Origin: an uncultured Chloroflexia bacterium
GTDB taxonomy: Bacteria; Chloroflexota; Anaerolineae; Anaerolineales; UBA4823
Direction: 5' to 3'
Length of the DNA: 64,000 nucleotides
Assembly (NCBI GenBank): GCA_963753725.1
Contig: CAVWDI010000012.1
Coordinates: 56,320-120,319, forward strand
Part shown: positions 1 to 64,000 of the stretch, piece by piece
Layout: every line of letters begins with the position of its first letter
Position numbering within the stretch: the first letter of the stretch is position 1
Program-made: the position numbers and the translations under genes
Notes under the pieces: model-generated
Seen by the model: only the letters and a program-made list of their open reading frames with translations
What the model was told of the DNA's origin: nothing
The model's database searches: none

Positions 1-24
1 TCTTTTAGTCGCTAATATGGTCAT
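1..24 (-). CDS. 5' end of a further ABC-transporter permease gene (partial, runs off the window)
   Basis: ATG at 24-22 lies 2 nt after the stop (27-29) of the DppB-like permease and opens MTILATKR to the window edge. The position after SBP + permease fits a DppC/OppC-type second permease, but only 8 codons are visible. Confidence 0.3.
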
Positions 25-26
25 AT

Positions 27-1043
27 TTAATACCTGATCCTGGGATCTAAAAACCCATATAGAATGTCAACAAATAGACTGGTAGCTGCCACTAAAAGTG
101 CAAAAAACAGGATTACACCTTGCACGGTGGCAAAGTCGCGGTCGTAAATCCGGTCGACCACCAGGCGACCCATACCAGGCCACGAAAATGTAGTCTCAGT
201 AAGAATGGCGCCAGCTAATAAAAGAGCGAATTGTAATCCCAGCAAAGTAACGATAGGAATAAATGCATTTCGCAGGCCGTGTCTGTATACTAATACACGC
301 TCACGGATACCACGCGCCCGACCTGCAGTAATGAAATCCTGCTGCAAGACGTCAAGCATATTGGCGCGTGTCAATCGTGTGAATACGCCCGCCAATACAA
401 ATCCCAGCGTTATGCATGGAAGGATCAAGTGGATTAATGCATCTTTTAGCAACACCCAATCTCTCATGAGCACCGCATCAACTGTATATAAGCCGGTGAT
501 TGTTACTTCTGGGGTCATACCGGGGCTCAAACGCCCAGAAACAGGCAGCCAGCCTAACTGGGCTCCAAAAAACATTTGCAGCATTAATCCAAGCCAAAAG
601 ATCGGCATGGCATATAAAATGATACTCGCTACACGGATCGAATAGTCCGCGGTGCTTTTCCGGTGTTGGGCGGCGTAGGCTCCAGAGAACGTACCCACAA
701 TCGCAACAATCATTATTGAATAGATGGCTAATTCAACCGTTGCAGGAAAGAACGTTTTTATTTCATCAACCACAGGCACAGGACGAACCATGGAATCTCC
801 CAGGTCGCCTGTAAAGACTCCGGTAAGGAATTCAATATATTGTAAATGCAGCGGCTTGTCTAATCCCAGGGTAGCGCGAAATGCATCTAGTTGTTCTTCC
901 GAGGCGCCTTCGCGCATAATGGCTACCGCAGGATCACCTGGAATAACTCTGAGGATAAAAAATACAAAGGTTACCAGAATAATAACCATTGGAACTGTAA
1001 GCAGTATTCGAACAACAATATAACGGCGTAAATTCGCTGACAT
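27..1043 (-). CDS. ABC peptide/nickel-type transporter permease (DppB/OppB family)
   Basis: 338-aa ORF. N-terminus MSANLRRYIVVRILLTVPMVIILVTFVFFILRVIPGDP is typical of DppB/OppB permeases. Multiple hydrophobic segments, GAGG Shine-Dalgarno upstream of ATG 1043, same strand and directly downstream of the binding-protein gene. Confidence 0.9.
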   Translation of the reverse strand: MSANLRRYIVVRILLTVPMVIILVTFVFFILRVIPGDPAVAIMREGASEEQLDAFRATLGLDKPLHLQYIEFLTGVFTGDLGDSMVRPVPVVDEIKTFFPATVELAIYSIMIVAIVGTFSGAYAAQHRKSTADYSIRVASIILYAMPIFWLGLMLQMFFGAQLGWLPVSGRLSPGMTPEVTITGLYTVDAVLMRDWVLLKDALIHLILPCITLGFVLAGVFTRLTRANMLDVLQQDFITAGRARGIRERVLVYRHGLRNAFIPIVTLLGLQFALLLAGAILTETTFSWPGMGRLVVDRIYDRDFATVQGVILFFALLVAATSLFVDILYGFLDPRIRY

Positions 1044-1204
1044 GTTTACCTCGTTATCGATAAACTTAGATCAGGATTGGTGTGAAACACGAAGGGGTAA
1101 AAAATCATGAGGCGAGGAGCCTCGAGTTCAACTCCTCGCCCCAAAAAGATAGTATACCTACTTAGTTTTACAAAAAGAATGTAGATATCTTCTTCCGACT
1201 GTTA

Positions 1205-3312
1205 CTATTTCTCGATTAAGAAGTAGTGCAGCAGGGCAATTGGATCGAGCACAACACCGGAAACGCCATCCTGGTAGCCGACAAACAGCTTACCTTGTGC
1301 AATCGGAACGAATGGACTCTCGGGAACCCAGTAGTCCTGGATCTCTTCCAATATGCTGATACGTTTTGCTTCGTCCAACTCTCCAGCCTGCGCTTCTAGC
1401 AGCGCATCCATCTCGGGGTTGTTGTAATTCGAGCCCGACCATGATGCTGGCGAATGTGCGAAAACATTGGTGTAGTTATCCGGATCGAGGTAATCTGGAT
1501 ACCAACCCAAGAGCGAGAACGGCAGTTCGCCTGCTCGACCGGCGTCGCGGTAGGCGGCCCATTCCAGGAATTGCAGGTTAGCTTCGATTACACCGCTTGC
1601 TTCGAGCTGTTGTTTCAAGACTGCCGCAACATCGGGCTCTGTATCGCCATAGTGAGTTGGGCTGTACCACAGGTCCAAAACCAGAGGATTGTCCTCGGTA
1701 AATCCAGCTTCGGCTAATAGAGCCTTACCTTCCTCAACGTTTTCAGTTCCTTCGTAGGTGGGCTTAAATCCCAGAGAATCCAGGAGGCACCATTGAATAC
1801 AAGGGCAGCTTGATCCCTTGCCAACCCAGGTCAGTTAATTCCTCACGGTTGATCAATTGGGCCACACCAAGACGCACGTTAGGATTATCAAACGGTGGTG
1901 TGGTTGCGTTATAAACAATATAACGAATCTCTGTACCGCCGGCTGTTTCGATTGTTATCCCTTCTGTTCCGGACAAGGCATCCAGATCAGCGGGGGCAGA
2001 GACTCTTCCAGGCGACATCAACCTCTTCATTCTGTAAGGCTAATGCCAATGTTGGAGAATCTGCGAAGTAACGAACGATGACTTTCGCCGATTTGGGCGC
2101 TTCACCATAGTAGGTTGGATTGGCTTCGAAGATAGCTTCCTCACCTTCGGTGAATGATGTCAATACGTAAGGTCCGATTCCGCAGGCCGTGTTGGTCGTA
2201 TCGGCTTCGGTGGCTGACCATTGAGCGGGATTGAGTATCTTCCACGGATTGGTAGCAATCAATTGAGGACCAAACGGATATGTATCATTGAAATTGACTA
2301 CAACTGTCAAATCGTCAACTTTTTCGACGCTGTCCACATAGGCGGAATACAGGAAACCGGCGTTTTCACCTGCAGCCTCGTTGATCGGGATAATCCGTTC
2401 CAGTGAGAACACAACCGCATCGGCATTCAAAGGTGATCCGTCAGGGAAGGTTACGCCTTCGCGCAGTTTGAAGGTGTATGATTTTCCATCTTCACTTACT
2501 TCATAGCTTTCTGCGAGCGCGAATTCAACCTCACCAGCTGTTCCGGGAGTGATATTGAGCAAACCGTCGGCGCACTGGTGGAATAACTCCCAGTCATGGA
2601 AGCTGTATACCCAGGCTGATTCGAAGCTCGACCAGCTGTCGGTTGTACCGATAACCAGTTGGTCTGCCATAGCCTCTTCAGAAGGGGGTAAAAGGACAGA
2701 GTCGATGACATGTATGACACCATTGGTGCCTTCGATGTCAGTAGCGACAACCATTGATTCATTGACCATCACATTTTCACCATCAAGAGAAACTGCAACT
2801 GTGGCTCCTGATAAAGTCTCAACTTCCTGACCGTCAAGACCGACTACATCAGCTGCCATTACTTTACCGTCCACTACATGGTAAAGTAATACATTGGTCA
2901 AAGCCTCTTTATCGGCTAATAAACCATCAAGCGCACCCTCGGGGAGTGCAGCAAATGCGTCATTGGTGGGAGCGAATACTGTGAAGGGACCATCACCCTG
3001 TAGCGTTTCGACCAATCCAGCTTCGGTCAAAGCGGTAACCAATGTAGAGAAGTCCGCATTACCAACGGCTATATCAACGATAGTTTCGCCTTCTTCCATG
3101 GGCTCTTCAGCTGCCGGTTCTTCAGCAGGTTCTTCGGCTGCCGGTACTTCAACAGTCTCTTCTGCAGCTGGTTCTTCTTCCATAGGTTCTTCTGCAGCCG
3201 GCTCCTCAGCGGGGGCTTCGGTTGGCGCAGGTGTCGGTTGTGCACAAGCGCCCAATATCATGCTGAGCACTATAACGGTCACGCTGAGGACAAAAAATAG
3301 TTTTCTATTCAT
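1205..3312 (-). CDS. Lipoprotein: fasciclin (FAS1) domain fused to ABC family-5 solute-binding protein (frame interrupted twice, likely homopolymer indel artefacts)
   Basis: ORF fragments 1987-3312, 1764-2030 and 1205-1678 read through as one protein. It has a signal peptide with lipobox LSMILGAC, an acidic P/A/E-rich linker, a FAS1 motif block ([11 protein letters not shown] ... [12 protein letters not shown]), then an SBP_bac_5-like sequence to the end. Junctions reconstructed at the G5 run 1992-1996 and the C3 run 1770-1772. AAGGAGG RBS before ATG 3312. Confidence 0.8.
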
Positions 3313-3618
3313 TCTTACTCCTCCTTTAGAAGTAATTTTTGGTTTTTGAAAATATTTTATCTGAATGTTTACGTGGAATATCTATTGAGATTTCACCTCC
3401 TTTCATCAAACACACAATTTCTCAACTTAAACATCCCTCAATTATATGTATTGGCGGTAATATGTCAACCAATTATCAATTTATTTTGGAATGTTGTTAT
3501 GAGTTCGAACGCATAAACAAAATGGAGGAAGATTATCCAAAATTTGGATACACCTGCCACTTTATTAAATTAAAGCCTACATAGTATAATCTAAAACTGA
3601 AATAATGGAGGTGTAAAT

Positions 3619-3861
3619 ATGGCGGAAAAAAATTGGGAGCCGATCAAGATCAGCTTCTGCCACCATTTAGGCCAGGAGGTCGCTTTAGAGGCCGAATTAA
3701 TCTACCCTGCAGAATTCCTCCCGGATCAGAATCCGCGCGTCACTGCCCACCGCTGCTCTCGTGCAGTTGACTGTAATTTAGACGGAAAGCCCAGCTGTAT
3801 CTGGGCAGGCACTAATCCCGCATTTGATCCATTTAGCGAACTTCAAGAAAAAAGCAAATAA
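3619..3861 (+). CDS. Small Cys/His-rich hypothetical protein (80 aa)
   Basis: ATG 3619 preceded by GGAGGTG at good spacing. The product contains CHH ... HRCSRAVDCNLDGKPSC. Followed by a strong hairpin terminator. No family recognised. Confidence 0.55.
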   Translation: MAEKNWEPIKISFCHHLGQEVALEAELIYPAEFLPDQNPRVTAHRCSRAVDCNLDGKPSCIWAGTNPAFDPFSELQEKSK

Positions 3862-3924
3862 CGTATTTGATTATTAATCTACAAACGATTTTTACAAAAT
3901 CTTGTTAATAAGTAACTAGCCAGT

Positions 3925-3976
3925 AAATAAAATACCCGGCACATATGGATTTACGTATGTGCCGGGTATTTGTTTA
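3925..3976. terminator. Bidirectional intrinsic terminator between convergent genes
   Basis: Perfect 15-bp stem AATACCCGGCACATA (3931-3945) / TATGTGCCGGGTATT (3956-3970) with a 10-nt loop, A-rich 5' flank and TGTTT 3' flank. It sits between the stops at 3861 (+) and 3995 (-). Confidence 0.6.
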
Positions 3977-3994
3977 ATGAAAAAAAAGGATTAT

Positions 3995-6190
3995 TTATTC
4001 CATTAATTCAGATTCACTATAGATGTCAAATCCCTTTATCCTGGTAATTGCGCCTACAGCAGCGTTTGAAACGATCACCGGAGGCGGATAATTTGCGAGC
4101 AAGACCGAAAAATCCGGATTATCTTCCGCGGCAGACAATATCTCGGGATCCGCTTCCAGGGCGGCTTGTATACTGCCCTCCTGGAGCGCCTGGAAACGCA
4201 CCTGTGCATCGGGGATCACTTTCCAAACGATCTGATTGATTTGAGGAGGACCGTACCAGTAGGTTTCATTGGTAGTGAGCGTGATCTGGTCATCTAGCAA
4301 CCATTCGCTGAATTTGAATGGTCCTGTACCGACACAACCTGCCTCATTTCCACCGTATCCATCTTCAAAAGTATCTAATGCGGTTGGACTTGAAATGGAG
4401 AATGCTTCCAATGCCAGAATATCCAGGAAGTCACCATTCGGCTTTTCGAGGGTGAATTTAACGGTGAGATCATCGATTTTACTTTCAGTCTTGATTTGGC
4501 TTAACTCATCGAAACCACCCCAACTCTCTTGATAAGCATCAAAGGATCGATCCTGAAAATGTTGTGGGTGGTTTGAGGACCGCCAGCGTTCAAAATTAAA
4601 AACAACCGCATCGGCATTAAAAGGGGTGCCATCATGGAATTGCACGTTTCCCCGAAGGCTGCAGGTCCATTCTGTTTGGGTTTCGTCTGCCGTACAGCCA
4701 GTTGCTAAAGCGGGCTGTGGGGTGGTATCGCCAGGTTGGAGGGTATACAGTCCTTCTAAACATAATACGCTGACACGAATACTTTCCTGGTCGCTGGCAA
4801 CCGCGGGGTCTAGCCAAATTGAGTCAGAACCACGACCGATAGTCAGCGAAGTTATGGGGCTTTCTTCGACGATAAATTCAAGAACCGGTTCAGTATCATC
4901 ACTTTGTGGGATTTCTTCAATCTCAACTTCTTCAAATGAGGCAAAAGCAGTGCTTACCAGTAAGTAGTTAACGCCTTGATTGATTAAGATAAAGAAAGCC
5001 ACCGAGAACAAGCACAGGGTTATCATCCCAAATCCCAAAAAAGCCAGCCTTGGACGACCTTTGCTGAGATCTCCATTTAAGGCTGTATCCAGATTGTCCA
5101 GGGATTCTGGTTCCGGGTTATCCTTTTGATCGGCGTCATTTTCCGCAGTCATACTTAAATTATCTTCTGGGATAATCTCCTGCTCGAAAGGTATATTGAA
5201 CTTGATTTTAAGCTGCCGGGCGGCTGACTTGCCTTCAATCCCAAGCATATTCAAGGCTGCTAAACTCCGCTCGACTTCGTCCCATCTGTTTGCTGCAGCC
5301 AGTGCGCCCGCTTCCCCCATTAACCACTCAACTTGATTTGAATGGTTACCTGTTGGACTGCTGCTTCCTTTTTGAAGTCTCTCAAGTAATTCAAAGCCGT
5401 CCCATGGTCTTTGACTGGGATCATTTGATACCATTTGAGCAACCAGATCGTCGAGACAATGTGGAAGATCAACTCGCAAGGAAGCCGCATGGGTACCAGG
5501 AGACTGTTGGCTGTATTTACTTCCAGTTAAGAGTTCAAACAGCACACATCCGGCTGCATAGATATCGATACTTGGTCTTGGGTACCGTAGTTCCCCATTT
5601 TTTCGCTCTGGAGGTTGGTAGTCCAATGATTCTGGGGTGAATTCCTGAAATGAGTTGTTGATAATTCCCTCATAACGTAGTTTTGAGGTAAGAGCAGTTC
5701 CTATCCCGCTGATTTTTAGGTCACCTTTCACAGTGATGAACGTGTTTGAAGGGGTCAGGTTCAAGTGTAAGATGCCGTGATTGTGGAGGTCCTTTAATCC
5801 AGCTGCGATCTGGATTCCAATTTGACGAGCTTCCTGCGCTGAAAGTTGTTTGCCGCTTGCACGTGTGGCAGCCATCTGGTCCGCCAGACAAAATCCAGGG
5901 ATGTATTCTGTAAAAATGTATAAGTCCTCAGTGGATAGGATTGATCTATAAACTTGAAGTAAATGAGGGGAATCCAGGCTTGCGGACAGGTTAATCTCTC
6001 GCTGCAATTGGTCCTGGAGCGTTCTGGCCGCGTCGATGTTTTGACGGAATTTTTCTATGTTCAACGTGGTAATGGAAACTTTTCGACGCTGTCTGAGGTC
6101 AAAAGCCCGGAAAGTCGACCCATTTTTGCCATTCTCGATTAAACCATCGATCCTGAATTCATCGAAAAGGATTTCACCAGTCCTGAGCAT
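3995..6190 (-). CDS. Membrane-anchored Hanks-type pseudokinase fused to a truncated family-5 solute-binding ectodomain
   Basis: Kinase-fold motifs are present (REINLSA, DIYAAGCVLFELLTG, DPSQRP) but catalytic residues are replaced: VAIK->VSIT, HRDLKPxN->HLNLTPSN, DFG->SGIG. One TM helix (LAFLGFGMITLCLFSVAFFILI). The C-terminal ~270 aa resemble the N-terminal part of SBP_bac_5. I prefer ATG 6190 (AAGGGA RBS) over the TTG at 6250 used by the ORF track. Confidence 0.8.
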   Translation of the reverse strand: MLRTGEILFDEFRIDGLIENGKNGSTFRAFDLRQRRKVSITTLNIEKFRQNIDAARTLQDQLQREINLSASLDSPHLLQVYRSILSTEDLYIFTEYIPGFCLADQMAATRASGKQLSAQEARQIGIQIAAGLKDLHNHGILHLNLTPSNTFITVKGDLKISGIGTALTSKLRYEGIINNSFQEFTPESLDYQPPERKNGELRYPRPSIDIYAAGCVLFELLTGSKYSQQSPGTHAASLRVDLPHCLDDLVAQMVSNDPSQRPWDGFELLERLQKGSSSPTGNHSNQVEWLMGEAGALAAANRWDEVERSLAALNMLGIEGKSAARQLKIKFNIPFEQEIIPEDNLSMTAENDADQKDNPEPESLDNLDTALNGDLSKGRPRLAFLGFGMITLCLFSVAFFILINQGVNYLLVSTAFASFEEVEIEEIPQSDDTEPVLEFIVEESPITSLTIGRGSDSIWLDPAVASDQESIRVSVLCLEGLYTLQPGDTTPQPALATGCTADETQTEWTCSLRGNVQFHDGTPFNADAVVFNFERWRSSNHPQHFQDRSFDAYQESWGGFDELSQIKTESKIDDLTVKFTLEKPNGDFLDILALEAFSISSPTALDTFEDGYGGNEAGCVGTGPFKFSEWLLDDQITLTTNETYWYGPPQINQIVWKVIPDAQVRFQALQEGSIQAALEADPEILSAAEDNPDFSVLLANYPPPVIVSNAAVGAITRIKGFDIYSESELME

Positions 6191-6312
6191 CTTATTTCTT
6201 CCCTTGATCTTTATTACGAATATCCGGTTAATAGGAAATATTACACTCAATTAAGGTGCAAAAAAGGTGCCAATATTCTAAGGAGAAAAGTTTGTGGGTT
6301 GCGAAGTGATAT

Positions 6313-7497
6313 TTAAGAGATTACACCGAGCTCGCTTCCAACTTTTTTAAACGTCGCCAATCCTTGATCCAGGTCTTCAATTGTGTGCGATGCCGATATC
6401 ATCACCCTGATGCGAGCCTTGCCTTTGGGGACCGTTGGAAAGCCAAGCGCCATGGCGAAGACACCATTTTCGAAAAGGTCCCGGCTGAACTGCTGCGCTA
6501 AAGGCGCCTCTCCCAGCATTACCGGTATGATCGGTGTAACAAAATCGCCGGTATTAAACCCTAAAACCTTCATCTGTTCTTTGAAGTAATCGGTGTTGTT
6601 CCAGAGTCTGTCGACCAGTTCAGTCAACTCTTCCAGCAAATCCACTGCCGTAATACACGCAGCGATATCAGGGATGGTCATTGCTGAGGAGAACAGGAAT
6701 GGGCGACTGCGCTGGCGCAGCCATTCCACAACCAGTGGGTTCCCGGCTACTACACCACCCACAACACCGAACGCTTTTGAAAGGGTGCCGACCTCAATAT
6801 CTACCTTGCCGTGCAGGTTGTAGTGGTCGACGATCCCGCGCCCGCCACGACCCAGAACGCCTTCGCCGTGCGCATCGTCAACCATAAGAATAGCATCGTG
6901 CGCTTTTGTGACTTCATATATTTTATCAAGCGGGGCGATATCGCCATCCATGCTGAACACGCCATCGGTTATCACCATGGCACGCGGGAAATTTGAGCGC
7001 TGTTCCTCCAGGGCTCGTTCAAGATCGTTTGGATCGCAATGGGCAAAGCGAATGATTTTTGCCCTGGACAATCGGCAGCCGTCAATAATGCTGGCATGGT
7101 TCAATTCGTCCGAGAAGATCACATCATTTTTACCTACCAGCGCCGGGATTGTCCCCACGTTGGCGTTGAAACCGGATTGGAAGGAAATGGTTGACTGCAC
7201 ATTTTTGAAACCCGCCATCCGCTCTTCAAACTGCAGGTGTAAGTCCGTTGTACCGGCAATTGTTCGGACTGCAGCAGGGCCCACACCATATTCACCGGCT
7301 GCATCCTGGGCGGCTTTTACCAGGCGAGGGTGGTTAGCGAGTCCCAGGTAATTGTTTGAACAAAAATTTAATCTGCGTTCCCCGTCGACTACCAACCAGG
7401 CTCCCTGGGGAGAGCTCAATGTGCGGATGCGGTTATACAATCCGCCCTCTTTTAAATTTTGAATTTCATCTTCGATCCATTTCAATTTTTGAGCCAT
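6313..7497 (-). CDS. kbl: Glycine C-acetyltransferase (2-amino-3-ketobutyrate CoA ligase)
   Basis: 394 aa, colinear with E. coli Kbl along its length ([45 protein letters not shown]-lysine motif, [23 protein letters not shown]). Confidence 0.9.
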
Positions 7498-7526
7498 GTA
7501 TAACTCCTGTAACTGATCTAAAAAAT

Positions 7527-8519
7527 TTATTTTTCTGATTTCGATTTGCGTCCCATTCCTATTAGGCGACCAAAAATGCTTGAAGGCGTCGGGTATTCAA
7601 CTTTTGGGATGCCGTCCATGCTCAACCAATCGCTGGTCTGGCGTTCATTCCACCATTGTTGGTGTCCTTTGCGGGCTGCATCAAGCCGGGCCTCGAGAGA
7701 AGCACGATCATTGTTTTCGATATCTGTGATGTATGATCTTATTGACGCAATTGTCCCTTCCAGGACACGGATTGTATTTTCTGGATTTGATAAGGCTGCC
7801 TGACTGAGCGAGCCAGCGTCATCCAGGTATCCTGTCAATTTTGTGGATTTAGCAAAGGCTCTTCCAGCAATCTTGCGCCCATCTCGCCAGCCGGGGTTGT
7901 TAACCGTAGAATTTACCAGAGCTGCCGCCAGAAGCTGTGGCAGGGTATGCGTTGAAGCCATAAGTCCGTCAATTTCAATTGGGTCGACAAACAGCGGATT
8001 TGCGCCTATAAGTTTTGTCAAATCGCTGGCTAGCTGCAGCGCATCTGGATGGGTGCTCGCCGGGGCGGTTATCGCCATCAGCCCGTTCTGAAACAGGTCC
8101 GCATGGGCTGCTTCCTGGCCGGTTGTTTCTTCGTCAAGGTAAACCGGGTTGATCACTGGAATAAGCCCGACATAAAAGCGTTTTGCGGGAAGCAGTTCCT
8201 GAATCCATTCGAATGCCGCCTGTTTTATGGGAGCAGTGTCCAGTACTACACACCCTTCCGACAGGTAAGGAGCGATCAATTCCAGTGTTTCGAAAACCTG
8301 GTCTGAGGGAAGAGAAAGCAAGACAACTTTTGATTTCTCTACGGCGGAGGGAATATTGACTGCAACGCGATCTATTGCGCCGATTTTCTCCGCTTGACGG
8401 GCAATGGCGATATCGAGGTCATGACCGACTCTTTTCATTTCATCTTTATGATCAGAGAGCGCTAAACCGATGGAGGCGCCTATCTGTCCCAGTCCGATAA
8501 TTGTTACTTGAGTTGACAT
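7527..8519 (-). CDS. Prephenate/arogenate dehydrogenase family protein
   Basis: 330 aa. N-terminal Rossmann motif [17 protein letters not shown] and overall TyrA-like layout. Substrate specificity not determinable by eye. Confidence 0.75.
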
Positions 8520-8528
8520 AGTTTCACC

Positions 8529-9086
8529 TTAATTATTATTATCAAATTGTTGTAATAGGGCTAGTAGTTGATCTTCTGTTTGCGTGGATGGGTTCGTATT
8601 TTTATGATTATTTGAGGGTGCTTTGTCTTCGGCAGGTATTTGCTCTTGATGACGATTAATCAGATCAACCGTAAGTTGGGACGCTCCAGCATCGGCAGCC
8701 ATCTGGGCTCCCCATTCAGCATGTTTCTGCGAAACAACAAAGGGACGCTTCCAACTTTCGGGTTCTGCCGCTCCCCAGGATTCGATCAATGATGAGGCAA
8801 GCCCCTTTCCAAGGACAATGGCTATTTTATCCCAAAAATGAATGGGGTATCGGTTTTTTCCAACATCATGTAACAGGGCTGCTGCAAGCAAATCAGGTTG
8901 TTTGGCGCCATTCTCAAGCAGTTGGCGGTATACAGCAATGCTGTGCGATTGCTCGCTGGGGTGTAAACCTTTAAAGAGAGAAAATTGGGAAGGCGATAAA
9001 AACTTTTCTACTTCTTCCAGGTCAGATTTCTCCGGTTTTGCTGTTAGAGCGCTCCAGGTCTGACGAATCCGGTAAAACGCGCGCAT
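8529..9086 (-). CDS. HD-domain phosphohydrolase
   Basis: 185 aa with H...LLHDVGK metal-binding HD signature. Start abuts the stop of the upstream M50 protease gene (9086/9087). Confidence 0.8.
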   Translation of the reverse strand: MRAFYRIRQTWSALTAKPEKSDLEEVEKFLSPSQFSLFKGLHPSEQSHSIAVYRQLLENGAKQPDLLAAALLHDVGKNRYPIHFWDKIAIVLGKGLASSLIESWGAAEPESWKRPFVVSQKHAEWGAQMAADAGASQLTVDLINRHQEQIPAEDKAPSNNHKNTNPSTQTEDQLLALLQQFDNNN

Positions 9087-9743
9087 TTAAAATCCAATCA
9101 GCAATGCTCTAAGCGTACTTACGGCGGGACCGAGAACCAATCCGAAAAAATTCAGCCCAATGTACGGCCCAGCAATGATCAGTAAGATCAATATCATCGG
9201 TCCATATGGGCGGATCATATCCATCGTGGAGCGAAAGCGGTATGGAACGAGATGATAGAGGATTTTTTCCCCATCCAGAGGCGCCAAGGGGATGAGGTTA
9301 AAAACCATCAATACCAGGTTAATGGTTACGAATTCAAATACTACTAAAGCAAAACTGGGAAGGTACCCGGATGAGGGCGCGAAAAGACTCGCTAAATCAA
9401 CCATTCCAAAACGGAATGGAAGCGCTGAAAGCAAAGCCAGTAATAAATTTGACATTGGACCAGCCAGAGCTACCCACATGAAAGCATATCGAGAACGTCG
9501 TTCCAAAGCATAAGGATTTACAGGGACGGGTTTTGCCCAACCAAAACCGGAAAAGAGTAAGACGATAGAACCCATTGGATCGAGGTGCGCCAAAGGGTTG
9601 AGCGTAAGGCGACCATTAAGGCGTGGTGTGTCGTCACCAAATTGATTCGCTGTCCATGCGTGGGCAAATTCATGGATGGTAAAAGCGACGACAAGCACAA
9701 TAATGCGCGCAATTAAGGTGGATGCTTCTAAATTGAATAACAT
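9087..9743 (-). CDS. Site-2 protease family (peptidase M50) membrane metalloprotease
   Basis: 218 aa, polytopic. HEFAHAW (HExxH) in the first TM region and the LDG motif (LAPLDGEK) typical of M50. Confidence 0.85.
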   Translation of the reverse strand: MLFNLEASTLIARIIVLVVAFTIHEFAHAWTANQFGDDTPRLNGRLTLNPLAHLDPMGSIVLLFSGFGWAKPVPVNPYALERRSRYAFMWVALAGPMSNLLLALLSALPFRFGMVDLASLFAPSSGYLPSFALVVFEFVTINLVLMVFNLIPLAPLDGEKILYHLVPYRFRSTMDMIRPYGPMILILLIIAGPYIGLNFFGLVLGPAVSTLRALLIGF

Positions 9744-9803
9744 AAGGAATATTTTGAAGCGTAATTATATCATTTGAGTTGAAAGAATTTTGCAAATGAT
9801 ATA

Positions 9804-10016
9804 ATGGCGCGCATGCTGCCAGAATTGCAAGTGAACGACGTTGTCCGGCTGCGAAAATCCCACCCTTGCGGAAGTTTCGAGTGGAAGGTATTTCGCCTGG
9901 GTGCGGATATCGGACTGGAATGCATGCAATGCGGCCGGCGGGTTTTACTGCCGCGCCGGAAGGTGGCGCGCCGCATAAAGGAAATTTTGCCAGGCGATGA
10001 ATTGTTGAAATCTTGA
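9804..10016 (+). CDS. DUF951 family small protein
   Basis: 70 aa. LRKSHPCGSFEWKVFRLGADIGLECMQCGRRVLLPRRKVARRIK matches the conserved HPCG ... C..C core of DUF951 proteins. The antisense ORF 9770-10066 is rejected. Confidence 0.8.
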   Translation: MARMLPELQVNDVVRLRKSHPCGSFEWKVFRLGADIGLECMQCGRRVLLPRRKVARRIKEILPGDELLKS

Positions 10017-10259
10017 CTGTAAGGGGTGGTTTGTAAATTATCCAATTGCATAATTGGACGACACATTTGCCGGTTCCGCAGGATTTAAGGGGAATAGAAC
10101 CTTATCTTTTTCGTATCTTAACCATAAAATGCGGGATTAAATGGTATACAAGGATGTGAAAATTTATTATCCTGTTGCGGTAATTAGAAACCCTGAAATT
10201 TTAATTGATATGTATACAATTAAGTATTGCATGCAACCCTAACTAAGGTGATTTGTTTA

Positions 10260-11345
10260 ATGAATATTAAAAAAACAGCCGCGTTGATGCTGTTCATTAG
10301 TCTCATGGCTGGAACTGCTAGTTGTAATCTGCCTTCAAGTTCATCGGAAACGGAGGCGGATTTGAACGTAACTCAGGCATATCAAACGGTCGAAGCGCGC
10401 CTTACGGAAGGGGTCGCACAAACGCCGCTTGCCACCCAGACCAACACCCCGACGCGCATATTGACAGCTACTCCAACCTCGGTGACCCCAACCGCAGCGG
10501 TTACCAACACTCCCAACCAGCCAACGGGCCAATCATCTCCAGTTTCAAATTGCGATTTAGCTGCTGCCGGAAACCCGATTGACGTTACAATTCCTGATGA
10601 CACACAGCTGCAGCCGGGAGAGGCTTTTACCAAAGTGTGGCGGCTGCAAAATGCTGGAACCTGCACCTGGGATCAAAATTATGCGCTGGCTTTGTTTTCC
10701 GGTGAGGGTATGGGGGCGATTACGAATATACAGTTGGAGGGGCAGGTCCCCCCGAATGATACGGTGGATATCTCAGTGGATTTAATCGCGCCTGATCCAC
10801 CAGGGACTTATCAGGGATATTGGAAGCTGCGAAACGAATTGGGTGAATGGTTTGGGATCGGTCCCAACGGTGGTTCTGCGTTTTGGGTCCGGGTTATTGT
10901 TGGTGATGAGCCTGTTTCAACACTCTCCGATACGGAGGTCGCAAGTACACAAACATCTGAACCGTCTGTTACGGATACCCCTGGTCCAGCTGTTTACACC
11001 AGCGGTCCTGTATCCATGCAAAAAGAAGATGGATTGGATTTAGATTCCAAAAACTTAAATAACGCAGGTGTTGACCTGTTATGGAGAGAGGAAGCGGATT
11101 TGCATCTTTTTCTCGAGTCAGTTGGCAGTGCAGGTTTAGCCTTTTATGAATTTGTTGAACCCTCCCTGGAAGATTGTAAATCTATTTCTTTTGATCAGAC
11201 ACGATACTACAAAAGAGAAATCAAAGAGAGAACATATTTCTGCTACATTACTAACGAAGGTCGATATGGTTGGCTGAAGGCGATTTCATGGAGTGAGGTA
11301 GAAAATAAATTGTCTCTGCAGATCCTGACCTGGACAGCCCCGTAA
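10260..11345 (+). CDS. Secreted lipoprotein with Nbr1-FW-like Ig domain
   Basis: Internal ATG 10260 gives MNIKKTAALMLFISLMAGTASC (signal peptide + lipobox), then a Thr/Pro-rich linker and DVTIPDDTQLQPGEAFTKVWRLQNAGTCTW ... GTYQGYWKLRNELGEWFG, the Nbr1 FW-type motif. The C-terminal ~130 aa are unassigned. Confidence 0.7.
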   Translation: MNIKKTAALMLFISLMAGTASCNLPSSSSETEADLNVTQAYQTVEARLTEGVAQTPLATQTNTPTRILTATPTSVTPTAAVTNTPNQPTGQSSPVSNCDLAAAGNPIDVTIPDDTQLQPGEAFTKVWRLQNAGTCTWDQNYALALFSGEGMGAITNIQLEGQVPPNDTVDISVDLIAPDPPGTYQGYWKLRNELGEWFGIGPNGGSAFWVRVIVGDEPVSTLSDTEVASTQTSEPSVTDTPGPAVYTSGPVSMQKEDGLDLDSKNLNNAGVDLLWREEADLHLFLESVGSAGLAFYEFVEPSLEDCKSISFDQTRYYKREIKERTYFCYITNEGRYGWLKAISWSEVENKLSLQILTWTAP

Positions 11346-11350
11346 TTGAC

Positions 11351-12173
11351 ATGGGAACTCTGTACCTGGTAGCAACTCCGATTGGCAACCTGGAGGATAT
11401 CAGCGCACGCGCCCTGCGAATACTTAATGAGGTTCAGATCATCGCAGCAGAGGATACACGGCGAACGGGAAAATTACTGAAGCATTTCGAAATACAAACA
11501 AAACTTACCAGTTATCACGAACACAGCAAGTATTCAAAAATAGATTCAATCCTTGAATTATTGGTTGAAGGGGATGCTGCTTTGGTTTCTGATGCAGGTA
11601 CACCAGTATTGAACGATCCCGGTTACAAACTGGTGCGGGCAGTTCTGGATGCGGGTTACGAGGTCAGTCCCATTCCGGGTCCCAGCGCACCGGTTTCCGC
11701 ATTAGTGGCATCCGGGTTGGCGTGCGATTCATACCTTTACCTGGGGTACATTCCGCGTAAGGAGAATGACCGCCAGCGCCTGCTGGTGGAAGTAAGTGAT
11801 ATTACTCACACATTGATCTTCCTGGAAACCCCCAAGCGTATACTGGAATCCTTTGATGATTTATTGAAAGTATTGGGCGACAGGCAGATCGCGGTGGCGC
11901 GAGAGTTGACCAAATTGCATGAAGAAATCTACCGCGGATCCATCTCAGGGGCAATCCAGCATTTTTCAACTAAACCGCCGCGCGGGGAGTTCACAATAAT
12001 CCTGGCCGGAAATGATACACTTCCACGAATATGGAGCGTGGAAGAGGTTGAGGATGGAACTTTTAAATCAAATTGGAAAAGGCGAACCGGCAGCAGCCAT
12101 TGCAAAACAAGTGGCGGGAATTTCGGGTTGGTCACGCCGGGAAGTTTACGATCTATTAAATAGCTTGGGTTAA
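11351..12173 (+). CDS. rsmI: 16S rRNA (cytidine1402-2'-O)-methyltransferase RsmI (C-terminal frame break near 12055, likely indel artefact)
   Basis: MGTLYLVATPIGNLEDISARALRILNEVQIIAAEDTRRTGKLL is the RsmI N-terminal signature. After ~12055 the listed frame becomes nonsense, while the +1 frame reads ELLNQIGKGEPAAAIAKQVAGISGWSRREVYDLLNSLG and stops at 12171-12173. Confidence 0.85.
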
Positions 12174-12190
12174 TAAGAAAGGGACTCAAA

Positions 12191-13255
12191 ATGAATTTAA
12201 ATAATCATGCGGAATTTTCGAAAATCGACCTTCAGAATATGATGGGTGAGATAGAGAACCTACCTGATCAGCTTGAAAAAGCCTGGAGCCTTGGAAACGG
12301 ATATCCGCTCCCGGAATGGACCGGGATAAGCCAGGTGTTGATCGCCGGTATGGGCGGTTCCGCAATTGGGGCGGACCTGCTGGCTGCATACACAGCAGCT
12401 AATTGCCAGGTTCCGGTTGTTGTGCATCGTGATTATGATTTGCCAGCCTGGGCAGCTGGGAAAAAGACCCTGGTCATACTGTCTTCTCATTCCGGCAACA
12501 CGGAGGAAACCTTATCAGCATTCCAAGCCGCTGTAGAGCGTAATTGTAGAATTCTGGCGGTTTCCACAGGAGGTAAAATCGCTCAAAAAGCGCAGGAGGA
12601 AGGTTTGCCTTTGTGGCAGTTTGAGCACAAGGGACAGCCGCGCGCAGCAGTGGGATATTCATTTACGCTGCTGCTAGCAGCGTTATTCAGGTTGAAGTTA
12701 ATCCCGGATCCATCAGCGGGCCTGAACGAAGCAGTTGCGGCTATGCGTGATCAACAAAAAACGATTGCTCCAGGTGTGCCAATTGTGGACAATCCAGCAA
12801 AACGTTATGCAGGACAATTAATCGATCGTTGGAGTGTTGTATTAGGATCCGGAATTTTAGCCCCGGTTGCACGCCGCTGGAAAGGCCAAATCAGCGAGGT
12901 GGCTAAAGCCTGGGCGCAATTCGAGTTCTTGCCGGAAGTCAACCACAACACCCTGGCCGGGATCGAGAATCCGGAGGATATATTCCCACGGACAATGGTA
13001 TTGTTTTTGCGGTCAAGCTTTGACCATCCCCGAAACCAACTAAGGACCGAACTTACGTGCAAAATATTTATGCTGGAAGGAATTGGTACAGACGAAATTG
13101 AAGCCCACGGAAGCACACCGCTCTCACAGATCTGGACCTGTTTGCACTTCGGAGATTATATGGCGTATTACCTGGCGATGAGTTATGAGGTTGATCCGAC
13201 GCCCGTGAACGCTATTGAGAGATTCAAAGAAGATATGAAATCTGCGGCAGGATAG
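12191..13255 (+). CDS. Bifunctional phosphoglucose/phosphomannose isomerase (SIS domain)
   Basis: 354 aa. VLIAGMGGSAIGADLL, SSHSGNTEETLSAF and GQPRAAVGYSF motifs of the PGI/PMI family. Confidence 0.85.
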   Translation: MNLNNHAEFSKIDLQNMMGEIENLPDQLEKAWSLGNGYPLPEWTGISQVLIAGMGGSAIGADLLAAYTAANCQVPVVVHRDYDLPAWAAGKKTLVILSSHSGNTEETLSAFQAAVERNCRILAVSTGGKIAQKAQEEGLPLWQFEHKGQPRAAVGYSFTLLLAALFRLKLIPDPSAGLNEAVAAMRDQQKTIAPGVPIVDNPAKRYAGQLIDRWSVVLGSGILAPVARRWKGQISEVAKAWAQFEFLPEVNHNTLAGIENPEDIFPRTMVLFLRSSFDHPRNQLRTELTCKIFMLEGIGTDEIEAHGSTPLSQIWTCLHFGDYMAYYLAMSYEVDPTPVNAIERFKEDMKSAAG

Positions 13256-13766
13256 CCAGCACGATCAATCCGATAACTATGCCAAAAATCGCGCCGGCAA
13301 TCACATCAGAAAGATAATGTAGCCCCATCGAAACACACGCTAGCATCACTAACGGAGCCCAGATTAATAGTAAAATCCCAAACCACAACGGTCCAATCCC
13401 CAGGGCAATTACCGCCAGCATGGCAGCACGGGCTGCATGACCGGAGGGAAATGAATGCGGGTCTGTTTTACGGTAAAGCGCTCCCCAATCACCAGCCGGC
13501 CGGCTGCGGCGCACGGTAAATTTGATCAACATCACCGTCACTGCAGTAACCAAAATTCCAACAAGTAAAACAATTGCACGCCATTTCCAGAATTCAGAGC
13601 CTGCCAACCAGAGCACTCCAAGTCCCAGAATCCAGAACCATGAGTCTCCGGAGTGAGCAAGAACGATGGAAAGGGTTCTGATTAATCCCGGTTTACCCTC
13701 ATACCTGAGGCGATTCGTCAGGTTGTAATCTAGATTAAGAAGTTTGTCTTTCGTCCCCGCCCTCAT
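13224..13766 (-). CDS. PAP2-family (type 2 phosphatidic-acid-phosphatase-like) membrane phosphatase
   Basis: 180 aa, polytopic. KFTVRRSRP, PSGH and HYLSDV motifs. ATGA start/stop overlap with the upstream nucleotidyltransferase gene at 13763-13766. Confidence 0.8.
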   Translation of the reverse strand: MRAGTKDKLLNLDYNLTNRLRYEGKPGLIRTLSIVLAHSGDSWFWILGLGVLWLAGSEFWKWRAIVLLVGILVTAVTVMLIKFTVRRSRPAGDWGALYRKTDPHSFPSGHAARAAMLAVIALGIGPLWFGILLLIWAPLVMLACVSMGLHYLSDVIAGAIFGIVIGLIVLAILPQISYLL

Positions 13767-14540
13767 ACACTGGTTTTCTTTTCCAGGTCAGCGCGCAATA
13801 TTTCAAGCTGGTGCGCTTTATCCACGTCCATTCCCACCTCCGCATAAGGACACAAGACCGCTTCGCCCGTGATGTTCAAACGCTTTTCCACCTGCTTTAC
13901 CGCCGAATTTAAATCAAAGCGGCGGGTGAGTAAATACAGCAAAGTGTCGTAGCCGATCAACGAGGCTTGTTTAAACACATTCTTGCGTGCATCCATAATT
14001 TTTCTGTACAGCTCATCGTCTCCAGTGAGTTTTGACATTCGAACGACGTTCATATCGCCGCCGCATACTTCCACGTCTTTCAAACGGGTGTATGAGCGGT
14101 TGGAATCAGGGAACCTGGCTTCCATAACCTGGCGGGTTATGATGCTGTAATATAAATCCTTGTCCGATTTGGTTGAATTTTTTACCACCCAATCGATGCT
14201 CTCTGCTGTAATTGCCGGTATATCTGAAGAGACGATTAATGCATGAGTAGAATTCTGGATTTTGCTTCGCTAATTCTATAACTCCAATGCGGACATTTTT
14301 TAATAAATCGTTTTCGGAAGGTATGTAAGCGTTGATTTTTGAACAGGTCAAGTTGTTTTCCGGAGATAAACCTACAATAACTACGTTCGTTACCGTCTCA
14401 GCCTGTTCGAGGGCATCCAGCACCCATTGGATCATGGGTTTGCCGCCGATATCTACCAAAGCTTTGGGTTCTCCTTGAGTATATTGGAAAAGGGGCTCGT
14501 CTTGTTTTGGAATTCCACCGGATAGTACGACTGCATCCAT
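13763..14540 (-). CDS. MobA-like NTP-transferase family protein (one frame break near 14260, likely indel artefact)
   Basis: N-terminus MDAVVLSGGIPKQDEPLF ... KALVDIGGKPMIQWVLDAL is a nucleotidyltransferase G-loop. Fragments 14106-14540 and 13763-14188 join via ...GVIELAK / QNSTHALIVSSDIPAITAESIDW around an A4 run. Confidence 0.75.
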
Positions 14541-14628
14541 GAGTCTAAATCTCCCTGTTTAACTTATACAATCAAGAACCAAAAAAATTTTTCAATAAAA
14601 AGTGTTCTGCACCAGGAAATTATAATTC

Positions 14629-15522
14629 TTAAATCTGGGGTTTGAAATCTAGCTGGTGAAGCATCTCGCTTAGTTCTTCGAGAGTAAGCGCACGGTTCTT
14701 ACCTGAAACTGCGACCAGAGCCGCTTCCATCATGTTTGTACCAAATGATCGCCCGTCAAGCACGGGTGTGCTGGTGACCAGATATTTACAGCCAAGTTCT
14801 CGAAACAGCTGGACGTCATCAGGTGTCGTGGTATTGGTGGCGATTACTTTTCCTTCCATATTGTCGGGCATATGTCGTTTTACATAGTGGCAATCTCCTG
14901 CCACAACAGTCGCCCATTGGTAATAGTCCTCATATTTTGGAATGCGGACTTCTTGTTTTTCACCGGTAGGATAGAGCATTTCAAACGGTAAACGACCAAC
15001 AACGGGCATAATAAGAGCGGCAATCCGTTTAAGGCTTTTCTCCGAGCGGACCGCGATTGGGATTCCCAAACCGAACATAATATCGCCGAACACACAATCG
15101 TAACCGCCATCCAGGAATGATTTCGACATACCCCACCGATCGGCTCCCAAAGCGATGAAGGCTTTCCGTCCACTTTCATCCAGATAAGCACCGATATTGG
15201 ATTCCATGAAAGGCGCCATGCGATTCTCAAGCGTATTTTTAAGCCCGGCGCCGTCAACGACCGGCGTTTCCTTGATATAACGAACCATTGGCTTTACAGA
15301 ATATAGTGGATACCATTTTTTATCTACCATCAGTCCCAGGTCAGCGCCGCCAACGCCGAATGCATCTACCTGGTCATCTAATTCTTTATATAACTGTGCG
15401 GCTTTTTCCATATCGCCATCTGTCCCGATGCGCTCAATCCGCACCATTTCACCCAACAGCTCGATTTCAACCGCTTTATCACGTTTAGACGAACCGATGC
15501 TCACACTCACTGCGCGTTTCAT
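14629..15522 (-). CDS. Conserved protein of unknown function (family often auto-annotated as quinate 5-dehydrogenase-like)
   Basis: 297-aa ORF with good coding character, first gene of a three-gene minus-strand unit. The family assignment is from memory only and the function is unknown. Confidence 0.6.
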   Translation of the reverse strand: MKRAVSVSIGSSKRDKAVEIELLGEMVRIERIGTDGDMEKAAQLYKELDDQVDAFGVGGADLGLMVDKKWYPLYSVKPMVRYIKETPVVDGAGLKNTLENRMAPFMESNIGAYLDESGRKAFIALGADRWGMSKSFLDGGYDCVFGDIMFGLGIPIAVRSEKSLKRIAALIMPVVGRLPFEMLYPTGEKQEVRIPKYEDYYQWATVVAGDCHYVKRHMPDNMEGKVIATNTTTPDDVQLFRELGCKYLVTSTPVLDGRSFGTNMMEAALVAVSGKNRALTLEELSEMLHQLDFKPQI

Positions 15523-15802
15523 TATTGTTTTACTCCTTCAGGAAGTCCATAAATGCCAGGTATAAATTACAGTTGCTGAATAAAACCCAATTCAATCGAT
15601 AAATAATAACCAAGGTCAATTATTTTTAAACCAACTTGAGTATACCCTCATAAATAAGTTTTCGAAAGACTTAGTAAGTCTTATACGCTTTTCAGAACCA
15701 TTACCTTCAAGAGAATTGGCTAAAATAAAGCTGTAAATGCAGTGAGGGTGATATAATTTTGACAGGCACAATTCAAGAACATTCCTAATGCAGGAGGATT
15801 GA

Positions 15803-16747
15803 ATGACACTTCCAAACTACGCTTTTTTTAAGGGCAGTATCGTGCCGTACGAGCAAGCAAAGGTGGGGGTATTGAACCATTCGTTAAATTATGGGACTGC
15901 CGCTTTCGGTGGAATAAGGGCATATTGGAACACTGATAACGAAGAACTGTACCTCTTTCGGCCTGCAGACCATTACAGGCGGTTCTTAAATTCAACGAAA
16001 CTTTTGTGTATGCAGTTTGAACACACCCCTGAAAGTTTGATACAGGTGACCATCGAATTGTTGAAGAGGGAGGGACACCGCTGCGATGTATACATCCGCC
16101 CATTAGCATACATGGCGGATGAGATGATTGGGGTTAAACTTCACGATCTGGAAAATGAAATTTCAATTGTAAGTATCCCATTCGATCGTTATGTTTCAAA
16201 CGATACCAATGCGCATGTGACATTCTCCAGCTGGCGGCGTATCGAAGATAATGTGATTCCAGCACGAGGTAAAATCAGCGGTGCATATGCTAATTCGGCG
16301 TTTATCAAGACAGATGCCCTGCGGTCAGGTTTTGATGAAGCGTTAGTATTAAACTTTGACGGCCATGTTTCGGAAGGCAGCGCTGAGAATATATTTATGA
16401 TGAGGGATGGTGTACTGGTGACGCCACCGGTCACGGATAATATATTAGAAGGTATTACACGGCGCACTGTTATCGAACTCGCCCAATGTGAATTGGATCT
16501 TACCGTCGTCGAACGACCAATCGACCGCACAGAGGTTTACATTTGCGATGAATTTTTCATGACCGGGACAGCCGCGCAGGTCACAGCAGTGACACGCGTC
16601 GACCACCGGCCGATCGGGTCCGGCATAATGGGACCAATAACAAATAAACTGCGTGGATTATTCGAGGAAGTGGTTTACACGCGCAGTGCCAAATACCGGC
16701 AGTGGAACCTACCCGTGTATGAGCAGGTTCTGGAGCAGGTCCTCTAA
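15803..16747 (+). CDS. ilvE: Branched-chain amino acid aminotransferase (class IV)
   Basis: 314 aa, colinear with E. coli IlvE (HSLNYGTAAFGGIRAY, YIRPL, EGSAENIFMMRDGVLVTPP, LEGITR, FMTGTAAQVTAV). AGGAGG RBS before ATG 15803. Confidence 0.9.
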   Translation: MTLPNYAFFKGSIVPYEQAKVGVLNHSLNYGTAAFGGIRAYWNTDNEELYLFRPADHYRRFLNSTKLLCMQFEHTPESLIQVTIELLKREGHRCDVYIRPLAYMADEMIGVKLHDLENEISIVSIPFDRYVSNDTNAHVTFSSWRRIEDNVIPARGKISGAYANSAFIKTDALRSGFDEALVLNFDGHVSEGSAENIFMMRDGVLVTPPVTDNILEGITRRTVIELAQCELDLTVVERPIDRTEVYICDEFFMTGTAAQVTAVTRVDHRPIGSGIMGPITNKLRGLFEEVVYTRSAKYRQWNLPVYEQVLEQVL

Positions 16748-17289
16748 GTTAATTCAATAATTTCCCCGCAAACCTCCCCTTCGTCCCGGATAAACAGCAA
16801 TCCGACACTCGGGGTGACTCCGATTTTTGGAACGTGTGGGGAACCAGGGTTAAAGAGCAGTTGACCATCCATCCTGCGATTCAGGGAGATATGCCCGTGC
16901 CCGAATACGATCACATTCGTTTCGGGAAATGTATTAAGCAGCCAAGGGATGATGTGTTCGTGGTTGTATCCGTGAATGGTGTAGTGCACCTTATCCAGCA
17001 GGTACCTGGCGAGTTTGCCGTGCCCGTGAGTCATGCCAATTTTTATACCTTTAAATTCAAAGGTTTGTTTGAAAGGCAGTTGGCGTAAAAGCAGCCAATC
17101 CCGGTTACCCTGCACGGCATATACCGGGGCAATGGTCTCCAGTTCTTTGAGCACATTTGGCGTTGAGACATCACCCGCATGTAATATGGTCGATACACTT
17201 GCGTCTTTAAATACAGCCGTAATCTCGGGGTTCAGTGCGTGTGCCCGGTCGGGGATATGTGTATCTGCGATTACACCAATAGTGATCAT
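16744..17289 (-). CDS. YfcE/MJ0936-family metallophosphoesterase
   Basis: 181 aa. DTH, HAGD, GNRD, HGH and GHGH metal-ligand motifs in canonical order. Confidence 0.85.
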   Translation of the reverse strand: MITIGVIADTHIPDRAHALNPEITAVFKDASVSTILHAGDVSTPNVLKELETIAPVYAVQGNRDWLLLRQLPFKQTFEFKGIKIGMTHGHGKLARYLLDKVHYTIHGYNHEHIIPWLLNTFPETNVIVFGHGHISLNRRMDGQLLFNPGSPHVPKIGVTPSVGLLFIRDEGEVCGEIIELT

Positions 17290-17364
17290 TTATACAAAAA
17301 TTAGGAGGAGATATTCAGTTGGCCAGATATTGTTCAACTATCACGCAGAAAATCTGAGGTTCTT

Positions 17365-17436
17365 TTAAACCTCGCAAGGTAAGATATTTTCAGATAAAGA
17401 CGTCAATATTATAGCTGAGCAAACAATATTCTTCAT
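17365..17436 (-). CDS. Candidate 23-aa small ORF (MKNIVCSAIILTSLSENILPCEV)
   Basis: ATG 17436 sits 6 nt downstream of a GGAGGAGGAG run (17443-17452). The stop at 17365-17367 overlaps a GAGGTT/AACCTC hairpin followed by a U-rich tract. Below the ORF-track size cut-off and unsupported by homology. Confidence 0.25.
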   Translation of the reverse strand: MKNIVCSAIILTSLSENILPCEV

Positions 17437-17554
17437 GTCTTCTCCTCCTCCCAAATAAGGCAGTCTCTACAATTGAGGCCGCCTTATTTGATTCTCGAGG
17501 ATTGGTTTACCCTTACGCGGTGGGAATCGATAACCTTCCAGGAAATCGGATTGA

Positions 17555-18859
17555 TTATTGCGCGGCTGCAGCCTCTGGTTGAGCGGCGGGTGGTTCTTCT
17601 GAGTCCCGGAAAAACAGCCAGACAAATAAAGTCGCAATTGCATACAGCGCTGAAGTCACAATAAATAAAGGAGTGAATCCATGCGTTTCCTGGACAATTC
17701 CAGAGATATATGGACCGAAAGTCCAACCCAACTGCCAGGCAGTCTCCTTGACACTAACAACTGTTGCCTGTTCTCTTTCTTGAACCTGTTCCATGGAAAA
17801 AGTATCATAAAGCGGTACTGACATGTTCATGAGGGCAGAGCGGATCAAGAAAGCCAGCGCTGCCAAAAAGAAATAGGGTGAGAAGCCCAACAAAAGCATA
17901 AATAGCAGGCTGAGCCATTGGGTGAATACAACCGCCCGAATTTTGGTGCCCATCTTTATCGCCAGCCTTGGTCCAATAAATGCTCCGATACCTGTAAACA
18001 GAGAGGATAAAGCGAATAGGATACCCAGCGCTTGATCGGAAATGTGGAACTTATCGTGAAAAAAAATGTTCATGTAAGGAATGAGGATCGCTGCCCCAAA
18101 CCCAATAATAAGATTAGGCAGTGAAAGCTTGATGGTAATGGGACGAGTGATTGTATCTTTCAGTGAGTGAAGAATCATACTCAGGGATTGGTCACTGGTT
18201 GTTTGCTCCTCTGGTTCTTGATTAAAGTTTTTATGGTTAGTCCGTAATAGGGCAAGGGGTATTAATGATAGCGAACCCAGGAAGACTGCCGTTAATAGTA
18301 CCGCTCTGTAAGCCAACGCACTGTCTGCAGGTACTCCCAACAATGACCCGAATAACGACGGCATTTGACCAGCAAACAGGTTGCCAAATGTTCCTGAAAG
18401 CGTAATTAAGGCAAAATTGAGACTGAATAATAAAGTCCGGTTCTGGCTGTTAGAAGCCTTCATCATAAAGGGCGGCTGGCTGATAAAGTAAAGGGTATGA
18501 CCGCCGCCGCTGATGAACGCCATCAGGAGGATCAGGTTAGGTTTTAAAACGATAACTTCCAGACCTGAAGCGGCGACATATATCACCACCCCCCACAACA
18601 TGGCTTTTCTACGCCCGATCCTGTCAGAAAGCACACCCAGCGGGATACCCAGGAGTAATGCGGATGCAGAAGTTACCGATGTAACCAGCCCCAGGAATTC
18701 CCTGCTGTAGCCGAGTTCGAGAATATAGAAATTAAAAAACAGCCACCAAATGCTGTATACGATCCCATTGATCAGTGTTGCCAGCAAAAACAAGCGCGCC
18801 GGCCTGTTGAAACTTTGGATAAGCCGGAATTGAGATCGAAGTGAATTTCCTAAATTCAT
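17555..18859 (-). CDS. MFS transporter
   Basis: 434 aa, 12 hydrophobic segments, GVLSDRIGRRK loop 2-3 motif of the major facilitator superfamily. Confidence 0.85.
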   Translation of the reverse strand: MNLGNSLRSQFRLIQSFNRPARLFLLATLINGIVYSIWWLFFNFYILELGYSREFLGLVTSVTSASALLLGIPLGVLSDRIGRRKAMLWGVVIYVAASGLEVIVLKPNLILLMAFISGGGHTLYFISQPPFMMKASNSQNRTLLFSLNFALITLSGTFGNLFAGQMPSLFGSLLGVPADSALAYRAVLLTAVFLGSLSLIPLALLRTNHKNFNQEPEEQTTSDQSLSMILHSLKDTITRPITIKLSLPNLIIGFGAAILIPYMNIFFHDKFHISDQALGILFALSSLFTGIGAFIGPRLAIKMGTKIRAVVFTQWLSLLFMLLLGFSPYFFLAALAFLIRSALMNMSVPLYDTFSMEQVQEREQATVVSVKETAWQLGWTFGPYISGIVQETHGFTPLFIVTSALYAIATLFVWLFFRDSEEPPAAQPEAAAAQ

Positions 18860-19026
18860 TAGCTAATTACCGGGATAAGAAATCGTATTGCAGGTTCAGC
18901 GTGTGGTTTGCGGCGTGCGTAGAGTTTTATTTAATTTAAGAGTATTGTATTTCTGAGAAGTCTAATTTTCAAATTTAACGAGATTTGATTTATTAGGTAA
19001 ACAAGTCCCAAAATTGTGTTTGCTGT

Positions 19027-20436
19027 TTACAAAGCAGGTATCTCTTTGTGCCAATCGGTCTCTTGTTCAAAAGCAAATGCGGCTCTCAGAACCTGGCTCT
19101 CCGCCCAGGGTTTGGACACGATCTGCAGTCCGACCGGGAGACCGCCGGGTGTGAAACCGCACGGTACGGAAATGGCGGGCAGCCCAGTAATATTGAAGGG
19201 TGCGGTATAACGGGTGAGCAGGTGCGCCTGCTCGACTGCATCCGGACCTTCGATAAGCGGGGCTGGAACCGGGGTGGTTGGAGTGAGCAGCACATCATAA
19301 CTTTCGAAAAATCGTTCAAACTGCCGGCGCAGTTCAACCTGCTTCTTTCGAGCCTGGATATATTCCAAAGTATTGGTTTCAACGCCCAGCTGCAGGCGCT
19401 TCAAAACATCGGCGCCGAATCCATCCGGATCTTCTTTCAGCCGCTCTTTGTGGGCAGCTGCAGCGTCACTGACGGTGATTAAACCATTCGATCGTGCGGC
19501 ATCGCGTGCGCCCGGGAAGGGAACCAATTCGACGTGAGCTCCTATATCTTCGAATATTTGACCTGCACGCTCCACACACAGGTTAACTTCACCCGATGTT
19601 CGTTCGAAAAAGTCATCATCAGCCATGGCAATTCGCCAATCTTTTACCCCTTCTGTAATGTGGGATAAATAATCACCTGCAGGATAATTAACCGAATACG
19701 AATCATGTGGATCGTAACCAGCAGCAGCGGAGAGCAATAATGCAGCATCCAGCACGCTGCGCGCCATCGGTCCTGCGTGATCCAGGTTCCAACTGAGAGG
19801 GAGAACGCCTTTCAGGCTGATGCGCCCATAAGTCGGTTTAAGGCCAACTGTGTTACACAGTGAGGATGGGATGCGGATCGATCCTCCAGTATCGCTGCCC
19901 ATTGATCCAAAAATAAATCCAGCCGCCAATGCCGCCGCTGATCCTCCGGACGAACCTCCCGTGATTCGTTCTATCGCCCATGGATTCCGGCAGGCTCCAA
20001 AATGCGGGTTGACATTAGTTACTCCCAGGGCTATTTCGTGCAGGTTAAGCTTCCCAAGGGAAATCACCCCAGCCGCGCTGAGCTTTTGGACAACCGTGCT
20101 GTCCTTTTGGGGGATGTGGTTTTTGAAGAAAGTTGATCCGGCTGTCGTGAGAATGCCAGCGGTCTCATACAGATCTTTGTATGCGATCGGGATACCATAA
20201 AGAGGGGATAGTGCCTTAATCTCAGAAGGTTCCATACGCTGTAGAGCGATTTCGGCCCGCCTGGCTTTTTGGAGAGCCAGATCGGCTGTGATTGTGATGA
20301 AACTGTTTATGGTTTCATCATACCTGCTGATCCTGGTTAAACAAGCTTGGACAAGTTCGACTGGGGAAACCTCTTTATTGATAATTAGCCTGGAAACCTC
20401 GGAGAGGTTTTTGGTGGTTATTTCATATTCTGTCAT
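19027..20436 (-). CDS. Amidase (amidase-signature family, GatA-like)
   Basis: 469 aa with GGSSGGSAAALAAG and a Ser-cisSer-Lys context (GSDTGGSIRIPS). Confidence 0.85.
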   Translation of the reverse strand: MTEYEITTKNLSEVSRLIINKEVSPVELVQACLTRISRYDETINSFITITADLALQKARRAEIALQRMEPSEIKALSPLYGIPIAYKDLYETAGILTTAGSTFFKNHIPQKDSTVVQKLSAAGVISLGKLNLHEIALGVTNVNPHFGACRNPWAIERITGGSSGGSAAALAAGFIFGSMGSDTGGSIRIPSSLCNTVGLKPTYGRISLKGVLPLSWNLDHAGPMARSVLDAALLLSAAAGYDPHDSYSVNYPAGDYLSHITEGVKDWRIAMADDDFFERTSGEVNLCVERAGQIFEDIGAHVELVPFPGARDAARSNGLITVSDAAAAHKERLKEDPDGFGADVLKRLQLGVETNTLEYIQARKKQVELRRQFERFFESYDVLLTPTTPVPAPLIEGPDAVEQAHLLTRYTAPFNITGLPAISVPCGFTPGGLPVGLQIVSKPWAESQVLRAAFAFEQETDWHKEIPAL

Positions 20437-21047
20437 GGTCTTTTGTTGTGAAGAAATACTTCAAGCTCTTCTAGAGTTTGAGTGGGGTTTGTAAAATGGA
20501 TGGATTCCAATTTCAAATCGCGCGCCCCTTGGATATTCTGCGGGAAATCGTCAATGAACACTGCCTGTTCCGGCCTAACTTTGAGCCGTTCAAGCGTTAT
20601 TTCGTAGATGCGAGCATCCGGTTTCTGGACGCCAACTTCCGCTGAGATTACGATCTCATCGAAAGCATCATCTATATTCCATTGATGAGAGATCATTTCC
20701 CGCAAATCGGAAAATGCGTTGCTGAGCAGCGCGGTTTTGAATCGCGGGCGAAGCGAACGAATGGTATTAACCAGTGATTCGTCCAGGCGATCACCACCCC
20801 AAAAATTATTCTGAAATTCGATGAATTCCGCTGGGGTTAGTTGAAATGGTTCGGTTATATCCTTCCAGTGCTGAACCGCGCTGATTTGACCTAGCTGCGC
20901 TTTTGTGCCCGAATCACTGTTAAAGACAAGCTCTTCCAGTTCGAAGCGCGACAATCCGAAACGGCTCTGCTAATTTCTGTCTTGAGGAGTAATCCTGTGT
21001 TCGAACCAGGACTCCCCCAGGTCCCAAATAAACGCACTTATGTCCAT
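20433..21047 (-). CDS. HAD-superfamily hydrolase (two N-terminal frame breaks, likely indel artefacts)
   Basis: The listed ORF 20433-20954 lacks HAD motif I. Upstream, ATG 21047 opens MDISAFIWDLG, and after correcting the C5/G5 run at 21014-21018 it reads WDLGGVLVRTQDYSSRQKLAEPFGLSRFELEEL, joining the ORF. Motifs SNAF and FIDD are also present. Confidence 0.75.
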
Positions 21048-21127
21048 AAATGTACCTTGTTGATATCGCCTGGTAATTCCATCCCTTATCCTGTGGAAAT
21101 GTGATTGTAACAGATGGAAAAGTGTTA

Positions 21128-22141
21128 TTAGAACGGTAAACGATAGAGGGAAATACGTTTAGTGGATCTAAATCCTACGCTTTCATATAAACGTAAAGCG
21201 CCGCTCAAATTTTTGGTGTCAACACTCAGAGCGGCTTCTTCCATACCGCGTTCTTTTACAGCGGTCAGGCTCATGGCTATCAGAGATTTAGCCAGTCCAC
21301 GGTTCCGCCATGAACGGCGTACACAAATATTTTCTGTGTAACCGCGTTTGCGGTTATAGCTTTGATTTTCTTCAGGATTTATAAAACTCAAAACCAAACC
21401 TGCCACCTGGTCTCCGTCCCATGCGACACGCCATAAGCTTGGGTCGAAATTCGGATCATCGAGCCATTCAGCCACCGAAGGTTCCATGTCTTCGCTAAAT
21501 CCCCAGTGATCTCGAAACGCCTCCCTGCTCGCATCGTTTATGGTCTGGTATTGGTCAGGTTCTACCGGGCGTACTTGCAATCCGGGCGGTAGCGGTAAAT
21601 CTGGAATATCATCCAGGGTTGGTCTGACCATGATAAAGAAATGCCGTACTGTTTTGTATCCTTCACCTTCCAATAACCTGATGGTAGGAGTTTCTGTGTC
21701 GGTGGCGTAGGATTCAAACCAACGACGTTTATTATTTGGATGACCTGCCGCAATTCCTTTTAAGTAATTCTGGTTGTATCGAAACATGCAGCGCCCAATT
21801 CCTTTTCGCCTCCAATCAGGGGAAACAAAACCAAAGTGCTCGTAGATTCGATTCATATCCCCTTCATCATGCCAGGCAGTGCGGCTGTACGCAACTGGTT
21901 TGTTGAACATTTCAGCAATCAGCACATCTTTACACGGGTCGCTGTTTACCAGGTGTTTATAAGAACCAGCGATTTCCTCGGCTGTCGCGTGCCGGTCAAG
22001 TTGATCGACAGCATTGCAGGCGTTTATGATGTCTGCCAGGTGTGGATAATCAGCGACTCCGCTAAACCGGCGGAAAACAAGCCCACCAATTGTCGGCGCT
22101 TCTGGTAATTCGATTGTGTGTTTTAAATTCGTTGCAATCAT
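21128..22141 (-). CDS. Two-domain GNAT-family N-acetyltransferase
   Basis: 337 aa with two acetyl-CoA motifs (RRKGIGRCM and WRNRGLAKSL), a tandem GNAT architecture reminiscent of MshD-like enzymes. Substrate unknown. Confidence 0.8.
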   Translation of the reverse strand: MIATNLKHTIELPEAPTIGGLVFRRFSGVADYPHLADIINACNAVDQLDRHATAEEIAGSYKHLVNSDPCKDVLIAEMFNKPVAYSRTAWHDEGDMNRIYEHFGFVSPDWRRKGIGRCMFRYNQNYLKGIAAGHPNNKRRWFESYATDTETPTIRLLEGEGYKTVRHFFIMVRPTLDDIPDLPLPPGLQVRPVEPDQYQTINDASREAFRDHWGFSEDMEPSVAEWLDDPNFDPSLWRVAWDGDQVAGLVLSFINPEENQSYNRKRGYTENICVRRSWRNRGLAKSLIAMSLTAVKERGMEEAALSVDTKNLSGALRLYESVGFRSTKRISLYRLPF

Positions 22142-22177
22142 AATATTTCCTATAGTAAATACAGTAAGTAAGTTTGA

Positions 22178-23419
22178 TTAAGTTGCCTGGTCTTCACTTT
22201 CGAGACCACCATTTTCTTCTGGAGGGGATTTGAACTTTAACCAAACAGGTATTATCGCTAGGAGCGAAAGCCAGGCTGTCAGTCTGAATGGGAGCTGCGG
22301 GTTAAACCGTTCCCATAGCTGGGCTCCGATTGCCGGAGCCGGGAGTGAAATAATACCCAGGCTGGTGCTCAACAATCCAAAAGCGGTGCCGCGTTGTTTT
22401 TCGGGAACGACTTTACTGGTCAGCGAATCGAACGCCGGGATCATCAACCCGAAACCCATCCCGAGAAGAGCAGCTGCCGCGTAAAATCCTGTAAGACTTG
22501 CGACACGCACAAATACAAAAAAGGCCAGGGCCTGGAAAAGGAAACCAGCAACAATGCTGTAGCGTTCGCCTTTTTTATCCGATAACCAGCCCGACGGGAT
22601 GGTCAAAAGCATCATGAAGAGCCCGAATAGACCTTGCAGCCATCCGATCTGCTGCAGCGATAGACCTCCGATTTCTTCCAGGTAGAGCGGCATCAGGTTG
22701 AACGAAAGGGTCCAGGTGATGTCTCTGATCCCATCAGAAATTAATATCCATGTAAAGATGCCTCCAGCCAACAGCAATCCAAGCATAATGCCGAGGTCTT
22801 TTCGCAGACCGGGAAGGGTTAGTTTACTGGGATTCGATTCGATATCACGGCTGGCAGTGCGAGCCATCCATATCCTTACAATGGTCGCAAGGGTGTACAA
22901 CCCAAAGGAAACAAGCAGCATTAACCTGAAGCCATAGTTATCGGCCAGGAAGCCGCCCAGCGGAGGACCGACTACCGCGACGATCATGAATAAGGTTTCG
23001 GTAAACCCGTACACGCGCGCCCGGTTACCTTCCGTCAATTCCTCGGCGATAAATGCCAGGTAACTGGGCGCGATAAGTGAACGAGTTACCGCGCCCAGCC
23101 CTTCACCGATTAGAGCAAACTGCCATGTTGGAGCGAAGATCAGTCCAACATATCCCAACATTCCAAACAAACTTCCGATGGCGACGCTGCGCAATCTGCC
23201 CAGGTTATCTGATACCCATCCGCCCAGGATTTGCATCGTCAGCGGGATGATCAGTGCGATCGTGAAAAACCAACCGATGTCCACCACGCTGGCGCCCAAA
23301 TCTTTCAAGTAGAGAGGAAGCAGCGGTTCGTACATATGTCCGCCGATATTGGCCAGGATCATAGCTGACATAAACAGCGTCAATCTCTTGTTCCGTAAAG
23401 TGGAGCGAATCGTTTCCAT
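22178..23419 (-). CDS. MFS transporter
   Basis: 413 aa, 12 hydrophobic segments, GWVSDNLGRLR and GWLSDKKGER MFS loop motifs. Confidence 0.85.
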   Translation of the reverse strand: METIRSTLRNKRLTLFMSAMILANIGGHMYEPLLPLYLKDLGASVVDIGWFFTIALIIPLTMQILGGWVSDNLGRLRSVAIGSLFGMLGYVGLIFAPTWQFALIGEGLGAVTRSLIAPSYLAFIAEELTEGNRARVYGFTETLFMIVAVVGPPLGGFLADNYGFRLMLLVSFGLYTLATIVRIWMARTASRDIESNPSKLTLPGLRKDLGIMLGLLLAGGIFTWILISDGIRDITWTLSFNLMPLYLEEIGGLSLQQIGWLQGLFGLFMMLLTIPSGWLSDKKGERYSIVAGFLFQALAFFVFVRVASLTGFYAAAALLGMGFGLMIPAFDSLTSKVVPEKQRGTAFGLLSTSLGIISLPAPAIGAQLWERFNPQLPFRLTAWLSLLAIIPVWLKFKSPPEENGGLESEDQAT

Positions 23420-23454
23420 TTTATGTTTGGTTGATGACTGGTAGATGTTTGTGT

Positions 23455-23676
23455 CTAGCGTAACACATGCCTGGTAAATATCTCAGGATTTTCAGTGGCT
23501 ATCCTTGTGTGAAAGTCGTGCGATATTTTATTCCTGGCGTTATATGTTATGCTGTTTTTCATCGACCGGTTGTGCTTGGAGGAATAATCCTTAAACCAGG
23601 AGTATATATGCTTCCAAACAGGTGATTTCTTCCTATTTTTCTTTTCGATATTTTCTACTGCTACTGCCTTAAACAT
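23455..23676 (-). CDS. Small basic hypothetical protein (73 aa)
   Basis: ATG 23676 is preceded by GGAGG (23683-23687) at 6-nt spacing, immediately after a terminator U-run. Lys/Arg-rich product with no recognised family. The longer ORF-track start at 23703 lies inside the terminator hairpin. Confidence 0.4.
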   Translation of the reverse strand: MFKAVAVENIEKKNRKKSPVWKHIYSWFKDYSSKHNRSMKNSITYNARNKISHDFHTRIATENPEIFTRHVLR

Positions 23677-23687
23677 GATCTGCCTCC

Positions 23688-23720
23688 AAAAAAAATCAGC
23701 CACTGGGATACCCGTGGCTG
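23688..23720 (-). terminator. Intrinsic terminator/attenuator hairpin T2
   Basis: On the minus strand, CAGCCAC-GGGTATCCCA-GTGGCTG followed by AUUUUUUUU. It lies directly upstream of the SD of the 73-aa ORF. Confidence 0.55.
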
Positions 23721-23747
23721 AATACTGATGTGATCTTTAACTTAATC

Positions 23748-23779
23748 AAAAAACCACGGGTGTGGAGCGGCCCGTGGTT
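23748..23779 (-). terminator. Intrinsic terminator T1
   Basis: On the minus strand, AACCACGGG-CCGCTCCACA-CCCGTGGTT followed by UUUUU. Confidence 0.6.
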
Positions 23780-23951
23780 GGTAAACAAAATTAATTTGAT
23801 CTGTTATAGACCAACAGGCGCACTCCGCGAGTGAAGACCGACAACGCCGCTGAGGTCAGCGGGTTAAATCCGGATCAAAATGTTTTCACAAGATACAATC
23901 ATGAAGCGCGTCCTTTCTTACGTTAAGTTAAGATTTTGTTAAGCGGCGATT

Positions 23952-23981
23952 AATATAACACAAAGACAAAGAGTTTGTCAA
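23952..23981 (-). promoter_or_regulatory. Candidate sigma-70-type promoter
   Basis: On the minus strand, TTGACA (23981-23976), an 18-nt spacer, then TATATT (23957-23952), immediately after the stop of the PQQ dehydrogenase gene. It would start a ~195-nt transcript ending at T1. Confidence 0.45.
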
Positions 23982-23995
23982 GGCTTTTTTGAAAT

Positions 23996-25390
23996 TTACC
24001 TTTTTTCTAATAAAAGGATTGAACCAGTGTAATCAACCAGGTAATGCTCCCCAGTTTCATCGACACCGAAGGAGGAAATCCTGGCGATATTATTAAAGAG
24101 CAATTCGTTTTCCCATCTATCCATCCCATCCCGCAGGAGCCCCCACACATTGCCTGAGCAGAAATCACCGTATAAATAGACACCATTGAATTCAGGCAGC
24201 CGCTTTCCCCGATAGACCAGCCCGCCTGTGACAGAACAACCCATATCGTGGCTGTATTCGGCTGCGGGTGGTATTACATCTATAGTATCGGGCGGCTGAG
24301 TTGAGTAGATATGGTTGCCTTCCAGGTAATTCCAACCATAGTTCCCTCCGTTTTCCCCGCCTTTTTGGGAATAATTAACCTCTTCCCATTGGTTCTGGCC
24401 CACATCCGCGATATATAAATCTCCAGTCAGGCTGTCAAAACTAAATCGCCAGGGGTTGCGCAGCCCGTAAGCCCAGATCTCCGGTAGACCGGCCCCAGAA
24501 ATGAAAGGGTTATCCGCAGGGATCGCGTAAGGATTAACCTGGTCCACATTAATGCGCAGTATTTTCCCGAGCAGCGTGTTCAACGATTGTCCATTTCCCA
24601 GAGGATCTCCACCTGAACCGCCGTCCCCTGTTCCTATGTAAAGATAACCATCCGGTCCGAAAGCGACCTGCCCGCCGTTGTGGTTGGCAAATGGTTGGGA
24701 TATCTTCATAAGTATTTCTTCGCTTGACAAGTCCCCCGTGTTTTCATCAGCTCTTGAGCGTTGAAAACGGGCGATGATGGTATCTCCTTCGAGATTTGTG
24801 TAATTCACGAAAAAATAACCATTACGGACATAGTCCGGATGAAAAGCCAGACCTAACAACCCTTGTTCTGAACTACTGCTCCCCACACGATCTTGAATAT
24901 CCATGAAAGGAGCGGGTAAGAGGTTTCCGCCGAGCAATATTCTGATGACGCCAGGTTGTTCTGCGATAAAAATTCGATTGCTATTGTCATTGGCATGGGT
25001 GAGTACCACCGGTTGATGCAGACCACCAACAATCTGCACCCACTGGTAGCCTGCTGGATCCGGCAGCTGATCTACGTAGTTTGGAATGGGATTAGATGTT
25101 ATCAGGGTGGGTGTGGAAATTATCTGATCTGGTTGGTTTTCAACAGGTGAAGTGGATTCAACAGGGGGCGTTGTTTCGGTTAATAAAATAGGATTACTCG
25201 CGATATCGATTGAATTCTCTTGTGTGGAAGGAGGTAGAGCGGGGGTACCAGGATTGAGATTTGAACAAGCAGAGATGAAGATAGTAACCAGTACAAAAGA
25301 GACGAATTTTACAAATCGATAATAGTTCTTTGTATTAATTTGGAGTTCCTCTGAGGAAAACGAACTACTCTTTTTCCCAAAACTCAGCAT
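23996..25390 (-). CDS. PQQ-dependent sugar dehydrogenase (soluble aldose/sorbosone dehydrogenase family), membrane- or lipid-anchored
   Basis: 464 aa. N-terminal hydrophobic segment ending in FISAC, then beta-propeller motifs GLLGLAFHPDY, NHNGGQVAFGPDGYLYIGTGDGG, LLGKILRI and WAYGLRNPWRFSFD. Confidence 0.85.
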   Translation of the reverse strand: MLSFGKKSSSFSSEELQINTKNYYRFVKFVSFVLVTIFISACSNLNPGTPALPPSTQENSIDIASNPILLTETTPPVESTSPVENQPDQIISTPTLITSNPIPNYVDQLPDPAGYQWVQIVGGLHQPVVLTHANDNSNRIFIAEQPGVIRILLGGNLLPAPFMDIQDRVGSSSSEQGLLGLAFHPDYVRNGYFFVNYTNLEGDTIIARFQRSRADENTGDLSSEEILMKISQPFANHNGGQVAFGPDGYLYIGTGDGGSGGDPLGNGQSLNTLLGKILRINVDQVNPYAIPADNPFISGAGLPEIWAYGLRNPWRFSFDSLTGDLYIADVGQNQWEEVNYSQKGGENGGNYGWNYLEGNHIYSTQPPDTIDVIPPAAEYSHDMGCSVTGGLVYRGKRLPEFNGVYLYGDFCSGNVWGLLRDGMDRWENELLFNNIARISSFGVDETGEHYLVDYTGSILLLEKR

Positions 25391-25721
25391 CGACCACCCG
25401 ATCTTCTGGTTCTTCTTCTGGGTCCTGCCATTCCCCCGGAATCACCTTGTCCAGTTCATCCCTGTGCTCCTGGACAACTTCTGGAGGGCAAAGTTCGACG
25501 AATAAATAAGTACCCAGCCAGATAACCATTGCATCATCAATGGGTCCTGGCGCAAGATCCGGAATTATGAAGTATGCTAATGATCCAACAGGTAAAAGTT
25601 TTACAAATGGATTTACCCGTTTATCCACCATCAAAAGAGCAACCAATTTTATATAGTTTGAAAGGTCACCAAAGACCCCACCGCCTGAAGGAACAACCTC
25701 TTTATCTTGCTTGTCAGCCAT
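25365..25721 (-). CDS. DUF1232 (YkvA-like) membrane protein
   Basis: 118 aa. LAYFIIPDLAPGPIDDAMV matches the DUF1232 Y..P.D.IPD ... G..DD core. Confidence 0.75.
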   Translation of the reverse strand: MADKQDKEVVPSGGGVFGDLSNYIKLVALLMVDKRVNPFVKLLPVGSLAYFIIPDLAPGPIDDAMVIWLGTYLFVELCPPEVVQEHRDELDKVIPGEWQDPEEEPEDRVVDAEFWEKE

Positions 25722-25775
25722 ATTTACTCCAAAGATTTGAGGATTATACTATAGCGAGATGAATTTCAAATTAAG

Positions 25776-25808
25776 AACAAAAAGGATGGCCGTGTTAAGC
25801 CATCCTTT
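25776..25808 (-). terminator. Intrinsic terminator after rplT
   Basis: Stem AAAGGATGGC / GCCATCCTTT (25781-25790 / 25799-25808) followed on the minus strand by UUUUUGUUCUU, 19 nt after the rplT stop. Confidence 0.65.
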
Positions 25809-25826
25809 GAGTAGTTAAATTAAATT

Positions 25827-26180
25827 TCAGCTTCCAGGTTGAGCCTGGGACACAACCGCGCTGAAAGCATTCGGGTCCCGCACCGCCAAATCCGCTAACA
25901 TCTTGCGATTGATAGTGATTTCGTTTTGCTTCATATTGTAGATCAAACGGCTGTAAGTCGTACCGTTCAAACGGGCGGCAGCATTTATGCGCGCAATCCA
26001 CAAACGGCGCAGCGTCCTTTTGCGTGTACGCCGGTCACGATGTGCATACCACAGACTTTTCAGCATTGCTTCATTGGCTCGTCGAAATAGCCGGTGCCGG
26101 GTACCGTATTGACCTTTCATCATTTTCAGTACCTTTTTATGGTGTTTTCGGCGAATTTTACCTGTTTTTACTCTCGTCAT
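25827..26180 (-). CDS. rplT: 50S ribosomal protein L20
   Basis: 117 aa. MTRVKTGKIRRKHHKKVLKMMKGQYG ... RLWIARINAAARLNG is unmistakably L20. Confidence 0.95.
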   Translation of the reverse strand: MTRVKTGKIRRKHHKKVLKMMKGQYGTRHRLFRRANEAMLKSLWYAHRDRRTRKRTLRRLWIARINAAARLNGTTYSRLIYNMKQNEITINRKMLADLAVRDPNAFSAVVSQAQPGS

Positions 26181-26301
26181 TTTATCTCTCCTGCGGTCAC
26201 CTGCGCGCCGGTATTCTATTGATACCTGTTAGAAGCACACAGAAAGCGCAATAATTAATTGTCCTGATATGGTTAATTTCTGATGGATAACCCAATACTG
26301 G

Positions 26302-26538
26302 CTATCCGCCGGCTTTCATTGAAGGGGCTAAACGTTTGATTCGTTTCTTGTATCCACGACCTTTAACGGGGATCATCTCACTGAACAGACGTTTTGTGCG
26401 CTTGGAGGTCCTGCGGCGAAGGTGGCTTTTCCCACCTTTGGTGCGCACCAGTTTCCCACTTCCGGTCAGCCGGAATCGTTTGGCAGTTGCTTTATGGGTT
26501 TTTAGTTTATATTTCTTTCCTGTTTTCTTGCGAGCCAC
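26302..26538 (-). CDS. rpmI: 50S ribosomal protein L35
   Basis: 78 aa. KTHKATAKRFRLTGSGKLVRTKGGKSHL is the L35 core. GTG start at 26538 with AGGAGA RBS, and the position between infC and rplT fits. Confidence 0.9.
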   Translation of the reverse strand: MARKKTGKKYKLKTHKATAKRFRLTGSGKLVRTKGGKSHLRRRTSKRTKRLFSEMIPVKGRGYKKRIKRLAPSMKAGG

Positions 26539-26560
26539 GATCTTTCTCCTGTCACATAAA

Positions 26561-26591
26561 ATACCGCGGATTTCAATTTCATCCGCGGAAT
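26561..26591 (-). terminator. Hairpin between infC and rpmI (possible attenuator)
   Basis: Stem ATTCCGCGGAT / ATCCGCGGTAT with a 9-nt loop, followed by UUUUAU on the minus strand. Located in the 99-nt infC-rpmI spacer just before the rpmI RBS. Confidence 0.4.
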
Positions 26592-26637
26592 GTTTCTAAA
26601 TTCTTTTTAATGAGCTTAGATATTCAGCGTATAAGTA

Positions 26638-27166
26638 TTATTTCTTCTTTCCTGATTTTGAAGGCGCTAATACCATAAGCATTGTCCTGCCTTCTAAGGA
26701 TGGCGCCTGTTCTACAATTGCTACATCAGACAAGTCTTCGGCCACTTGTTTTAGATCTTCTAGCGCTAATTCCGGATAAGTTATTTCACGTCCTCGAAAA
26801 CGAATTCGAACCTTGACTTTCTTTCCGCTCTCTAACCAGCGTTTTGCGGCCCGAACTTTTAAGATTACGGTGGTGTTCATTCGTTTTTGGTCGTAGGCGA
26901 ATTTCTTTTACCTCGATTTTGGTTTGTGACCTTCGGGCTTCGCGTTCTTTCTTTGCACGCTCGTAAATAAATTTTCCAAAATCCATCACCCGGCATACGG
27001 GTGGTGTAGCATTGGGAGCAATTTCTACTAAATCGAGTTCTGCTTCACGAGCCAGTCGTTGGGCATCTTGGATGGAAACTACTCCTACATTCTGTCCATC
27101 GGCTCCGATCAATCTTACTTCTCTTGCCCTTATGGTTTCATTTACCCGATAGTTTGTCGCGCTGAT
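26638..27166 (-). CDS. infC: Translation initiation factor IF-3 (non-AUG start; one frame break at the T4 run 26857-26860, likely indel artefact)
   Basis: Fragments 26786-27112 and 26638-26880 join as ...[38 protein letters not shown] once one base is removed from the A4/T4 run. The N-terminal [21 protein letters not shown] is in frame with an ATC at 27166-27164, 6 nt after GAGGAG. No in-frame ATG/GTG/TTG precedes the conserved N-terminus. Confidence 0.85.
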
Positions 27167-27220
27167 ATTACTCTCCTCTCGATCGAATTATTTCTGATCG
27201 GTTATAAACAAGTGTTGGGC

Positions 27221-27249
27221 ATCATACCAAAAAACAAATGAATCGTCAA
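27221..27249 (-). promoter_or_regulatory. Candidate promoter for infC-rpmI-rplT
   Basis: On the minus strand, TTGACG (27249-27244), a 17-nt spacer, then TGgTATGAT (extended -10, hexamer at 27226-27221), immediately after the thrS stop. Confidence 0.5.
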
Positions 27250-29040
27250 CTATTTATGCTTTTCGATATCTTCTTGCACAAGTTCAACGAATTCGTTGAC
27301 TGGTAGTGCACCGAGATTTTCTTCATTGCGTAGACGCACCGCAACAGCTCCGGCTTCAACTTCACGATCGCCTATTACAAGCATGTAAGGAATCTTTTGC
27401 ATTTGAGCATTCCGGATTTTAGCGTTCATCCTTTCGCTGCGATCATCAACGTCAACACGTATACCATTCTCCCTCAATTGAGCCGCGACCGAGTTAGCGT
27501 ATTCAATATGTTTGTCTGTTATGGGTATTATCACAGCTTGTATGGGTGACAACCACACAGGGAATGCCCCGCTGAAATGTTCAATCAAAACTCCCATAAA
27601 TCGTTCCATGGATCCCAACAAGGCTCTGTGAATCATATACGGCCGGTGTTCTTGACCGTCATCTCCAATATAATTAAGATCGAAACGTTCTGGCAATGTG
27701 AAATCGAATTGAATGGTCGTTAACTGCCATTCACGGCCAAGTGCGTCTTTGATTTTTAAGTCTATTTTTGGTCCATAAAATGTGGCTTCGCCCTCATCAA
27801 TTTGAAACGGGATACCCGCCTTTTCAAGCGCTATCCGCAGCGCCTCCGTCGGCGCTTCCCACTCTTCGGGTTTCCCGGCAGACTTTTCGGGATTGCGTGT
27901 GGACAGGTAGGCCTGGAAGTCTGAAAAACCAAAGTCACGTAAAAGATTTAAGCTGAAATCCAGCACTCTATCGATCTCTTCCGGCATCTGGTCGGGGCGG
28001 CAAAAGAGGTGGGCATCATCCTGGGTAAAACCGCGCACCCGCAGCAGACCGTGCAGCACGCCGCTGCGCTCGTAGCGGTAAACAGTACCCCACTCTGCGT
28101 AGCGCAGCGGAAGGTCACGGTAAGAACGCAATTGACTCTTATAGATTTCAATGTGGAAAGGGCAGTTCATCGGCTTGAGATAGTACTGTTGTTCTTCGAT
28201 ATCCAATGGAGAATACATATTCTCCTTATACCAATCCAGATGTCCGCTGGTCTCCCACAAAGTGGATTTGCCTATATGCGGTGAATACACAAAATCGTAA
28301 CCACCTTTTTCGTGCTCGGCCATGCAGTAGTCTTCGGCAATTTTTCTAACCATGCCTCCTTTAGGATGCCAGAGTATCAAACCTGGACCGACCTCTTCGC
28401 TTACACTGAATAGATCAAGTTCTTTTCCCAGCCGGCGATGGTCTCTTTTACGCGCTTCTTCAATTTTCCAGAGATATTCTTCCAGTTCCGCAGCGGTATT
28501 CCAGGCAGTACCATATACTCGCTGGAGCATGGGTTTGTTTTCATCTCCGCGCCAATAAGCTCCGGCTACATTCAGGAGTTTCAGTGCATCGGGATTGATC
28601 TTTGAAGTGTTATCCACATGTGGTCCCCGGCACAGGTCAATGAAGGTATCCTGTTTGTAAATCGAGATTTCGACCTCTTCTTCGATAGGTTCCCCATATT
28701 CATCAACGCCGCCAGCTTCAAGCCCATCAATTAACTCCAACTTATAGGGTTGGTCGCCGAATATTTGACGGGCTTCTTCCGCGGAAACGACTTGTTTTGA
28801 AAAATCAAAATCTCCAGCGATGATTTCCCGCATCCTTTTTTCGATTATCTCCAGATCTTCTGGGGTGAGAGTGCGCGGTAAATCGAAGTCATAATAAAAC
28901 CCTTCCGCAATGGGTGGTCCGATTGAGTATTTTGCCTCAGGGATCATTTCCAGGACTGCCTGAGCCATCACATGTGCCGTTGAATGCCGGATGCGATAAA
29001 GGTCGCTGTCCTCGTACCGTTCTTGAGTTACTTCGTTCAT
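27250..29040 (-). CDS. thrS: Threonine--tRNA ligase (no N-terminal TGS domain)
   Basis: 596 aa. It starts just before the editing-domain HSTAHVMAQAV motif. Class II motifs (FRDEL-like RGFTQDDAHLF, GTVYRYERSG) and the C-terminal anticodon-binding domain are present. AGGAGG RBS before ATG 29040. Confidence 0.95.
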   Translation of the reverse strand: MNEVTQERYEDSDLYRIRHSTAHVMAQAVLEMIPEAKYSIGPPIAEGFYYDFDLPRTLTPEDLEIIEKRMREIIAGDFDFSKQVVSAEEARQIFGDQPYKLELIDGLEAGGVDEYGEPIEEEVEISIYKQDTFIDLCRGPHVDNTSKINPDALKLLNVAGAYWRGDENKPMLQRVYGTAWNTAAELEEYLWKIEEARKRDHRRLGKELDLFSVSEEVGPGLILWHPKGGMVRKIAEDYCMAEHEKGGYDFVYSPHIGKSTLWETSGHLDWYKENMYSPLDIEEQQYYLKPMNCPFHIEIYKSQLRSYRDLPLRYAEWGTVYRYERSGVLHGLLRVRGFTQDDAHLFCRPDQMPEEIDRVLDFSLNLLRDFGFSDFQAYLSTRNPEKSAGKPEEWEAPTEALRIALEKAGIPFQIDEGEATFYGPKIDLKIKDALGREWQLTTIQFDFTLPERFDLNYIGDDGQEHRPYMIHRALLGSMERFMGVLIEHFSGAFPVWLSPIQAVIIPITDKHIEYANSVAAQLRENGIRVDVDDRSERMNAKIRNAQMQKIPYMLVIGDREVEAGAVAVRLRNEENLGALPVNEFVELVQEDIEKHK

Positions 29041-29104
29041 GATTAATCCTCCTGCTTATTCATACATTAGTCCAAAGATAGTAAATTCTCCATGGCGGAA
29101 AGGT

Positions 29105-29395
29105 TTGAAAAAAAGAAAAACCCTCGCCCGTTCTGGGGCGAGAGCTGAACATAATCTCCCACGGTTCCACCCAGATTCGCTCATTCGCAGAGCATCTCTG
29201 TTTGACTGATAACGGGGTCGTCCGTTTCCCTTACTGAGGCTCACAACAGTCCAAATGCAGCGCAAGCCTTTTCAGGTGCATGCTCACAGGTGGTTTTCGC
29301 CGGTATGGTTATCTTATATTCCGAAGAAGATTCTCAGTCTCAGGTCTCCTCTCCCTGTCGGTCCCAGACACGGTTACTCTTCCTGGTCAACGCGA
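29105..29395 (-). promoter_or_regulatory. T-box riboswitch leader of thrS (probable Thr ACC specifier)
   Basis: Minus strand shows AGAGUA and AGGGAGAGG stem-I elements and a candidate specifier ACC followed by A (plus-strand 29307-29309). The T-box core AAUCUGGGUGGAACCGUGGGA (about 29157-29177) is followed by the terminator CTCGCCC-CAGAAC-GGGCGAG plus a U-run (29108-29142). Confidence 0.75.
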
Positions 29396-29401
29396 TTTGA
29401 G

Positions 29402-29475
29402 TGGGCGGAACAGGACTCGAACCTGCGACCTCTGCGATGTCAACGCAGCGCTCTAACCAGCTGAGCTATCCGCCC
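29402..29475 (-). tRNA. tRNA-Val (anticodon GAC)
   Basis: Hand-folded cloverleaf: acceptor GGGCGGA/TCCGCCC, D arm GCTC-AGCTGGTTA-GAGC, anticodon arm CTGCG-TTGACAT-CGCAG, variable AGGTC, T arm GCAGG-TTCGAGT-CCTGT, discriminator A. CCA is not encoded. Confidence 0.9.
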
Positions 29476-29485
29476 GCGCTCGTCG

Positions 29486-29514
29486 ATTATACAACCTCAC
29501 CACAAAATTAGCAA
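29486..29514 (-). promoter_or_regulatory. Candidate promoter driving tRNA-Val (and probably the thrS leader)
   Basis: On the minus strand, TTGCTA (29514-29509), a 17-nt spacer, then a perfect TATAAT (29491-29486). The predicted start is ~8 nt before the mature tRNA 5' end. Confidence 0.55.
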
Positions 29515-29527
29515 GTTGCAGCACAAA

Positions 29528-30295
29528 TTACAAACGGATTTTATTCATGAACTTATTTATTGCGAACTCTACCGCTTGCGGTTGTTCCATCATCACCATG
29601 TGACCGGCGTCCGGAATAATTTCAAGTTCAGATTTTTGAATTTTACTGGAAAGAAAGTGAGAATAACGAATTGGAGTCATATTATCATCGACACCGCAAA
29701 TAATTATTGTTGGTTGATGTATATTTGATATGTTGGTGGTTTCATCGAATTCGTCACACACGCGCAGGTCTCCATATAGCACACTCTGCCGAGTTTCTAA
29801 CATACGCTTTGTCGCCAATTCGACCAATCTTTCGGAAGTAATTGGACTGAAGGACAATTTAGTGATTTTTACTACTGCATTGTCGAACGTGGTCACACTC
29901 GATGTGTTGTCCAGTAAATCAGGATGCACACGAAGTGAGGCCCCAGCCCCAATCAATCCGAGTCCGGCCACAAAATCCGGATAGTTCAGAGCCAGTCTGA
30001 TAGCGATAGCGCTTCCCATAGAATGACCGATAAATACGGCCTGGTTTAATTCCATTTTCCGCATCCATTTGAGAATATCAGCCACATAAGCATCAATAGA
30101 TTGGCGGCCACGACCCGGGGATTTGCCGTGACCAGGCAAATCCAACGAGTGTATGCGGTATCCTGGCAGCCTGCGGATTCCTGGCGGCCAGAAAAGGTGA
30201 TTGCCTCCAGCGCCGTGAATTAATACAATGGGCGGGTTAATTCCTGATGAAGTACTGGAGAATGAGTAATAATAGATTTCAGATTCTATCGGCAT
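29528..30295 (-). CDS. Alpha/beta-fold hydrolase
   Basis: 255 aa. HGAGGN oxyanion region, GHSMGS nucleophile elbow, C-terminal D and GH(M) catalytic positions. Confidence 0.85.
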   Translation of the reverse strand: MPIESEIYYYSFSSTSSGINPPIVLIHGAGGNHLFWPPGIRRLPGYRIHSLDLPGHGKSPGRGRQSIDAYVADILKWMRKMELNQAVFIGHSMGSAIAIRLALNYPDFVAGLGLIGAGASLRVHPDLLDNTSSVTTFDNAVVKITKLSFSPITSERLVELATKRMLETRQSVLYGDLRVCDEFDETTNISNIHQPTIIICGVDDNMTPIRYSHFLSSKIQKSELEIIPDAGHMVMMEQPQAVEFAINKFMNKIRL

Positions 30296-30371
30296 AAGTA
30301 TTGCTAAAACTTAAAAATATATTTCGCGGGAATATAGCGTAATTTTTGAGGCAAACACAAATAATTTTTGC

Positions 30372-30977
30372 TTACCGCATGTTCTGGATAAGTTTTGTGA
30401 GAATGGGCAGAGCAGCCTGGACAGCCTGACCCCGGTGGCTGATCTTGTTCTTCTGGGTCATAGATAATTCCGCCATTGTTTTATCAAATTCTGGTAACAG
30501 GAATATTGGATCGTAACCAAAACCACCTTCGCCTCTTTCCTCCGAGATGATTTCACCTGGACAAATACCTTCTGAATATAAAACCTCCCCAGCAGGCGTA
30601 GCGATTGCTACAACCGATCTGAAACGTGCTGTCCAGGGTTTCGGTACCCCCATTAAGATTGATAAGAGATGATGGCGGCGGTCAAGATCAGTGGCATTTT
30701 CTTTGGTTGAGAAGCGCGCTGAGTGTAAACCAGGTAAACCATCCAGGACATCTACCTCCAACCCCGAGTCATCTGCCAGGGAAACCAAACCACTGGCTGC
30801 TGCAAAAGCTGCGGCTTTTAAATATGCGTTTTCCTTGTATGTACTTCCGTCTTCTGGTACCTCCAGTTCTATATTAAGTTGTCTGGGTGTGAGTATGTTC
30901 AAAGAAATTTCGCAGAGTATCGCTTTGATTTCTTGAAGTTTTCCTTGATTATTACTGGCTAATAATAAATCTGGCAT
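30372..30977 (-). CDS. rdgB: dITP/XTP pyrophosphatase (RdgB/HAM1 family)
   Basis: 201 aa. LASNNQGKLQEI, DDSGLEVD, GFGYDPIF and SHRGQA motifs. Confidence 0.9.
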   Translation of the reverse strand: MPDLLLASNNQGKLQEIKAILCEISLNILTPRQLNIELEVPEDGSTYKENAYLKAAAFAAASGLVSLADDSGLEVDVLDGLPGLHSARFSTKENATDLDRRHHLLSILMGVPKPWTARFRSVVAIATPAGEVLYSEGICPGEIISEERGEGGFGYDPIFLLPEFDKTMAELSMTQKNKISHRGQAVQAALPILTKLIQNMR

Positions 30978-31176
30978 TTATCATCCTGAAATTAGTTTAT
31001 CCGCTGTTGATATTACGCACCAGGAGTTGCATTTATCCCCTTTCAGCTGATGTTTTGGTTTAAATTCGGTATGTTATAATCGCGAACGATTTCTAATCCA
31101 TTGTAACAGAGTTGCACCCATCCTCTCCAACGCAGAATAGAACCAGTCCGTTGGAATTTTTCTAGTTGGTACCTCA

Positions 31177-31692
31177 GTGAACGACTCAAGAAATTTACTC
31201 CGGCTAAACGTCGGCTTTATCATTCATGAAACAGTCGGTTTCGGCCGCGAGTTTGAAATAAGCGCTGAAAAAATCCACCTGAATCCGGATTTGAATTTAG
31301 AGTATTTAAATTGTAACGTAATGATCACCCGAACGGCTCACGGATTGCTGCTGCAAGTTCAAATGGGTGCTTCTATAATTATTGAATGTGTTCGCTGCCT
31401 GGATACATTTTCCCAGGAACTTCAAATTGATTTTACAGATCTGTATACCTTCGCCCAACATGTGGGAGATAGTTCCGACCTGATCGTTCCTGAAGATGGG
31501 GTGTTGGACTTGGCCCCCTCTATTCGAGAAGAGATTTTTTTAGCGATCCCAATAAATCCGCAGTGTTCTTTGGACTGTAAAGGGTTATGTCCAGTATGTG
31601 GAGAGAACCGAAATAATGTGGATTGCCAACATGAACAGGAAATAATTGACCCTCGCATGGAGGCGTTGAAATCACTTCTTGATGAAGAGTGA
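31177..31692 (+). CDS. DUF177 (YceD-like) protein
   Basis: 171 aa. C-terminal CxxDCKGLCPVCGENRNxxxCxC zinc-ribbon-like motif characteristic of YceD/DUF177. GTG start. Confidence 0.85.
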   Translation: MNDSRNLLRLNVGFIIHETVGFGREFEISAEKIHLNPDLNLEYLNCNVMITRTAHGLLLQVQMGASIIIECVRCLDTFSQELQIDFTDLYTFAQHVGDSSDLIVPEDGVLDLAPSIREEIFLAIPINPQCSLDCKGLCPVCGENRNNVDCQHEQEIIDPRMEALKSLLDEE

Positions 31693-31752
31693 TCACACTG
31701 AGATATAAAGCGGACCTGTCTTGTTATTTTATTCATCTCAAATAAGAGGAAA

Positions 31753-33539
31753 ATGATGTCAAAGAATATACTTGTTGCCGTAGCATGGCCTTATGCCAAC
31801 TCGTTGATTCATGTCGGTAATATTACCGGCGCGTATTTGCCCGCTGACATTTATGCACGCTACAACCGTTTGATTGGTAATCATGTGATTATGGTATCTG
31901 GATCGGATGCCCATGGAACCCCTGTCGCAGTGCGAGCGGACGCGATGGGACGAACACCGCTGGAAGTATATGAAGAATATCACCTCGGTTTTATCGAATT
32001 ATTTCAAAAACTTGGATCTGACATACGACCTGTTCACGAGTACACATACAGATAATCATTTTAAGGTGTCCCAATCCATCTTCCTGGCATTATTAGAAAA
32101 TAAATATTTGTATACAGATCGCCAGGAGCAGTGGTATATGCCCTCCCAAATGAGGTTCCTGCCGGATCGATTTGTAGAAGGGACATGCTATATATGTGGT
32201 TTCACAAGCGCCAGGGGTGATCAATGTGACAACTGCGGTAATTTATTGGATGCCTCCCTGCTTGAAAATCCCAGATCAAAAATCGATGGATCGCCGCCTG
32301 AACTTAGAGAAACCGAGCATTTCTATCTCGATCTTGGCGCATTGCAGCCTGCCATTGTTGAATTCCTGCAAGAACGGGAGGGTTATTTGCGACCAAATGT
32401 ACTGCGGCAATCCCTGGGCCAAATTCTGGCCAAAGGACTGCACGGCCGCGCGATTACGCGTGATCTGGATTGGGGAATACCCGTTCCGGTCGAAGGTTGG
32501 GATGGTAAATGCCTGTATGTCTGGTTTGAGGCTGTTATCGGTTATCTATCGGCAGCCATAGAGTGGGCTAAATTAGAAGGACAGCCAGATGAATGGGAAA
32601 ATTGGTGGACGAATCAGGAATTCGCGAGCCTACTATTTTATTGGCAAGGACAATATTCCCTTCCATGCCGTGATCTGGCCCGGGCAATTGTACGGAGTTA
32701 GTGAGTGGTTCGGGAAAATTTTTAACGGTAAGGAAGGCTTGAAATTGATGCTTCCGTACGATGTCCCGGCGAATGAGTATATGAATATGGAGCGGCAGAA
32801 AATATCCGGCAGCCGAAACTGGGCAGTTTGGGGACTGGATTTCCTCTCGCGTTTCGATCCTGACCCGCTGCGATATTATCTGACTGTCAATATGCCTGAA
32901 AGTAAGGACACCGATTGGGATTGGGATGACTTTGTTCGCCGGAATAATGATGAGCTGGTTGCAACCTGGGGCAACCTGGCCAATCGGGTGTTATCTTTTG
33001 CTTACAAACACTGGGGTGGACATGTGCCCGATCCAGGTGAACTGCGTGCAGCAGATGTAGAGATATTGGATAAGATAGAGAGCGGTTTCCAGACCGTGGG
33101 CGCACAATTAGATGCGGTTCATTTACGGGCGGCTTTGAATGAGGTGATGCGTCTGGCATCCGAAGTTAATAAATATCTGGATGACAATGCGCCTTGGTTT
33201 GAAATCAAGAGCGACAAAGACCAGGCCGCAAAAACGATCTATACAGCTCTTCAGGCGATTGACTTTTTGAAAGTGTTGTTCGCACCCTTCCTGCCATTCT
33301 CCAGCGAACGCTTGAATTTATTCCTGGGTCACAAAAAACCTCTGTTTGGGGAGCAGTTTGTGGAATCAGTGACCGATTCGTTAGGAGAACACAGTGTGCT
33401 GCGTTACAAGAAGGGTGAGGCAAATGGGAGTTGGGAACCCAGCCAGTTGCCGGCCGGGCAAATTCTAAATAAACCTTCTCCTCTCTTCAAAAAACTTGAA
33501 CCAGGCATAGCTGACGAAGAGCGAGCGAGGTTAGGATAA
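31753..33539 (+). CDS. metG: Methionine--tRNA ligase (two frame breaks near 32020 and 32620, likely indel artefacts)
   Basis: Fragments 31753-32055, 31907-32701 and 32589-33539 join as one MetRS. It shows AWPYANSLIHVGN (HIGH-type), a zinc knuckle CYICGFTSARGDQCDNCG, YYFIGKDNIPFHAVIWP and KISGSRN (KMSKS-type). The second ATG at 31756 has better SD spacing. Confidence 0.9.
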
Positions 33540-33550
33540 TCGTTTAATTA

Positions 33551-34313
33551 TTAAGCTGTGAACCCAGGTTGGTTTGGATTCCTCAAATACCAGCGCATAT
33601 CCTGCGGGTTAAAAATTAATTCATATACTTTATCGATAGGAACCATGACTAAGAAATGTCTGAAGCCATCTTTTTCCCATTGGCGTCCTACGGAATCAAC
33701 CCTGTGTTTCACACCCTTGGAGGAAAATCCTGTCGGTTGAATTTCCCCATTCTTTTCAAAACTTACCCAAACTTCAACGGGATCCCTGGAGGAGATTCTT
33801 TTTTCAAGGCTTCTTTGATCCACATGTACAATCTCTTTGCCTTCCAGGTAACTAGATAAAAGATATAGCGCTTGGTTTGCCGCCTGTTCTTTGATCTGTG
33901 CTCGATTTCCAACCCAGTTGTTTTCCCATGCCTGTTCAAACCCAGCAGCTGCTATCCCGATCCATACTAAACCGACGGGTTTTTCAATTGTCCCGCCGCC
34001 AGGTCCCGCGATCCCGCTGACAGATAATCCAATATCCGAATTAAGCGCTTTACGTACGCCGCAAGCCATTTCCAATACCGTTTCCGAACTTACTGCGCCA
34101 TATGCTTCCAGTGTATCCAGGGGTACACCAAGCATTTTGTGTTTGATTTCATTTGAATAAACCTGCGCACCCCCTAAATAGTAGTCAGAAGAACCAGGCA
34201 CATTGGTAAGCAGGTGTCCGATTAAACCGCCAGTGCATGATTTCAGCGGTAGCCAGGTTGAGTTGGTGTTTTCTAAGTAAATCACCCACATATTCTTCGA
34301 TATTTTTTGGCAT
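33551..34313 (-). CDS. CinA C-terminal (PncC-like nicotinamide-nucleotide amidase) domain protein with an unassigned ~95-aa C-terminal extension (one frame break at the T3 run 34241-34243)
   Basis: ATG 34313 opens MPKNIEEYVGDLLRKHQLNLATAE. Removing one base of the A3/T3 run restores ATAESCTGGLIGHLLTNVPGSS, the CinA_C signature. SGIAGPGGG follows, and the last ~95 aa have no recognisable family. Confidence 0.75.
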
Positions 34314-34371
34314 ATCGTTGTAATTATATCTTCAATTTATACTTTCATCCTGCTCATGTTAAAATATTATT

Positions 34372-36237
34372 GTGAATAAAACCTCGCAGAAAATTGAAAG
34401 GATAATCGACAACCTGCCGACAAAACCTGGGTGTTATCTGATGAAAGATGCGTCAGGGAAGGTAATTTATGTCGGCAAGGCTATAAATCTGCGTTCTCGG
34501 GTTCGATCCTATTTTCATCGCAGCGCTAAACACAGCGCCAAGGTTGATGAACTGGTGCGGCGGATCTTTGATATTGAATGGATTATCGTCGACTCTGAGC
34601 TGGAAGCGTTGATCCTTGAGAACAACCTTATTAAAAAGCACCGCCCCCATTTTAATGTTCGCTTGAAGGATGACAAGACATATCCATATATCCGCGTTCA
34701 TTGGGGAGACCCGTTCCCCAAAGTCACGATTACGCGCCGCATGGAATTAGACGGCTCGCGCTACTTCGGGCCCTATACCAGTGTATGGGCAGTACACCAA
34801 ACAATGGATGTGATGCGCCGCATATTTCCATTTTTAACCTGTGACCGCGAAATAACCGGACAGGATAAACGAGCTTGTCTGTATCTTGACATCAAGCTGT
34901 GCAGCGCTCCATGCATCGGGGCGATAGATCAAAAAAATTATCGCCTGATGATTGATGATTTATGTAATTTCCTGGATGGAAGAACCGAAAAGATCGTAGA
35001 TCGTTTACGATTCCAGATGGAGCAAGAGGCGGGTGATTTGAAATTTGAGCGAGCTGCCGCATTGCGCGACCAGATAGATGCAATTGATAAAGTGGTTGAG
35101 CGTCAAAAGGTTGTTTCGAGTGAGTACATCGATTTGGATGTTCTGGCATTAGCCAGATCAAATAGTGATGCTTGCGTGCAGGTGTTCTTTATTCGGGGAG
35201 GAAAATTGATCGGTCGTGACTATTTTATGTTAGAAGGCACTGAAGACGCCGCAGATGCAGATGTTATGACTGAGTTTTTAAAACGATTTTATGATCAGGC
35301 GCCAAAAGTTCCATCACAGGTATTGCTTCCACATGAAGTGGAGGAAGCCAAGATAATCAAACAATGGTTGAAAAGTAAACGTTCAGACCAAAAAATTGAA
35401 ATCCGGGTACCACGGCGTGGAAAAGAACGCGAATTATTAAAGATGGCCACTGAGAATGCCCTGGAAACATTAAATTCAGTAAAGGCACAGTGGGAATCAG
35501 ACCGCCACCGTCAGGAAATCGCTCTAGCTGAATTACAAGCCGCGCTCGAGCTACCAAAGCCGCTCAACCGCATCGAGTGCTATGACATTTCAAATACACA
35601 AGGTACGGCTGCTGTGGGCAGTATGGTCGTTTTTGAACGGGGAGTTCCAAATAAAAAGTTATACAGGCGGTTCAACATTCGCAGCGTCGAGGGGCCTGAT
35701 GATTTCGCAAGCATGGAAGAAGTACTTTCACGCAGGTTTAACCGCTGGCATGCAGCCCAGGAAAAATTGAAAGAACCAGGTAAGAAAGCAGATCGGGCGT
35801 TCTCAAGTTTGCCTGATTTGTTAATTGTTGATGGAGGCAAGGGGCAGCTGGGACGTGCGGTAGAAGTACTTAAGAAGTCTGGTTTGTCAGATCAGGTCCC
35901 TGTTGCGGGGTTGGCAAAACAAAAGGAGGAAATATTCCTCCCGTTGCGCACGAAACCCATTCTCCTGGCTCGAAAATCCCAGGGATTATACCTGGTGCAA
36001 CGTGTCAGAGATGAGGCTCACCGCTTCGCAATCACCTCGCACAGACAAAAACGCACAAAAACAGGTTTAGCATCCCGTCTGGAAGAAGTTCCCGGTATAG
36101 GTCCAGCGAAAAGGAAGGCGTTATTAAATAAATTTGGATCGATTAAAAAGATAAAGGGTGCTACACTTGAAGAACTGGCATCAGTTGATGGGATTACTCC
36201 CAATCTGGTAAGGGCATTGAAGGACAATTTGGAATGA
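34372..36237 (+). CDS. uvrC: Excinuclease ABC subunit C
   Basis: 621 aa. GIY-YIG N-terminus (PGCYLMKDASGKVIYVGKA ... LENNLIKKHRP), UvrBC domain (FERAAALRDQI), Endo V-like and C-terminal (HhH)2 region. GTG start at 34372. Confidence 0.95.
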   Translation: MNKTSQKIERIIDNLPTKPGCYLMKDASGKVIYVGKAINLRSRVRSYFHRSAKHSAKVDELVRRIFDIEWIIVDSELEALILENNLIKKHRPHFNVRLKDDKTYPYIRVHWGDPFPKVTITRRMELDGSRYFGPYTSVWAVHQTMDVMRRIFPFLTCDREITGQDKRACLYLDIKLCSAPCIGAIDQKNYRLMIDDLCNFLDGRTEKIVDRLRFQMEQEAGDLKFERAAALRDQIDAIDKVVERQKVVSSEYIDLDVLALARSNSDACVQVFFIRGGKLIGRDYFMLEGTEDAADADVMTEFLKRFYDQAPKVPSQVLLPHEVEEAKIIKQWLKSKRSDQKIEIRVPRRGKERELLKMATENALETLNSVKAQWESDRHRQEIALAELQAALELPKPLNRIECYDISNTQGTAAVGSMVVFERGVPNKKLYRRFNIRSVEGPDDFASMEEVLSRRFNRWHAAQEKLKEPGKKADRAFSSLPDLLIVDGGKGQLGRAVEVLKKSGLSDQVPVAGLAKQKEEIFLPLRTKPILLARKSQGLYLVQRVRDEAHRFAITSHRQKRTKTGLASRLEEVPGIGPAKRKALLNKFGSIKKIKGATLEELASVDGITPNLVRALKDNLE

Positions 36238-36312
36238 GTGCCCGCCAGATTGTTATCGAATTGTTGAGATCGTGGTAATTTATACAGCATAAAAATTTTC
36301 TTGGAGAGTCAT

Positions 36313-36435
36313 ATGGCGAAGAATAAAAAACGGAGCAGAAGCGTTCAGCGGAGTGTACGCATTCAACAAATTGTTTTTATTTTTATTGGTGTGATCGTAA
36401 TCTTATCTATGGTCCTCGCAATGGTCGCTAATTAA
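36313..36435 (+). CDS. Candidate 40-aa single-pass membrane protein
   Basis: ATG 36313 sits 4 nt after GGAGAG. The product MAKNKKRSRSVQRSVRIQQIVFIFIGVIVILSMVLAMVAN has a basic N-terminus and one TM helix. Below the ORF-track size cut-off. Confidence 0.3.
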   Translation: MAKNKKRSRSVQRSVRIQQIVFIFIGVIVILSMVLAMVAN

Positions 36436-36447
36436 CATCACGGGGGA

Positions 36448-37365
36448 TTATACAAATTCAGCCAACTGTCTGAGCTTCATACTCACTTCTCTCCATTGAA
36501 CTTTTGAAATACCAAGTTTTTGGCGGATTTTATCGTGTTCCATACCTGAGCGCCAATCGTTTAAAACGCTGGTCCAGCGGCACATGTCGAACGATAAATG
36601 TTTTTCCAAGCCTGCCTCTTCGCCAGTATCTTCCAGCAGGTATTCAAGCCTTCTAGGTGACCAAGGGAACAAGCGGTCGTCCAGCTTGTATTGAGATTTA
36701 TATTCATAAAAAGCTTCAATCCAATCTTCTGGCAGCGCGATTTTGCGTTCTTTATAGCGGTGTTGGGGGCTGGAATAGCGTACAAATAGTAGTGGACCAG
36801 AAGGCGCATCCAGATCAACATGGTTGGGACTGAGAGCTAGACATTCGCCCTTTTTTATACCGGTATAGAGAAGTAATGCTACCAGAGCATAGTAGCGTGT
36901 ATCCGGTTTTGATGCCTGGCGGTGGTAATTCGCCGCATCCAGGACCGCTTGAGTTTCAGCGGATGATAAAACAACCGGCAAAGGGCTGATCACAGTTTTC
37001 TGTGGGATTGGTTCTGCAGGATCGGTCACCAACACGCCATTTTTTGTCAGCCAGCGGAAGAATGCTTTTATTGAGGTAATGCGGCGCGCTAACGTTTTGG
37101 GACTGCATGGAACACCGCGCCCGGATTGCATCCAATCCAGAAAATTATTAATATCGGTGGTAGAGATACTGCCGATCGTCCGGTCCGGAGAAAGATAAGA
37201 TACAAATAGGCGTAAATCTGCAGTGAATGCTTTTTCAGTGTGGGGCGACAATCCCTGGTCGTCTAAATAAATCGACCAGGCATTGAGTGTCGGGGGAAAA
37301 TAAGATGAAGCGCTGATGTGGGCAGTCGTCCCATTTTTGATAGTGTCTTCAACTTCAAGTACCAT
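36448..37365 (-). CDS. Tyrosine-recombinase (XerC/XerD-like) homologue with degenerate active site
   Basis: 305 aa. N-terminal SAM-like core-binding region (EKAFTADLRLFVSYL, ARRITSIKAFFRWL) and a C-terminal catalytic-domain fold. The residues aligned to the XerD R-K-H-R-H-Y positions read K(GIKKGE)-K-D-R(CRW)-I(LGIS)-W(KVQWRE). Confidence 0.75.
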   Translation of the reverse strand: MVLEVEDTIKNGTTAHISASSYFPPTLNAWSIYLDDQGLSPHTEKAFTADLRLFVSYLSPDRTIGSISTTDINNFLDWMQSGRGVPCSPKTLARRITSIKAFFRWLTKNGVLVTDPAEPIPQKTVISPLPVVLSSAETQAVLDAANYHRQASKPDTRYYALVALLLYTGIKKGECLALSPNHVDLDAPSGPLLFVRYSSPQHRYKERKIALPEDWIEAFYEYKSQYKLDDRLFPWSPRRLEYLLEDTGEEAGLEKHLSFDMCRWTSVLNDWRSGMEHDKIRQKLGISKVQWREVSMKLRQLAEFV

Positions 37366-37655
37366 AATGACCTCCAGAAAATTGCGGATAGTATTTTCGC
37401 ATAGTCGTATTTGTAATTAGTGTATTCGATAAATATCCAACTGTCAAATCATGAATTACTGACCAAAATCGTGTCTAATCAATATATATTTGCCTATTCT
37501 GTAACCAATTTTTCTTACTTGCAATGGTCGTGCCAGCTGCACGCTGGTGTATAATTGACCGGGAGGATGGAAATTTTTAATCAGCGTATTGGACATCTGA
37601 TTTTGAATTTTATTAATTTCTTCGCTGATTGAAACTATAACCTTTTGGAGGCTAC

Positions 37656-38102
37656 ATGAATTCAGGCAGGCTGTTCATCATACTCGTAGTTTTTACAATA
37701 TTCGCCGTTGCGTGCGGATCAAACGCTGACTCCCAAGAGATACCAGAAAACCCGACCGCATCAAGTGCAGAAGGTGATCTTCAACCTGAACAATTGGAAG
37801 GATCAGTGTCACAGAACGCTGAAGATGTTTATCCAGCTCCACAAGCGGAGCCAACCGTACCCATGCCCGCAGTTTTATATCCGATGATCGCAACTGGTGA
37901 TGAAGTCAGCTGGCATCGAGCGCAGGCATTGATTAAGAATGACGAAGTCGAGCGAATTACCCAAACGCATGAATTAAAAGTAACGCTGTTCTTGAAGGAC
38001 GGCCGTGCGCTGATAACCGTGGAACCGGCTATCGACGAAGTTTTGAGAATTATTGAACAATGCGGAGAGAGGTGCTCAGAAATTGCAGTAGCGACTGAAT
38101 GA
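37656..38102 (+). CDS. Hypothetical lipoprotein (148 aa)
   Basis: Signal peptide with lipobox FAVAC, GGAGG RBS before ATG 37656, terminator downstream. No family recognised. Confidence 0.6.
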   Translation: MNSGRLFIILVVFTIFAVACGSNADSQEIPENPTASSAEGDLQPEQLEGSVSQNAEDVYPAPQAEPTVPMPAVLYPMIATGDEVSWHRAQALIKNDEVERITQTHELKVTLFLKDGRALITVEPAIDEVLRIIEQCGERCSEIAVATE

Positions 38103-38147
38103 GAAAATAAAAAAAAGCACACATTCCAGGTGTAAATTCAGATGGAA

Positions 38148-38186
38148 GAGCATATATCCAATTGTTCGGATATGTGCTTTTTTTGT
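38148..38186 (+). terminator. Intrinsic terminator
   Basis: Stem GAGCATATATCC (38148-38159) / GGATATGTGCTT with an 8-nt loop, followed by a T-run through 38185. Confidence 0.55.
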
Positions 38187-38201
38187 TTTGGTTGCATCGG
38201 G

Positions 38202-38777
38202 TTAATCGTCTGGAGAAAGGTCTCCCTCCAGATTTAATTGGGGCGCAGCGCCCCGCATAGCCAGGATAACATTGCTCGTGTGCTCCCACAACGGAACGCC
38301 GAACTCTTCAACCGCTTGTTCTATCTCGTCTCTATTCGCGCCGGCAGCAAATGCCCGGTCTTTCCATTTCTTCTTAACCGATTTCACTTTTAGATCATAC
38401 AATGAACGCGACGGACGCACTAAGGCGACTGCTACAATCAATCCTGTTATTTCGTCACAGGCGTACAATGCTTTCTCCATTAAAGATTGCCTGGGTACAC
38501 CCGTATGATCCGCATGGCTTTGGATGGCGCGGATAACCGGCTCAGGCACACCGCGCTCACGAAGAATGGGTGCGCCATCTTGCGGGTGCTGTTCTAAAGT
38601 TGGGTGAATCTCCCAATCGAAGTCGTGTAACAGTCCTGCTAATCCCCAAAGATCAACATCCTCACTATATTTATCTGCGTAAAAACTCATTGCGGCTTCA
38701 ACCGAAAGCATATGCCTGATCAAGTTTTCATTTTCGACATATTCACTTACGATGGTATATCCTTCTTCGCGGTTCAT
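38202..38777 (-). CDS. HD/HDIG-domain metal-dependent phosphohydrolase
   Basis: The start is taken at ATG 38777. It forms an ATGA overlap with the SanA-like stop and is preceded by GGAGGT. The ORF-track extension to 38888 overlaps the upstream gene. LLHDFDWE HD motif. Confidence 0.8.
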   Translation of the reverse strand: MNREEGYTIVSEYVENENLIRHMLSVEAAMSFYADKYSEDVDLWGLAGLLHDFDWEIHPTLEQHPQDGAPILRERGVPEPVIRAIQSHADHTGVPRQSLMEKALYACDEITGLIVAVALVRPSRSLYDLKVKSVKKKWKDRAFAAGANRDEIEQAVEEFGVPLWEHTSNVILAMRGAAPQLNLEGDLSPDD

Positions 38778-39472
38778 TGAACCTCCAATGGGAAAATGGG
38801 TTCTGGATCTCCTAATACAGGCAGGGGTTTGGTTACGAATAACTCCCACATCGCTACAGCAGTGGCAGGGATTTCTCGCATGTTCCAAAAGACCTGAGAC
38901 CGGCGGCGGTATGACCGAAAATCCGCGGAAACCCCAACAGCAGACATTCCGAGTGTTTTACAGGTATACAGTGCACGAGGCAGGTGGAAGCTTTGCGAAA
39001 CCAATAAAACATCAGAAACGCCAAAGACATCGCGCGCCCGGTAGCATGTATCGTAGGTTCTCCTACCGGCAAAATCCTGCACGATAGCCCCTTCTGGCAC
39101 CCCGAGTTCCATTGCATAAGCTTTCATTGCCCCCGGCTCATTGTAGTCTTCGAAACGATTATCTCCGCTCATTAGTATTTTTGATACCTTACCAGAATGA
39201 TAGAGCTCCGCTGCGCTCGAAACCCGGTCTCGCAGCACAGAAGTTGGGGAACCATCTCTGCGTAACCCCGCGCCAAATACGATTGCCACCGGTTTTTCAG
39301 GAGCATCTATAAACTCATAGATTTGTCCTCTTGCATTAAAATTGGCAACCATCCGCGGAATAATGAGTGCAGATAATACAAGAGAAGAAATCACTATAAA
39401 AGTTAACAACACCAGTTGCATTATTCTATGTAACACCGGGGGAATTTTACCATTCCCCGTTAATGAATCCAT
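38774..39472 (-). CDS. SanA/YdcF (DUF218) family envelope protein
   Basis: 232 aa. N-terminal TM anchor, then AIVFGAGLRRDGSPTSVLRDRV ... ILMSGDN ... YNEPGAMKAY ... LLVSQSFHLPRAL, the DUF218/SanA pattern. Confidence 0.85.
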   Translation of the reverse strand: MDSLTGNGKIPPVLHRIMQLVLLTFIVISSLVLSALIIPRMVANFNARGQIYEFIDAPEKPVAIVFGAGLRRDGSPTSVLRDRVSSAAELYHSGKVSKILMSGDNRFEDYNEPGAMKAYAMELGVPEGAIVQDFAGRRTYDTCYRARDVFGVSDVLLVSQSFHLPRALYTCKTLGMSAVGVSADFRSYRRRSQVFWNMREIPATAVAMWELFVTKPLPVLGDPEPIFPLEVQ

Positions 39473-39593
39473 CTAAGGGATTGCTTAGAATAAAACTTTG
39501 TCTGAAATGCCTTAGAAAGGTAGTTATAACCCCCAATCCTTACAATTTTGCCGCCTTGCATTGAAAAGCTCATACGATTACAATGCCTAGACA

Positions 39594-40982
39594 ATGTCGA
39601 ATGAAGGAGATTATCAAGCTGCGCTGGAATACCTTTACACTTTTGTAGACTTTAGTCTAACGTGTGCATTTCGATATTCCCCTGATCAATTTGATCTGGG
39701 GCGCATGCGTGAATTCGCGGATTATTTAGGACGCCCGCAGGATAAATACCCCATTATTCATGTAGCCGGTACGAAGGGAAAAGGATCGGTATCAGCATTA
39801 TGCGCCAGTGCATTATCCGCAGCAGATTACCGGGTGGGATTGTATACTTCTCCACATTTGCAAGAGTTCACCGAGCGTATCCAGGTTAATGGCCGATCGA
39901 TTTCAAAAACCGATTTTGTAGAGTTAGTTAACGAAATCAAGCCATATCTTGAATCGGGGACGAAGCTTACTACGTTTGAGATCGCCACAGCGTTGGCGCT
40001 GCTTTATTTTTCTAGAATGGAAGCAAATGCAGTTGTACTGGAAGTCGGTCTTGGTGGAAGATTGGACGCGACCAATATTGTTGTGCCTGAGGTTTGCGTG
40101 ATCACTTCAATTTCGTACGACCATTCAGAATTTCTGGGCGACACGCTGGCCGGGATCGCTGGAGAAAAGGCTGGAATAATTAAATCTGGTATCCCTGTTG
40201 TAGTTTCACCTCAAAAGGAGGAGGCGCGCCTCGCGATTGAAAAAAAAGCTGCTGAGCAAGCCGTTGAATTGATACAGGTAGGGCGGGATTACCTTTTTGC
40301 CCCTGCAAACCGTTCGCTGAGAAACCAAAATTTTCTTGTGTGGCCGGCCTCTGAACAACCGTTGGTTAATGCGTATATCGAATCAGGCGGCGAACAGGAG
40401 TGGGAACCGACCCGCCTTTCAATGCCGTTATTAGGTTATCACCAGGTTGAAAATGGAGCCACGGCTTACGCAGCATTGGATATCGCACGCCAGCGCGGCT
40501 TCGATTTGGGGATTTTAGATATTAAAAAGGGCTTCAATCAAGTAGAGTGGCCTGCACGTTTTGAGGTATTGGGTACCAAACCGGCGCTTGTGATCAACTC
40601 CGCGCACAACCGGGATTCCGCGTTAAAACTGCGCCTGGCATTGGATGATTATTTTCCTGGTCGCCCGGTTGTCTTGATTTTTGGAGCATCGGAGGACAAA
40701 GATATTGATGGTATGTTTGCCGAATTGATGCCGCGAGTGAAGCAAGTGATCGCAACCAGGTCATACCACCCACGCGCTATGGAACCAGAAGACCTGGTCG
40801 AATACGCGCACCGCTTTGGCAGAGCGGTTAAAGTAGTACCGGCGGTTGAAGACGCGTTAGAAGAAGCTTTAAATACTGCAGGTACAGACGAATTGGTGCT
40901 GGTGACCGGTTCCATATTTGTGGCCGCGGGAGCACGGCATAGCTGGTACAATCGAGATGGAAATCAAAATCCGAATGATTAA
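39594..40982 (+). CDS. folC: Bifunctional folylpolyglutamate synthase / dihydrofolate synthase
   Basis: 462 aa. [11 protein letters not shown]-loop, Mur-ligase central and C-terminal domain motifs ([18 protein letters not shown]). Confidence 0.9.
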
Positions 40983-41023
40983 AATCAAGTTCGATTAGAA
41001 ATGAATTTAGAATTGGAAAAAAG

Positions 41024-43565
41024 ATGAAGGATAACGATTGGTTTTTCAGGGACGAAGATGTTTTTGGTGAAGCCCTGCACCGTCGCACAGAAGAACTTTA
41101 CCGGGTTCCAGATACATTGCCGGATGACGAAGGCTTGATAACCTGTCCGGTACTACCGCTGCGTGACCTGGTAGTTTTTCCGCACATGGTATCGCCGATA
41201 TTTCTTTCACAAACAGCCTCCTTAGCTGCGGTGGAGGAAGCGCAGCTCCGCAACCATACAGTGATTGCTCTAACCTTACGTGACCCTGATGTCGAGAATC
41301 CGGGTCCTGATGATTTTTATCCGGTTGGCGTTGAAATGGCGGTTGGCAGATTACTGAATATGCCGGATAACTCGAGCTCGGCGCTCGTCCAGGGAAGACG
41401 ACGGGTTGAGATTATTGAGTTTCTCAAAGATAAACCCTTTTTAGTTGGAAGCGCCAGAACTGTCAATGAAATGACTGAGGTCGACCGGCATACGGAAGCG
41501 ACCATGCGTACTGTGGTCGAGTTATTCCAGAAATGTGTTCAATTGGATCGCAGTCTACCCGAGGAAGCTTATCTTTATGCGCTAAATATTGAAGAACCTG
41601 GTTGGTTGGCCGACATGATCATTACAGCTGTAGCGCCGCCATTGGCGGACCGTCAGGAATTATTGGCAATTTTAGACCCGCTCGACCGTTTAAACGAACT
41701 GATCAACCTGCTTATGAAAGAAGCGGATGTGCTGGAGTTGGAGGATGAAATTCATTCCAGAGCACGCAGTGAAGTTGACCGAACTCAACGAGAGTTTTAC
41801 TTGCGAGAACAGATGAAAGCAATCCAAACCGAACTTGGCGAAGGAGATTTGTGGTCACGCGAGGTATTGGAACTTCAAACACGGGTCGAATCTGCAGAAC
41901 TGCCTGAAGAAGTGCAAGTAAGAGCATTGAAAGAAGTTACTCGTTTGAGTCAAATGCCTCCTATGTCGCCTGAAGTAGGAATAATCCGCACTTATATTGA
42001 ATGGATACTGGATTTACCTTGGGTAGAAGCCTCTGAAGATAACCTGAATGTGAGCAATGCAGAGGTAGTATTGGAAAGCCAGCACTATGGTTTACCTCGG
42101 GCGAAAGAACGGATATTAGAATATATTGCGGTACGCAGTTTGAAACCAAAACGATCCCGTCAACCGATATTATGTTTTGTTGGACCGCCTGGTACTGGCA
42201 AGACTTCATTGGGACGTTCGATCGCAGATTCATTAGGTCGTAAATTTGTAAGACTTTCACTGGGCGGGGTGAGAGACGAAGCGGAAATACGCGGCCACCG
42301 GCGCACTTATATTGGCGCACTACCAGGGCGCATTCTCCAGACAATGAGGCGCGGCTGAAACGGTAAATCCGTTATTTATGCTGGACGAGATCGATAAATT
42401 GGGGCAGGATTTTCGCGGTGATCCATCGTCTGCGCTGCTTGAAGTGCTTGATCCGGAGCAGAATTTCAGCTTCTCCGATCATTATCTTGAGCTCCCTTAT
42501 GATCTATCAAAGGTAATGTTTATCACAACTGCGAACACTTCAGCGCCTATCCCGCCAGCGTTGTTGGATCGTATGGAAGTGATCGAATTCCCCGGGTATA
42601 TTGAAGAAGAGAAAATCGAAATCGCAAAGCGCTTCTTAATCCCTAGACAGGCGGAAGAGAGCGGGATCGAATCCAATGAAGTGAAACTGGCTGAACAAAC
42701 CCTGAGGCGCATAATTCGCGAATACACTTATGAGGCAGGTGTTCGAAATCTAGAACGAGAAATTGGACGTATCTATCGTAAAATCGCCCGCTTGAAGGCT
42801 GAAAAGAAAAGGTATCCCAAGACTGTCAACGCTGCTTATTCGGAACGTTTCTTGGGTCCTCCGCAATTTTTTAACCTCGAAGTTGAAAGACAGGATGAGG
42901 TGGGAGTGGCAACGGCCATTGCCTGGACAGAAAATGGCGGAGAAATCATGCCAGTTGAAGTGTTGTTGGTAGAAGGAAAAGGAAACTTGCAGATTACCGG
43001 CCAAATTGGGAACGTAATGCAGGAATCAGCCCAGGCAGCTTTTTCGTACTTAAAGTCGTGCGCCAAAATTCTGGAAGTTGACACCGAAAAGTTTGAAGAG
43101 AGAGACATTCATATCCATATACCAGAAGGAGCAATCCCTAAAGATGGTCCCAGCGCTGGGATAACGATATGTACCGCGCTGGTTTCCGGTTTCACAAGAA
43201 GACCAGTACTGCGTGAAGTTGCCATGACGGGAGAGATCACTTTGCGCGGAAGAATTCTTCCTGTGGGAGGGGTGCGCGAAAAAATTCTGGCTGCACACAG
43301 AGCAGGTCTGAAGACCGTAATCATTCCACAGCGCAACAAGAAAGACCTTGTTGATTTACCCAAGCGGGCGCTGCGTGAATTGGATATAAAATTGGTCGAT
43401 CATATGGATGAGGTTTTAAATATTGCTTTAACGGAGCATGCGCAGGAGGTAAAATCAGAGCTCCTGAAAAAGAAAACAAAAACCAAAAAACCAGTTAGCG
43501 CAGGTCCGGATACGGCAGTAAAGAAAAAAAACCAGGATATACCACCGATCCAACCTGGGGCATGA
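41024..43565 (+). CDS. lon: ATP-dependent protease Lon (one frame break near 42353, likely indel artefact)
   Basis: Fragments 41024-42358 and 42378-43565 join as ...[31 protein letters not shown]-domain, Walker [10 protein letters not shown], and protease domain with [10 protein letters not shown] (catalytic Ser). Confidence 0.9.
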
Positions 43566-43630
43566 GATCGAAACAATCCCGTGAATATGGATCTGCCCCA
43601 AAAGGAAACCAAACTATCTAATTGAACACC

Positions 43631-43733
43631 AATTGTAGTGCAGGCTTTAGTCTCCAGATGGGAGGTATCCTTACCTGCGTCGGATTTTCGCGGCTAAGGA
43701 TATCCCATAGGGAATAAAGCCCACACTACAGTT
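43631..43733. repeat. Long imperfect inverted repeat (~48-nt arms) between convergent lon and mltG
   Basis: The outer arms TGTAGTGCAGGCTTTA (43634-43649) and TAAAGCCCACACTACA (43715-43730) pair in 14 of 16 positions. The inner arms GTATCCTTA / TAAGGATAT also pair. A T5 run follows at 43732-43736. Confidence 0.5.
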
Positions 43734-43805
43734 TTTGGGACAGCCCCTGGCTTATCTTGGGAATTTACCTCGAGTTTTCTACTATTCCCGAACAGGTTCT
43801 AACTT

Positions 43806-44999
43806 CTAAGGACAGGCGTTTTTTAGATGTTCCTGGTAGCTTTCTGCGAAAGAGTGTCGACCAGAACCATCGCAGGTTGCACGGAAGTAAAAGTATGGTG
43901 TTTGATCTGGTTCCGCAACTGCCTGTAGCGCGTTGAGACCAGGGTTCGAGATCGGACCTGGGGGTAAATCCGGATAAACGTAAGTGTTGTATGGTGAATC
44001 AATCAGCAGATCTTCAGAACGAAGTGGGTTTGTCCACCAGGTTTTCTGATCGGGGTTATAACCCATCGCATACTGAACGGTGGGGTCTGATTCGAGCATC
44101 ATATCGTTTGAAATTCGATTCAAGAAAACCGAAGCGATCAGAGGAGCTTCATCTTCGATTACGGCTTCCTTCTGGACGATTGAAGCCAGAATAACCCCTT
44201 GATATAAGCTTAAACCCTGTCGTTTGAAGCCTGCCTGAATTTCATCATTTACTTTGATCTGAAAATTTTCGAATGTTTTCAAAATAAACTCTTCCACGTT
44301 AGTATCCCGGCCAAATCTATAAGAATCAGGGTAGAGGTAACCTTCCGTAGTAGTATCGGGGGGTAGTTCCAAATTGAAAACAAATTCCGCCGGCGGCATC
44401 GAAGCCATTTCGATGAATTCTTCCGGTGTAATACTCAAGCCCGAAGTCGGGAGAGCGGCTGCAATTTCTTCCATGCGCCATCCAGGAAATACTCTAAATA
44501 TCACTTCTCCAGGAGTGGAATCCTGCAATTCGGCTGCAATTTGTAAGGCTGTCATGCTGGGACTCAGATTGTACTTGCCTGCCTGGATTGTAGTATCCAG
44601 CCCGGAGTAGACCAGGAAATTGCGCATGGCTGCCGCGTTCGAAATAATCCCCTCTGCTTCTAAGCGGTCTGTTAATTCGTAAGTTGTTTCTCCCATCGAT
44701 ATTTCAAATGAGCGTGCGGTACCGAGTCGGTCCTTGGACAGCAGCAGATCGTTCTCCTGTGACAGTAAAACAGCCGAAAGGTATGCCTGGTCAACAGGAT
44801 CGATATTATCAGCGGATGAGCCGTATTTTTGCGCGGCGAGACTTGGGAGACCGATAATTAGAAAACCTGCAAATACCGCTACCAGTATGACCAGGATGGT
44901 AAATGTGATTAGAAATATGACTAAGAATGAGGTCAGCCGTTTCATAATATTGGTGGTGAGTATGCTACCGGTTCCGGTTAATATTTGGCTAACTTTCAC
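43806..44999 (-). CDS. mltG: Endolytic murein transglycosylase MltG (YceG family)
   Basis: 397 aa. N-terminal TM anchor. EGYLYPDSYRF, ILASIVQKEA, SVFLNRI, PYNTYVYPDLPPGPISNPG motifs. A GTG start at 44999 or the ATG at 44945 are both possible. Confidence 0.9.
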   Translation of the reverse strand: MKVSQILTGTGSILTTNIMKRLTSFLVIFLITFTILVILVAVFAGFLIIGLPSLAAQKYGSSADNIDPVDQAYLSAVLLSQENDLLLSKDRLGTARSFEISMGETTYELTDRLEAEGIISNAAAMRNFLVYSGLDTTIQAGKYNLSPSMTALQIAAELQDSTPGEVIFRVFPGWRMEEIAAALPTSGLSITPEEFIEMASMPPAEFVFNLELPPDTTTEGYLYPDSYRFGRDTNVEEFILKTFENFQIKVNDEIQAGFKRQGLSLYQGVILASIVQKEAVIEDEAPLIASVFLNRISNDMMLESDPTVQYAMGYNPDQKTWWTNPLRSEDLLIDSPYNTYVYPDLPPGPISNPGLNALQAVAEPDQTPYFYFRATCDGSGRHSFAESYQEHLKNACP

Positions 45000-45432
45000 T
45001 TTCCGGTTTTAACAGCTTTTCAATTTCTTCAGAGTCTAAAAAAGTCTGTAATATGAACGCTGCCGCGATATCATCCACATGCGATTTGCGTTTGCGGCGC
45101 GAGACTCCCATAAAAATTTGTGCATCACGGACCGCTTGTGTACTGCCGCTTTCATCCCACAGCGCCACATCAATATCAGATATAGAACGGATTTCTCCTG
45201 CCAGACGTTCTGCACGTTTACTCTGGTAGGTTGATTTATTATCAGCATTCAACGCCTGTCCAATAATAATCAGCGCGGCATTATTTTCGGTTGCCAGATT
45301 GAGGATTGCAGCCGCGTCCGCCTTTCGGGATTTGTGGGTAAGGATTGTGAGTGGATTTGCGATTGTGTGGGTAGGATCACTTATCGCTAATCCAATTCGT
45401 TTTTCCCCGGGATCAACTGCCAATATTCTCAT
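44989..45432 (-). CDS. ruvX: Holliday-junction resolvase-like nuclease RuvX (YqgF)
   Basis: 147 aa. MRILAVDPGEKRIGLAISDP N-terminus and DESGST motif. Confidence 0.9.
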   Translation of the reverse strand: MRILAVDPGEKRIGLAISDPTHTIANPLTILTHKSRKADAAAILNLATENNAALIIIGQALNADNKSTYQSKRAERLAGEIRSISDIDVALWDESGSTQAVRDAQIFMGVSRRKRKSHVDDIAAAFILQTFLDSEEIEKLLKPESES

Positions 45433-45517
45433 AAATCGTCTTTTTGGGGTATTTTTTAGACTCGGGTAACCATATGTTTTAAAGGTAATAGGTCTGACGG
45501 TAAATCAATTTCATAAA

Positions 45518-46657
45518 TCAGAATTGATAATCTTTGATGGTATCCACAACCCTGGATAATTCTTGCTCTTCCAGTGTATTGTAAAACGGAAGCCTCAGCA
45601 GCCTTTCGCTTATGTTTTCTGTCACGGGGCAATCCCCTAGATTTCCTCCGAATTTGCGCCCCATCTGTGAGGTATGCAGGGGCAAATAATGAAATACACT
45701 CAAGATTTTATGTTTCCTAAGATGCTCTATCAAACCCTGCCGGATGTCCATTGTTGGCAGGATGATATAAAACATATGGTAGGGTTGGGCGCACCATTCC
45801 GGGAAAATCGGCAGTCGTGTCCCAGTCTCATGAGCCCAATCAGATAGATTGTTTTTATAGAATTCCCAAATATGTTTTCTTTTACTTTGGATCGATTCAA
45901 ATGCTTCAAGTTGAGCATACAGGAAACCTGCCAGCATATCGGACGGCAGGTAACTCGATCCAATATCAACCCAGGTATATTTATCCACCTGACCTCTGAA
46001 GAAACGGCTGCGGTTGGTACCTTTCTCGCGCAATATTTCAGCCCGCTCAATATATCTCTGGTCATTTATCAGTAACGCGCCGCCCTCTCCACAAGTTATA
46101 TTCTTTGTCTCGTGAAAGCTCTGAGTCGCTAAACAACCGAAAGTCCCAAGATACATTCCTTTATACTTTCCGAAGAGACCATGGGCATTGTCTTCTACCA
46201 CATGAACCTGGCGCCTGTTTGTTATTTCTAAAATCGTATCCATTTCACAGCCGACACCCGCGTAATGGACAGGTACTACTGCTTTTGTTTTTTCGGAGAT
46301 CAAAGCTTCCAAGAGATTTTCATCCAGATTCAGTGTATCTGGGCGGATATCTATGAATACAGGTACCGCGCCGCGGTTGACAAACGCGTTTACAGTTGAA
46401 ACAAACGTAAAAGATGGGATGATCACCTCATCGCCAGGCTTAATATCCAGAAGGTAGGCGGCCATTTCCAGGGCGTGTGTGCACGAGGTGGTTAATAACG
46501 CTCTTGGAAGATCAAAGGATTCTTCCAGCCATGCATGGCATTTTCGGCTGAAAAATCCATCGCCAGATATGTGATAGTTTTCAATAGCTTGAGAGATATA
46601 CTGAAGTTCATTCCCCATAAGGGTTGGTTTGTTGAAGGGAATTTCGTATTGGACCAT
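45518..46657 (-). CDS. wecE: dTDP-4-amino-4,6-dideoxyhexose (WecE-type) aminotransferase
   Basis: 379 aa, colinear with E. coli WecE. Shared blocks include IPFNKP, SGDGFFSRKCHAWLEE, PSFTFVSTVNAF, FHETKNITCGEGGALLIND, REKGTNRSRFFRGQVDKYTWVDIGSSYL and RLLRLPFYN. Confidence 0.85.
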   Translation of the reverse strand: MVQYEIPFNKPTLMGNELQYISQAIENYHISGDGFFSRKCHAWLEESFDLPRALLTTSCTHALEMAAYLLDIKPGDEVIIPSFTFVSTVNAFVNRGAVPVFIDIRPDTLNLDENLLEALISEKTKAVVPVHYAGVGCEMDTILEITNRRQVHVVEDNAHGLFGKYKGMYLGTFGCLATQSFHETKNITCGEGGALLINDQRYIERAEILREKGTNRSRFFRGQVDKYTWVDIGSSYLPSDMLAGFLYAQLEAFESIQSKRKHIWEFYKNNLSDWAHETGTRLPIFPEWCAQPYHMFYIILPTMDIRQGLIEHLRKHKILSVFHYLPLHTSQMGRKFGGNLGDCPVTENISERLLRLPFYNTLEEQELSRVVDTIKDYQF

Positions 46658-46664
46658 TATTGTT

Positions 46665-47424
46665 TTAGGATACCTGATTCGAGAACCACTTGTGATAATA
46701 GATTTGAACGTCTTTTATGATCAATCCCAGCCGAATGAGCATGCGGTTGGTGGTTATATTCCGGCCCTGCGTATTCGTTACGATATTTTTTGTCCCATTC
46801 CGTACATGCCAATCAAGCCCACCGCTGAATAATTCGTGTCCGATGCCAAGCCCGCGCGCTTCTGGACGAACCGCCATGATTTCCAATGTGCCGTCTAGGC
46901 CATCTTTTTCACGATTTCCGGAGATATAACCCATGACCTGCCCTTTAAGTTCAGCCACCAGAACAAAATCTGCGAAACCATTCACGCTGTTCTTTACCCA
47001 GACTGGATAATATGCGCTAGTTTTTTCTTTCGGAAAATCGGGATCGAAATACCAGCGCGAATTCACAAAGCTGTCCGTTGACATATCTATCAATGTTTGG
47101 ATGTCGTCGGATCTTGCAATTCGCAGGTGGACATCTGGATGCCGTATCTTTCTGGTATTCGGATCCCAACCGTCAAGGGATAATTCATAGCTGATCCTTA
47201 TCTCGACATTCCGAAAGCCATTCTCTTCAGCCAGGCGGATCGATTGGATGTCATCCGAAATCAGCGATGTAGTACAGGCAGTCGATTTTATTTGCACTGC
47301 TCCAAGCCAGGATCGCATCGAGGACGGATGGGGATAGTTTGCCTTCGGTTATCTTCCCAATACGGAGCCTAAAGAAATCACTATCCCAGCTTAAAAATTG
47401 ACAGTGCTCAATCTGAGATTTCAT
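46665..47424 (-). CDS. WecD-like GNAT acetyltransferase (dTDP-4-amino-4,6-dideoxyhexose N-acyltransferase-like; one frame break near 47262)
   Basis: The N-terminal fragment has LSWDSDFFRLRIGKI, the WecD-type N-domain opening. The C-terminal fragment has the GNAT acetyl-CoA motif RPEARGLGIGHELF. The fragments join at ...IDCLYY / ISDDIQSIRLAEENGF. Confidence 0.7.
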
Positions 47425-48379
47425 CCTGGTTCTCTGGTTCAATGCTTTGAATGCGTACTACATAAGCGGGTTTTTCCATCAAGTTGAAATGCATACGTGC
47501 CAGGTATTCTCCGATTATCCCCAGTGAAAAAAGTTGAACGCCAGAAAAAATGGCGACAATGGATGCCAAAAATGGAAAACCGGGAACGCTGCCGCCTTCA
47601 ATAATGAAGCGGCCGATCACGTAAATCAAGATGAGAAATCCGAAAACCGCAAATCCAAATCCGAGCAAACTCGCCAGTTGCAGCGGCAGCACGGTAAAAC
47701 CGGTCGTCATATTTATTGCCTGGCGGAGCAGCTTTCTGAAGTTATAGTTTGATTTTCCATCCTTGCGGGGATCATGGTTTACCGGAACGGAAGAAAAGCT
47801 GGTCGTCCCCCAGGCCAGCAGCACATCTATAGAAACGAAAGGGCTGTGGTATTTTGAAAAGGCATCTCGAACACTGGTACGAAATGCACGGAATGCGCTC
47901 ACGTTGCGTGCATTTTTGACTCCCATTGCACCCCGCAGCGCCAATCGGATCAGGTAAGAGGAAAATATTCGCCACAAAGCATGTTGCTGCCTCATGGGAG
48001 TCCCGTACACTACATCAAATCCTTCATGTAAAGGATCGAGTAGTTTTCCGATTTCTCCCGGAGGGTGCTGCAGGTCATCATCCATTGTCACTGTAATATC
48101 ATATTTAGCAGACCGGATGCCGCATAATAAAGCGTTGTGTTGGCCGTAATTGCGCATCAGATTGATGCCTTTCACCCACTGGTATTCTTCACTCAGCGAT
48201 TCGATTACCTGCCAACTTTGATCACGGCTGCCGTCATTCACAAGGATTACTTCGTGCGAAGAGCTTATGGTGGGAAGCGCTTGCATCAAGCGTGTAGCTA
48301 GTTCATCGAGCGTATCATGGCTGTTGTAAACTGGAATAACGACGGAAATTCCGGGATGTGGGATATCTTTGATAGACAT
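47408..48379 (-). CDS. GT2 polyprenyl-phosphate glycosyltransferase (ArnC/GtrB/DPM1-like, two C-terminal TM helices)
   Basis: 323 aa. VVIPVYNS, ILVNDGSRD, NYGQHNALLCG and DDDLQHPP motifs, plus two C-terminal hydrophobic helices and the IGEYLAR motif typical of lipid-carrier-loading GT2 enzymes. Confidence 0.85.
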   Translation of the reverse strand: MSIKDIPHPGISVVIPVYNSHDTLDELATRLMQALPTISSSHEVILVNDGSRDQSWQVIESLSEEYQWVKGINLMRNYGQHNALLCGIRSAKYDITVTMDDDLQHPPGEIGKLLDPLHEGFDVVYGTPMRQQHALWRIFSSYLIRLALRGAMGVKNARNVSAFRAFRTSVRDAFSKYHSPFVSIDVLLAWGTTSFSSVPVNHDPRKDGKSNYNFRKLLRQAINMTTGFTVLPLQLASLLGFGFAVFGFLILIYVIGRFIIEGGSVPGFPFLASIVAIFSGVQLFSLGIIGEYLARMHFNLMEKPAYVVRIQSIEPENQDEISD

Positions 48380-48381
48380 TT

Positions 48382-50409
48382 TTACTGGCTTTCACATTGC
48401 AGGGTCTGGTAGAGCTGCTCGGAGGCTTCACGACCCTCATCGAATTGGATATTATCCTCTTGAATTCTATCCCAAGTTGCACAAAGTGCAAACCTGGTCA
48501 CAGGAGCCAATTTATAGGTTTGTTCGGATAATTGAATGGATTTACCCAATTGCCCAACACGCGCATAACCTTCAATAAATGGCAGCAATTCATCGATATT
48601 ATTCTCATCCAGTTCTTCCATGAAAGCCTGGGCCTGGTCGCCCAATGTCGCCACCTCACCCCAATCACCTTTCTGACGGGCAAGCTCAGCTTTCTGGTAG
48701 TAATAACACCAATCATGTTCTGGAGTTGGACCAAAAATGTGGTAAGGAGGGGAAGCAGGTGGATCCGCGTCTGTAATTATCCGCTTGGGATTTGATATTT
48801 CCCGCGCTTCAGGTCGCAGATAATTGCTTTCTGGAATTCGTGACTTCATTTCAGGATCGAATATCGTTACACAGCGGGGTGGTTGGTAGGTAAAAAGCAG
48901 GGTATCTGACATTCTTCCTGTGAAGGATTTTGCCCGGTAATTATGCTCGATTTCGTTATGCGGATCAAAGTTTGTTATTTCATTTCCTAAACGGGCTTCT
49001 AAATCCAATATAAGGTAGGACATTTCTGAAGAATGGTTGTGTGGATCATACGTCCAATTGAGAGGCGCCGTCAGGGAATTATCGCTGTAATAAGTGAACG
49101 GCAGTTCAGGCGTTAATAACAAGGTCGCGGATTTAATCCCGGGCGCGCGCCAGGTGAGCTGTCTGAAAAAATTCTTTTGCAATTCCCATTCCTGGATATA
49201 TGTTAAACCTGTCAAAAAATGCGTCCCTACAGCCAGACCAGCCAGTATACAAATAACAAGAGCCCTGGTTTTCTGTCCTTTGAAAAAATATTCAATTAAC
49301 CCGTAGTTAGCAAACTGACACCCATGATCATCGGTAGGGTGAAACGGTCCAGAGGAAAGCGCAGTTTTAACTGCAGGTCTGTCGCCCAAAATGGCCAGCC
49401 TGCAACCAGCAGTGAAATAATCCCGAGCAGCATGTAGTATTGTGCGCCAGCTTTCGGGTTCGAACCTGAGGCGTTATCATCACCCTGGTTGTGCGATTCG
49501 AGTTTCAAAACTAAATAATAAGTTAAACTCGCTGTAAGCAGCGCGTAGGAGTAAAAATAATATTGAATAAATTAGATTGAGACCGATCAAACTGCGCAAG
49601 TCAAACGTTTTAATCCAGGAAATAAAACTGGCTTCGAGCAAGTCTTGGAATATGGTGGTCAGCAGATAAAACGATCCTGAGATTGGAGTTGAAGCCAGGA
49701 TATCAAAAATTTTAATTTGACCCCTGGGGGTATCATGAAGGAAAACCGTATAGATCAAGAAGAAAAGAAGGAGCATTACATATGGAGACCAATAGAGTAG
49801 AGTTTTCTTTAAACGATCGCGAGCAGACTTGTATTTTTCAGAAAATACGATCCATAGAATTACTGGTCTGAGAAGTTCTAACCCGAAATAGTATTCAACT
49901 GTGAACAGCACGAACCCGGATAACAACAGCGACAGAATAAACACAGGCCATAATCTGGTTGGATTTCTGGCAGCTAAAACCATCAATCCCAGCGAGATGG
50001 TAAAAATAGTGGAGAGAATAAAACCGTGGCTGTATGTAACGGAGACGTACTGCTGGAGGAAACCAGGGTAAATAACAAATAGTATAGCTGCGATGGCGGC
50101 AAATTTTTTCCAGCGAGGGAAAAGTACTCCTAAGAACCACCAAAGTGCAACGGCATTTATCCAGCGTGAAATAATTCCAAAGACCTGCCATCCCACAGTT
50201 GACTCACGCATAATGGGAGTTGTGATCTGGAATAACCACGCCAGAAGCGGGCGGTCAACGGAAAATACCTGGCGGAATCCGCTGGCCCCAAGTGAATTAA
50301 AAAACCAGATTGCAGGCCAATCATCCCAATAAAAACCCAGCCATGGGATCAGCGGCGCAAAACTCAGCGTACATAATATAAGCAGTGCCCCGGGGATATA
50401 ATATTTCAT
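48382..50409 (-). CDS. GT-C-like polytopic membrane protein, paralogue 1 (two frame breaks near 49500 and 49315)
   Basis: Fragments 49480-50409, 49296-49508 and 48382-49389 are colinear with paralogue 2. About 12 TM segments, an acidic first-loop motif FYWDDWP, and a large C-terminal soluble domain. The GT-C assignment is inferred from topology and context, not from a recognised signature. Confidence 0.6.
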
Positions 50410-50434
50410 TTCAATTATTGGAATTCAGAGGATA

Positions 50435-52477
50435 TCAACGTATCTGACATTTGAGCGTGTCGATACTCTCCGCAATAAACTTCCCTCGCTCGTCATCCGC
50501 GAGCTGGTTTTGAGAAAGATCAATCCAGGTTTCACAAATCGAATCATGAATTAAGTCCGAATATTTGATAACTTTGATTGAGGCATCTAATGCATCCTGC
50601 CAGCGGTCTGTATGCGCGAACCCTTCAATGAATGTGATTAATTCAAAGGCATTGTTTGAATTAAATTCTTTTCGTATTTTCAAAGCCTGATCACCTATGC
50701 GAGCCACTTCTTCCCAATCGTTATTCTGACGGGCCAGTTCCGCTTTTTCAAAATAATAGCACCAATCGTGTTCAGGCTCCGTTCCATAGTATTCAATGGG
50801 AGGCATCGCTTGTGTGCCAGAATCAATAATCACATCACCCGGTTTAGAAAGGTGAACTGCATTGGGTATATAACCCGGTTTTCTGGGCCAATAGGAATTT
50901 TTTCTGAATCAATCACCTTCAGACATCTCTCCGGTGAATAATAAAACAAAAGGGCTTGCGATGTTGAACCGTTAAATGATGTTGCTCGATAGGGCTGTTC
51001 GACAGCGGTTCCGCTCTCAAGGTCTGGCAGGATATTCCCCAGACGAGCATCGATATTCATGAATGAGATCGGCATATCACGCGTATTATTGTCAGGAGCA
51101 TATGTCCAATTAAAAGGCGCGGTCAGGGAATTGTCTGTTACATATTTGAAAGGTAAATCAGAGGTAAGCAGTACTGTGCCTGGTTTTATGTCAGGCGCCC
51201 GCCAGACAAACTGCCACATAAAGGCTTTTTGATAGTTCCAATCTCGGATGTAGTCCAGGCCAATCTGAAAGTGAAATCCAGCTGCGAGTCCGACAATAAT
51301 TGAGAGGATTATTGTTCGCTGCCAATTCTTCCTGGTGATCAATGTAATCACTGCGACCAGTAAAATGCAGGCGCCTAACATCAAGATCAATGTAAAGCGG
51401 TCCCATGGAAAACGTAATTCGATCTTTAAATTGGTCGCCCAAATTGGCCAACCCGCGACTAACAATGAATAGATTCCCAGCAGTATCGCCTGGTATTCCC
51501 ATCGAATACCGAAAATATTATTCGATTCTGTCTGAGTACCATTTCGAGATTTGAGGGAATTCATATAGAAAAATGTCCCCGTAGCAGAAATCACGATGAT
51601 TCCAGCTATCATTAAAATGATACTGTTTCTATATACAAGTAGATCATTGACATTAAATGTTTGCAGCCACGCCAGAATACTGGATTTGTAGATGTCAGCG
51701 AACATCGTCCCGAGCAGGGCGATAATTGTTCCAAAAAAATCTGTCTGTAAATCTTCAAAAATCGTGATTTCCCCTCTGGGAGTCTCTGGTGCCGATTCGA
51801 TAAACAAGGAAAAGTATTAATATCCCCAGGTATGGAAGCCAACGTTTGATGGCCGTGAATAAACGATCACCCCAATTTTTATTCGGCCTGTTATCACACA
51901 ATAACAGTACCGCAGGACGCAGCAGTTCGAGGCCAACATAATACTCCAGTGTAAACATTGTGATGGCAGACGTGATAAGGGAACTGAGGAAAAACGGCCA
52001 AAACCACTTCGGATTGCGGTATGCCAGGATCATCGTCCCTAAACTGAACATAAATACGCTGGACAAAATGAACATATGGCTGTAAGTAACAGGAATAAAC
52101 TGCTGCATAAAACCTGGATAGACAATAAACAACAATGAAATCCATAAGGCTTCGATTGTGCGGTCAGGCCATATCAAACGCAGTAACCACCACAACGCCA
52201 GGCCGCTGAGCCAGCGTGTGAGGATCCCAAAGATACTCCAGACGATTAAAGATTTCCCGACCAACCAGGTGGTGAGCATAAAAAGCCAACCAAGCGTTGG
52301 CCGGTCAATGGTGAACACATCCGGAAAGACTGTCGGACCGTAAAAATGAATGAACCACAGCGAGGGCCAATCGTCCCAATAGACGCCCAGCCTGGAGATC
52401 AGGGGGACATAGGTGACAAAACTAATTGCTAACAGGAAAAATGGTACGCTCCTGGCGGAAAAGGAAATCCTTTTCAT
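50435..52477 (-). CDS. GT-C-like polytopic membrane protein, paralogue 2 (two frame breaks near 51803 and 50865)
   Basis: Fragments 51755-52477, 50830-51807 and 50435-50833. Shares VYWDDWP, DRP, YPGFxQQ, VTYSHxFILS, EYYxGLELLRP, LLVAGWPxWAT, NSLTAPxNWTY and EHDWCYYxxKAELARQ blocks with paralogue 1. ATGA overlap with the alaS stop at 52474-52477. Confidence 0.6.
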
Positions 52478-55230
52478 TTCTGGCTGTCGCTTTGCAGGTT
52501 TTCTTCTACCCAGGATGGCACTTTTGCTAGCGCTTCTTCTAACTTAGAAGCATCCTTGCCTCCAGCCTGGGCCAGGGTTGGCCGGCCGCCGCCTCCTCCA
52601 CCCAGCGGCGCTGCCACGAATGTAACCAGGTCTCTGGCGTGCAATCCTTGTTTAACCAGGTCGTCCGTTACCGCGGCTAATACGATCGGTTTTCCGTCCG
52701 CAGTCGTACTTGCTAAAACCGCCACACCGCTCGGGTTGCGTTCCCGGAATTTGTCGGTTAGGAACCTCAAGGTTTCCATATCAGCATCTGAAAGCACGGC
52801 AGTCAGGACTTGCGCGCCGCCAACGGTTTGTGCTCTATCCATTTGTTCGACAAAGGTCAGTGCAGCTGTCTGGCGGCGTAGATCAAGGAACTTCTTCTGG
52901 ATGTTGTTCTTTTGGGAAATAAGCTCCTCAACTTTTATGGGAACATTTTCAGCCGCGGTTTCTAATATGGAAGATGTCTGTCTGAGGGCAGATATTTGCT
53001 GTTTCGCCATCGCATACGAGAACCTGCCGGTTACCGCTTCAATACGACGGATACCTGCTGCGGCGCTGCCTTCGCTGGTGATGAGAAACAATCCAATATC
53101 GCCTGTCTCTTCTACATGCGTGCCGCCGCAAAGTTCATTTGAGAAAATATCTGGCTCTCCAATTGTGATATTTCGGACGGTTTCGCTGTATTTTTCACCA
53201 AACAGGGCGATTGCACCATCATCGATCGCTTGCTGCAACGGTTTAAATTTTATATTCAGATTGAAGTTACCCAAGATTGCCTGGTTGACACCGTTTTCAA
53301 TGGCTTCAAGTTCTTCGTTTGAAAGCGCGGCAGGGTGGGTAAAGTCAAAGCGCAGTCTGTCAGGCACCACCAGGGAACCAGCCTGACGGGCATGATCGCC
53401 TAAAACAGCCCGCAGTTGGGAGTGGAGCAGGTGAGTGGCGGTATGGTTGCGCATGATATCAATGCGCCGCTGTCCATCTACCTGCGCACGCACGCGGTCA
53501 CCAATTTTAGGTTGGCCGCGCACGACTTCGCCTGCATGAACGATCATTCCAGCCGAAGGTTTACGCATGTCATTTACTTTTATTTCCCACTCTTGATCCG
53601 GAAAAGAGATAATTTTCCCTGCGTCTGATATCTGACCGCCGGCAGTAATGTAGAAACATGTTTCCGGGAGAAGCACTTCAATTTGGTCGCCAGCGCTGGC
53701 TTCCGAAATTGGAACTCTGTCGCGTACCAATGCGAGTACCGCTCCCTCAACTTCCAACTGATCATAAGGGTTATAGCGTACCCCCGACGAATCCAGTTTA
53801 CCTTCACGTTTTAATTCAGTATTTATGCTGCGGTAAATTTCTGCGTCTTCTCCACCCAACGGACCAAGTCCCTCCCCGCTGCCTGAAATCAAACGATGTT
53901 CTTCCATCGCTTTGCGGAAATTGGATTCTTCAACTTCCAATCCGCGCTCTCGGGCAATGTCCTGAATGATTTCAAGAGGCAGACCATAGGTTGCATACAA
54001 TTCGAAAGCTGTCTCACCGGGGAGCACTCGTTCATTTCTGGATTCAAGATCAGCCAGTAGGCCTTCCAATTTTGTAATGCCGCTTTCTACCGTGCGTTTG
54101 AACCGCTGTTCCTCGCGTGTTATGCTGTCAGTGATGGCTGCCTGGTTGCCGCGCAGCTCGGGGAAAAACTCGCCATAATTTTCAATTACCTGCTCAGCCA
54201 CTTGGGCGAGGAATGGTTCATCCAACCCTATTTTCGAGCCGAACCGTGAAGCACGCCGGATGATCATGCGGCAAACGTAATTCCTCCCCATATTTCCTGG
54301 AACCACGCCGTCTGCTATTAGAAATGCGGCCGCGCGGCTGTGATCGGCAATCACCCGATACGGCGTTAGGTTAGCCTCCCGTTCTTGAGCGTTATGACCG
54401 GCAAGTTTTTGAATCGTGTCCATGAGCGGGATAAAAAGGTCGGTTTTGTAATTAAAATCCACATCCTGCAGCACCGAAACAATTCGCTCAAATCCCATCC
54501 CAGTATCAACATGCGTGGCAGGCAGGGGGTCAAGATGGCTGGGACCGGTGCGATTGTATTGGATAAACACCAGGTTCCAAAGTTCCAGGAAACGCTGGCA
54601 ATTGCCATTTACTTTGCATTCGTGACCGGGTTCATCTCCTTTGTCACAATATTTCTGACCGCGATCCAGATGAATTTCACTGCATGGACCGCAAGGACCT
54701 TTTTCTGCCATCTCCCAGAAGTTGTCTTTGCGGCCAAAGAAAAGGATCTGGGATGGATTTATGCCAGGTTGTTTCTTCCATTCTTCTACCGCTTCATCAT
54801 CCTGCGGTATTTCCCCCAATTCATCTTTGAAACATGTGGCCCAAATATTTTCTCGGGGTAATCCCCACACTTCTGTGAGCAGTTCCCAGGCCCAGGTGAT
54901 AGCCTCTTTTTTGTAATAGTCGCCGAATGACCAATTTCCAAGCATTTCGAAAAAGGTGTGGTGGGTGTCGTCCCTTCCTACGTCCTCTAAATCATTGTGT
55001 TTACCGGCAACTCGCATACATTTTTGCGAATTTACTGCTCTTGTGTAAGGGCGTATATCTGTGCCGAGAAAAACGTCCTTGAATTGAACCATCCCGGCAT
55101 TGGTGAACAGCAACGTTTGGTCCCCACCTGGTACTAACGAAGAAGAACGAACGAAAGTATGTGCGTGATCTTCGAAGTATTTAATAAAATCCTGGCGGAT
55201 TTTTGCGCCCGACAATTTGGTTGAAATCAT
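52474..55230 (-). CDS. alaS: Alanine--tRNA ligase
   Basis: Start taken at ATG 55230 (MISTKLSGAKIRQDFIKYFEDHAHTF, the canonical AlaRS N-terminus). The 40-codon ORF-track extension is non-conserved-looking. Editing-domain HxxxH (HTATHLLH) and the C-terminal C-Ala/DHHA1 region are present. Confidence 0.95.
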   Translation of the reverse strand: MISTKLSGAKIRQDFIKYFEDHAHTFVRSSSLVPGGDQTLLFTNAGMVQFKDVFLGTDIRPYTRAVNSQKCMRVAGKHNDLEDVGRDDTHHTFFEMLGNWSFGDYYKKEAITWAWELLTEVWGLPRENIWATCFKDELGEIPQDDEAVEEWKKQPGINPSQILFFGRKDNFWEMAEKGPCGPCSEIHLDRGQKYCDKGDEPGHECKVNGNCQRFLELWNLVFIQYNRTGPSHLDPLPATHVDTGMGFERIVSVLQDVDFNYKTDLFIPLMDTIQKLAGHNAQEREANLTPYRVIADHSRAAAFLIADGVVPGNMGRNYVCRMIIRRASRFGSKIGLDEPFLAQVAEQVIENYGEFFPELRGNQAAITDSITREEQRFKRTVESGITKLEGLLADLESRNERVLPGETAFELYATYGLPLEIIQDIARERGLEVEESNFRKAMEEHRLISGSGEGLGPLGGEDAEIYRSINTELKREGKLDSSGVRYNPYDQLEVEGAVLALVRDRVPISEASAGDQIEVLLPETCFYITAGGQISDAGKIISFPDQEWEIKVNDMRKPSAGMIVHAGEVVRGQPKIGDRVRAQVDGQRRIDIMRNHTATHLLHSQLRAVLGDHARQAGSLVVPDRLRFDFTHPAALSNEELEAIENGVNQAILGNFNLNIKFKPLQQAIDDGAIALFGEKYSETVRNITIGEPDIFSNELCGGTHVEETGDIGLFLITSEGSAAAGIRRIEAVTGRFSYAMAKQQISALRQTSSILETAAENVPIKVEELISQKNNIQKKFLDLRRQTAALTFVEQMDRAQTVGGAQVLTAVLSDADMETLRFLTDKFRERNPSGVAVLASTTADGKPIVLAAVTDDLVKQGLHARDLVTFVAAPLGGGGGGRPTLAQAGGKDASKLEEALAKVPSWVEENLQSDSQK

Positions 55231-55267
55231 ACGATCTCCAGTGCATATCTTAGTAGTTTCAAAAGTA

Positions 55268-55333
55268 GTAGGGGATGGACGCCAGTAACGCAGCAGGCTC
55301 CGATCCCCTACTTTGGTCAATTGAATTATACCA
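55268..55333 (-). promoter_or_regulatory. Candidate alaS promoter (extended -10) and 5'-UTR hairpin
   Basis: On the minus strand, TGgTATAAT (hexamer = plus-strand 55325-55330) with no good -35. Downstream is a perfect 9-bp stem GTAGGGGAT / ATCCCCTAC (55268-55276 / 55303-55311) inside the ~90-nt leader. No T-box core is present. Confidence 0.35.
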
Positions 55334-55482
55334 AGTCGGCTGCGAGTCACCTGCCCCAGAAATGTGGGACTTGAATATTTATGAAATTTTGCTAGAATAA
55401 TACAAGAAGAAGAGATTCAGACGGGTATAATGGATGAAGGACGGGAAGGACTATCTGATTCCTACCAGTTTTCTTGATAAAA

Positions 55483-56205
55483 ATGAGAAAAACAACCATG
55501 AATTCCAACGTATCGCTAGCTGCAATTGTTCCGGCTTTTAATGAAGCTGGACGGATCAGTAAAGTGGTGGATGTGTTATGCCAGGTTGAGCAAATTGATG
55601 AGATTATTGTTGTTGATGATGGTTCAACGGACGGCACTGCCCGGGATGCGGAAAATGCTGCCAAAGGTGATCCAAGAATAAAAATTCGGCGAAGCCCAGA
55701 AAATCTTGGAAAGGGGCAGGCGATTTATGAAGGCTGGAATTCCACCAATGCTCCGTTCCTCTTGTTTATGGATGCTGATTTAGTCAACTTAAAACCGGAA
55801 CACGTGGTTAATTTGATTGATCCAGTGTTGAAGGGACGGGCAGACATGACCATGGGTATCTTCAAAGATGGTTATTGGCGGGCTGACCTTGCTCAAAGAG
55901 TTACTCCCTGGCTGACCGGTCAGCGCTGTATCAGGTCGAAATTGTTAAGGGAAATCTCGTGGGATGCATCCAGGGGATATGGATTTGAGACAGCAGTTAC
56001 AATAGCGGCGCGTAAATATGACTGGCAGTCCGAACAAGTACCATTGGTCGGTGTCACCCACCCTTTGGGTGAAATTCCGCGCGGCGGTTATCATGGCTGG
56101 AAAACAAAAATGATATTGTTCTACCAGGTGGGACGAGCCTGGTATATTGCCAGAGATAGGGGGAAGGCCAGGGAATGGTTATTACGACTGGGTCGAACCG
56201 GGTAA
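55483..56205 (+). CDS. GT2-family glycosyltransferase (soluble)
   Basis: About 240 aa. AAIVPAFNEAGRI, IIVVDDGSTDGT and FMDADL (DxD) motifs, with no TM segments. The start is ambiguous (TTG 55474, ATG 55483 or ATG 55498). Confidence 0.8.
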   Translation: MRKTTMNSNVSLAAIVPAFNEAGRISKVVDVLCQVEQIDEIIVVDDGSTDGTARDAENAAKGDPRIKIRRSPENLGKGQAIYEGWNSTNAPFLLFMDADLVNLKPEHVVNLIDPVLKGRADMTMGIFKDGYWRADLAQRVTPWLTGQRCIRSKLLREISWDASRGYGFETAVTIAARKYDWQSEQVPLVGVTHPLGEIPRGGYHGWKTKMILFYQVGRAWYIARDRGKAREWLLRLGRTG

Positions 56206-56253
56206 CCCACAGCTTTCTGAATATTGAATAATTCCAAAATTTGAATATCCTTG

Positions 56254-57816
56254 ATGAATAAATATCTCTATTTCGCCGTGTTTGCTGCGGGTATGACAAC
56301 GTTGGCATTGGAATTAACTGCATCACGTCTGCTGGGAAGTTTTTTCGGCACCAGCAATCTGGTCTGGGCCAGCATTATTGGTCTTATCCTGATATACCTG
56401 ACGGTAGGATATCTGCTCGGGGGAAGGTGGGCCGATCGTTCCCCTTACTCTAAGACGATGTACCAGATTATGGCTTGGGGAGCGTTTAGCGCTGGATTAA
56501 TACCGTTGATCGCAAGGCCCGTCCTGCGCAGCGCAGCCGACGCATTTGACCTGCTGAATATCGGAGTGCTTTTCGGTTCATTTATTGCTGTCCTGGTTTT
56601 GTTCAGCCTGCCGGTAATTTTGCTAGGAACAATTTCACCTTTTGCTGTACGATTAGCAATAACGGACCGTGAACATGCCGGCAGGGTGTCAGGAAGGGTG
56701 TATGCTATTTCAACGATGGGATCGTTTATCGGCACATTTCTTCCGGTTTTAATCATGATCCCCCTGGTAGGAACCACAAAAACGTTCCTTTTATTCAGCG
56801 TTTTTTTATTAGCGGTAGCCTTGATTGGTTTGTGGCGTTGTTCAGGATGGCGAGCGGTATTGAGATTGATATGGATGCCGGTTATCCTGGCATTGGCTGC
56901 TTACTTTATGGTAAACACTCCCATAAAAAATACTTCTGGACAGATATTCGAAAGCGAGTCAGGCTACAACTATATTCAAGTGTTGGATATCGATGGCTTT
57001 CGTATGCTGCGTTTGAATGAAGGACAGGGGATTCATTCAATGTGGCATGAGGACCAATTGGATTATTTCGGTCCCTGGGAGCAGTTCCTGGCTGCGCCGT
57101 TTTTCAACCCAGCCATTTATGAACCTGAACGGGTTGAACGGATTGCCATCCTGGGTCTCGCGGCGGGTACATTCGCGCGCCAGGTGAACGAAATCTATGG
57201 TCCGGTTGCCATTGATGGTTATGAAATCGATCCCAAAATAATCGATGTCGGGCGAAAATTTTTTGCAATGAACCAACCCAATCTGAACGCCATCGCTCAG
57301 GATGGTAGGGTGGGTTTGCAGGGGAGTCAGGAACGCTATGATGTGATTGTCGTTGACGCCTACCGTCCCCCTTATATACCCTGGCATCTCACGACTAAGG
57401 AATTCTTCCAGCTTGTACATAATCATTTGACGGTTGATGGCGTAATGGCGATAAACGTGGGGCGATCGCCCGAAGACCGCCGCTTGGTGGATGCATTGGT
57501 AGGTACAATAAGCGCTGTTTACCCTTCGATTTACGTTATGGATGTGCCAGATACGTTTAATACAATCGTTTACGCAACTGTCCAACCAACGGTTATTCAA
57601 AACCTTTACGATAATCTGGTACATCTTTACTCACGACCTGATATCCACCCTTTGTTGATAGAATCCATCCAGAGAGTTGTGATCAACCAACAGCCAACCC
57701 CATCCAGCGATATTGTGTTTACGGATGATTGGGCTCCGGTTGAATGGATTACGAACAATCTAATTCTTGACTATGTCTTGTTTGGAGAAATTGATGAACT
57801 TGACGGGTACAGATAA
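56254..57816 (+). CDS. Membrane-embedded spermidine-synthase-like protein (polytopic N-domain fused to an aminopropyl/methyltransferase fold)
   Basis: About 520 aa. Seven to eight N-terminal TM helices, then ILGLAAGTFARQ ... GYEIDPKIIDVGRKFF ... YDVIVVDAY, a SpeE-like Rossmann domain. TTG 56251 and ATG 56254 are both possible starts. Confidence 0.8.
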   Translation: MNKYLYFAVFAAGMTTLALELTASRLLGSFFGTSNLVWASIIGLILIYLTVGYLLGGRWADRSPYSKTMYQIMAWGAFSAGLIPLIARPVLRSAADAFDLLNIGVLFGSFIAVLVLFSLPVILLGTISPFAVRLAITDREHAGRVSGRVYAISTMGSFIGTFLPVLIMIPLVGTTKTFLLFSVFLLAVALIGLWRCSGWRAVLRLIWMPVILALAAYFMVNTPIKNTSGQIFESESGYNYIQVLDIDGFRMLRLNEGQGIHSMWHEDQLDYFGPWEQFLAAPFFNPAIYEPERVERIAILGLAAGTFARQVNEIYGPVAIDGYEIDPKIIDVGRKFFAMNQPNLNAIAQDGRVGLQGSQERYDVIVVDAYRPPYIPWHLTTKEFFQLVHNHLTVDGVMAINVGRSPEDRRLVDALVGTISAVYPSIYVMDVPDTFNTIVYATVQPTVIQNLYDNLVHLYSRPDIHPLLIESIQRVVINQQPTPSSDIVFTDDWAPVEWITNNLILDYVLFGEIDELDGYR

Positions 57817-57829
57817 AGGACCAAAATAT

Positions 57830-58549
57830 ATGAATGAATATTCAAAGCAAAAAGAATTGAATTTGAATCCGAACCGGGATGATCAAAAGGATTTTGGATG
57901 GGTTTATAAATTTTTAGGATGGGTGGTAACAATTCTCGTTCCTGTAGCACTTGTGCTGATATCGGTCAGGCTGGTGATGAGCCCTACTCTAGTACATTTT
58001 GAATACAACCAACCTGGATTTCCGCCCGATCCATATGGTTTTTCAAAAGAGGACAGGTTGTACTGGTCTCAGATTGCCCTGGATTACCTGTTGAATTCGG
58101 AAGGTATAAACTTCTTGGAGGAATTGCGATTTGAGGACGGCACACAGGTATACAATGCACGCGAACTTCGCCACATGCTGGACGTAAAGAATACTGTGCG
58201 CGTTGTGATATATGTTTTGTACATTTCAATAGGGGTGTTGGTCGCTCTGGGTGCCTTGTCGTGGCACAGCGGTTGGTGGGGGATGTATAAATCAGGATTA
58301 TCCAGAGGGGGATGGTTGACCGTGTTTTTGATTGGGACGATAATCCTTTTCGTATTTTTAAGTTTCGGTATATTGTTTGTAGCTTTTCACAATGTGTTTT
58401 TCCAATCGGGAACCTGGACGTTTAATTTCAGTGACACTTTAATCCGCTTGTTTCCGGAACGCTTCTGGCGGGATATATTCTTAATTGTCGGAGGGTTGTC
58501 CCTGGCTGGCGGTTTCCTCCTCGGTCTTGGTTTGCGACCAAAAAAGTAA
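57830..58549 (+). CDS. TIGR01906/DUF1461 integral membrane protein (Lit-like)
   Basis: Start taken at ATG 57830 to avoid a 50-nt overlap with the upstream gene. TM helix, then FEYNQPGFPPDPYGFSKEDRLYW ... ELRHMLDVKN, then three C-terminal TM helices, matching my recollection of the DUF1461 pattern. Confidence 0.65.
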   Translation: MNEYSKQKELNLNPNRDDQKDFGWVYKFLGWVVTILVPVALVLISVRLVMSPTLVHFEYNQPGFPPDPYGFSKEDRLYWSQIALDYLLNSEGINFLEELRFEDGTQVYNARELRHMLDVKNTVRVVIYVLYISIGVLVALGALSWHSGWWGMYKSGLSRGGWLTVFLIGTIILFVFLSFGILFVAFHNVFFQSGTWTFNFSDTLIRLFPERFWRDIFLIVGGLSLAGGFLLGLGLRPKK

Positions 58550-58579
58550 TATTTATTCTGTTTGTAAGGGAAATAAAAG

Positions 58580-58610
58580 AAAGCCGGAAATATTTCACCG
58601 GCTTTTATTC
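58580..58610. terminator. Bidirectional intrinsic terminator
   Basis: Stem GAAAGCCGG (58579-58587) / CCGGCTTT (58598-58605) with an A-run upstream and a T-rich tail downstream, between convergent genes. Confidence 0.6.
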
Positions 58611-58635
58611 CTTGATCGAAATGTGTTTAGTAGGT

Positions 58636-59541
58636 TTAATCGAAGACCATCAGGCCAATATCTGTCATTTCACAGCGCGTACCAAAACCTTTATTGGTCC
58701 CTGAATGAACGGAAAATGATAGTGTGCCTGGGGTGATATTCCCATCGTATGAATTGAAAACTTCTTCCCCATCTACAAAGAATGAAGCCCTTTGATCCTG
58801 AACGGCTAATATTAGCTCTGCTTCTCCCTCAGGGGTGGAAACCGGGCCGATGTAATGTTTGATGAGAACCTCCTCGTTCCCATTGACCCATTTCTTGAAA
58901 AAAGCCATATCCATCAAGACTTAAATAAACGAGATGAAAATTTTCATCATCCCTCTCGCCGAATACCCACCCGCATCCGGAAAATGGCCAGTTGGCGATA
59001 TCGCTGGCTGAGCTCCATTTCACATCCGCCCGGATAACAAAATTCTCGGGTTCAAAATCCGTATTCCACCAGGTGAAAGTAGTTTAATTGGGCAAATTCC
59101 TGGTTGAAATCTTCAAAAGGTGTAAATTCTTCTCCGATCTCTGAAATGACTCCTTGGTCGTAGAGAAAATCCAGGTCGTCATTCATTTTTTGTTCCAACT
59201 CAGTCATCTCTTCAGGTTCTTCGGTGACAGTATCTTCCGTCTCTTCAACTACCTGCTCTTCAGTCGCTTGCGGTTCCTGTACAGCTTCAGCCGCCGAAGC
59301 GGTGTTTTGGGCATCGATTGCGGCTTGAGCGTCAGCTGTCTCCTGAGCTTGAGCAGACTTTTTCGGCGTCCGCAGTGGATTGCGCTTTCAACTGTTCGAG
59401 TTCGAGCGCCTGAGATGTCATGGTTAATTGGGCTCCGAGGTCAGGCTGCGCTGGTTCTTCCGTAGCATCGGATCCGAACGAACATGCTAATGTTATTAAA
59501 ACGAGTGCTGCAGCAGCATAGTAATATTTTCTCTTTATCAT
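58636..59541 (-). CDS. Secreted lipoprotein with acidic linker and concanavalin/LamG-like (DUF1080-like) C-terminal domain (three frame breaks)
   Basis: ATG 59541 gives MIKRKYYYAAAALVLITLAC (lipobox). The junctions reconstruct at the T5 run 59359-59363, near 59070, and at the A6 run 58898-58903. The joined C-terminus reads FVIRADVKWSSASDIANWPFSGCGWVFGE ... LDGYGFFKKWVNGNEEVL ... The domain call is tentative. Confidence 0.5.
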
Positions 59542-59687
59542 TATCTCCTCCTGAGATGGAATTGGAAATTATTCAGACTGCATGTAAATTATTAATAGGA
59601 ATGATAAATAACTTCTTCTAAATTGTCAACTTCTTTTGTGGGAATTGTCAAATTTAGCGCAAGGAGTTTCATTTCACGAACTCCGAT

Positions 59688-59728
59688 TGAAATAAAAGCC
59701 TCCCAAAATATTATCTTCGGGAGGCTTT
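59688..59728 (-). terminator. Intrinsic terminator after the ABC ATPase gene
   Basis: 10-bp stem AAAGCCTCCC / GGGAGGCTTT (59695-59704 / 59719-59728), followed by UUUAUUU on the minus strand, 20 nt after the stop at 59749. Confidence 0.65.
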
Positions 59729-59748
59729 CGTCCTACGTTTGATATTGT

Positions 59749-60849
59749 TCAGCGAATTGCGACTTCGGTTTCTTTATCGAATATATGCATATTCTCCATG
59801 TTGAAGACCAACTGGACGTTATCATTTACATGATAACGAGAGCGGGGATCAACACGCGCTACAAAGACATTTTCGCCAGTTTTTAGATAGACGAAAATTT
59901 CATTGCCCATCAGCTCAGTCACATCAACTGTACTTTCCACAGGTTGTGCGATGATTCCCGGTGGTGCGAAATCGGGATTGTGGATATCTTCCGGACGGAT
60001 ACCAAAAATGACTTCTTTATCGATATGCTCCGCATAGGTTTCAATACGCTCATCCGGGATTGTAAGGATGAATGAGCCTCCCTCCACTACAACTTTTCCA
60101 TCATCTCTACGTAATGTGCCAGGGAAAAAGTTCATTGCAGGTGATCCGATAAAACCGGCCACAAACAGGTTGTTAGGCTGGTTGTATAACTCCTGAGGAG
60201 CATCGATTTGCAGTAATATACCTTTGTTCATCACTGCAATGCGGCTGGCCATGGTCATGGCCTCCACCTGGTCGTGCGTTACGTAGATGAAGGTTGTCTG
60301 CAGTTCCTGATGCAATTTGCTGATATTTGCACGCGTTTCAACGCGCAGTTTTGCATCAAGATTGGATAATGGCTCATCGAGGAGAAATACCTTAGGCTCG
60401 CGCACGATGGCTCGTCCAACTGCAACACGCTGGCGCTGCCCACCGGAAAGCTGGCGCGGTTTTCGATCAAGCAGGTATTCGATGCCTAAGATTTCGGCAG
60501 CATCCTGGACTCGCTTTTTAATTTCCTGTTTGGGTGTTTTCCGTAATTTCAACCCAAAAGCCATGTTGTCGTAAACTGTCATATGTGGGTAAAGTGCATA
60601 GGATTGGAATACCATCGCAATATCGCGATCTTTGGGTGCGACATCATTAACCATTTGATCACCGATGAGGATGCTGCCCTCAGATATATCTTCCAATCCG
60701 GCAAGACACCGCAAGGCGGTTGTCTTCCCACAACCAGAGGGACCAACAAGGACAAGGAATTCTTTGTCCTCGACGAAGATGTCTAGGTCATTGACCGCAA
60801 CGACATCTCCAAAGCGTTTATAGACGTGATCGTACGTTACGCTTGACAT
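59749..60849 (-). CDS. Sugar ABC transporter ATP-binding protein (MalK/UgpC/MsiK type), stand-alone
   Basis: 366 aa. Walker [11 protein letters not shown]-loop, [14 protein letters not shown] signature, Walker B FLLDEPLS, and a C-terminal MalK-like regulatory (TOBE) domain. No permease or SBP gene is adjacent. Confidence 0.9.
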
Positions 60850-61102
60850 AAGATGAGATCTCCTTTCTCGATTTACGGGAATATAGTGAATCTATTATAG
60901 CCATACTTTTGTTAAAAGTAAATAATAAATGGAAGGAATCAGGAGCATTTTATAATATTTCAGTTGGCCTTGATCGGAAAGTTCCTGGCAAAATTATTTT
61001 GCATTTGCTAAAAGGTTGGCGCCCGTATTCACAGACTAAAGGTATACTTCAAATAAATTTGTTAATCTTGTCGAAACTCTCTGCTCAATTTAGAATTTGA
61101 TT

Positions 61103-63726
61103 ATGTCTAATGAAAAGATCACACCCATAAGGAAGCAATATTTAGAAATTAAAAGTCAATACCCAGATGCCTTATTGTTCTTCCGATTGGGGGATTTTTA
61201 TGAAACTTTTGATCAGGATGCCGAGATCGCTGCCCGTGAACTGGATATTGTTTTAACATCCCGAAATGTAGCCAAAGGTAACCGTGTGCCGATGGCTGGT
61301 ATCCCCCATCACGCCGCCGAGAATTACATTTCTCGATTGATTGAGCGCGGTTACCATGTGGCGATATGTGAACAGATAGGCGAGCAACCGCTGAAAGGGA
61401 TTTTTCCCCGCAAAGTCACCAGGGTGGTTACGCCTGGAACCATCGTAGAGCCGGGTTTGCTGGCTGGCGATGAAAACAATTACCTGGCATGCGTTGTAAT
61501 GGATGAAAACAAGCTTTTCGGAAGCGCTGTGACAGGCAAAGCGAAGCGAGCTGCTGTGGGGTATGTGGACATAACAACCGGTGAATTTGCTGTAACCGAG
61601 CTGGGGGGGAGTGATGTAATTAATTTACTGCGAACTGAAATCGTCAGATTGAACCCGGCGGAATTGTTGTATCCCGAATCACGCAGCCCGGGCGATGGAT
61701 TTTCCGGTCATCTCACACCCTGGCCAGATTGGCGCTTCGAACCAGGACGCTGTGAAGGTGAATTGACGCGCCATTTTGATGTTGCATCGCTGGAAGGTTT
61801 TGGACTGCGCGGAAAAATGATGGCTGTCTCAGCCGCGGGGGCTATTCTTCAATATCTGAATGAGACCCAACCTGCGGCGGCAGACCTGCTGCAATCAATA
61901 AGCACTTACAGCACTTCGGAATTCATGAATTTGGATGCAGCCACTCGCCGCAATCTTGAGTTGACTTCTACAATAAGAGGAGCAAAAAAAGGCGGATTCT
62001 TATTGGATATTCTGGACCACACTGTATCACCGATGGGAAAAAGGTTGATACACGCTTGGTTCAGCAAGCCTCTTTTGGATATAAAACGGATAAATGATCG
62101 GCAGGATGGGGTAATGGTTTTTGTTGAGGACGGTTTGCTGCGCAATGAGGTCGTAACCGCGATTAAATCTTTGGGAGACCTGGAAAGACTAGCAAATCGT
62201 GTCGCAGGCGGCTCGGCAATTCCACGTGATATCACCTCGATACGAGCTACATTAGTCAACTTGCCTGAACTTATTGCACTTTTGCCGGATGGGGATCCGC
62301 GCTGGAGAATGTTATTTCTGAGTTGGATCCATGCGAAAAGGAATTGGCGCTGATCGAATCTGCAATTGATGAAGATCCGCCGGCCACATTGAAACAAACA
62401 GGCGTCATCCGCCGCGGATTTTCAGAGGAGCTGGATGGGGTGCTTGAGAGTTCAAGACATGCTCGTGAATGGATTGCAAATTTAGAGCAGATAGAACGAG
62501 AAAAGACAGGCATCAAAACATTAAAAGTTGGCTACAATAAAATTTTTGGCTACTATATAGAAGTCACGCGCACCAATACAGACCAGGTTCCTGAGGATTA
62601 TATTCGAAAACAGACTCTAGTTAATTCGGAGCGCTATATCACACCCGAAATGAAAGAGTATGAGGCGCTGGTATTGAACGCGGAAGAACGTATACGCGAG
62701 ATCGAAACACGGCTCTTCCGAGAGTTGTGCGATCGCCTGACTGGATCAACCGGGAAGATGATAAGGACCGCCAGGTCGATTGCACGATTGGACGTGTATG
62801 CATCCCTTGCGGAAGCAGCAGTGACAGGCGCTTATGTACGCCCCGAATTGGTCAACGAAGATGTATATATTGTACGAGAGGGTAGACATCCAGTTGTTGA
62901 GCAAACCCTGACAGGTAAACGATTTGTTCCAAACGATATTATCTATGCGGAAGGTGAACGTATTCGTATTATCACGGGGCCAAATATGTCCGGGAAGTCT
63001 ACCCATATCCGCCAGGCGGCTTTGATACAGTTGATGGCGCAGATAGGCAGTTATGTGCCCGCGGATTCGGCTCGCCTGGGTTTGGTTGACCGAATTTTTA
63101 CCCGTATTGGAGCACAGGATGAGATTTATGCCGGTCAATCCACGTTTATGGTAGAAATGGTCGAGACCGCAAATATCCTGCATCATGCGACATCACGCAG
63201 CTTAATCATTTTAGACGAGATAGGACGCGGCACCAGCACCTATGATGGTGTATCCATCGCCTGGGCTGTTGTTGAATATATTCACAATCATCCCCGTTTG
63301 CGTGCTAAGACATTGTTTGCCACGCATTACCATGAGCTGACCCAATTAGCGGATTTTCTGCCGGGCGTTCGAAATTTTAATGTGGCCGTAAGCGAGGCGG
63401 ATGGACAGGTGGTATTTTTGCACAAGGTTGTGCCTGGTGGGGCGGACCGTTCGTATGGGATTCATGTGGGCAGGCTGGCAGGTCTGCCTGGTCCGGTTGT
63501 GCAGAGAGCGAGCGAAATTCTTTCCCAATTGGAGGCAACCTCCGGAAGTGCAGTGCCGATTGATCCTAATGCCTCAACACAGTTGTCGCTTTTTCCGGAG
63601 ATAAATCCGTTGTTAGATGAACTGGAATCGCTGGACCTGAACGCGCTGTCGCCGATCGAAGCGCTGAACAGGTTGTGGGAGTGGCAGCAGAAATATGTAA
63701 AAGATGAAAACCAGATAGATGATTAG
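61103..63726 (+). CDS. mutS: DNA mismatch repair protein MutS (one frame break near 62299, likely indel artefact)
   Basis: Fragments 61097-62353 and 62323-63726 join as ...LLPDGDP(A)LENVISELDPCEKELALIESAIDEDPP. N-terminal PIRKQYLEIKSQYPDALLFFRLGDFYETF, Walker A GPNMSGKST, and TFMVEM and DEIGRGTSTYDG motifs. Confidence 0.9.
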
Positions 63727-63808
63727 ATTACCAATAATAACGACAAAACGATTATTCCGGCGCTAAAAATTTTGAATAACAAGGTAAATAGGTCAAGATT
63801 GTTGATTA

Positions 63809-64000
63809 TTATTTTCGATAAATTTTAACATTATCTGCTTCGATTTCAAACACCCAGGTACCCAAATCTTCAATTTTGTACTCCAGATAAAGATGGTCAT
63901 GACTGCGCTCGGAGTTGACCAATTCGATGGCGCGCTTGAATTTGAAAGTAACCATATCATTGTCCCATTCACCCTGCATATCAGGATCAAATCCTTTAGG
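63809..64000 (-). CDS. 3' end of an unidentified protein gene (partial, 5' end beyond window)
   Basis: An open frame from the window edge reads PKGFDPDMQGEWDNDMVTFKFKRAIELVNSERSHDHLYLEYKIEDLGTWVFEIEADNVKIYRK, with the stop at 63809-63811. Its composition is far more protein-like than the listed ORF 63793-63990 in another frame. Confidence 0.45.
   Translation of the reverse strand, partial: PKGFDPDMQGEWDNDMVTFKFKRAIELVNSERSHDHLYLEYKIEDLGTWVFEIEADNVKIYRK

Follow-up and report, generated by a model that had tools for sequence, protein, structure and literature searches.

The gene at 3995-6190 (-) of the window, the whole 64,000-nucleotide stretch of DNA analysed here, encodes a membrane protein that has been kept by evolution, with a kinase domain inside the cell and one lobe of a solute-binding protein (SBP) outside. 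By sequence definition, the kinase domain is a pseudokinase. We predict that the product is a functional, non-catalytic, receptor-like membrane protein, and we put the probability of this reading at roughly 0.6. Bacterial pseudokinases are many and almost uncharacterised, and no described family has an SBP-type ectodomain. Receptor fusions of a kinase and an SBP are known, with complete binding domains; here a degraded kinase is joined to a single lobe, under strong purifying selection. The gene bears on how dead kinases signal in bacteria and on whether a lone periplasmic-binding-protein (PBP) lobe may be stable and functional, which is relevant to single-lobe-ancestor models of periplasmic binding proteins.

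The features of the gene and its neighbourhood are listed in Table 1. Counted from the ATG, the open reading frame (ORF) specifies 731 aa. The ORF and two-domain architecture given in a preliminary description of this DNA were reproduced by translation and by Pfam (Pkinase and SBP_bac_5), and the strings quoted there (REINLSA, DIYAAGCVLFELLTG, DPSQRP, VSIT, HLNLTPSN, SGIG, and ENGKNGSTF) are all present in the translation. The strong terminator noted after the gene was also recovered, at -25.4 kcal/mol (z = -7.8), with none of 200 shuffled sequences equally stable. Two bases of its stem are unpaired near the loop, and it escaped a simple scanner. A hairpin lies in the same place 3' of the orthologue in a third lineage (L002). 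With this terminator, the pseudokinase gene forms a transcription unit of its own. In an Rfam scan, a tRNA at 29402-29475 was the sole match in the window, and no riboswitch or other RNA element turned up close to the gene.

Table 1 Features of the pseudokinase gene and its neighbourhood, in window coordinates.
Feature	Position (strand)	Description
Whole gene	3995..6190 (-), stop codon included	731 aa, bitopic: pseudokinase, linker, TM, single-lobe SBP5, tail
Ribosome-binding site AAGGGAAG	6198..6205 (-)	7 nt 5' of ATG; read off sequence
Cytoplasmic Hanks-type kinase fold, residues 1-283	5342..6190 (-)	Alignments, AF2, Foldseek, dN/dS 0.135
Juxtamembrane helical hairpin, residues 285-330	5201..5338 (-)	AF2 helices 285-315 and 318-330, pLDDT 58-78
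Acidic spacer, predicted disordered, residues 336-379	5054..5185 (-)	AF2 pLDDT <50
Single TM helix, residues ~380-403	4982..5053 (-)	K-G-R-P-R just before
Extracytoplasmic stalk, residues 404-447	4850..4981 (-)	Between TM helix and first SBP strand
Single-lobe SBP5 ectodomain, residues 448-696	4103..4849 (-)	Lobe 1 (domains I+II), DppA/OppA type
C-terminal tail, residues 697-731 and stop	3995..4102 (-)	Replaces crossing point into domain III of full SBPs
Intrinsic terminator of pseudokinase gene	3925..3971 (-)	Stem 16-17 bp and U-run
Convergent 80-aa ORF, Cys/His-rich	3619..3861 (+)	Between pseudokinase gene and transporter operon
Sigma-70-type promoter TTGACA-16-TATAAT	3441..3468 (-)	Fasciclin-SBP5/Dpp-like operon; 12/12 consensus
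Fasciclin-SBP5 lipoprotein gene	1205..3312 (-)	Three ORFs via two +1 frameshifts (~2000, ~1768)
DppB-type permease of neighbouring operon	27..1043 (-)	Not orthologous to sister lineage's DppB

Kinase domain, linker and membrane helix

Pfam Pkinase (PF00069) matches residues 17-259 with an E-value of 8e-27 and 94.7 bits against a gathering cut-off of 31.7. The AF2 model of the kinase core has pLDDT values mostly above 90, and Foldseek comparison with PknB structures gave TMt 0.80-0.82, which indicates a bilobal kinase fold. We assigned the catalytic positions by alignment with PknB and the 19 nearest active kinases. The β3 Lys, present in PknB and in all 19 relatives, is T41 (codon 6068-6070) in both the window protein and its orthologue. 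HRD reads H142-L143-N144 (N144 codon 5759-5761); the relatives have HRD in 18 cases and HRN in one (P0275), so that the Arg replaced here by L143 is kept in 19/19. The catalytic-loop Lys is likewise retained in every relative and is T146 in the window protein. DFG has become G162-I163-G164 (G162 codon 5705-5707), with the Asp present in 19/19 relatives. The earlier claim that all three key catalytic positions are substituted is borne out by this alignment; the HRD Arg and the catalytic-loop Lys are replaced as well. The glycine loop (ENGKNGSTF), previously called degenerate, has lost its first Gly (E-N-G-K-N-G), but the second and third are kept.

A pseudokinase is defined by sequence as a kinase fold without at least one of the VAIK-Lys, HRD-Asp, and DFG-Asp (bioRxiv 10.1101/2025.01.12.632604). 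The preliminary pseudokinase call is correct under this standard definition, with all three triad residues lost from a kinase domain whose dN/dS is 0.135. The same substitutions occur in the sole full-length orthologue, at 79% identity; 'conserved' here refers to that one sequence, because full-length sequences number two.

The structural-core residues of the domain are intact. The αC Glu65, catalytic-loop Asn149, APE-Glu195, αF Asp209, and Arg261 are all kept, and the activation loop is full length (residues 162-195) and retains a Ser that is near-invariant in active relatives. The glycine loop also contains a conserved Lys (G-K-N-G). With this Lys, two glycine-loop Gly, Asn149, and the αC Glu remaining, the domain may bind nucleotide. 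These same residues would suit a non-canonical enzyme that binds nucleotide and catalyses phosphotransfer or some other reaction through alternative residues, as WNK, SelO, and SidJ do. We consider such an enzyme very unlikely, since the base Asp, metal-binding DFG Asp, HRD Arg, and catalytic-loop Lys are gone together, and bacterial pseudokinases degraded in all three motifs are nearly always without ATP binding (PMC12599244).

PknB L33D/L33E mutants are named in the PDB titles of the structural matches. We take PknB R10-D76/L33 to be the back-to-back dimer interface, which maps to E11, Q34, and R81 of the window protein. All three equivalents are changed (relatives have K/R for E11 and D for R81), so a PknB-style heterodimer with an active kinase is not obviously available. 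At the L001 locus, genes for an active kinase, FHA, or PP2C are absent within 10 kb of the pseudokinase gene. The 64-kb window, searched for kinases only, holds no second kinase.

The helical linker and one TM helix described earlier agree with both hydropathy and AF2 helices. Kyte-Doolittle scores reach 2.53 in 19-residue windows starting at 380-394, and an AF2 helix at 381-417 spans the TM segment. Selection along this part of the chain is uneven: dN/dS is 0.12 for the hairpin region (residues 284-335) and 0.07 for the stalk, with constraint relaxed in the spacer (0.54).

The single-lobe ectodomain and its tail

Pfam SBP_bac_5 matches residues 490-701 over profile positions 1-196 of 368 (E 1.7e-45; 156.2 bits against a cut-off of 32.4), and the NCBIfam models for GsiB, NikA, and DppA match partially, far under their equivalog cut-offs. 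PDB sequence matches cover only residues ~19-265 of the 507-535-aa DppA/HbpA/GsiB-type proteins. Both results agree with the earlier view that the ectodomain corresponds only to the first ~270 residues of family-5 SBPs. Prediction also answers whether this region folds as an SBP lobe. AF2 gave pLDDT 89.3 and pTM 0.87, and Foldseek matched the model to DppA, GsiB, and GbpA with TMq 0.71-0.76 and TMt 0.40-0.46, covering ~45% of the target structures. Domain III, which forms the second lobe, is missing, so the ectodomain is not a two-lobe SBP that closes by a hinge. The protein stops 35 residues past the last lobe-1 strand, and no SBP-like sequence was found 3' of the stop codon. Within the tail, 13 residues from P704 on are invariant across three lineages, and dN/dS is 0.105; AF2 confidence is low here because homologues are few.

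In DppA and OppA, ligand-terminus contacts come mainly from domain III. Because clamping a ligand takes more than one lobe and the peptide-terminus residues of domain III are missing, the ectodomain most likely acts by protein contact, which would mean either self-association or docking onto the surface of an SBP or a permease from a Dpp-type system. It may sense either a ligand or a partner. A more specific possibility is that two lobes, from two chains or two proteins, close on a small peptide-like ligand and so bring about pseudokinase dimerisation. We regard this as unlikely, as the domain that supplies most ligand-terminus contacts in DppA/OppA is absent and the conserved tail may merely cap the exposed face. 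The lobe is nevertheless strongly conserved (dN/dS 0.14) and folds confidently, and the E11 and R81 interface equivalents are charge-swapped and not randomised, which is compatible with a homodimer-specific interface, though the charge-swap reading comes from three alignment columns in two sequences. Bacterial receptor kinases are also generally regulated by dimerisation, and the MviN pseudokinase forms back-to-back dimers (PMC12599244).

Orthologues, selection and the origin of the gene

The orthologue P0002 is 79% identical over the same 731 aa, with no indels and with the same substitutions and C-terminus. The third lineage, L002, is represented by a partial sequence of 58% identity that has the same tail and stop codon. 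The whole gene compared with P0002 gave dN/dS 0.148 at dS 0.78, with no indels over 731 codons. By part, at dS 0.6-0.9, the values were 0.135 for the kinase, 0.14 for the SBP lobe, and 0.105 for the tail; comparison with L002 gave pN 0.26 and pS 0.79. By these codon comparisons, all folded parts are under purifying selection.

A decaying remnant or assembly artefact, meaning either a functionless inactivated fusion or a truncation through sequencing errors, is effectively refuted. Compared with the sister lineage, at least three genes nearby (fasciclin-SBP5, with two frameshifts, NTP_transf_3, and TP_methylase) are frameshifted in the window assembly, and several short 'half' SBP5 database matches are just frameshifted full-length genes. 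However, the pseudokinase ORF is colinear with its orthologue, with zero indels, and dN/dS is 0.10-0.14 across every folded part, tail included. The same stop occurs in three or four independent assemblies, and what lies beyond it is a strong terminator and not SBP-like sequence. The preliminary description had already argued that the truncation is no frame artefact, and this stands, given the tail and stop shared by P0002 and L002 and the purifying selection. Short SBP5 proteins on long contigs (P0128, P0129, P0140, P0150, and P0151) were considered as natural half-SBPs and rejected; because their C-termini are out-of-frame, they are frameshifted full-length genes.

The family is rare. Among 1.84 billion representatives, searched exhaustively, the same architecture turned up only in P0002 and the partial P0121. 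No further member appeared in a scan of 185,579 GTDB species genomes or in a word-index sequence search, and a scan of JGI metagenomes added only L027, which belongs to the L001 lineage and runs off the end of its contig. No database record was found for the window's own protein. The gene is known from three related lineages only, all uncultured Anaerolineales. Candidate kinase-SBP fusions P0246, P0286, P0339, P0347, and P0362 were set aside, as they lack a kinase and are of the SBP3-SBP5, PBP1-SBP5, or tandem SBP5-SBP5 type. In the literature, we found no account of a Pkinase+SBP_bac_5 fusion or of a pseudokinase fused to a solute-binding protein.

The gene is flanked on one side by an aminotransferase gene and on the other by a small conserved ORF, with a Dpp-like ABC operon further downstream. 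The 80-aa ORF is 95% identical in L001, is also present in L002, and has 48 homologue clusters but no Pfam or NCBIfam match. It is conserved in Anaerolineales, including at the same locus in genomes without the pseudokinase. In four such loci (L055-L058), the order is aminotransferase, small ORF, and SBP5-DppBC(DF), with only 29-104 bp at the gene's place. Since related Anaerolineales genomes have the same locus without the gene, it is a lineage-specific insertion, and the locus offers a before-and-after picture of gene birth.

The Dpp-like operon adjoins the gene in all lineages, and the earlier statement that the gene lies next to a Dpp-like transporter is correct as to adjacency; yet the gene is a separate, terminated unit, with the 80-aa ORF and the operon promoter, conserved in L002, in between. 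In the window genome, the adjacent operon is non-cognate. The fasciclin part of the neighbouring lipoprotein is ~93% identical to that of L001, falling to ~25% past residue ~213, a breakpoint right after the fasciclin domain. The window DppB is 44-46% identical to the DppB proteins of L001 and L055, a pair that shares 87% identity, while flanking genes are 81-91% identical to their sister-lineage counterparts. Judged by these identities, another paralogue has taken the place of the adjacent ancestral transporter in the window genome. The SBP5 module of the window neighbour shares 28% identity with the ectodomain and is a different paralogue. Docking onto, or competition with, the neighbouring fasciclin-SBP5 protein, as proposed earlier, is not supported given this identity, the two frameshifts, and the replaced transporter. 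A partner encoded in the neighbouring operon is doubtful in the window genome, where the adjacent transporter is a non-cognate paralogue.

The ectodomain is 52% identical (E 1e-91) to residues 212-466 of the adjacent fasciclin-SBP5 of L001. In an NJ tree, the three ectodomains make up a clade of their own, whose sister group is the A-type SBPs of the locus's ancestral Dpp-like transporter. The ectodomain is only ~50% identical to these A-type SBPs, which are 70-84% identical among themselves. The kinship to the neighbour sensed in the preliminary description is real at this deeper level. The missing domain III is not supplied by the 'C-half-first' SBP5 of L001, which is of B type, and the ectodomain derives from A type. 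We propose that part of the operon's SBP gene was duplicated and fused to a member of the Chloroflexota 'RPWDG' receptor-kinase family, and that the resulting gene became fixed as a pseudokinase after a first burst of divergence. The ectodomain could equally have come from an older, unsampled paralogue and not from the neighbouring gene itself.

Birth beside a Dpp-like operon, out of that operon's SBP lineage, would suit a transporter-coupled regulator, whose tethered lobe sits on DppB or DppC and competes with the free SBP or reports transporter occupancy. SBP lobes are permease-docking surfaces in type I importers, as in the DppABCDF cryoEM structure 8z1z, which is among the structural matches. 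We nonetheless find this role improbable, because the window's adjacent permease is only 44-46% identical to A-type DppB and the gene is transcribed separately, with its own terminator. As the pseudokinase is 79% conserved despite this divergence of the adjacent permease, the partner would be elsewhere or the contact promiscuous.

Predicted role and comparison with known systems

For the non-catalytic receptor-like protein that we favor, the dead kinase domain would serve as a scaffold or allosteric partner, or would accept phosphate from an active Ser/Thr kinase. More tentatively, a single SBP lobe might serve as a receptor ectodomain that signals by association, induced by a partner or a ligand, and not by Venus-flytrap closure, via a dead kinase scaffold born by partial SBP-gene duplication. 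This combination is speculative and on balance doubtful; if true, the protein would define a class of pseudokinase sensors derived from transporters that has not been described before, and would show a stable 'half' periplasmic binding protein in a living organism. The same logic is seen in the animal natriuretic-peptide receptors/membrane guanylyl cyclases, which have a PBP-fold ectodomain, a single TM, and a regulatory kinase-homology domain. These are eukaryotic proteins in which the type I PBP fold is complete with both lobes and a cyclase output domain forms the C terminus, and the fusion is not homologous.

Bacteria commonly have pseudokinases in which all three motifs are degraded, and these act non-catalytically, as in MviN and EssB/YukC (PMC12599244). 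Like the window protein, M. tuberculosis MviN/MurJ (Rv3910, ActPs3) sits in the membrane, has inside the cell a Hanks pseudokinase whose three motifs are all degraded, and exposes a binding-type domain on the extracytoplasmic side. Its pseudokinase is a phosphorylation-dependent scaffold that recruits FhaA, not an enzyme, and L750/D793 are given for its back-to-back interface (PMC12599244). MviN differs in being actinobacterial, in its fusion to a lipid II flippase, and in a large deletion within its activation loop. That loop is full length in the window protein, which has one TM helix and carries an SBP5 lobe. EssB/YukC, a pseudokinase of type VIIb secretion, is likewise bitopic: it crosses the membrane once, with a pseudokinase fold at its cytoplasmic N terminus and a further domain outside the cell, and it plays a structural part (PMC9600267; PMC12599244). 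It belongs to a T7SS and its extracellular domain is unrelated; the window protein, by contrast, is a clear PF00069 match.

Of the described bacterial pseudokinase families (ActPs1-3, GLW, CP1, DYD, and DLHK), we compared the window protein with ActPs1-3, GLW, and CP1 by their published hallmarks, and it has the hallmarks of none of these three groups. They are GLW replacing HRD (GLW), an activation-loop deletion of ~40 residues (ActPs3), a COG3899 fusion without TM (CP1), and Act1/Act2 actinobacterial ancestry (ActPs1/2) (PMC12599244; bioRxiv 10.1101/2025.01.12.632604). The window protein instead reads HLN, keeps its activation loop at full length, has a TM helix, and lacks a COG3899 domain; its nearest relatives are Chloroflexota-type active kinases.

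Those nearest relatives of the kinase domain are the 'RPWDG' receptor kinases (P0003-P0005, P0258, and others), at 30-36% identity. They share with it the RPWDG motif past subdomain XI, the activation-loop Ser, and a TM helix after the kinase. Unlike the window protein, they retain the K, R of HRD, K, and D[LF]G (P0275 has HRN), and their ectodomains are FGE-sulfatase, SH3, or other, never SBP.

Receptor Ser/Thr kinases with a full SBP ectodomain have the same order of parts, as in the metagenomic P0095 (Pkinase-TM-SBP_bac_5); P0105 from Polyangium carries the NCBI name 'bifunctional serine/threonine-protein kinase/ABC transporter substrate-binding protein'. In P0095, K, HRD, and DFG are intact and SBP5 profile positions 1-354 of 368 are covered, whereas the window protein has none of the catalytic residues and covers only 1-196. 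The two are 27% identical over 30% of the query and are not close relatives. The window protein is thus a kinase-TM-SBP fusion, but one without an active kinase or a complete clamping SBP. Compared with the DppA/GsiB/HbpA-type family-5 (cluster C) SBPs, its ectodomain has their lobe-1 sequence and predicted fold, with no domain III, no hinge closure, and a novel conserved tail. DppA-type SBPs use a signal peptide or lipobox, while this lobe is anchored through the C-terminally oriented TM helix of a kinase-fold protein.

Domain architecture of the pseudokinase

The gene comprises 731 codons in an intact reading frame, with AAGGGAAG just upstream of its ATG start. Its product gave two Pfam matches, a Pkinase domain (94.7 bits against a cut-off of 31.7) and an SBP_bac_5 domain (156 bits), the latter covering profile positions 1-196 of 368 only; the segments between them are listed in the table. 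We put the probability that the protein is a dead kinase and a single SBP5 lobe in one membrane protein at about 0.9. The sequence strings quoted in the preliminary description were all found in the translation, and the strong terminator it reported after the stop codon is borne out by a hairpin energy of -25.4 kcal/mol (z = -7.8), which none of 200 shuffles equalled. A simple terminator scanner gave no call at this site.

Features of the pseudokinase, its gene and the surrounding loci (window coordinates unless a contig is named)
Feature	Position	Strand	Remarks
Pseudokinase gene	3995-6190	-	731 codons
Pkinase match	residues 17-259		
Helical hairpin	residues 285-330		downstream of kinase core
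Acidic disordered spacer	residues 336-379		
Transmembrane helix	hydropathy peak about residues 385-403		KGRPR directly before segment
SBP_bac_5 match	residues 490-701		
Terminator of pseudokinase gene	3925-3971	-	16-17-bp hairpin and U-run, 3' of stop codon
80-aa ORF	3619-3861; L001 12326-12568; L002 949-1182	+; -; -	convergent with pseudokinase gene
Sigma-70 promoter	3441-3468	-	perfect TTGACA-16-TATAAT, upstream of fasciclin-SBP5 operon; conserved in L002
Fasciclin-SBP5 lipoprotein gene	1205-3312	-	three ORFs
SBP5 gene ending sister-lineage operon	L001 19851-21539; L027 8596-10395	+; +	C-terminal half first
tRNA gene	29402-29475	-	sole Rfam match at gathering threshold in the entire 64-kb window

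The kinase domain was aligned with M. tuberculosis PknB, Stk1-type kinases and its 19 nearest relatives, retrieved by searching databases twice. The beta3 lysine position is T41, the HRDxKxxN motif reads H142-L143-N144-L-T146-P-S-N149, and the DFG position is G162-I163-G164. The alignment thus bears out the earlier classification as a pseudokinase by loss of the beta3 Lys, HRD Asp and DFG Asp. Among the relatives, the beta3 Lys, HRD Arg, catalytic-loop Lys and DFG Asp are present in 19 of 19 and the HRD Asp in 18. The glycine loop had also been described as degenerate; its first Gly is indeed lost, but the loop is less degraded than stated because only that Gly is missing. Structural landmarks are retained (alphaC Glu65, His142, Asn149, APE-Glu195, alphaF Asp209 and Arg261), as is activation-loop Ser180, which is near-invariant among active relatives. 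In an AF2 model of residues 1-445, pLDDT is mostly >90 over the kinase core, and the best structural matches of the modelled domain are PknB kinase domains (TMt 0.80-0.82). Its closest relatives (30-36%) are active receptor kinases of one Chloroflexota family, which is marked by an RPWDG motif and whose ectodomains are mostly FGE-sulfatases. One otherwise intact member of that family, P0275, is the exception at the HRD Asp: it reads HRN (catalytic Asp to Asn), keeps the beta3 Lys and DLG, and carries an SH3_3 ectodomain. P0275 may represent an independent step towards a pseudokinase within the RPWDG family.

The ectodomain had been said to resemble only the first part of family-5 binding proteins, and matches to solved structures (HbpA, DppA, GsiB/YliB, NikA and OppA) indeed cover only about residues 19-265 of these 507-535-residue proteins. 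Modelled alone, as the preliminary description had proposed, residues 431-731 gave a confident SBP5 lobe fold (82-sequence alignment, mean pLDDT 89.3, pTM 0.87), with low confidence confined to the last ~30 residues. A Foldseek search of the model against the PDB returned DppA, GsiB and GbpA with a TMq of 0.71-0.76 and a TMt of ~0.45, indicating that it superposes on about half of each target. The ectodomain thus corresponds to domains I and II of the cluster C fold and lacks domain III. In DppA and OppA, peptide termini are held by side chains from domain III.

Among 1.84 billion 50%-identity representatives, a HMMER search found this architecture only in P0002 and the partial protein P0121, the next matches being ordinary SBP5 proteins or ordinary kinases, and no comparable protein was found in one genome per GTDB species. 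Multi-stretch matches inspected as possible kinase-SBP fusions were rejected as multi-SBP proteins without a kinase. Likewise, "short SBP5" proteins on long contigs proved to be frameshifted full-length genes rather than natural half-SBPs. A general kinase-SBP5 fusion is already known, since the metagenomic protein P0095 joins a kinase with intact catalytic residues to a complete SBP5 (profile positions 1-354 of 368). What is new is the combination of a dead kinase with a single SBP lobe.

Orthologues and the state of the assembly

The window assembly is not clean, which gives weight to orthologue evidence for this ORF. Compared with L001, a 176-kb ENA metagenome contig that encodes P0002, it is frameshifted in the fasciclin-SBP5 gene (two sites), NTP_transf_3 (~14251-14253) and a TP_methylase, RsmI-like gene (~12045-12052), and four frameshifts within 15 kb suggest indel errors. 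The two in the fasciclin-SBP5 gene are +1 shifts near 2000 and 1768, at the short homopolymer runs CTCTGCCCCCGCT and TCTGGGATTTAAG; as its reading frames are otherwise clean, they reflect either assembly indels or very recent inactivation.

An artefactual or decaying pseudokinase gene is nevertheless ruled out. P0002 is 79% identical to the window protein over a gap-free alignment of 731 residues, has the same C-terminus, and carries the same catalytic replacements, the point for which a check of orthologues had been proposed earlier. L027, a JGI contig, repeats the L001 lineage. A third lineage, 58% identical, is represented by L002, a 1.4-kb Logan contig broken inside the ectodomain, whose protein ends in the homologous tail ...PMIVSNSALGMVSNILGYDLYYEEDLSE, followed by a stop and then a hairpin. 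Accessions of the source samples are ERZ27256798, SRR32071871 and Ga0180437. With this tail in three lineages, the view that the truncation is no frame artefact holds. Nei-Gojobori dN/dS between the window and L001 (dS 0.6-1.2) is low in the kinase (0.135), helical linker (0.12), stalk (0.07), SBP lobe (0.14) and 35-residue tail (0.105), and 0.54 in the acidic spacer. In addition, the three lineages share 13 invariant residues in the stretch that runs from P704 to the end of the protein. The invariant tail and low dN/dS indicate that the ectodomain truncation is a selected feature.

Origin of the gene and its neighbouring transporter

Ectodomain residues 441-696 share 52% identity (E 1e-91) with residues 212-466 of the L001 fasciclin-SBP5 lipoprotein, whose gene adjoins the pseudokinase orthologue at L001 12863-15130, with DppB/DppC at 15337-17630. 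Neighbour joining groups the three ectodomains in one clade, sister to the A-type SBPs, the clade of the ancestral Dpp-like transporter at this locus. Four related Anaerolineales contigs (L055-L058) have the order aminotransferase / small ORF / SBP5-DppBC(DF)-CoaE, with no called ATPase genes in L058, and just 29-104 bp at the pseudokinase site. Since they have the same locus without it, the pseudokinase gene is a lineage-specific insertion. Between L001 and L055, identity is 87% for DppB, 83% for the N-terminal half of the A-type SBP and 77% for the aminotransferase; against this calibration, the ~50% identity of the ectodomain to every A-type SBP implies either rapid divergence after partial duplication or descent from an older paralogue within that clade. 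The locus documents neatly, and with good support, the birth of a gene for an unusual pseudokinase receptor.

The small ORF encodes 80 residues and lies between the aminotransferase gene and the Dpp-like operon in all contexts examined, with or without the pseudokinase. It occurs widely in Anaerolineales, with 48 homologue clusters at 53-98% identity; the only named homologue is from that order, and neither Pfam nor NCBIfam gave a match. The product has a conserved Cys/His pattern (C14-H15-H16, H44-x-C46, C52, C60) and probably binds zinc.

Identity between the window and L001 is 81-91% for flanking housekeeping proteins and 79% for the pseudokinase. The fasciclin-SBP5 lipoprotein is ~93% identical up to residue ~213, where the fasciclin domain ends, and ~25% beyond, and the DppB downstream is 44-46% identical. 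This drop indicates that the SBP5 module and permease were replaced by a different paralogue in the window lineage, with a recombination breakpoint near residue 213. The orthologous part (compared over window 27-3312, minus strand, and L001 12863-16389) comprises the promoter region, signal peptide, acidic linker and fasciclin domain. Docking onto, or competition with, this lipoprotein had been proposed for the pseudokinase; the idea is weakened in the window genome because the adjacent SBP5 has been swapped and is 28% identical to the ectodomain. A swap beside a conserved pseudokinase also shows that the latter is retained irrespective of the adjacent transporter's identity. The gene is its own terminated unit, separated from the transporter operon by the small ORF and the operon promoter.

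In the sister-lineage SBP5 that ends the operon, residues 65-273 resemble OppA profile positions 313-519 and residues 359-553 NikA positions 57-257. The gene is either a circular permutation of SBP5 or what is left of an SBP5-SBP5 tandem. Relatives of the A-type SBP (P0132, P0286, P0339, P0347, P0362, P0246) are often multi-domain polyproteins, including SBP5-SBP5 tandems, PBP1-SBP5-SBP5, SBP3-SBP5 and fasciclin-SBP5. Shuffling of binding-protein modules seems to be unusually free in this group.

Possible function and relation to known families

Taken as a whole, the observation in the preliminary description is confirmed and its interpretation partly supported, and any account of how the protein works is tentative. 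Venus-flytrap closure would be impossible for a single-lobe ectodomain. The conserved tail starts exactly where a full SBP crosses into domain III, and may cap the face exposed by its absence. Most economically, the protein would be a receptor or scaffold without catalytic activity. Its ectodomain would make protein contacts, by self-association or with the SBP or permease of a Dpp-type system, and its kinase fold would be a phospho-acceptor, a docking platform or an allosteric partner. MviN and EssB/YukC are characterised bacterial pseudokinases that work as non-catalytic scaffolds or partners, and bacterial pseudokinases degraded in three of three motifs are described as relatively common and nearly always without ATP binding (PMC12599244).

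At the equivalents of PknB R10, L33 and D76, residues of the back-to-back interface, most active relatives have K/R, L and D, and the pseudokinase has E11, Q34 and R81. From these residues, the interface could be lost, or could persist as a charge-swapped, homodimer-only version. Indirect support for the interface role of these PknB residues comes from L33D/L33E mutant PDB entries and from a statement on MviN L750/D793 (PMC12599244).

Judged by hallmarks published in a 2025 review and atlas, the protein fits none of the GLW, ActPs3 and CP1 pseudokinase families, and its nearest relatives differ from the Act1/Act2 ancestors of ActPs1/2. Although a member of the Pkinase fold family, it lacks the defining catalytic triad, and its ectodomain, an SBP_bac_5 member by homology, lacks the two-lobe clamp. 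This pseudokinase receptor occurs in only a few uncultured lineages. Its nearest functional analogies are MviN and EssB; in its logic it resembles animal natriuretic-peptide receptors, in which a TM helix links a PBP-fold ectodomain to a kinase-homology domain.

Follow-up and report, generated by a model that had tools for sequence, protein, structure and literature searches.

The genes considered here lie on the minus strand of the window, the 64,000-nt stretch of DNA that was analyzed, and its open reading frames bear out the gene order given in the initial annotation: alaS, two paralogous membrane proteins of ~680 residues (paralogue 2, then paralogue 1), a GT2 glycosyltransferase, a GNAT acetyltransferase, WecE, ruvX and mltG. 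The upstream neighbor, alaS (alanyl-tRNA synthetase), spans 52474..55230; its longest open reading frame extends to 55350, and homology to the 917-aa AlaS of the related locus L002 begins at 55230. Its stop shares an ATGA (52474-52477, read directly) with the start of paralogue 2 (50435..52477; ~681 aa after correction of two 1-nt indels), a predicted GT-C-fold membrane glycosyltransferase. After 25 nt follows paralogue 1 (48382..50409; 675 aa, likewise after correction of two 1-nt indels and with the same predicted fold), and after 2 nt more a GT2 of the ArnC/GtrB polyprenyl-phosphate glycosyltransferase type (47408..48379; 323 aa). The predicted WecD-like two-domain GNAT N-acetyltransferase (46665..47424; 252 aa after correction; Pfam Acetyltransf_1) is separated by 7 nt from the WecE-type dTDP-4-keto-6-deoxyhexose 4-aminotransferase (45518..46657; 379 aa, intact; Pfam DegT_DnrJ_EryC1, E=2e-84). 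Downstream lie ruvX (YqgF; 44989..45432; Pfam RuvX, E=2e-34), whose protein product is identical in four other assemblies, and mltG (YceG family; 43806..44999; Pfam YceG, E=9e-75).

Three of the five cassette genes, both large membrane genes and the GNAT, are broken as written by five 1-nt indels, most likely sequence errors; the initial annotation had treated them as intact. Of the spacing claimed earlier, the ATGA overlap and the gaps of 25, 2, 7 and 85 nt stand but the two remaining overlaps need qualification. As written, the GNAT frame begins at 47318 and leaves 89 nt to the GT2, and only once an extra T at 47258 is removed does it start at 47424 and overlap the GT2 by 17 nt, an overlap also present in the related loci L001-L004. 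The 11-nt overlap of ruvX and mltG requires a GTG start of mltG; the likely start is ATG 44945, where homology with the protein of L002 sets in, which gives a 43-nt gap. The 85-nt gap between WecE and ruvX shrinks to 84 nt once an extra base at 45458 is removed. Spacing on the strand is tight, with overlaps of 4 and 17 nt and gaps of 2 to 25 nt, an arrangement that lends support to a common pathway, and sites resembling promoters or terminators are no more frequent there than chance would give.

The five protein assignments all hold at the level at which they had been claimed, the clearest being WecE, which scores 566.6 bits against NCBIfam PRK11706 (cut-off 375) and 537 bits against TIGR02379 (cut-off 434.85). 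Its identity can thus be put at the equivalog level, with the C-4 stereochemistry of the product not readable from sequence. The corrected GNAT also matches its proposed counterpart best, aligning with positions 7-227 of 232 of PRK10975 (WecD) and, among solved structures, with WecD itself (2fs5, E=8e-8), but its 84.9 bits fall far below the cut-off of 219; it is a distant, WecD-like relative, not a WecD orthologue. Pfam and NCBIfam searches detected no WecF-type cytoplasmic Fuc4NAc transferase and no Wzx/Wzy among the cassette genes.

The GT2 matches Pfam Glycos_transf_2 (E=9e-28), and its best NCBIfam matches, ArnC (179.9 bits) and PgfS (158 bits), are both full-length and both below cut-off. 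Because the ArnC equivalog cut-off (NF007986) is 529 bits, we regard the protein not as an ArnC orthologue, but as ArnC-like in predicted function. Its closest structure in the PDB is ArnC (9bhc, E=1e-49), followed by GtrB (5ekp, 2e-45) and DPMS (5mlz, 1e-19), consistent with the lipid-phosphate type and the two C-terminal TM helices described for it initially. Residues 7-317 are collinear with ArnC residues 6-318 of 327, both TM helices included, and D100-D-D-L-Q-H105 aligns with ArnC 100-DADLQN-105. This catalytic DxDLQ motif has been described for ArnC together with R128, R137 and R205, the arginines that engage the phosphates of acceptor and donor (PMC12690121); the GT2 keeps R137 and R205, and R128 aligns with P128, with an arginine two residues on at 130.

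What are the two large membrane proteins? Their reconstructed sequences are 41% identical end to end, and the family to which they belong numbers at least 1,600 clusters at 50% identity. None of the large-protein fragments matches a Pfam or NCBIfam family, nor does P0001, an intact relative that is 98% identical to paralogue 1; Pfam PMT_2 matches 2 of 60 members, with E of 0.001 or weaker, and sequence-profile searches with the ~680-aa proteins found no solved GT-C enzyme. Structure prediction is more informative. An AlphaFold model of P0001, representing paralogue 1, has a pLDDT of 89.4 and a pTM of 0.89, and its Foldseek matches at a probability of ~1 are exclusively GT-C enzymes: PglB, STT3, ArnT, Pmt4 and DPY19 are found at 1.00, the GT-C matches including AftD span 0.9-1.0, and transporters reach at most 0.35. 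TM-scores against the GT-C structures are only 0.30-0.37, and E-values no better than about 1e-4. From this model, we predict with high confidence that paralogue 1 has a GT-C fold and not that of a transporter, and the 41% end-to-end identity leads us to infer the same fold for paralogue 2; the earlier GT-C-like call thus stands for both proteins, by prediction for one and by homology for the other. The protein has 11-13 hydrophobic TM helices, with the N terminus of TM1 inside. Directly after TM1, in a first outer loop of 52 residues with two short helices, lies W28-D29-D30-W31, which is invariant across 60 homologues, as are D52-R53-P54, E172, E178, R181, D354-R355, R421 and D443-N444-S445. 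The C-terminal ~105 residues are TPR-like, with about three repeats, ahead of which lies a small alpha/beta subdomain without a match, and the C-terminal domain is acidic and contains four invariant cysteines. This GT-C family is apparently undescribed.

The cassette is not peculiar to this genome. We surveyed 78 Anaerolineae genomes (loci), with denominators that vary by count. In 64/71 loci the GT2 gene sits downstream of the GT-C gene at a distance of no more than 600 nt, with one to four GT-C copies per single GT2; 39 of 55 loci have WecE in the flank, in every case in the same orientation as the GT2 and downstream of it; and alaS precedes the cassette in 36 of 61. Scattering of these genes in relatives had been named at the outset as a possible refutation, and they are instead linked across many genomes; relatives at 80-98% identity have an identical gene order with all genes intact. 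The suggestion that the cassette was inserted into an alaS-ruvX-mltG block, on the other hand, is not supported as far as a recent event is concerned: since the alaS-cassette-ruvX-mltG order is common to many Anaerolineales genomes and composition deviates only mildly (GC 0.447 vs 0.463), we see here no recent insertion but an old arrangement that many members of the class share. It is also modular. The N-acyl module differs by lineage, being either a GNAT or a WbqC-like protein plus a methyltransferase, and the GT2 tree separates a GNAT-linked from a WbqC-linked clade, a split that may mirror species phylogeny. In some lineages WecE and GNAT are missing: 10 of the 55 loci have GT-C and GT2 genes with neither, and a further 6 have GNAT without WecE, so the GT2 is not strictly tied to the 4-acetamido sugar proposed below. 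In the Leptolinea clade only, a DedA/VTT gene (a weak UptA match) adjoins the GT-C gene.

Our favored reading, which we consider reasonably probable, is that the cassette produces an N-acetylated 4-amino-6-deoxy sugar, which is then put on a lipid carrier in the membrane and passed to extracellular targets. WecE would aminate dTDP-4-keto-6-deoxy-D-glucose, presumably supplied by RmlA and RmlB encoded elsewhere, and the WecD-like GNAT would N-acetylate the 4-amino group to give dTDP-4-acetamido-4,6-dideoxyhexose (Fuc4NAc or its gluco epimer). The ArnC/GtrB-type GT2 would then load this sugar, a donor suggested by gene linkage, onto undecaprenyl phosphate at the inner membrane face, and a flippase encoded outside the cassette would carry the lipid-linked sugar across the membrane. 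As the initial annotation had stated, the window lacks rmlA/rmlB and small flippase genes: neither Pfam scans, which covered the cassette and 10 candidate ORFs, nor inspection of the remainder by eye revealed rmlA/rmlB or GtrA/SMR/Wzx/DedA-type genes in the 64 kb, and between mltG and alaS there is no flippase gene of the GtrA, SMR, Wzx or MATE type. Finally, the two GT-C paralogues would pass the sugar to extracytoplasmic acceptors by means of the invariant acidic WDDW loop, probably each serving a different site or acceptor. That their donor is a polyprenyl-phosphate-linked sugar is suggested by the ArnC/GtrB-type GT2 encoded directly downstream in most loci. The TPR-like, cysteine-containing C-terminal domain hints, weakly, at protein acceptors.

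How does this scheme compare with known systems? Three- and multi-component transmembrane glycosylation has been reviewed (PMC8035078, PMC11127046), with examples that include GtrA/B/C of Shigella, CsbB-GtcA-YfhO and GtlA-GtcA-GtlB of Bacillus and Listeria, GacI-GacK-GacL of streptococci and the pentofuranose systems of Citrobacter. The wiring, which the initial annotation did not know to be described, is a variant of this theme and no new principle; what is apparently undescribed in this Arn/Gtr-type multi-component system is the GT-C family and the sugar. Like those systems, the cassette places a GtrB/ArnC-type membrane GT2 beside one or more GT-C enzymes whose first outer loop carries an acidic motif, and lets one lipid-sugar synthase serve several GT-C paralogues. 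Unlike them, it resides in Chloroflexota, its GT-C proteins belong to no Pfam family (the weak PMT_2 matches aside), it contains no GtrA/SMR/Wzx/MATE flippase gene, and, in place of Glc, Gal, GlcNAc or pentofuranoses, it has built-in genes for a dTDP-derived 4-acylamino-4,6-dideoxyhexose. Some of the known systems also encode their flippase elsewhere, for example GtcA (PMC8035078).

The Arn pathway (ArnB-ArnA-ArnC-ArnD-ArnE/F-ArnT) puts L-Ara4N on lipid A. It shares with the route proposed for the cassette a DegT-family 4-aminotransferase, N-acylation, ArnC-type loading of undecaprenyl phosphate and transfer by a GT-C enzyme at the outer face, and among solved structures none is closer to the GT2 than ArnC. 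The differences are that the predicted sugar is a dTDP-6-deoxyhexose and not a UDP-pentose, that the acyl group would be an acetyl added by GNAT and not a formyl added by ArnA, that the cassette has neither an ArnD-type deacylase nor ArnE/F, and that the GT2 reaches 180 of the 529 bits required of ArnC, while the GT-C proteins have no sequence match to ArnT. To our knowledge, Anaerolineae have no lipid A, so the acceptor must differ from that of Arn. With the Fuc4NAc branch of enterobacterial common antigen (WecE, WecD, WecF) the cassette has in common an equivalog-level WecE, a GNAT that matches WecD best and the predicted product dTDP-4-acetamido-4,6-dideoxyhexose; it departs from that branch in the 85 vs 219 bits of its GNAT, in the absence of WecF (a cytoplasmic GT56) and of Wzx/Wzy, and in the predicted transfer of the sugar onto a lipid monophosphate carrier. 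A GT-C domain followed by a lumenal or extracytoplasmic TPR-like module is also seen in TMTC1-4, eukaryotic TPR-bearing GT-C O-mannosyltransferases (PMC7801869), and Pmt4, of the PMT family of protein O-mannosyltransferases, is among the fold matches at 1.00. Here, however, only about three repeats follow a subdomain without a match, a sequence relationship is undetectable, the donor is a different sugar and any protein acceptor is putative.

Could the locus instead hold two independent, neighboring modules? The GT2 and GT-C proteins would then add a common UDP-sugar (Glc, GlcNAc or Gal) via undecaprenyl phosphate, and WecE and GNAT would supply a dTDP-4-acetamido sugar to another glycan pathway, a cytoplasmic one of the kind known from enterobacterial common antigen. 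The loci that keep GT-C and GT2 without the complete WecE/GNAT pair favor this idea, as does the 62-66% identity that the GT2 proteins of WecE-less loci retain to the window GT2, and the class members known to us use UDP- or GDP-sugars (reviewed in PMC8035078 and PMC11127046). We nevertheless judge it unlikely: WecE, where present in the flank, is invariably co-oriented with and downstream of the GT2; the GT2 and GNAT frames overlap here and in L001-L004; no WecF-like cytoplasmic transferase occurs among the cassette genes; and ArnC, to which the GT2 is closest among solved structures, acts on an N-acylated 4-amino sugar. In the GT2 tree, moreover, the loci that lack WecE and GNAT group in a separate subclade, consistent with a switch of specificity in those loci.

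A second alternative, that the ~680-aa proteins are oligosaccharyltransferase- or ligase/polymerase-like enzymes that transfer a preassembled glycan from undecaprenyl diphosphate (cf. PglB/STT3) in place of one sugar from undecaprenyl phosphate, seems to us very unlikely. PglB and STT3 are the top Foldseek matches, and the TPR-like C-terminal domain is akin to peptide-binding modules; however, ArnT and PMT score near PglB and all TM-scores are low, making the ranking of GT-C families barely informative. Against this alternative also stand the position of the gene directly upstream of a monosaccharide-phosphate-lipid synthase of the ArnC/GtrB type in 64/71 loci and the absence from the cassette of an initiating phosphoglycosyltransferase, Wzx or further glycosyltransferases.

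Returning to the monosaccharide-carrier pathway that we favor, we can extend it, tentatively and with somewhat less than even confidence, to the class as a whole: Anaerolineae would use undecaprenyl-phosphate-4-acylamino-4,6-dideoxyhexose, which an ArnC-like enzyme would form from a dTDP-sugar, as a hitherto undescribed lipid-linked donor. With it, a new, Pfam-orphan GT-C family with a TPR-like outer domain would glycosylate envelope proteins or wall polymers, and cell surfaces would be diversified by N-acyl groups that differ between lineages (acetyl, or a WbqC-type acyl plus methyl). All of the characterized polyprenyl-phosphate glycosyltransferases known to us use UDP- or GDP-sugars or PRPP, and none a dTDP-sugar; if this proposal is true, the ArnC-like GT2 would be the first dTDP-dependent member of its class.

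As to the broken frames, paralogue 1 is written as two fragments (49480-50409 and 48382-49389) and needs removal of an extra A at 49546 and restoration of a missing T at 49298. Paralogue 2 is written as three fragments in two frames (51755-52477, 50830-51807 and 50435-50833) and needs correction of one indel near 51.77-51.80 kb and of a missing G at about 50899; once reconstructed, it shares 84-88% identity with the 680-aa protein of L002, which is intact. Because near-identical metagenome contigs lack at least three of the five indels and the window also splits Lon, MetRS and MutS, the frameshifts are most likely sequence errors and not decay. That the cassette is decaying in this organism, with five real frameshifts and the GT-C genes and GNAT as pseudogenes, is highly improbable, for even though five frameshifts in about 7 kb are somewhat denser than elsewhere in the window, IF3 is split as well, a neighboring 303-aa gene has three frameshifts, a true loss of MetRS is implausible, and none of the window indels recurs in contigs from other samples (98-99.8% identical) where these cover its position. 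Contig L001 (98.1% identical) lacks four of the cassette indels (A 49546, T 49298, G ~50899 and T 47258), and four contigs that are 99.7-99.8% identical are without the extra base at 45458 between WecE and ruvX, one of them also without the extra base at 42353 in Lon.

On the minus strand the initial annotation had read mltG, ruvX, WecE, GNAT, GT2, large membrane proteins 1 (48382-50409) and 2 (50435-52477), and alaS, and this order and its coordinates are confirmed, as are the ATGA at 52474-52477 in which the second large gene overlaps alaS and gaps of 25, 2, 7, and 85 nt in the written sequence. A claimed 17-nt overlap of GNAT and GT2 is absent from the sequence as written, in which the GNAT ORF runs from 47318; deleting a surplus T at 47258 brings it out and gives a GNAT of 252 aa that starts at 47424. 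The two large genes had been taken as intact, which does not hold: the first is written as two ORFs and the second as three, both dropping out of frame and then re-entering in a three-frame translation. Two 1-nt corrections in each gene yield proteins of 675 and 681 aa that are 41% identical from end to end. Promoter and terminator scans gave no signal above chance.

Are these genes decaying, or is the sequence wrong? The frameshifts come from errors in the sequence. All genes are intact on L001, a metagenome contig of 4.7 kb that is 98.1% identical to positions 46496-51221, and four 1-nt indels in all set it apart from the window, at 47258, 49298, 49546, and ~50899; scattered 1-nt indels also lie at 42353, 45458, and ~51780, with further sites in 26786-27112, 31907-33539, 58639-59541, and 61097-63726. 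The extra base at 45458 is missing in all four of four further contigs from other samples that are 99.7-99.8% identical, and the one at 42353, inside Lon, is missing in one of the four; every window indel within the coverage of near-identical contigs from other samples is absent from them. Against a relative at 80-90% identity (L002), nine frame changes show up in the 22 kb that surround the cassette, one of them in Lon and three in a 303-aa gene, and MetRS, MutS, and IF3 are split elsewhere in the window; the damaged genes comprise these five and three cassette genes. A pseudogene reading is thus rejected on the indel-free contigs and on the essential genes that are split likewise; because real loss of genes such as Lon, MetRS, MutS, and IF3 is implausible, we take the organism's own copies of the cassette genes to be functional. 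Errors seem frequent in the source assembly, so the window should be read from its ORFs with caution.

WecE reaches 566.6 bits against NCBIfam PRK11706 (cut-off 375) and 537 bits against TIGR02379 (cut-off 434.85), and its assignment as a dTDP-4-keto-6-deoxyhexose 4-aminotransferase is firm; the C-4 configuration of its product is not firm. The corrected GNAT spans the whole WecD model but scores 85 bits where the cut-off is 219, its closest solved structure is WecD (2fs5, E=8e-8), and we classify it from its sequence as WecD-like. For GT2, ArnC (180 bits) leads the NCBIfam matches and PgfS (158 bits) comes next, each match being full-length and below cut-off, and the best solved structures are ArnC (E=1e-49, residues 7-317 against 6-318), GtrB (2e-45), and then DPMS (1e-19). 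The alignment to ArnC keeps a D-x-D-L-Q motif and ArnC residues R137 and R205 and covers both C-terminal transmembrane helices; the roles of the aligned ArnC residues are those described in PMC12690121. On these matches GT2 is classed as a polyprenyl-phosphate glycosyltransferase and not with processive or soluble GT2s, in keeping with the initial annotation.

Fragments of the two large membrane proteins matched no Pfam or NCBIfam family; among 60 homologues scanned at E up to 1 there was nothing beyond weak TPR matches and two weak PMT_2 matches, and a profile of the 60 searched against PDB sequences found no GT-C enzyme, only TPR/PPR designs at the C-terminus. The family is large: 849 matches among 90% clusters are all unnamed or "hypothetical", and at 50% identity there are 3,119 representatives at E<=1e-3 and 1,647 at E<=1e-30. 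We modelled P0001, an intact, 98%-identical twin of the first large protein, with AlphaFold using the 60 homologues as input (pLDDT 89.4, pTM 0.89). In a Foldseek search of the PDB, all matches with probability near 1 were GT-C enzymes, among them PglB (E=1.4e-4), yeast and human STT3, ArnT (1.7e-3), Pmt4, DPY19, AftD, and ALG3, and MFS and MATE transporters reached a probability of <=0.35. The predicted fold is GT-C, which bears out the initial suggestion of GT-C-like proteins; TM-scores of just 0.30-0.37 to GT-C structures make this a placement at fold level and in no particular GT-C family. Members of the family have 11-13 hydrophobic helices and an N-terminus that lies inside. Just past the first helix, an invariant W-D-D-W sits in a loop of 52 residues that contains two short helices, and other charged residues are invariant as well (D52-R53, E172, E178, R181, D354-R355, and R421). 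The C-terminal domain, acidic, of ~270 residues and with four invariant cysteines, was also modelled separately (pLDDT 89.1); TPR modules are the sole Foldseek matches of its final ~105 residues (E ~0.02-0.1), and the preceding alpha/beta subdomain has none, so the domain gives no firm clue to the acceptor.

A four-step scheme is the best-supported reading of the cassette, and what is shown for it is the class of each enzyme, the fold predicted for the membrane proteins, and the linkage of the genes. WecE and GNAT would make a dTDP-4-acetamido-4,6-dideoxyhexose (187.08 Da per residue, calculated from the formula); the ArnC-type GT2 would place this sugar on undecaprenyl phosphate; a flippase encoded elsewhere would turn the lipid-linked sugar outward; and the two GT-C paralogues would pass it to extracytoplasmic acceptors. 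We infer the GT2 donor, the flippase, and the acceptors. A gene for an ArnD- or NaxD-type deacylase is absent, and the sugar therefore probably remains N-acetylated. Analogy of the TPR-like tail with TMTC and with OGT-type TPR modules weakly suggests protein acceptors.

How widespread is this arrangement? A locus scan with one genome per species gave 557 confirmed matches, and linkage was counted by tblastn on the flanks of the best 78, with denominators that vary accordingly. All 78 are labelled Anaerolineae or Chloroflexota, and cultured carriers of related loci include Leptolinea tardivitalis YMTK-2, Leptolinea sp. HRD-7, and Ornatilinea apprima P3M-1. The number of GT-C copies per locus is 1-4. 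Of the 71 loci whose flanks are long enough, 64 have a GT2 <=600 nt downstream of the last copy; WecE is present in 39/55, GNAT in 23/55, and alaS lies upstream in 36/61. In the Leptolinea/Levilinea clade the cassette lies away from alaS and has the order DedA/VTT, GT-C, GT2, WbqC-like, methyltransferase, WecE, and the WbqC-like and methyltransferase genes in GNAT's place suggest that the amino sugar is unchanged but bears another N-acyl group. For example, in Leptolinea tardivitalis (L049, 9337-9885 and 12969-14310) a DedA/VTT gene stands directly upstream of GT-C and the WbqC-like and methyltransferase genes are present; the DedA/VTT gene of this clade weakly matches the undecaprenyl-phosphate transporter UptA.

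Some Anaerolineales loci have alaS, GT-C, GT2, a Baseplate_J-like gene, and ruvX, without WecE and GNAT. This ~505-aa gene (PF04865), which has no obvious prophage setting, lies between the cassette and ruvX in many Anaerolineales genomes, directly upstream of ruvX at 13218-14732 in L008, 6604-8121 in L018, and 8461-9981 in L087, and is absent from the window. Six other loci (L009, L013, L025, L032, L036, and L082) have a WecD-like GNAT after GT2 and no WecE in the flank; the next genes in L013 match no Pfam family, and one encodes a 516-aa protein with a weak sulfatase-like match below the Pfam cut-off. In a neighbour-joining tree of GT2, the GNAT-linked clade stands apart from the WbqC-linked clade, and the loci without WecE and GNAT form a subclade of their own. 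This split is consistent with a GT2 specificity that co-varies with the sugar genes; it may merely reflect species phylogeny.

The cassette had also been proposed to be an insertion in an alaS-ruvX-mltG block, three genes that we take to be near neighbours in Bacillus. Its GC content is 0.447, against 0.463 ± 0.008 in other 7-kb windows, and its tetranucleotide distance of 0.011 slightly exceeds the highest value among them, 0.0099. This is a mild deviation for which membrane-protein composition could account, and as a test for horizontal transfer we do not read it as a sign of recent insertion. Additionally, the order alaS-cassette-ruvX-mltG is common to relatives at 36-98% GT-C identity, so any insertion would be old. 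No direct alaS-ruvX junction, which would be the pre-insertion state, was seen among relatives of this group. One relative (L089, 1-20411; RuvX 64% identical) keeps the order ruvX-mltG-Lon-FolC-DUF218-HD and has a peptidase M23 gene and unrelated others upstream of ruvX, with neither alaS nor the cassette, which indicates that the left boundary of the block is variable in the group.

Three-component or multi-component transmembrane glycosylation is an established scheme (PMC8035078, PMC11127046), and that of the cassette is the same. Its sugar-activation logic is also like that of the Arn pathway; however, GT2 falls under the ArnC cut-off, the GT-C proteins have no ArnT sequence match, and ArnA and ArnD are absent, and compared with the ECA pathway GNAT falls under the WecD cut-off and WecF is absent, so that the cassette is a member of neither. 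Three features appear to be new, namely the family of the GT-C proteins, a dTDP-amino-sugar supply that is part of the cassette, and the phylum; our literature search, of limited coverage and thus absence of evidence only, found nothing specific on lipid-phosphate-linked Fuc4NAc or viosamine or on this GT-C family. The cassette makes a testable three-part prediction: a 4-acetamido-4,6-dideoxyhexose, a lipid intermediate, and an unannotated outer-face enzyme family. If true, it would enlarge the known set of GT-C families by one, widen the donor range of ArnC/GtrB-type enzymes to dTDP-sugars, and show that the succession of amination, N-acylation, loading onto a lipid, and transfer on the outer side by which aminoarabinose modifies lipid A also operates in a phylum that lacks LPS. 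Anaerolineae are abundant in sediments, sludge, and digesters; to our knowledge, their envelope chemistry is almost unknown and Chloroflexota is a phylum without LPS.

Two other groups of genes in the window deserve mention. Divergent from alaS on the plus strand (55474-58549) is a conserved trio of genes, which encode a GT2 of the soluble type (243 aa), a 521-aa polytopic membrane protein that includes a spermidine-synthase-like domain, and a lipoprotein intramolecular transacylase of the Lit family (PF07314), and this trio also adjoins alaS in the relatives' loci L002 and L003. On the minus strand at 13224-14540, a PAP2 phosphatase that weakly matches the undecaprenyl-diphosphatase SepP is encoded beside a frameshifted MobA-like nucleotidyltransferase; 30 kb from the cassette, this phosphatase may be linked to lipid-carrier metabolism.
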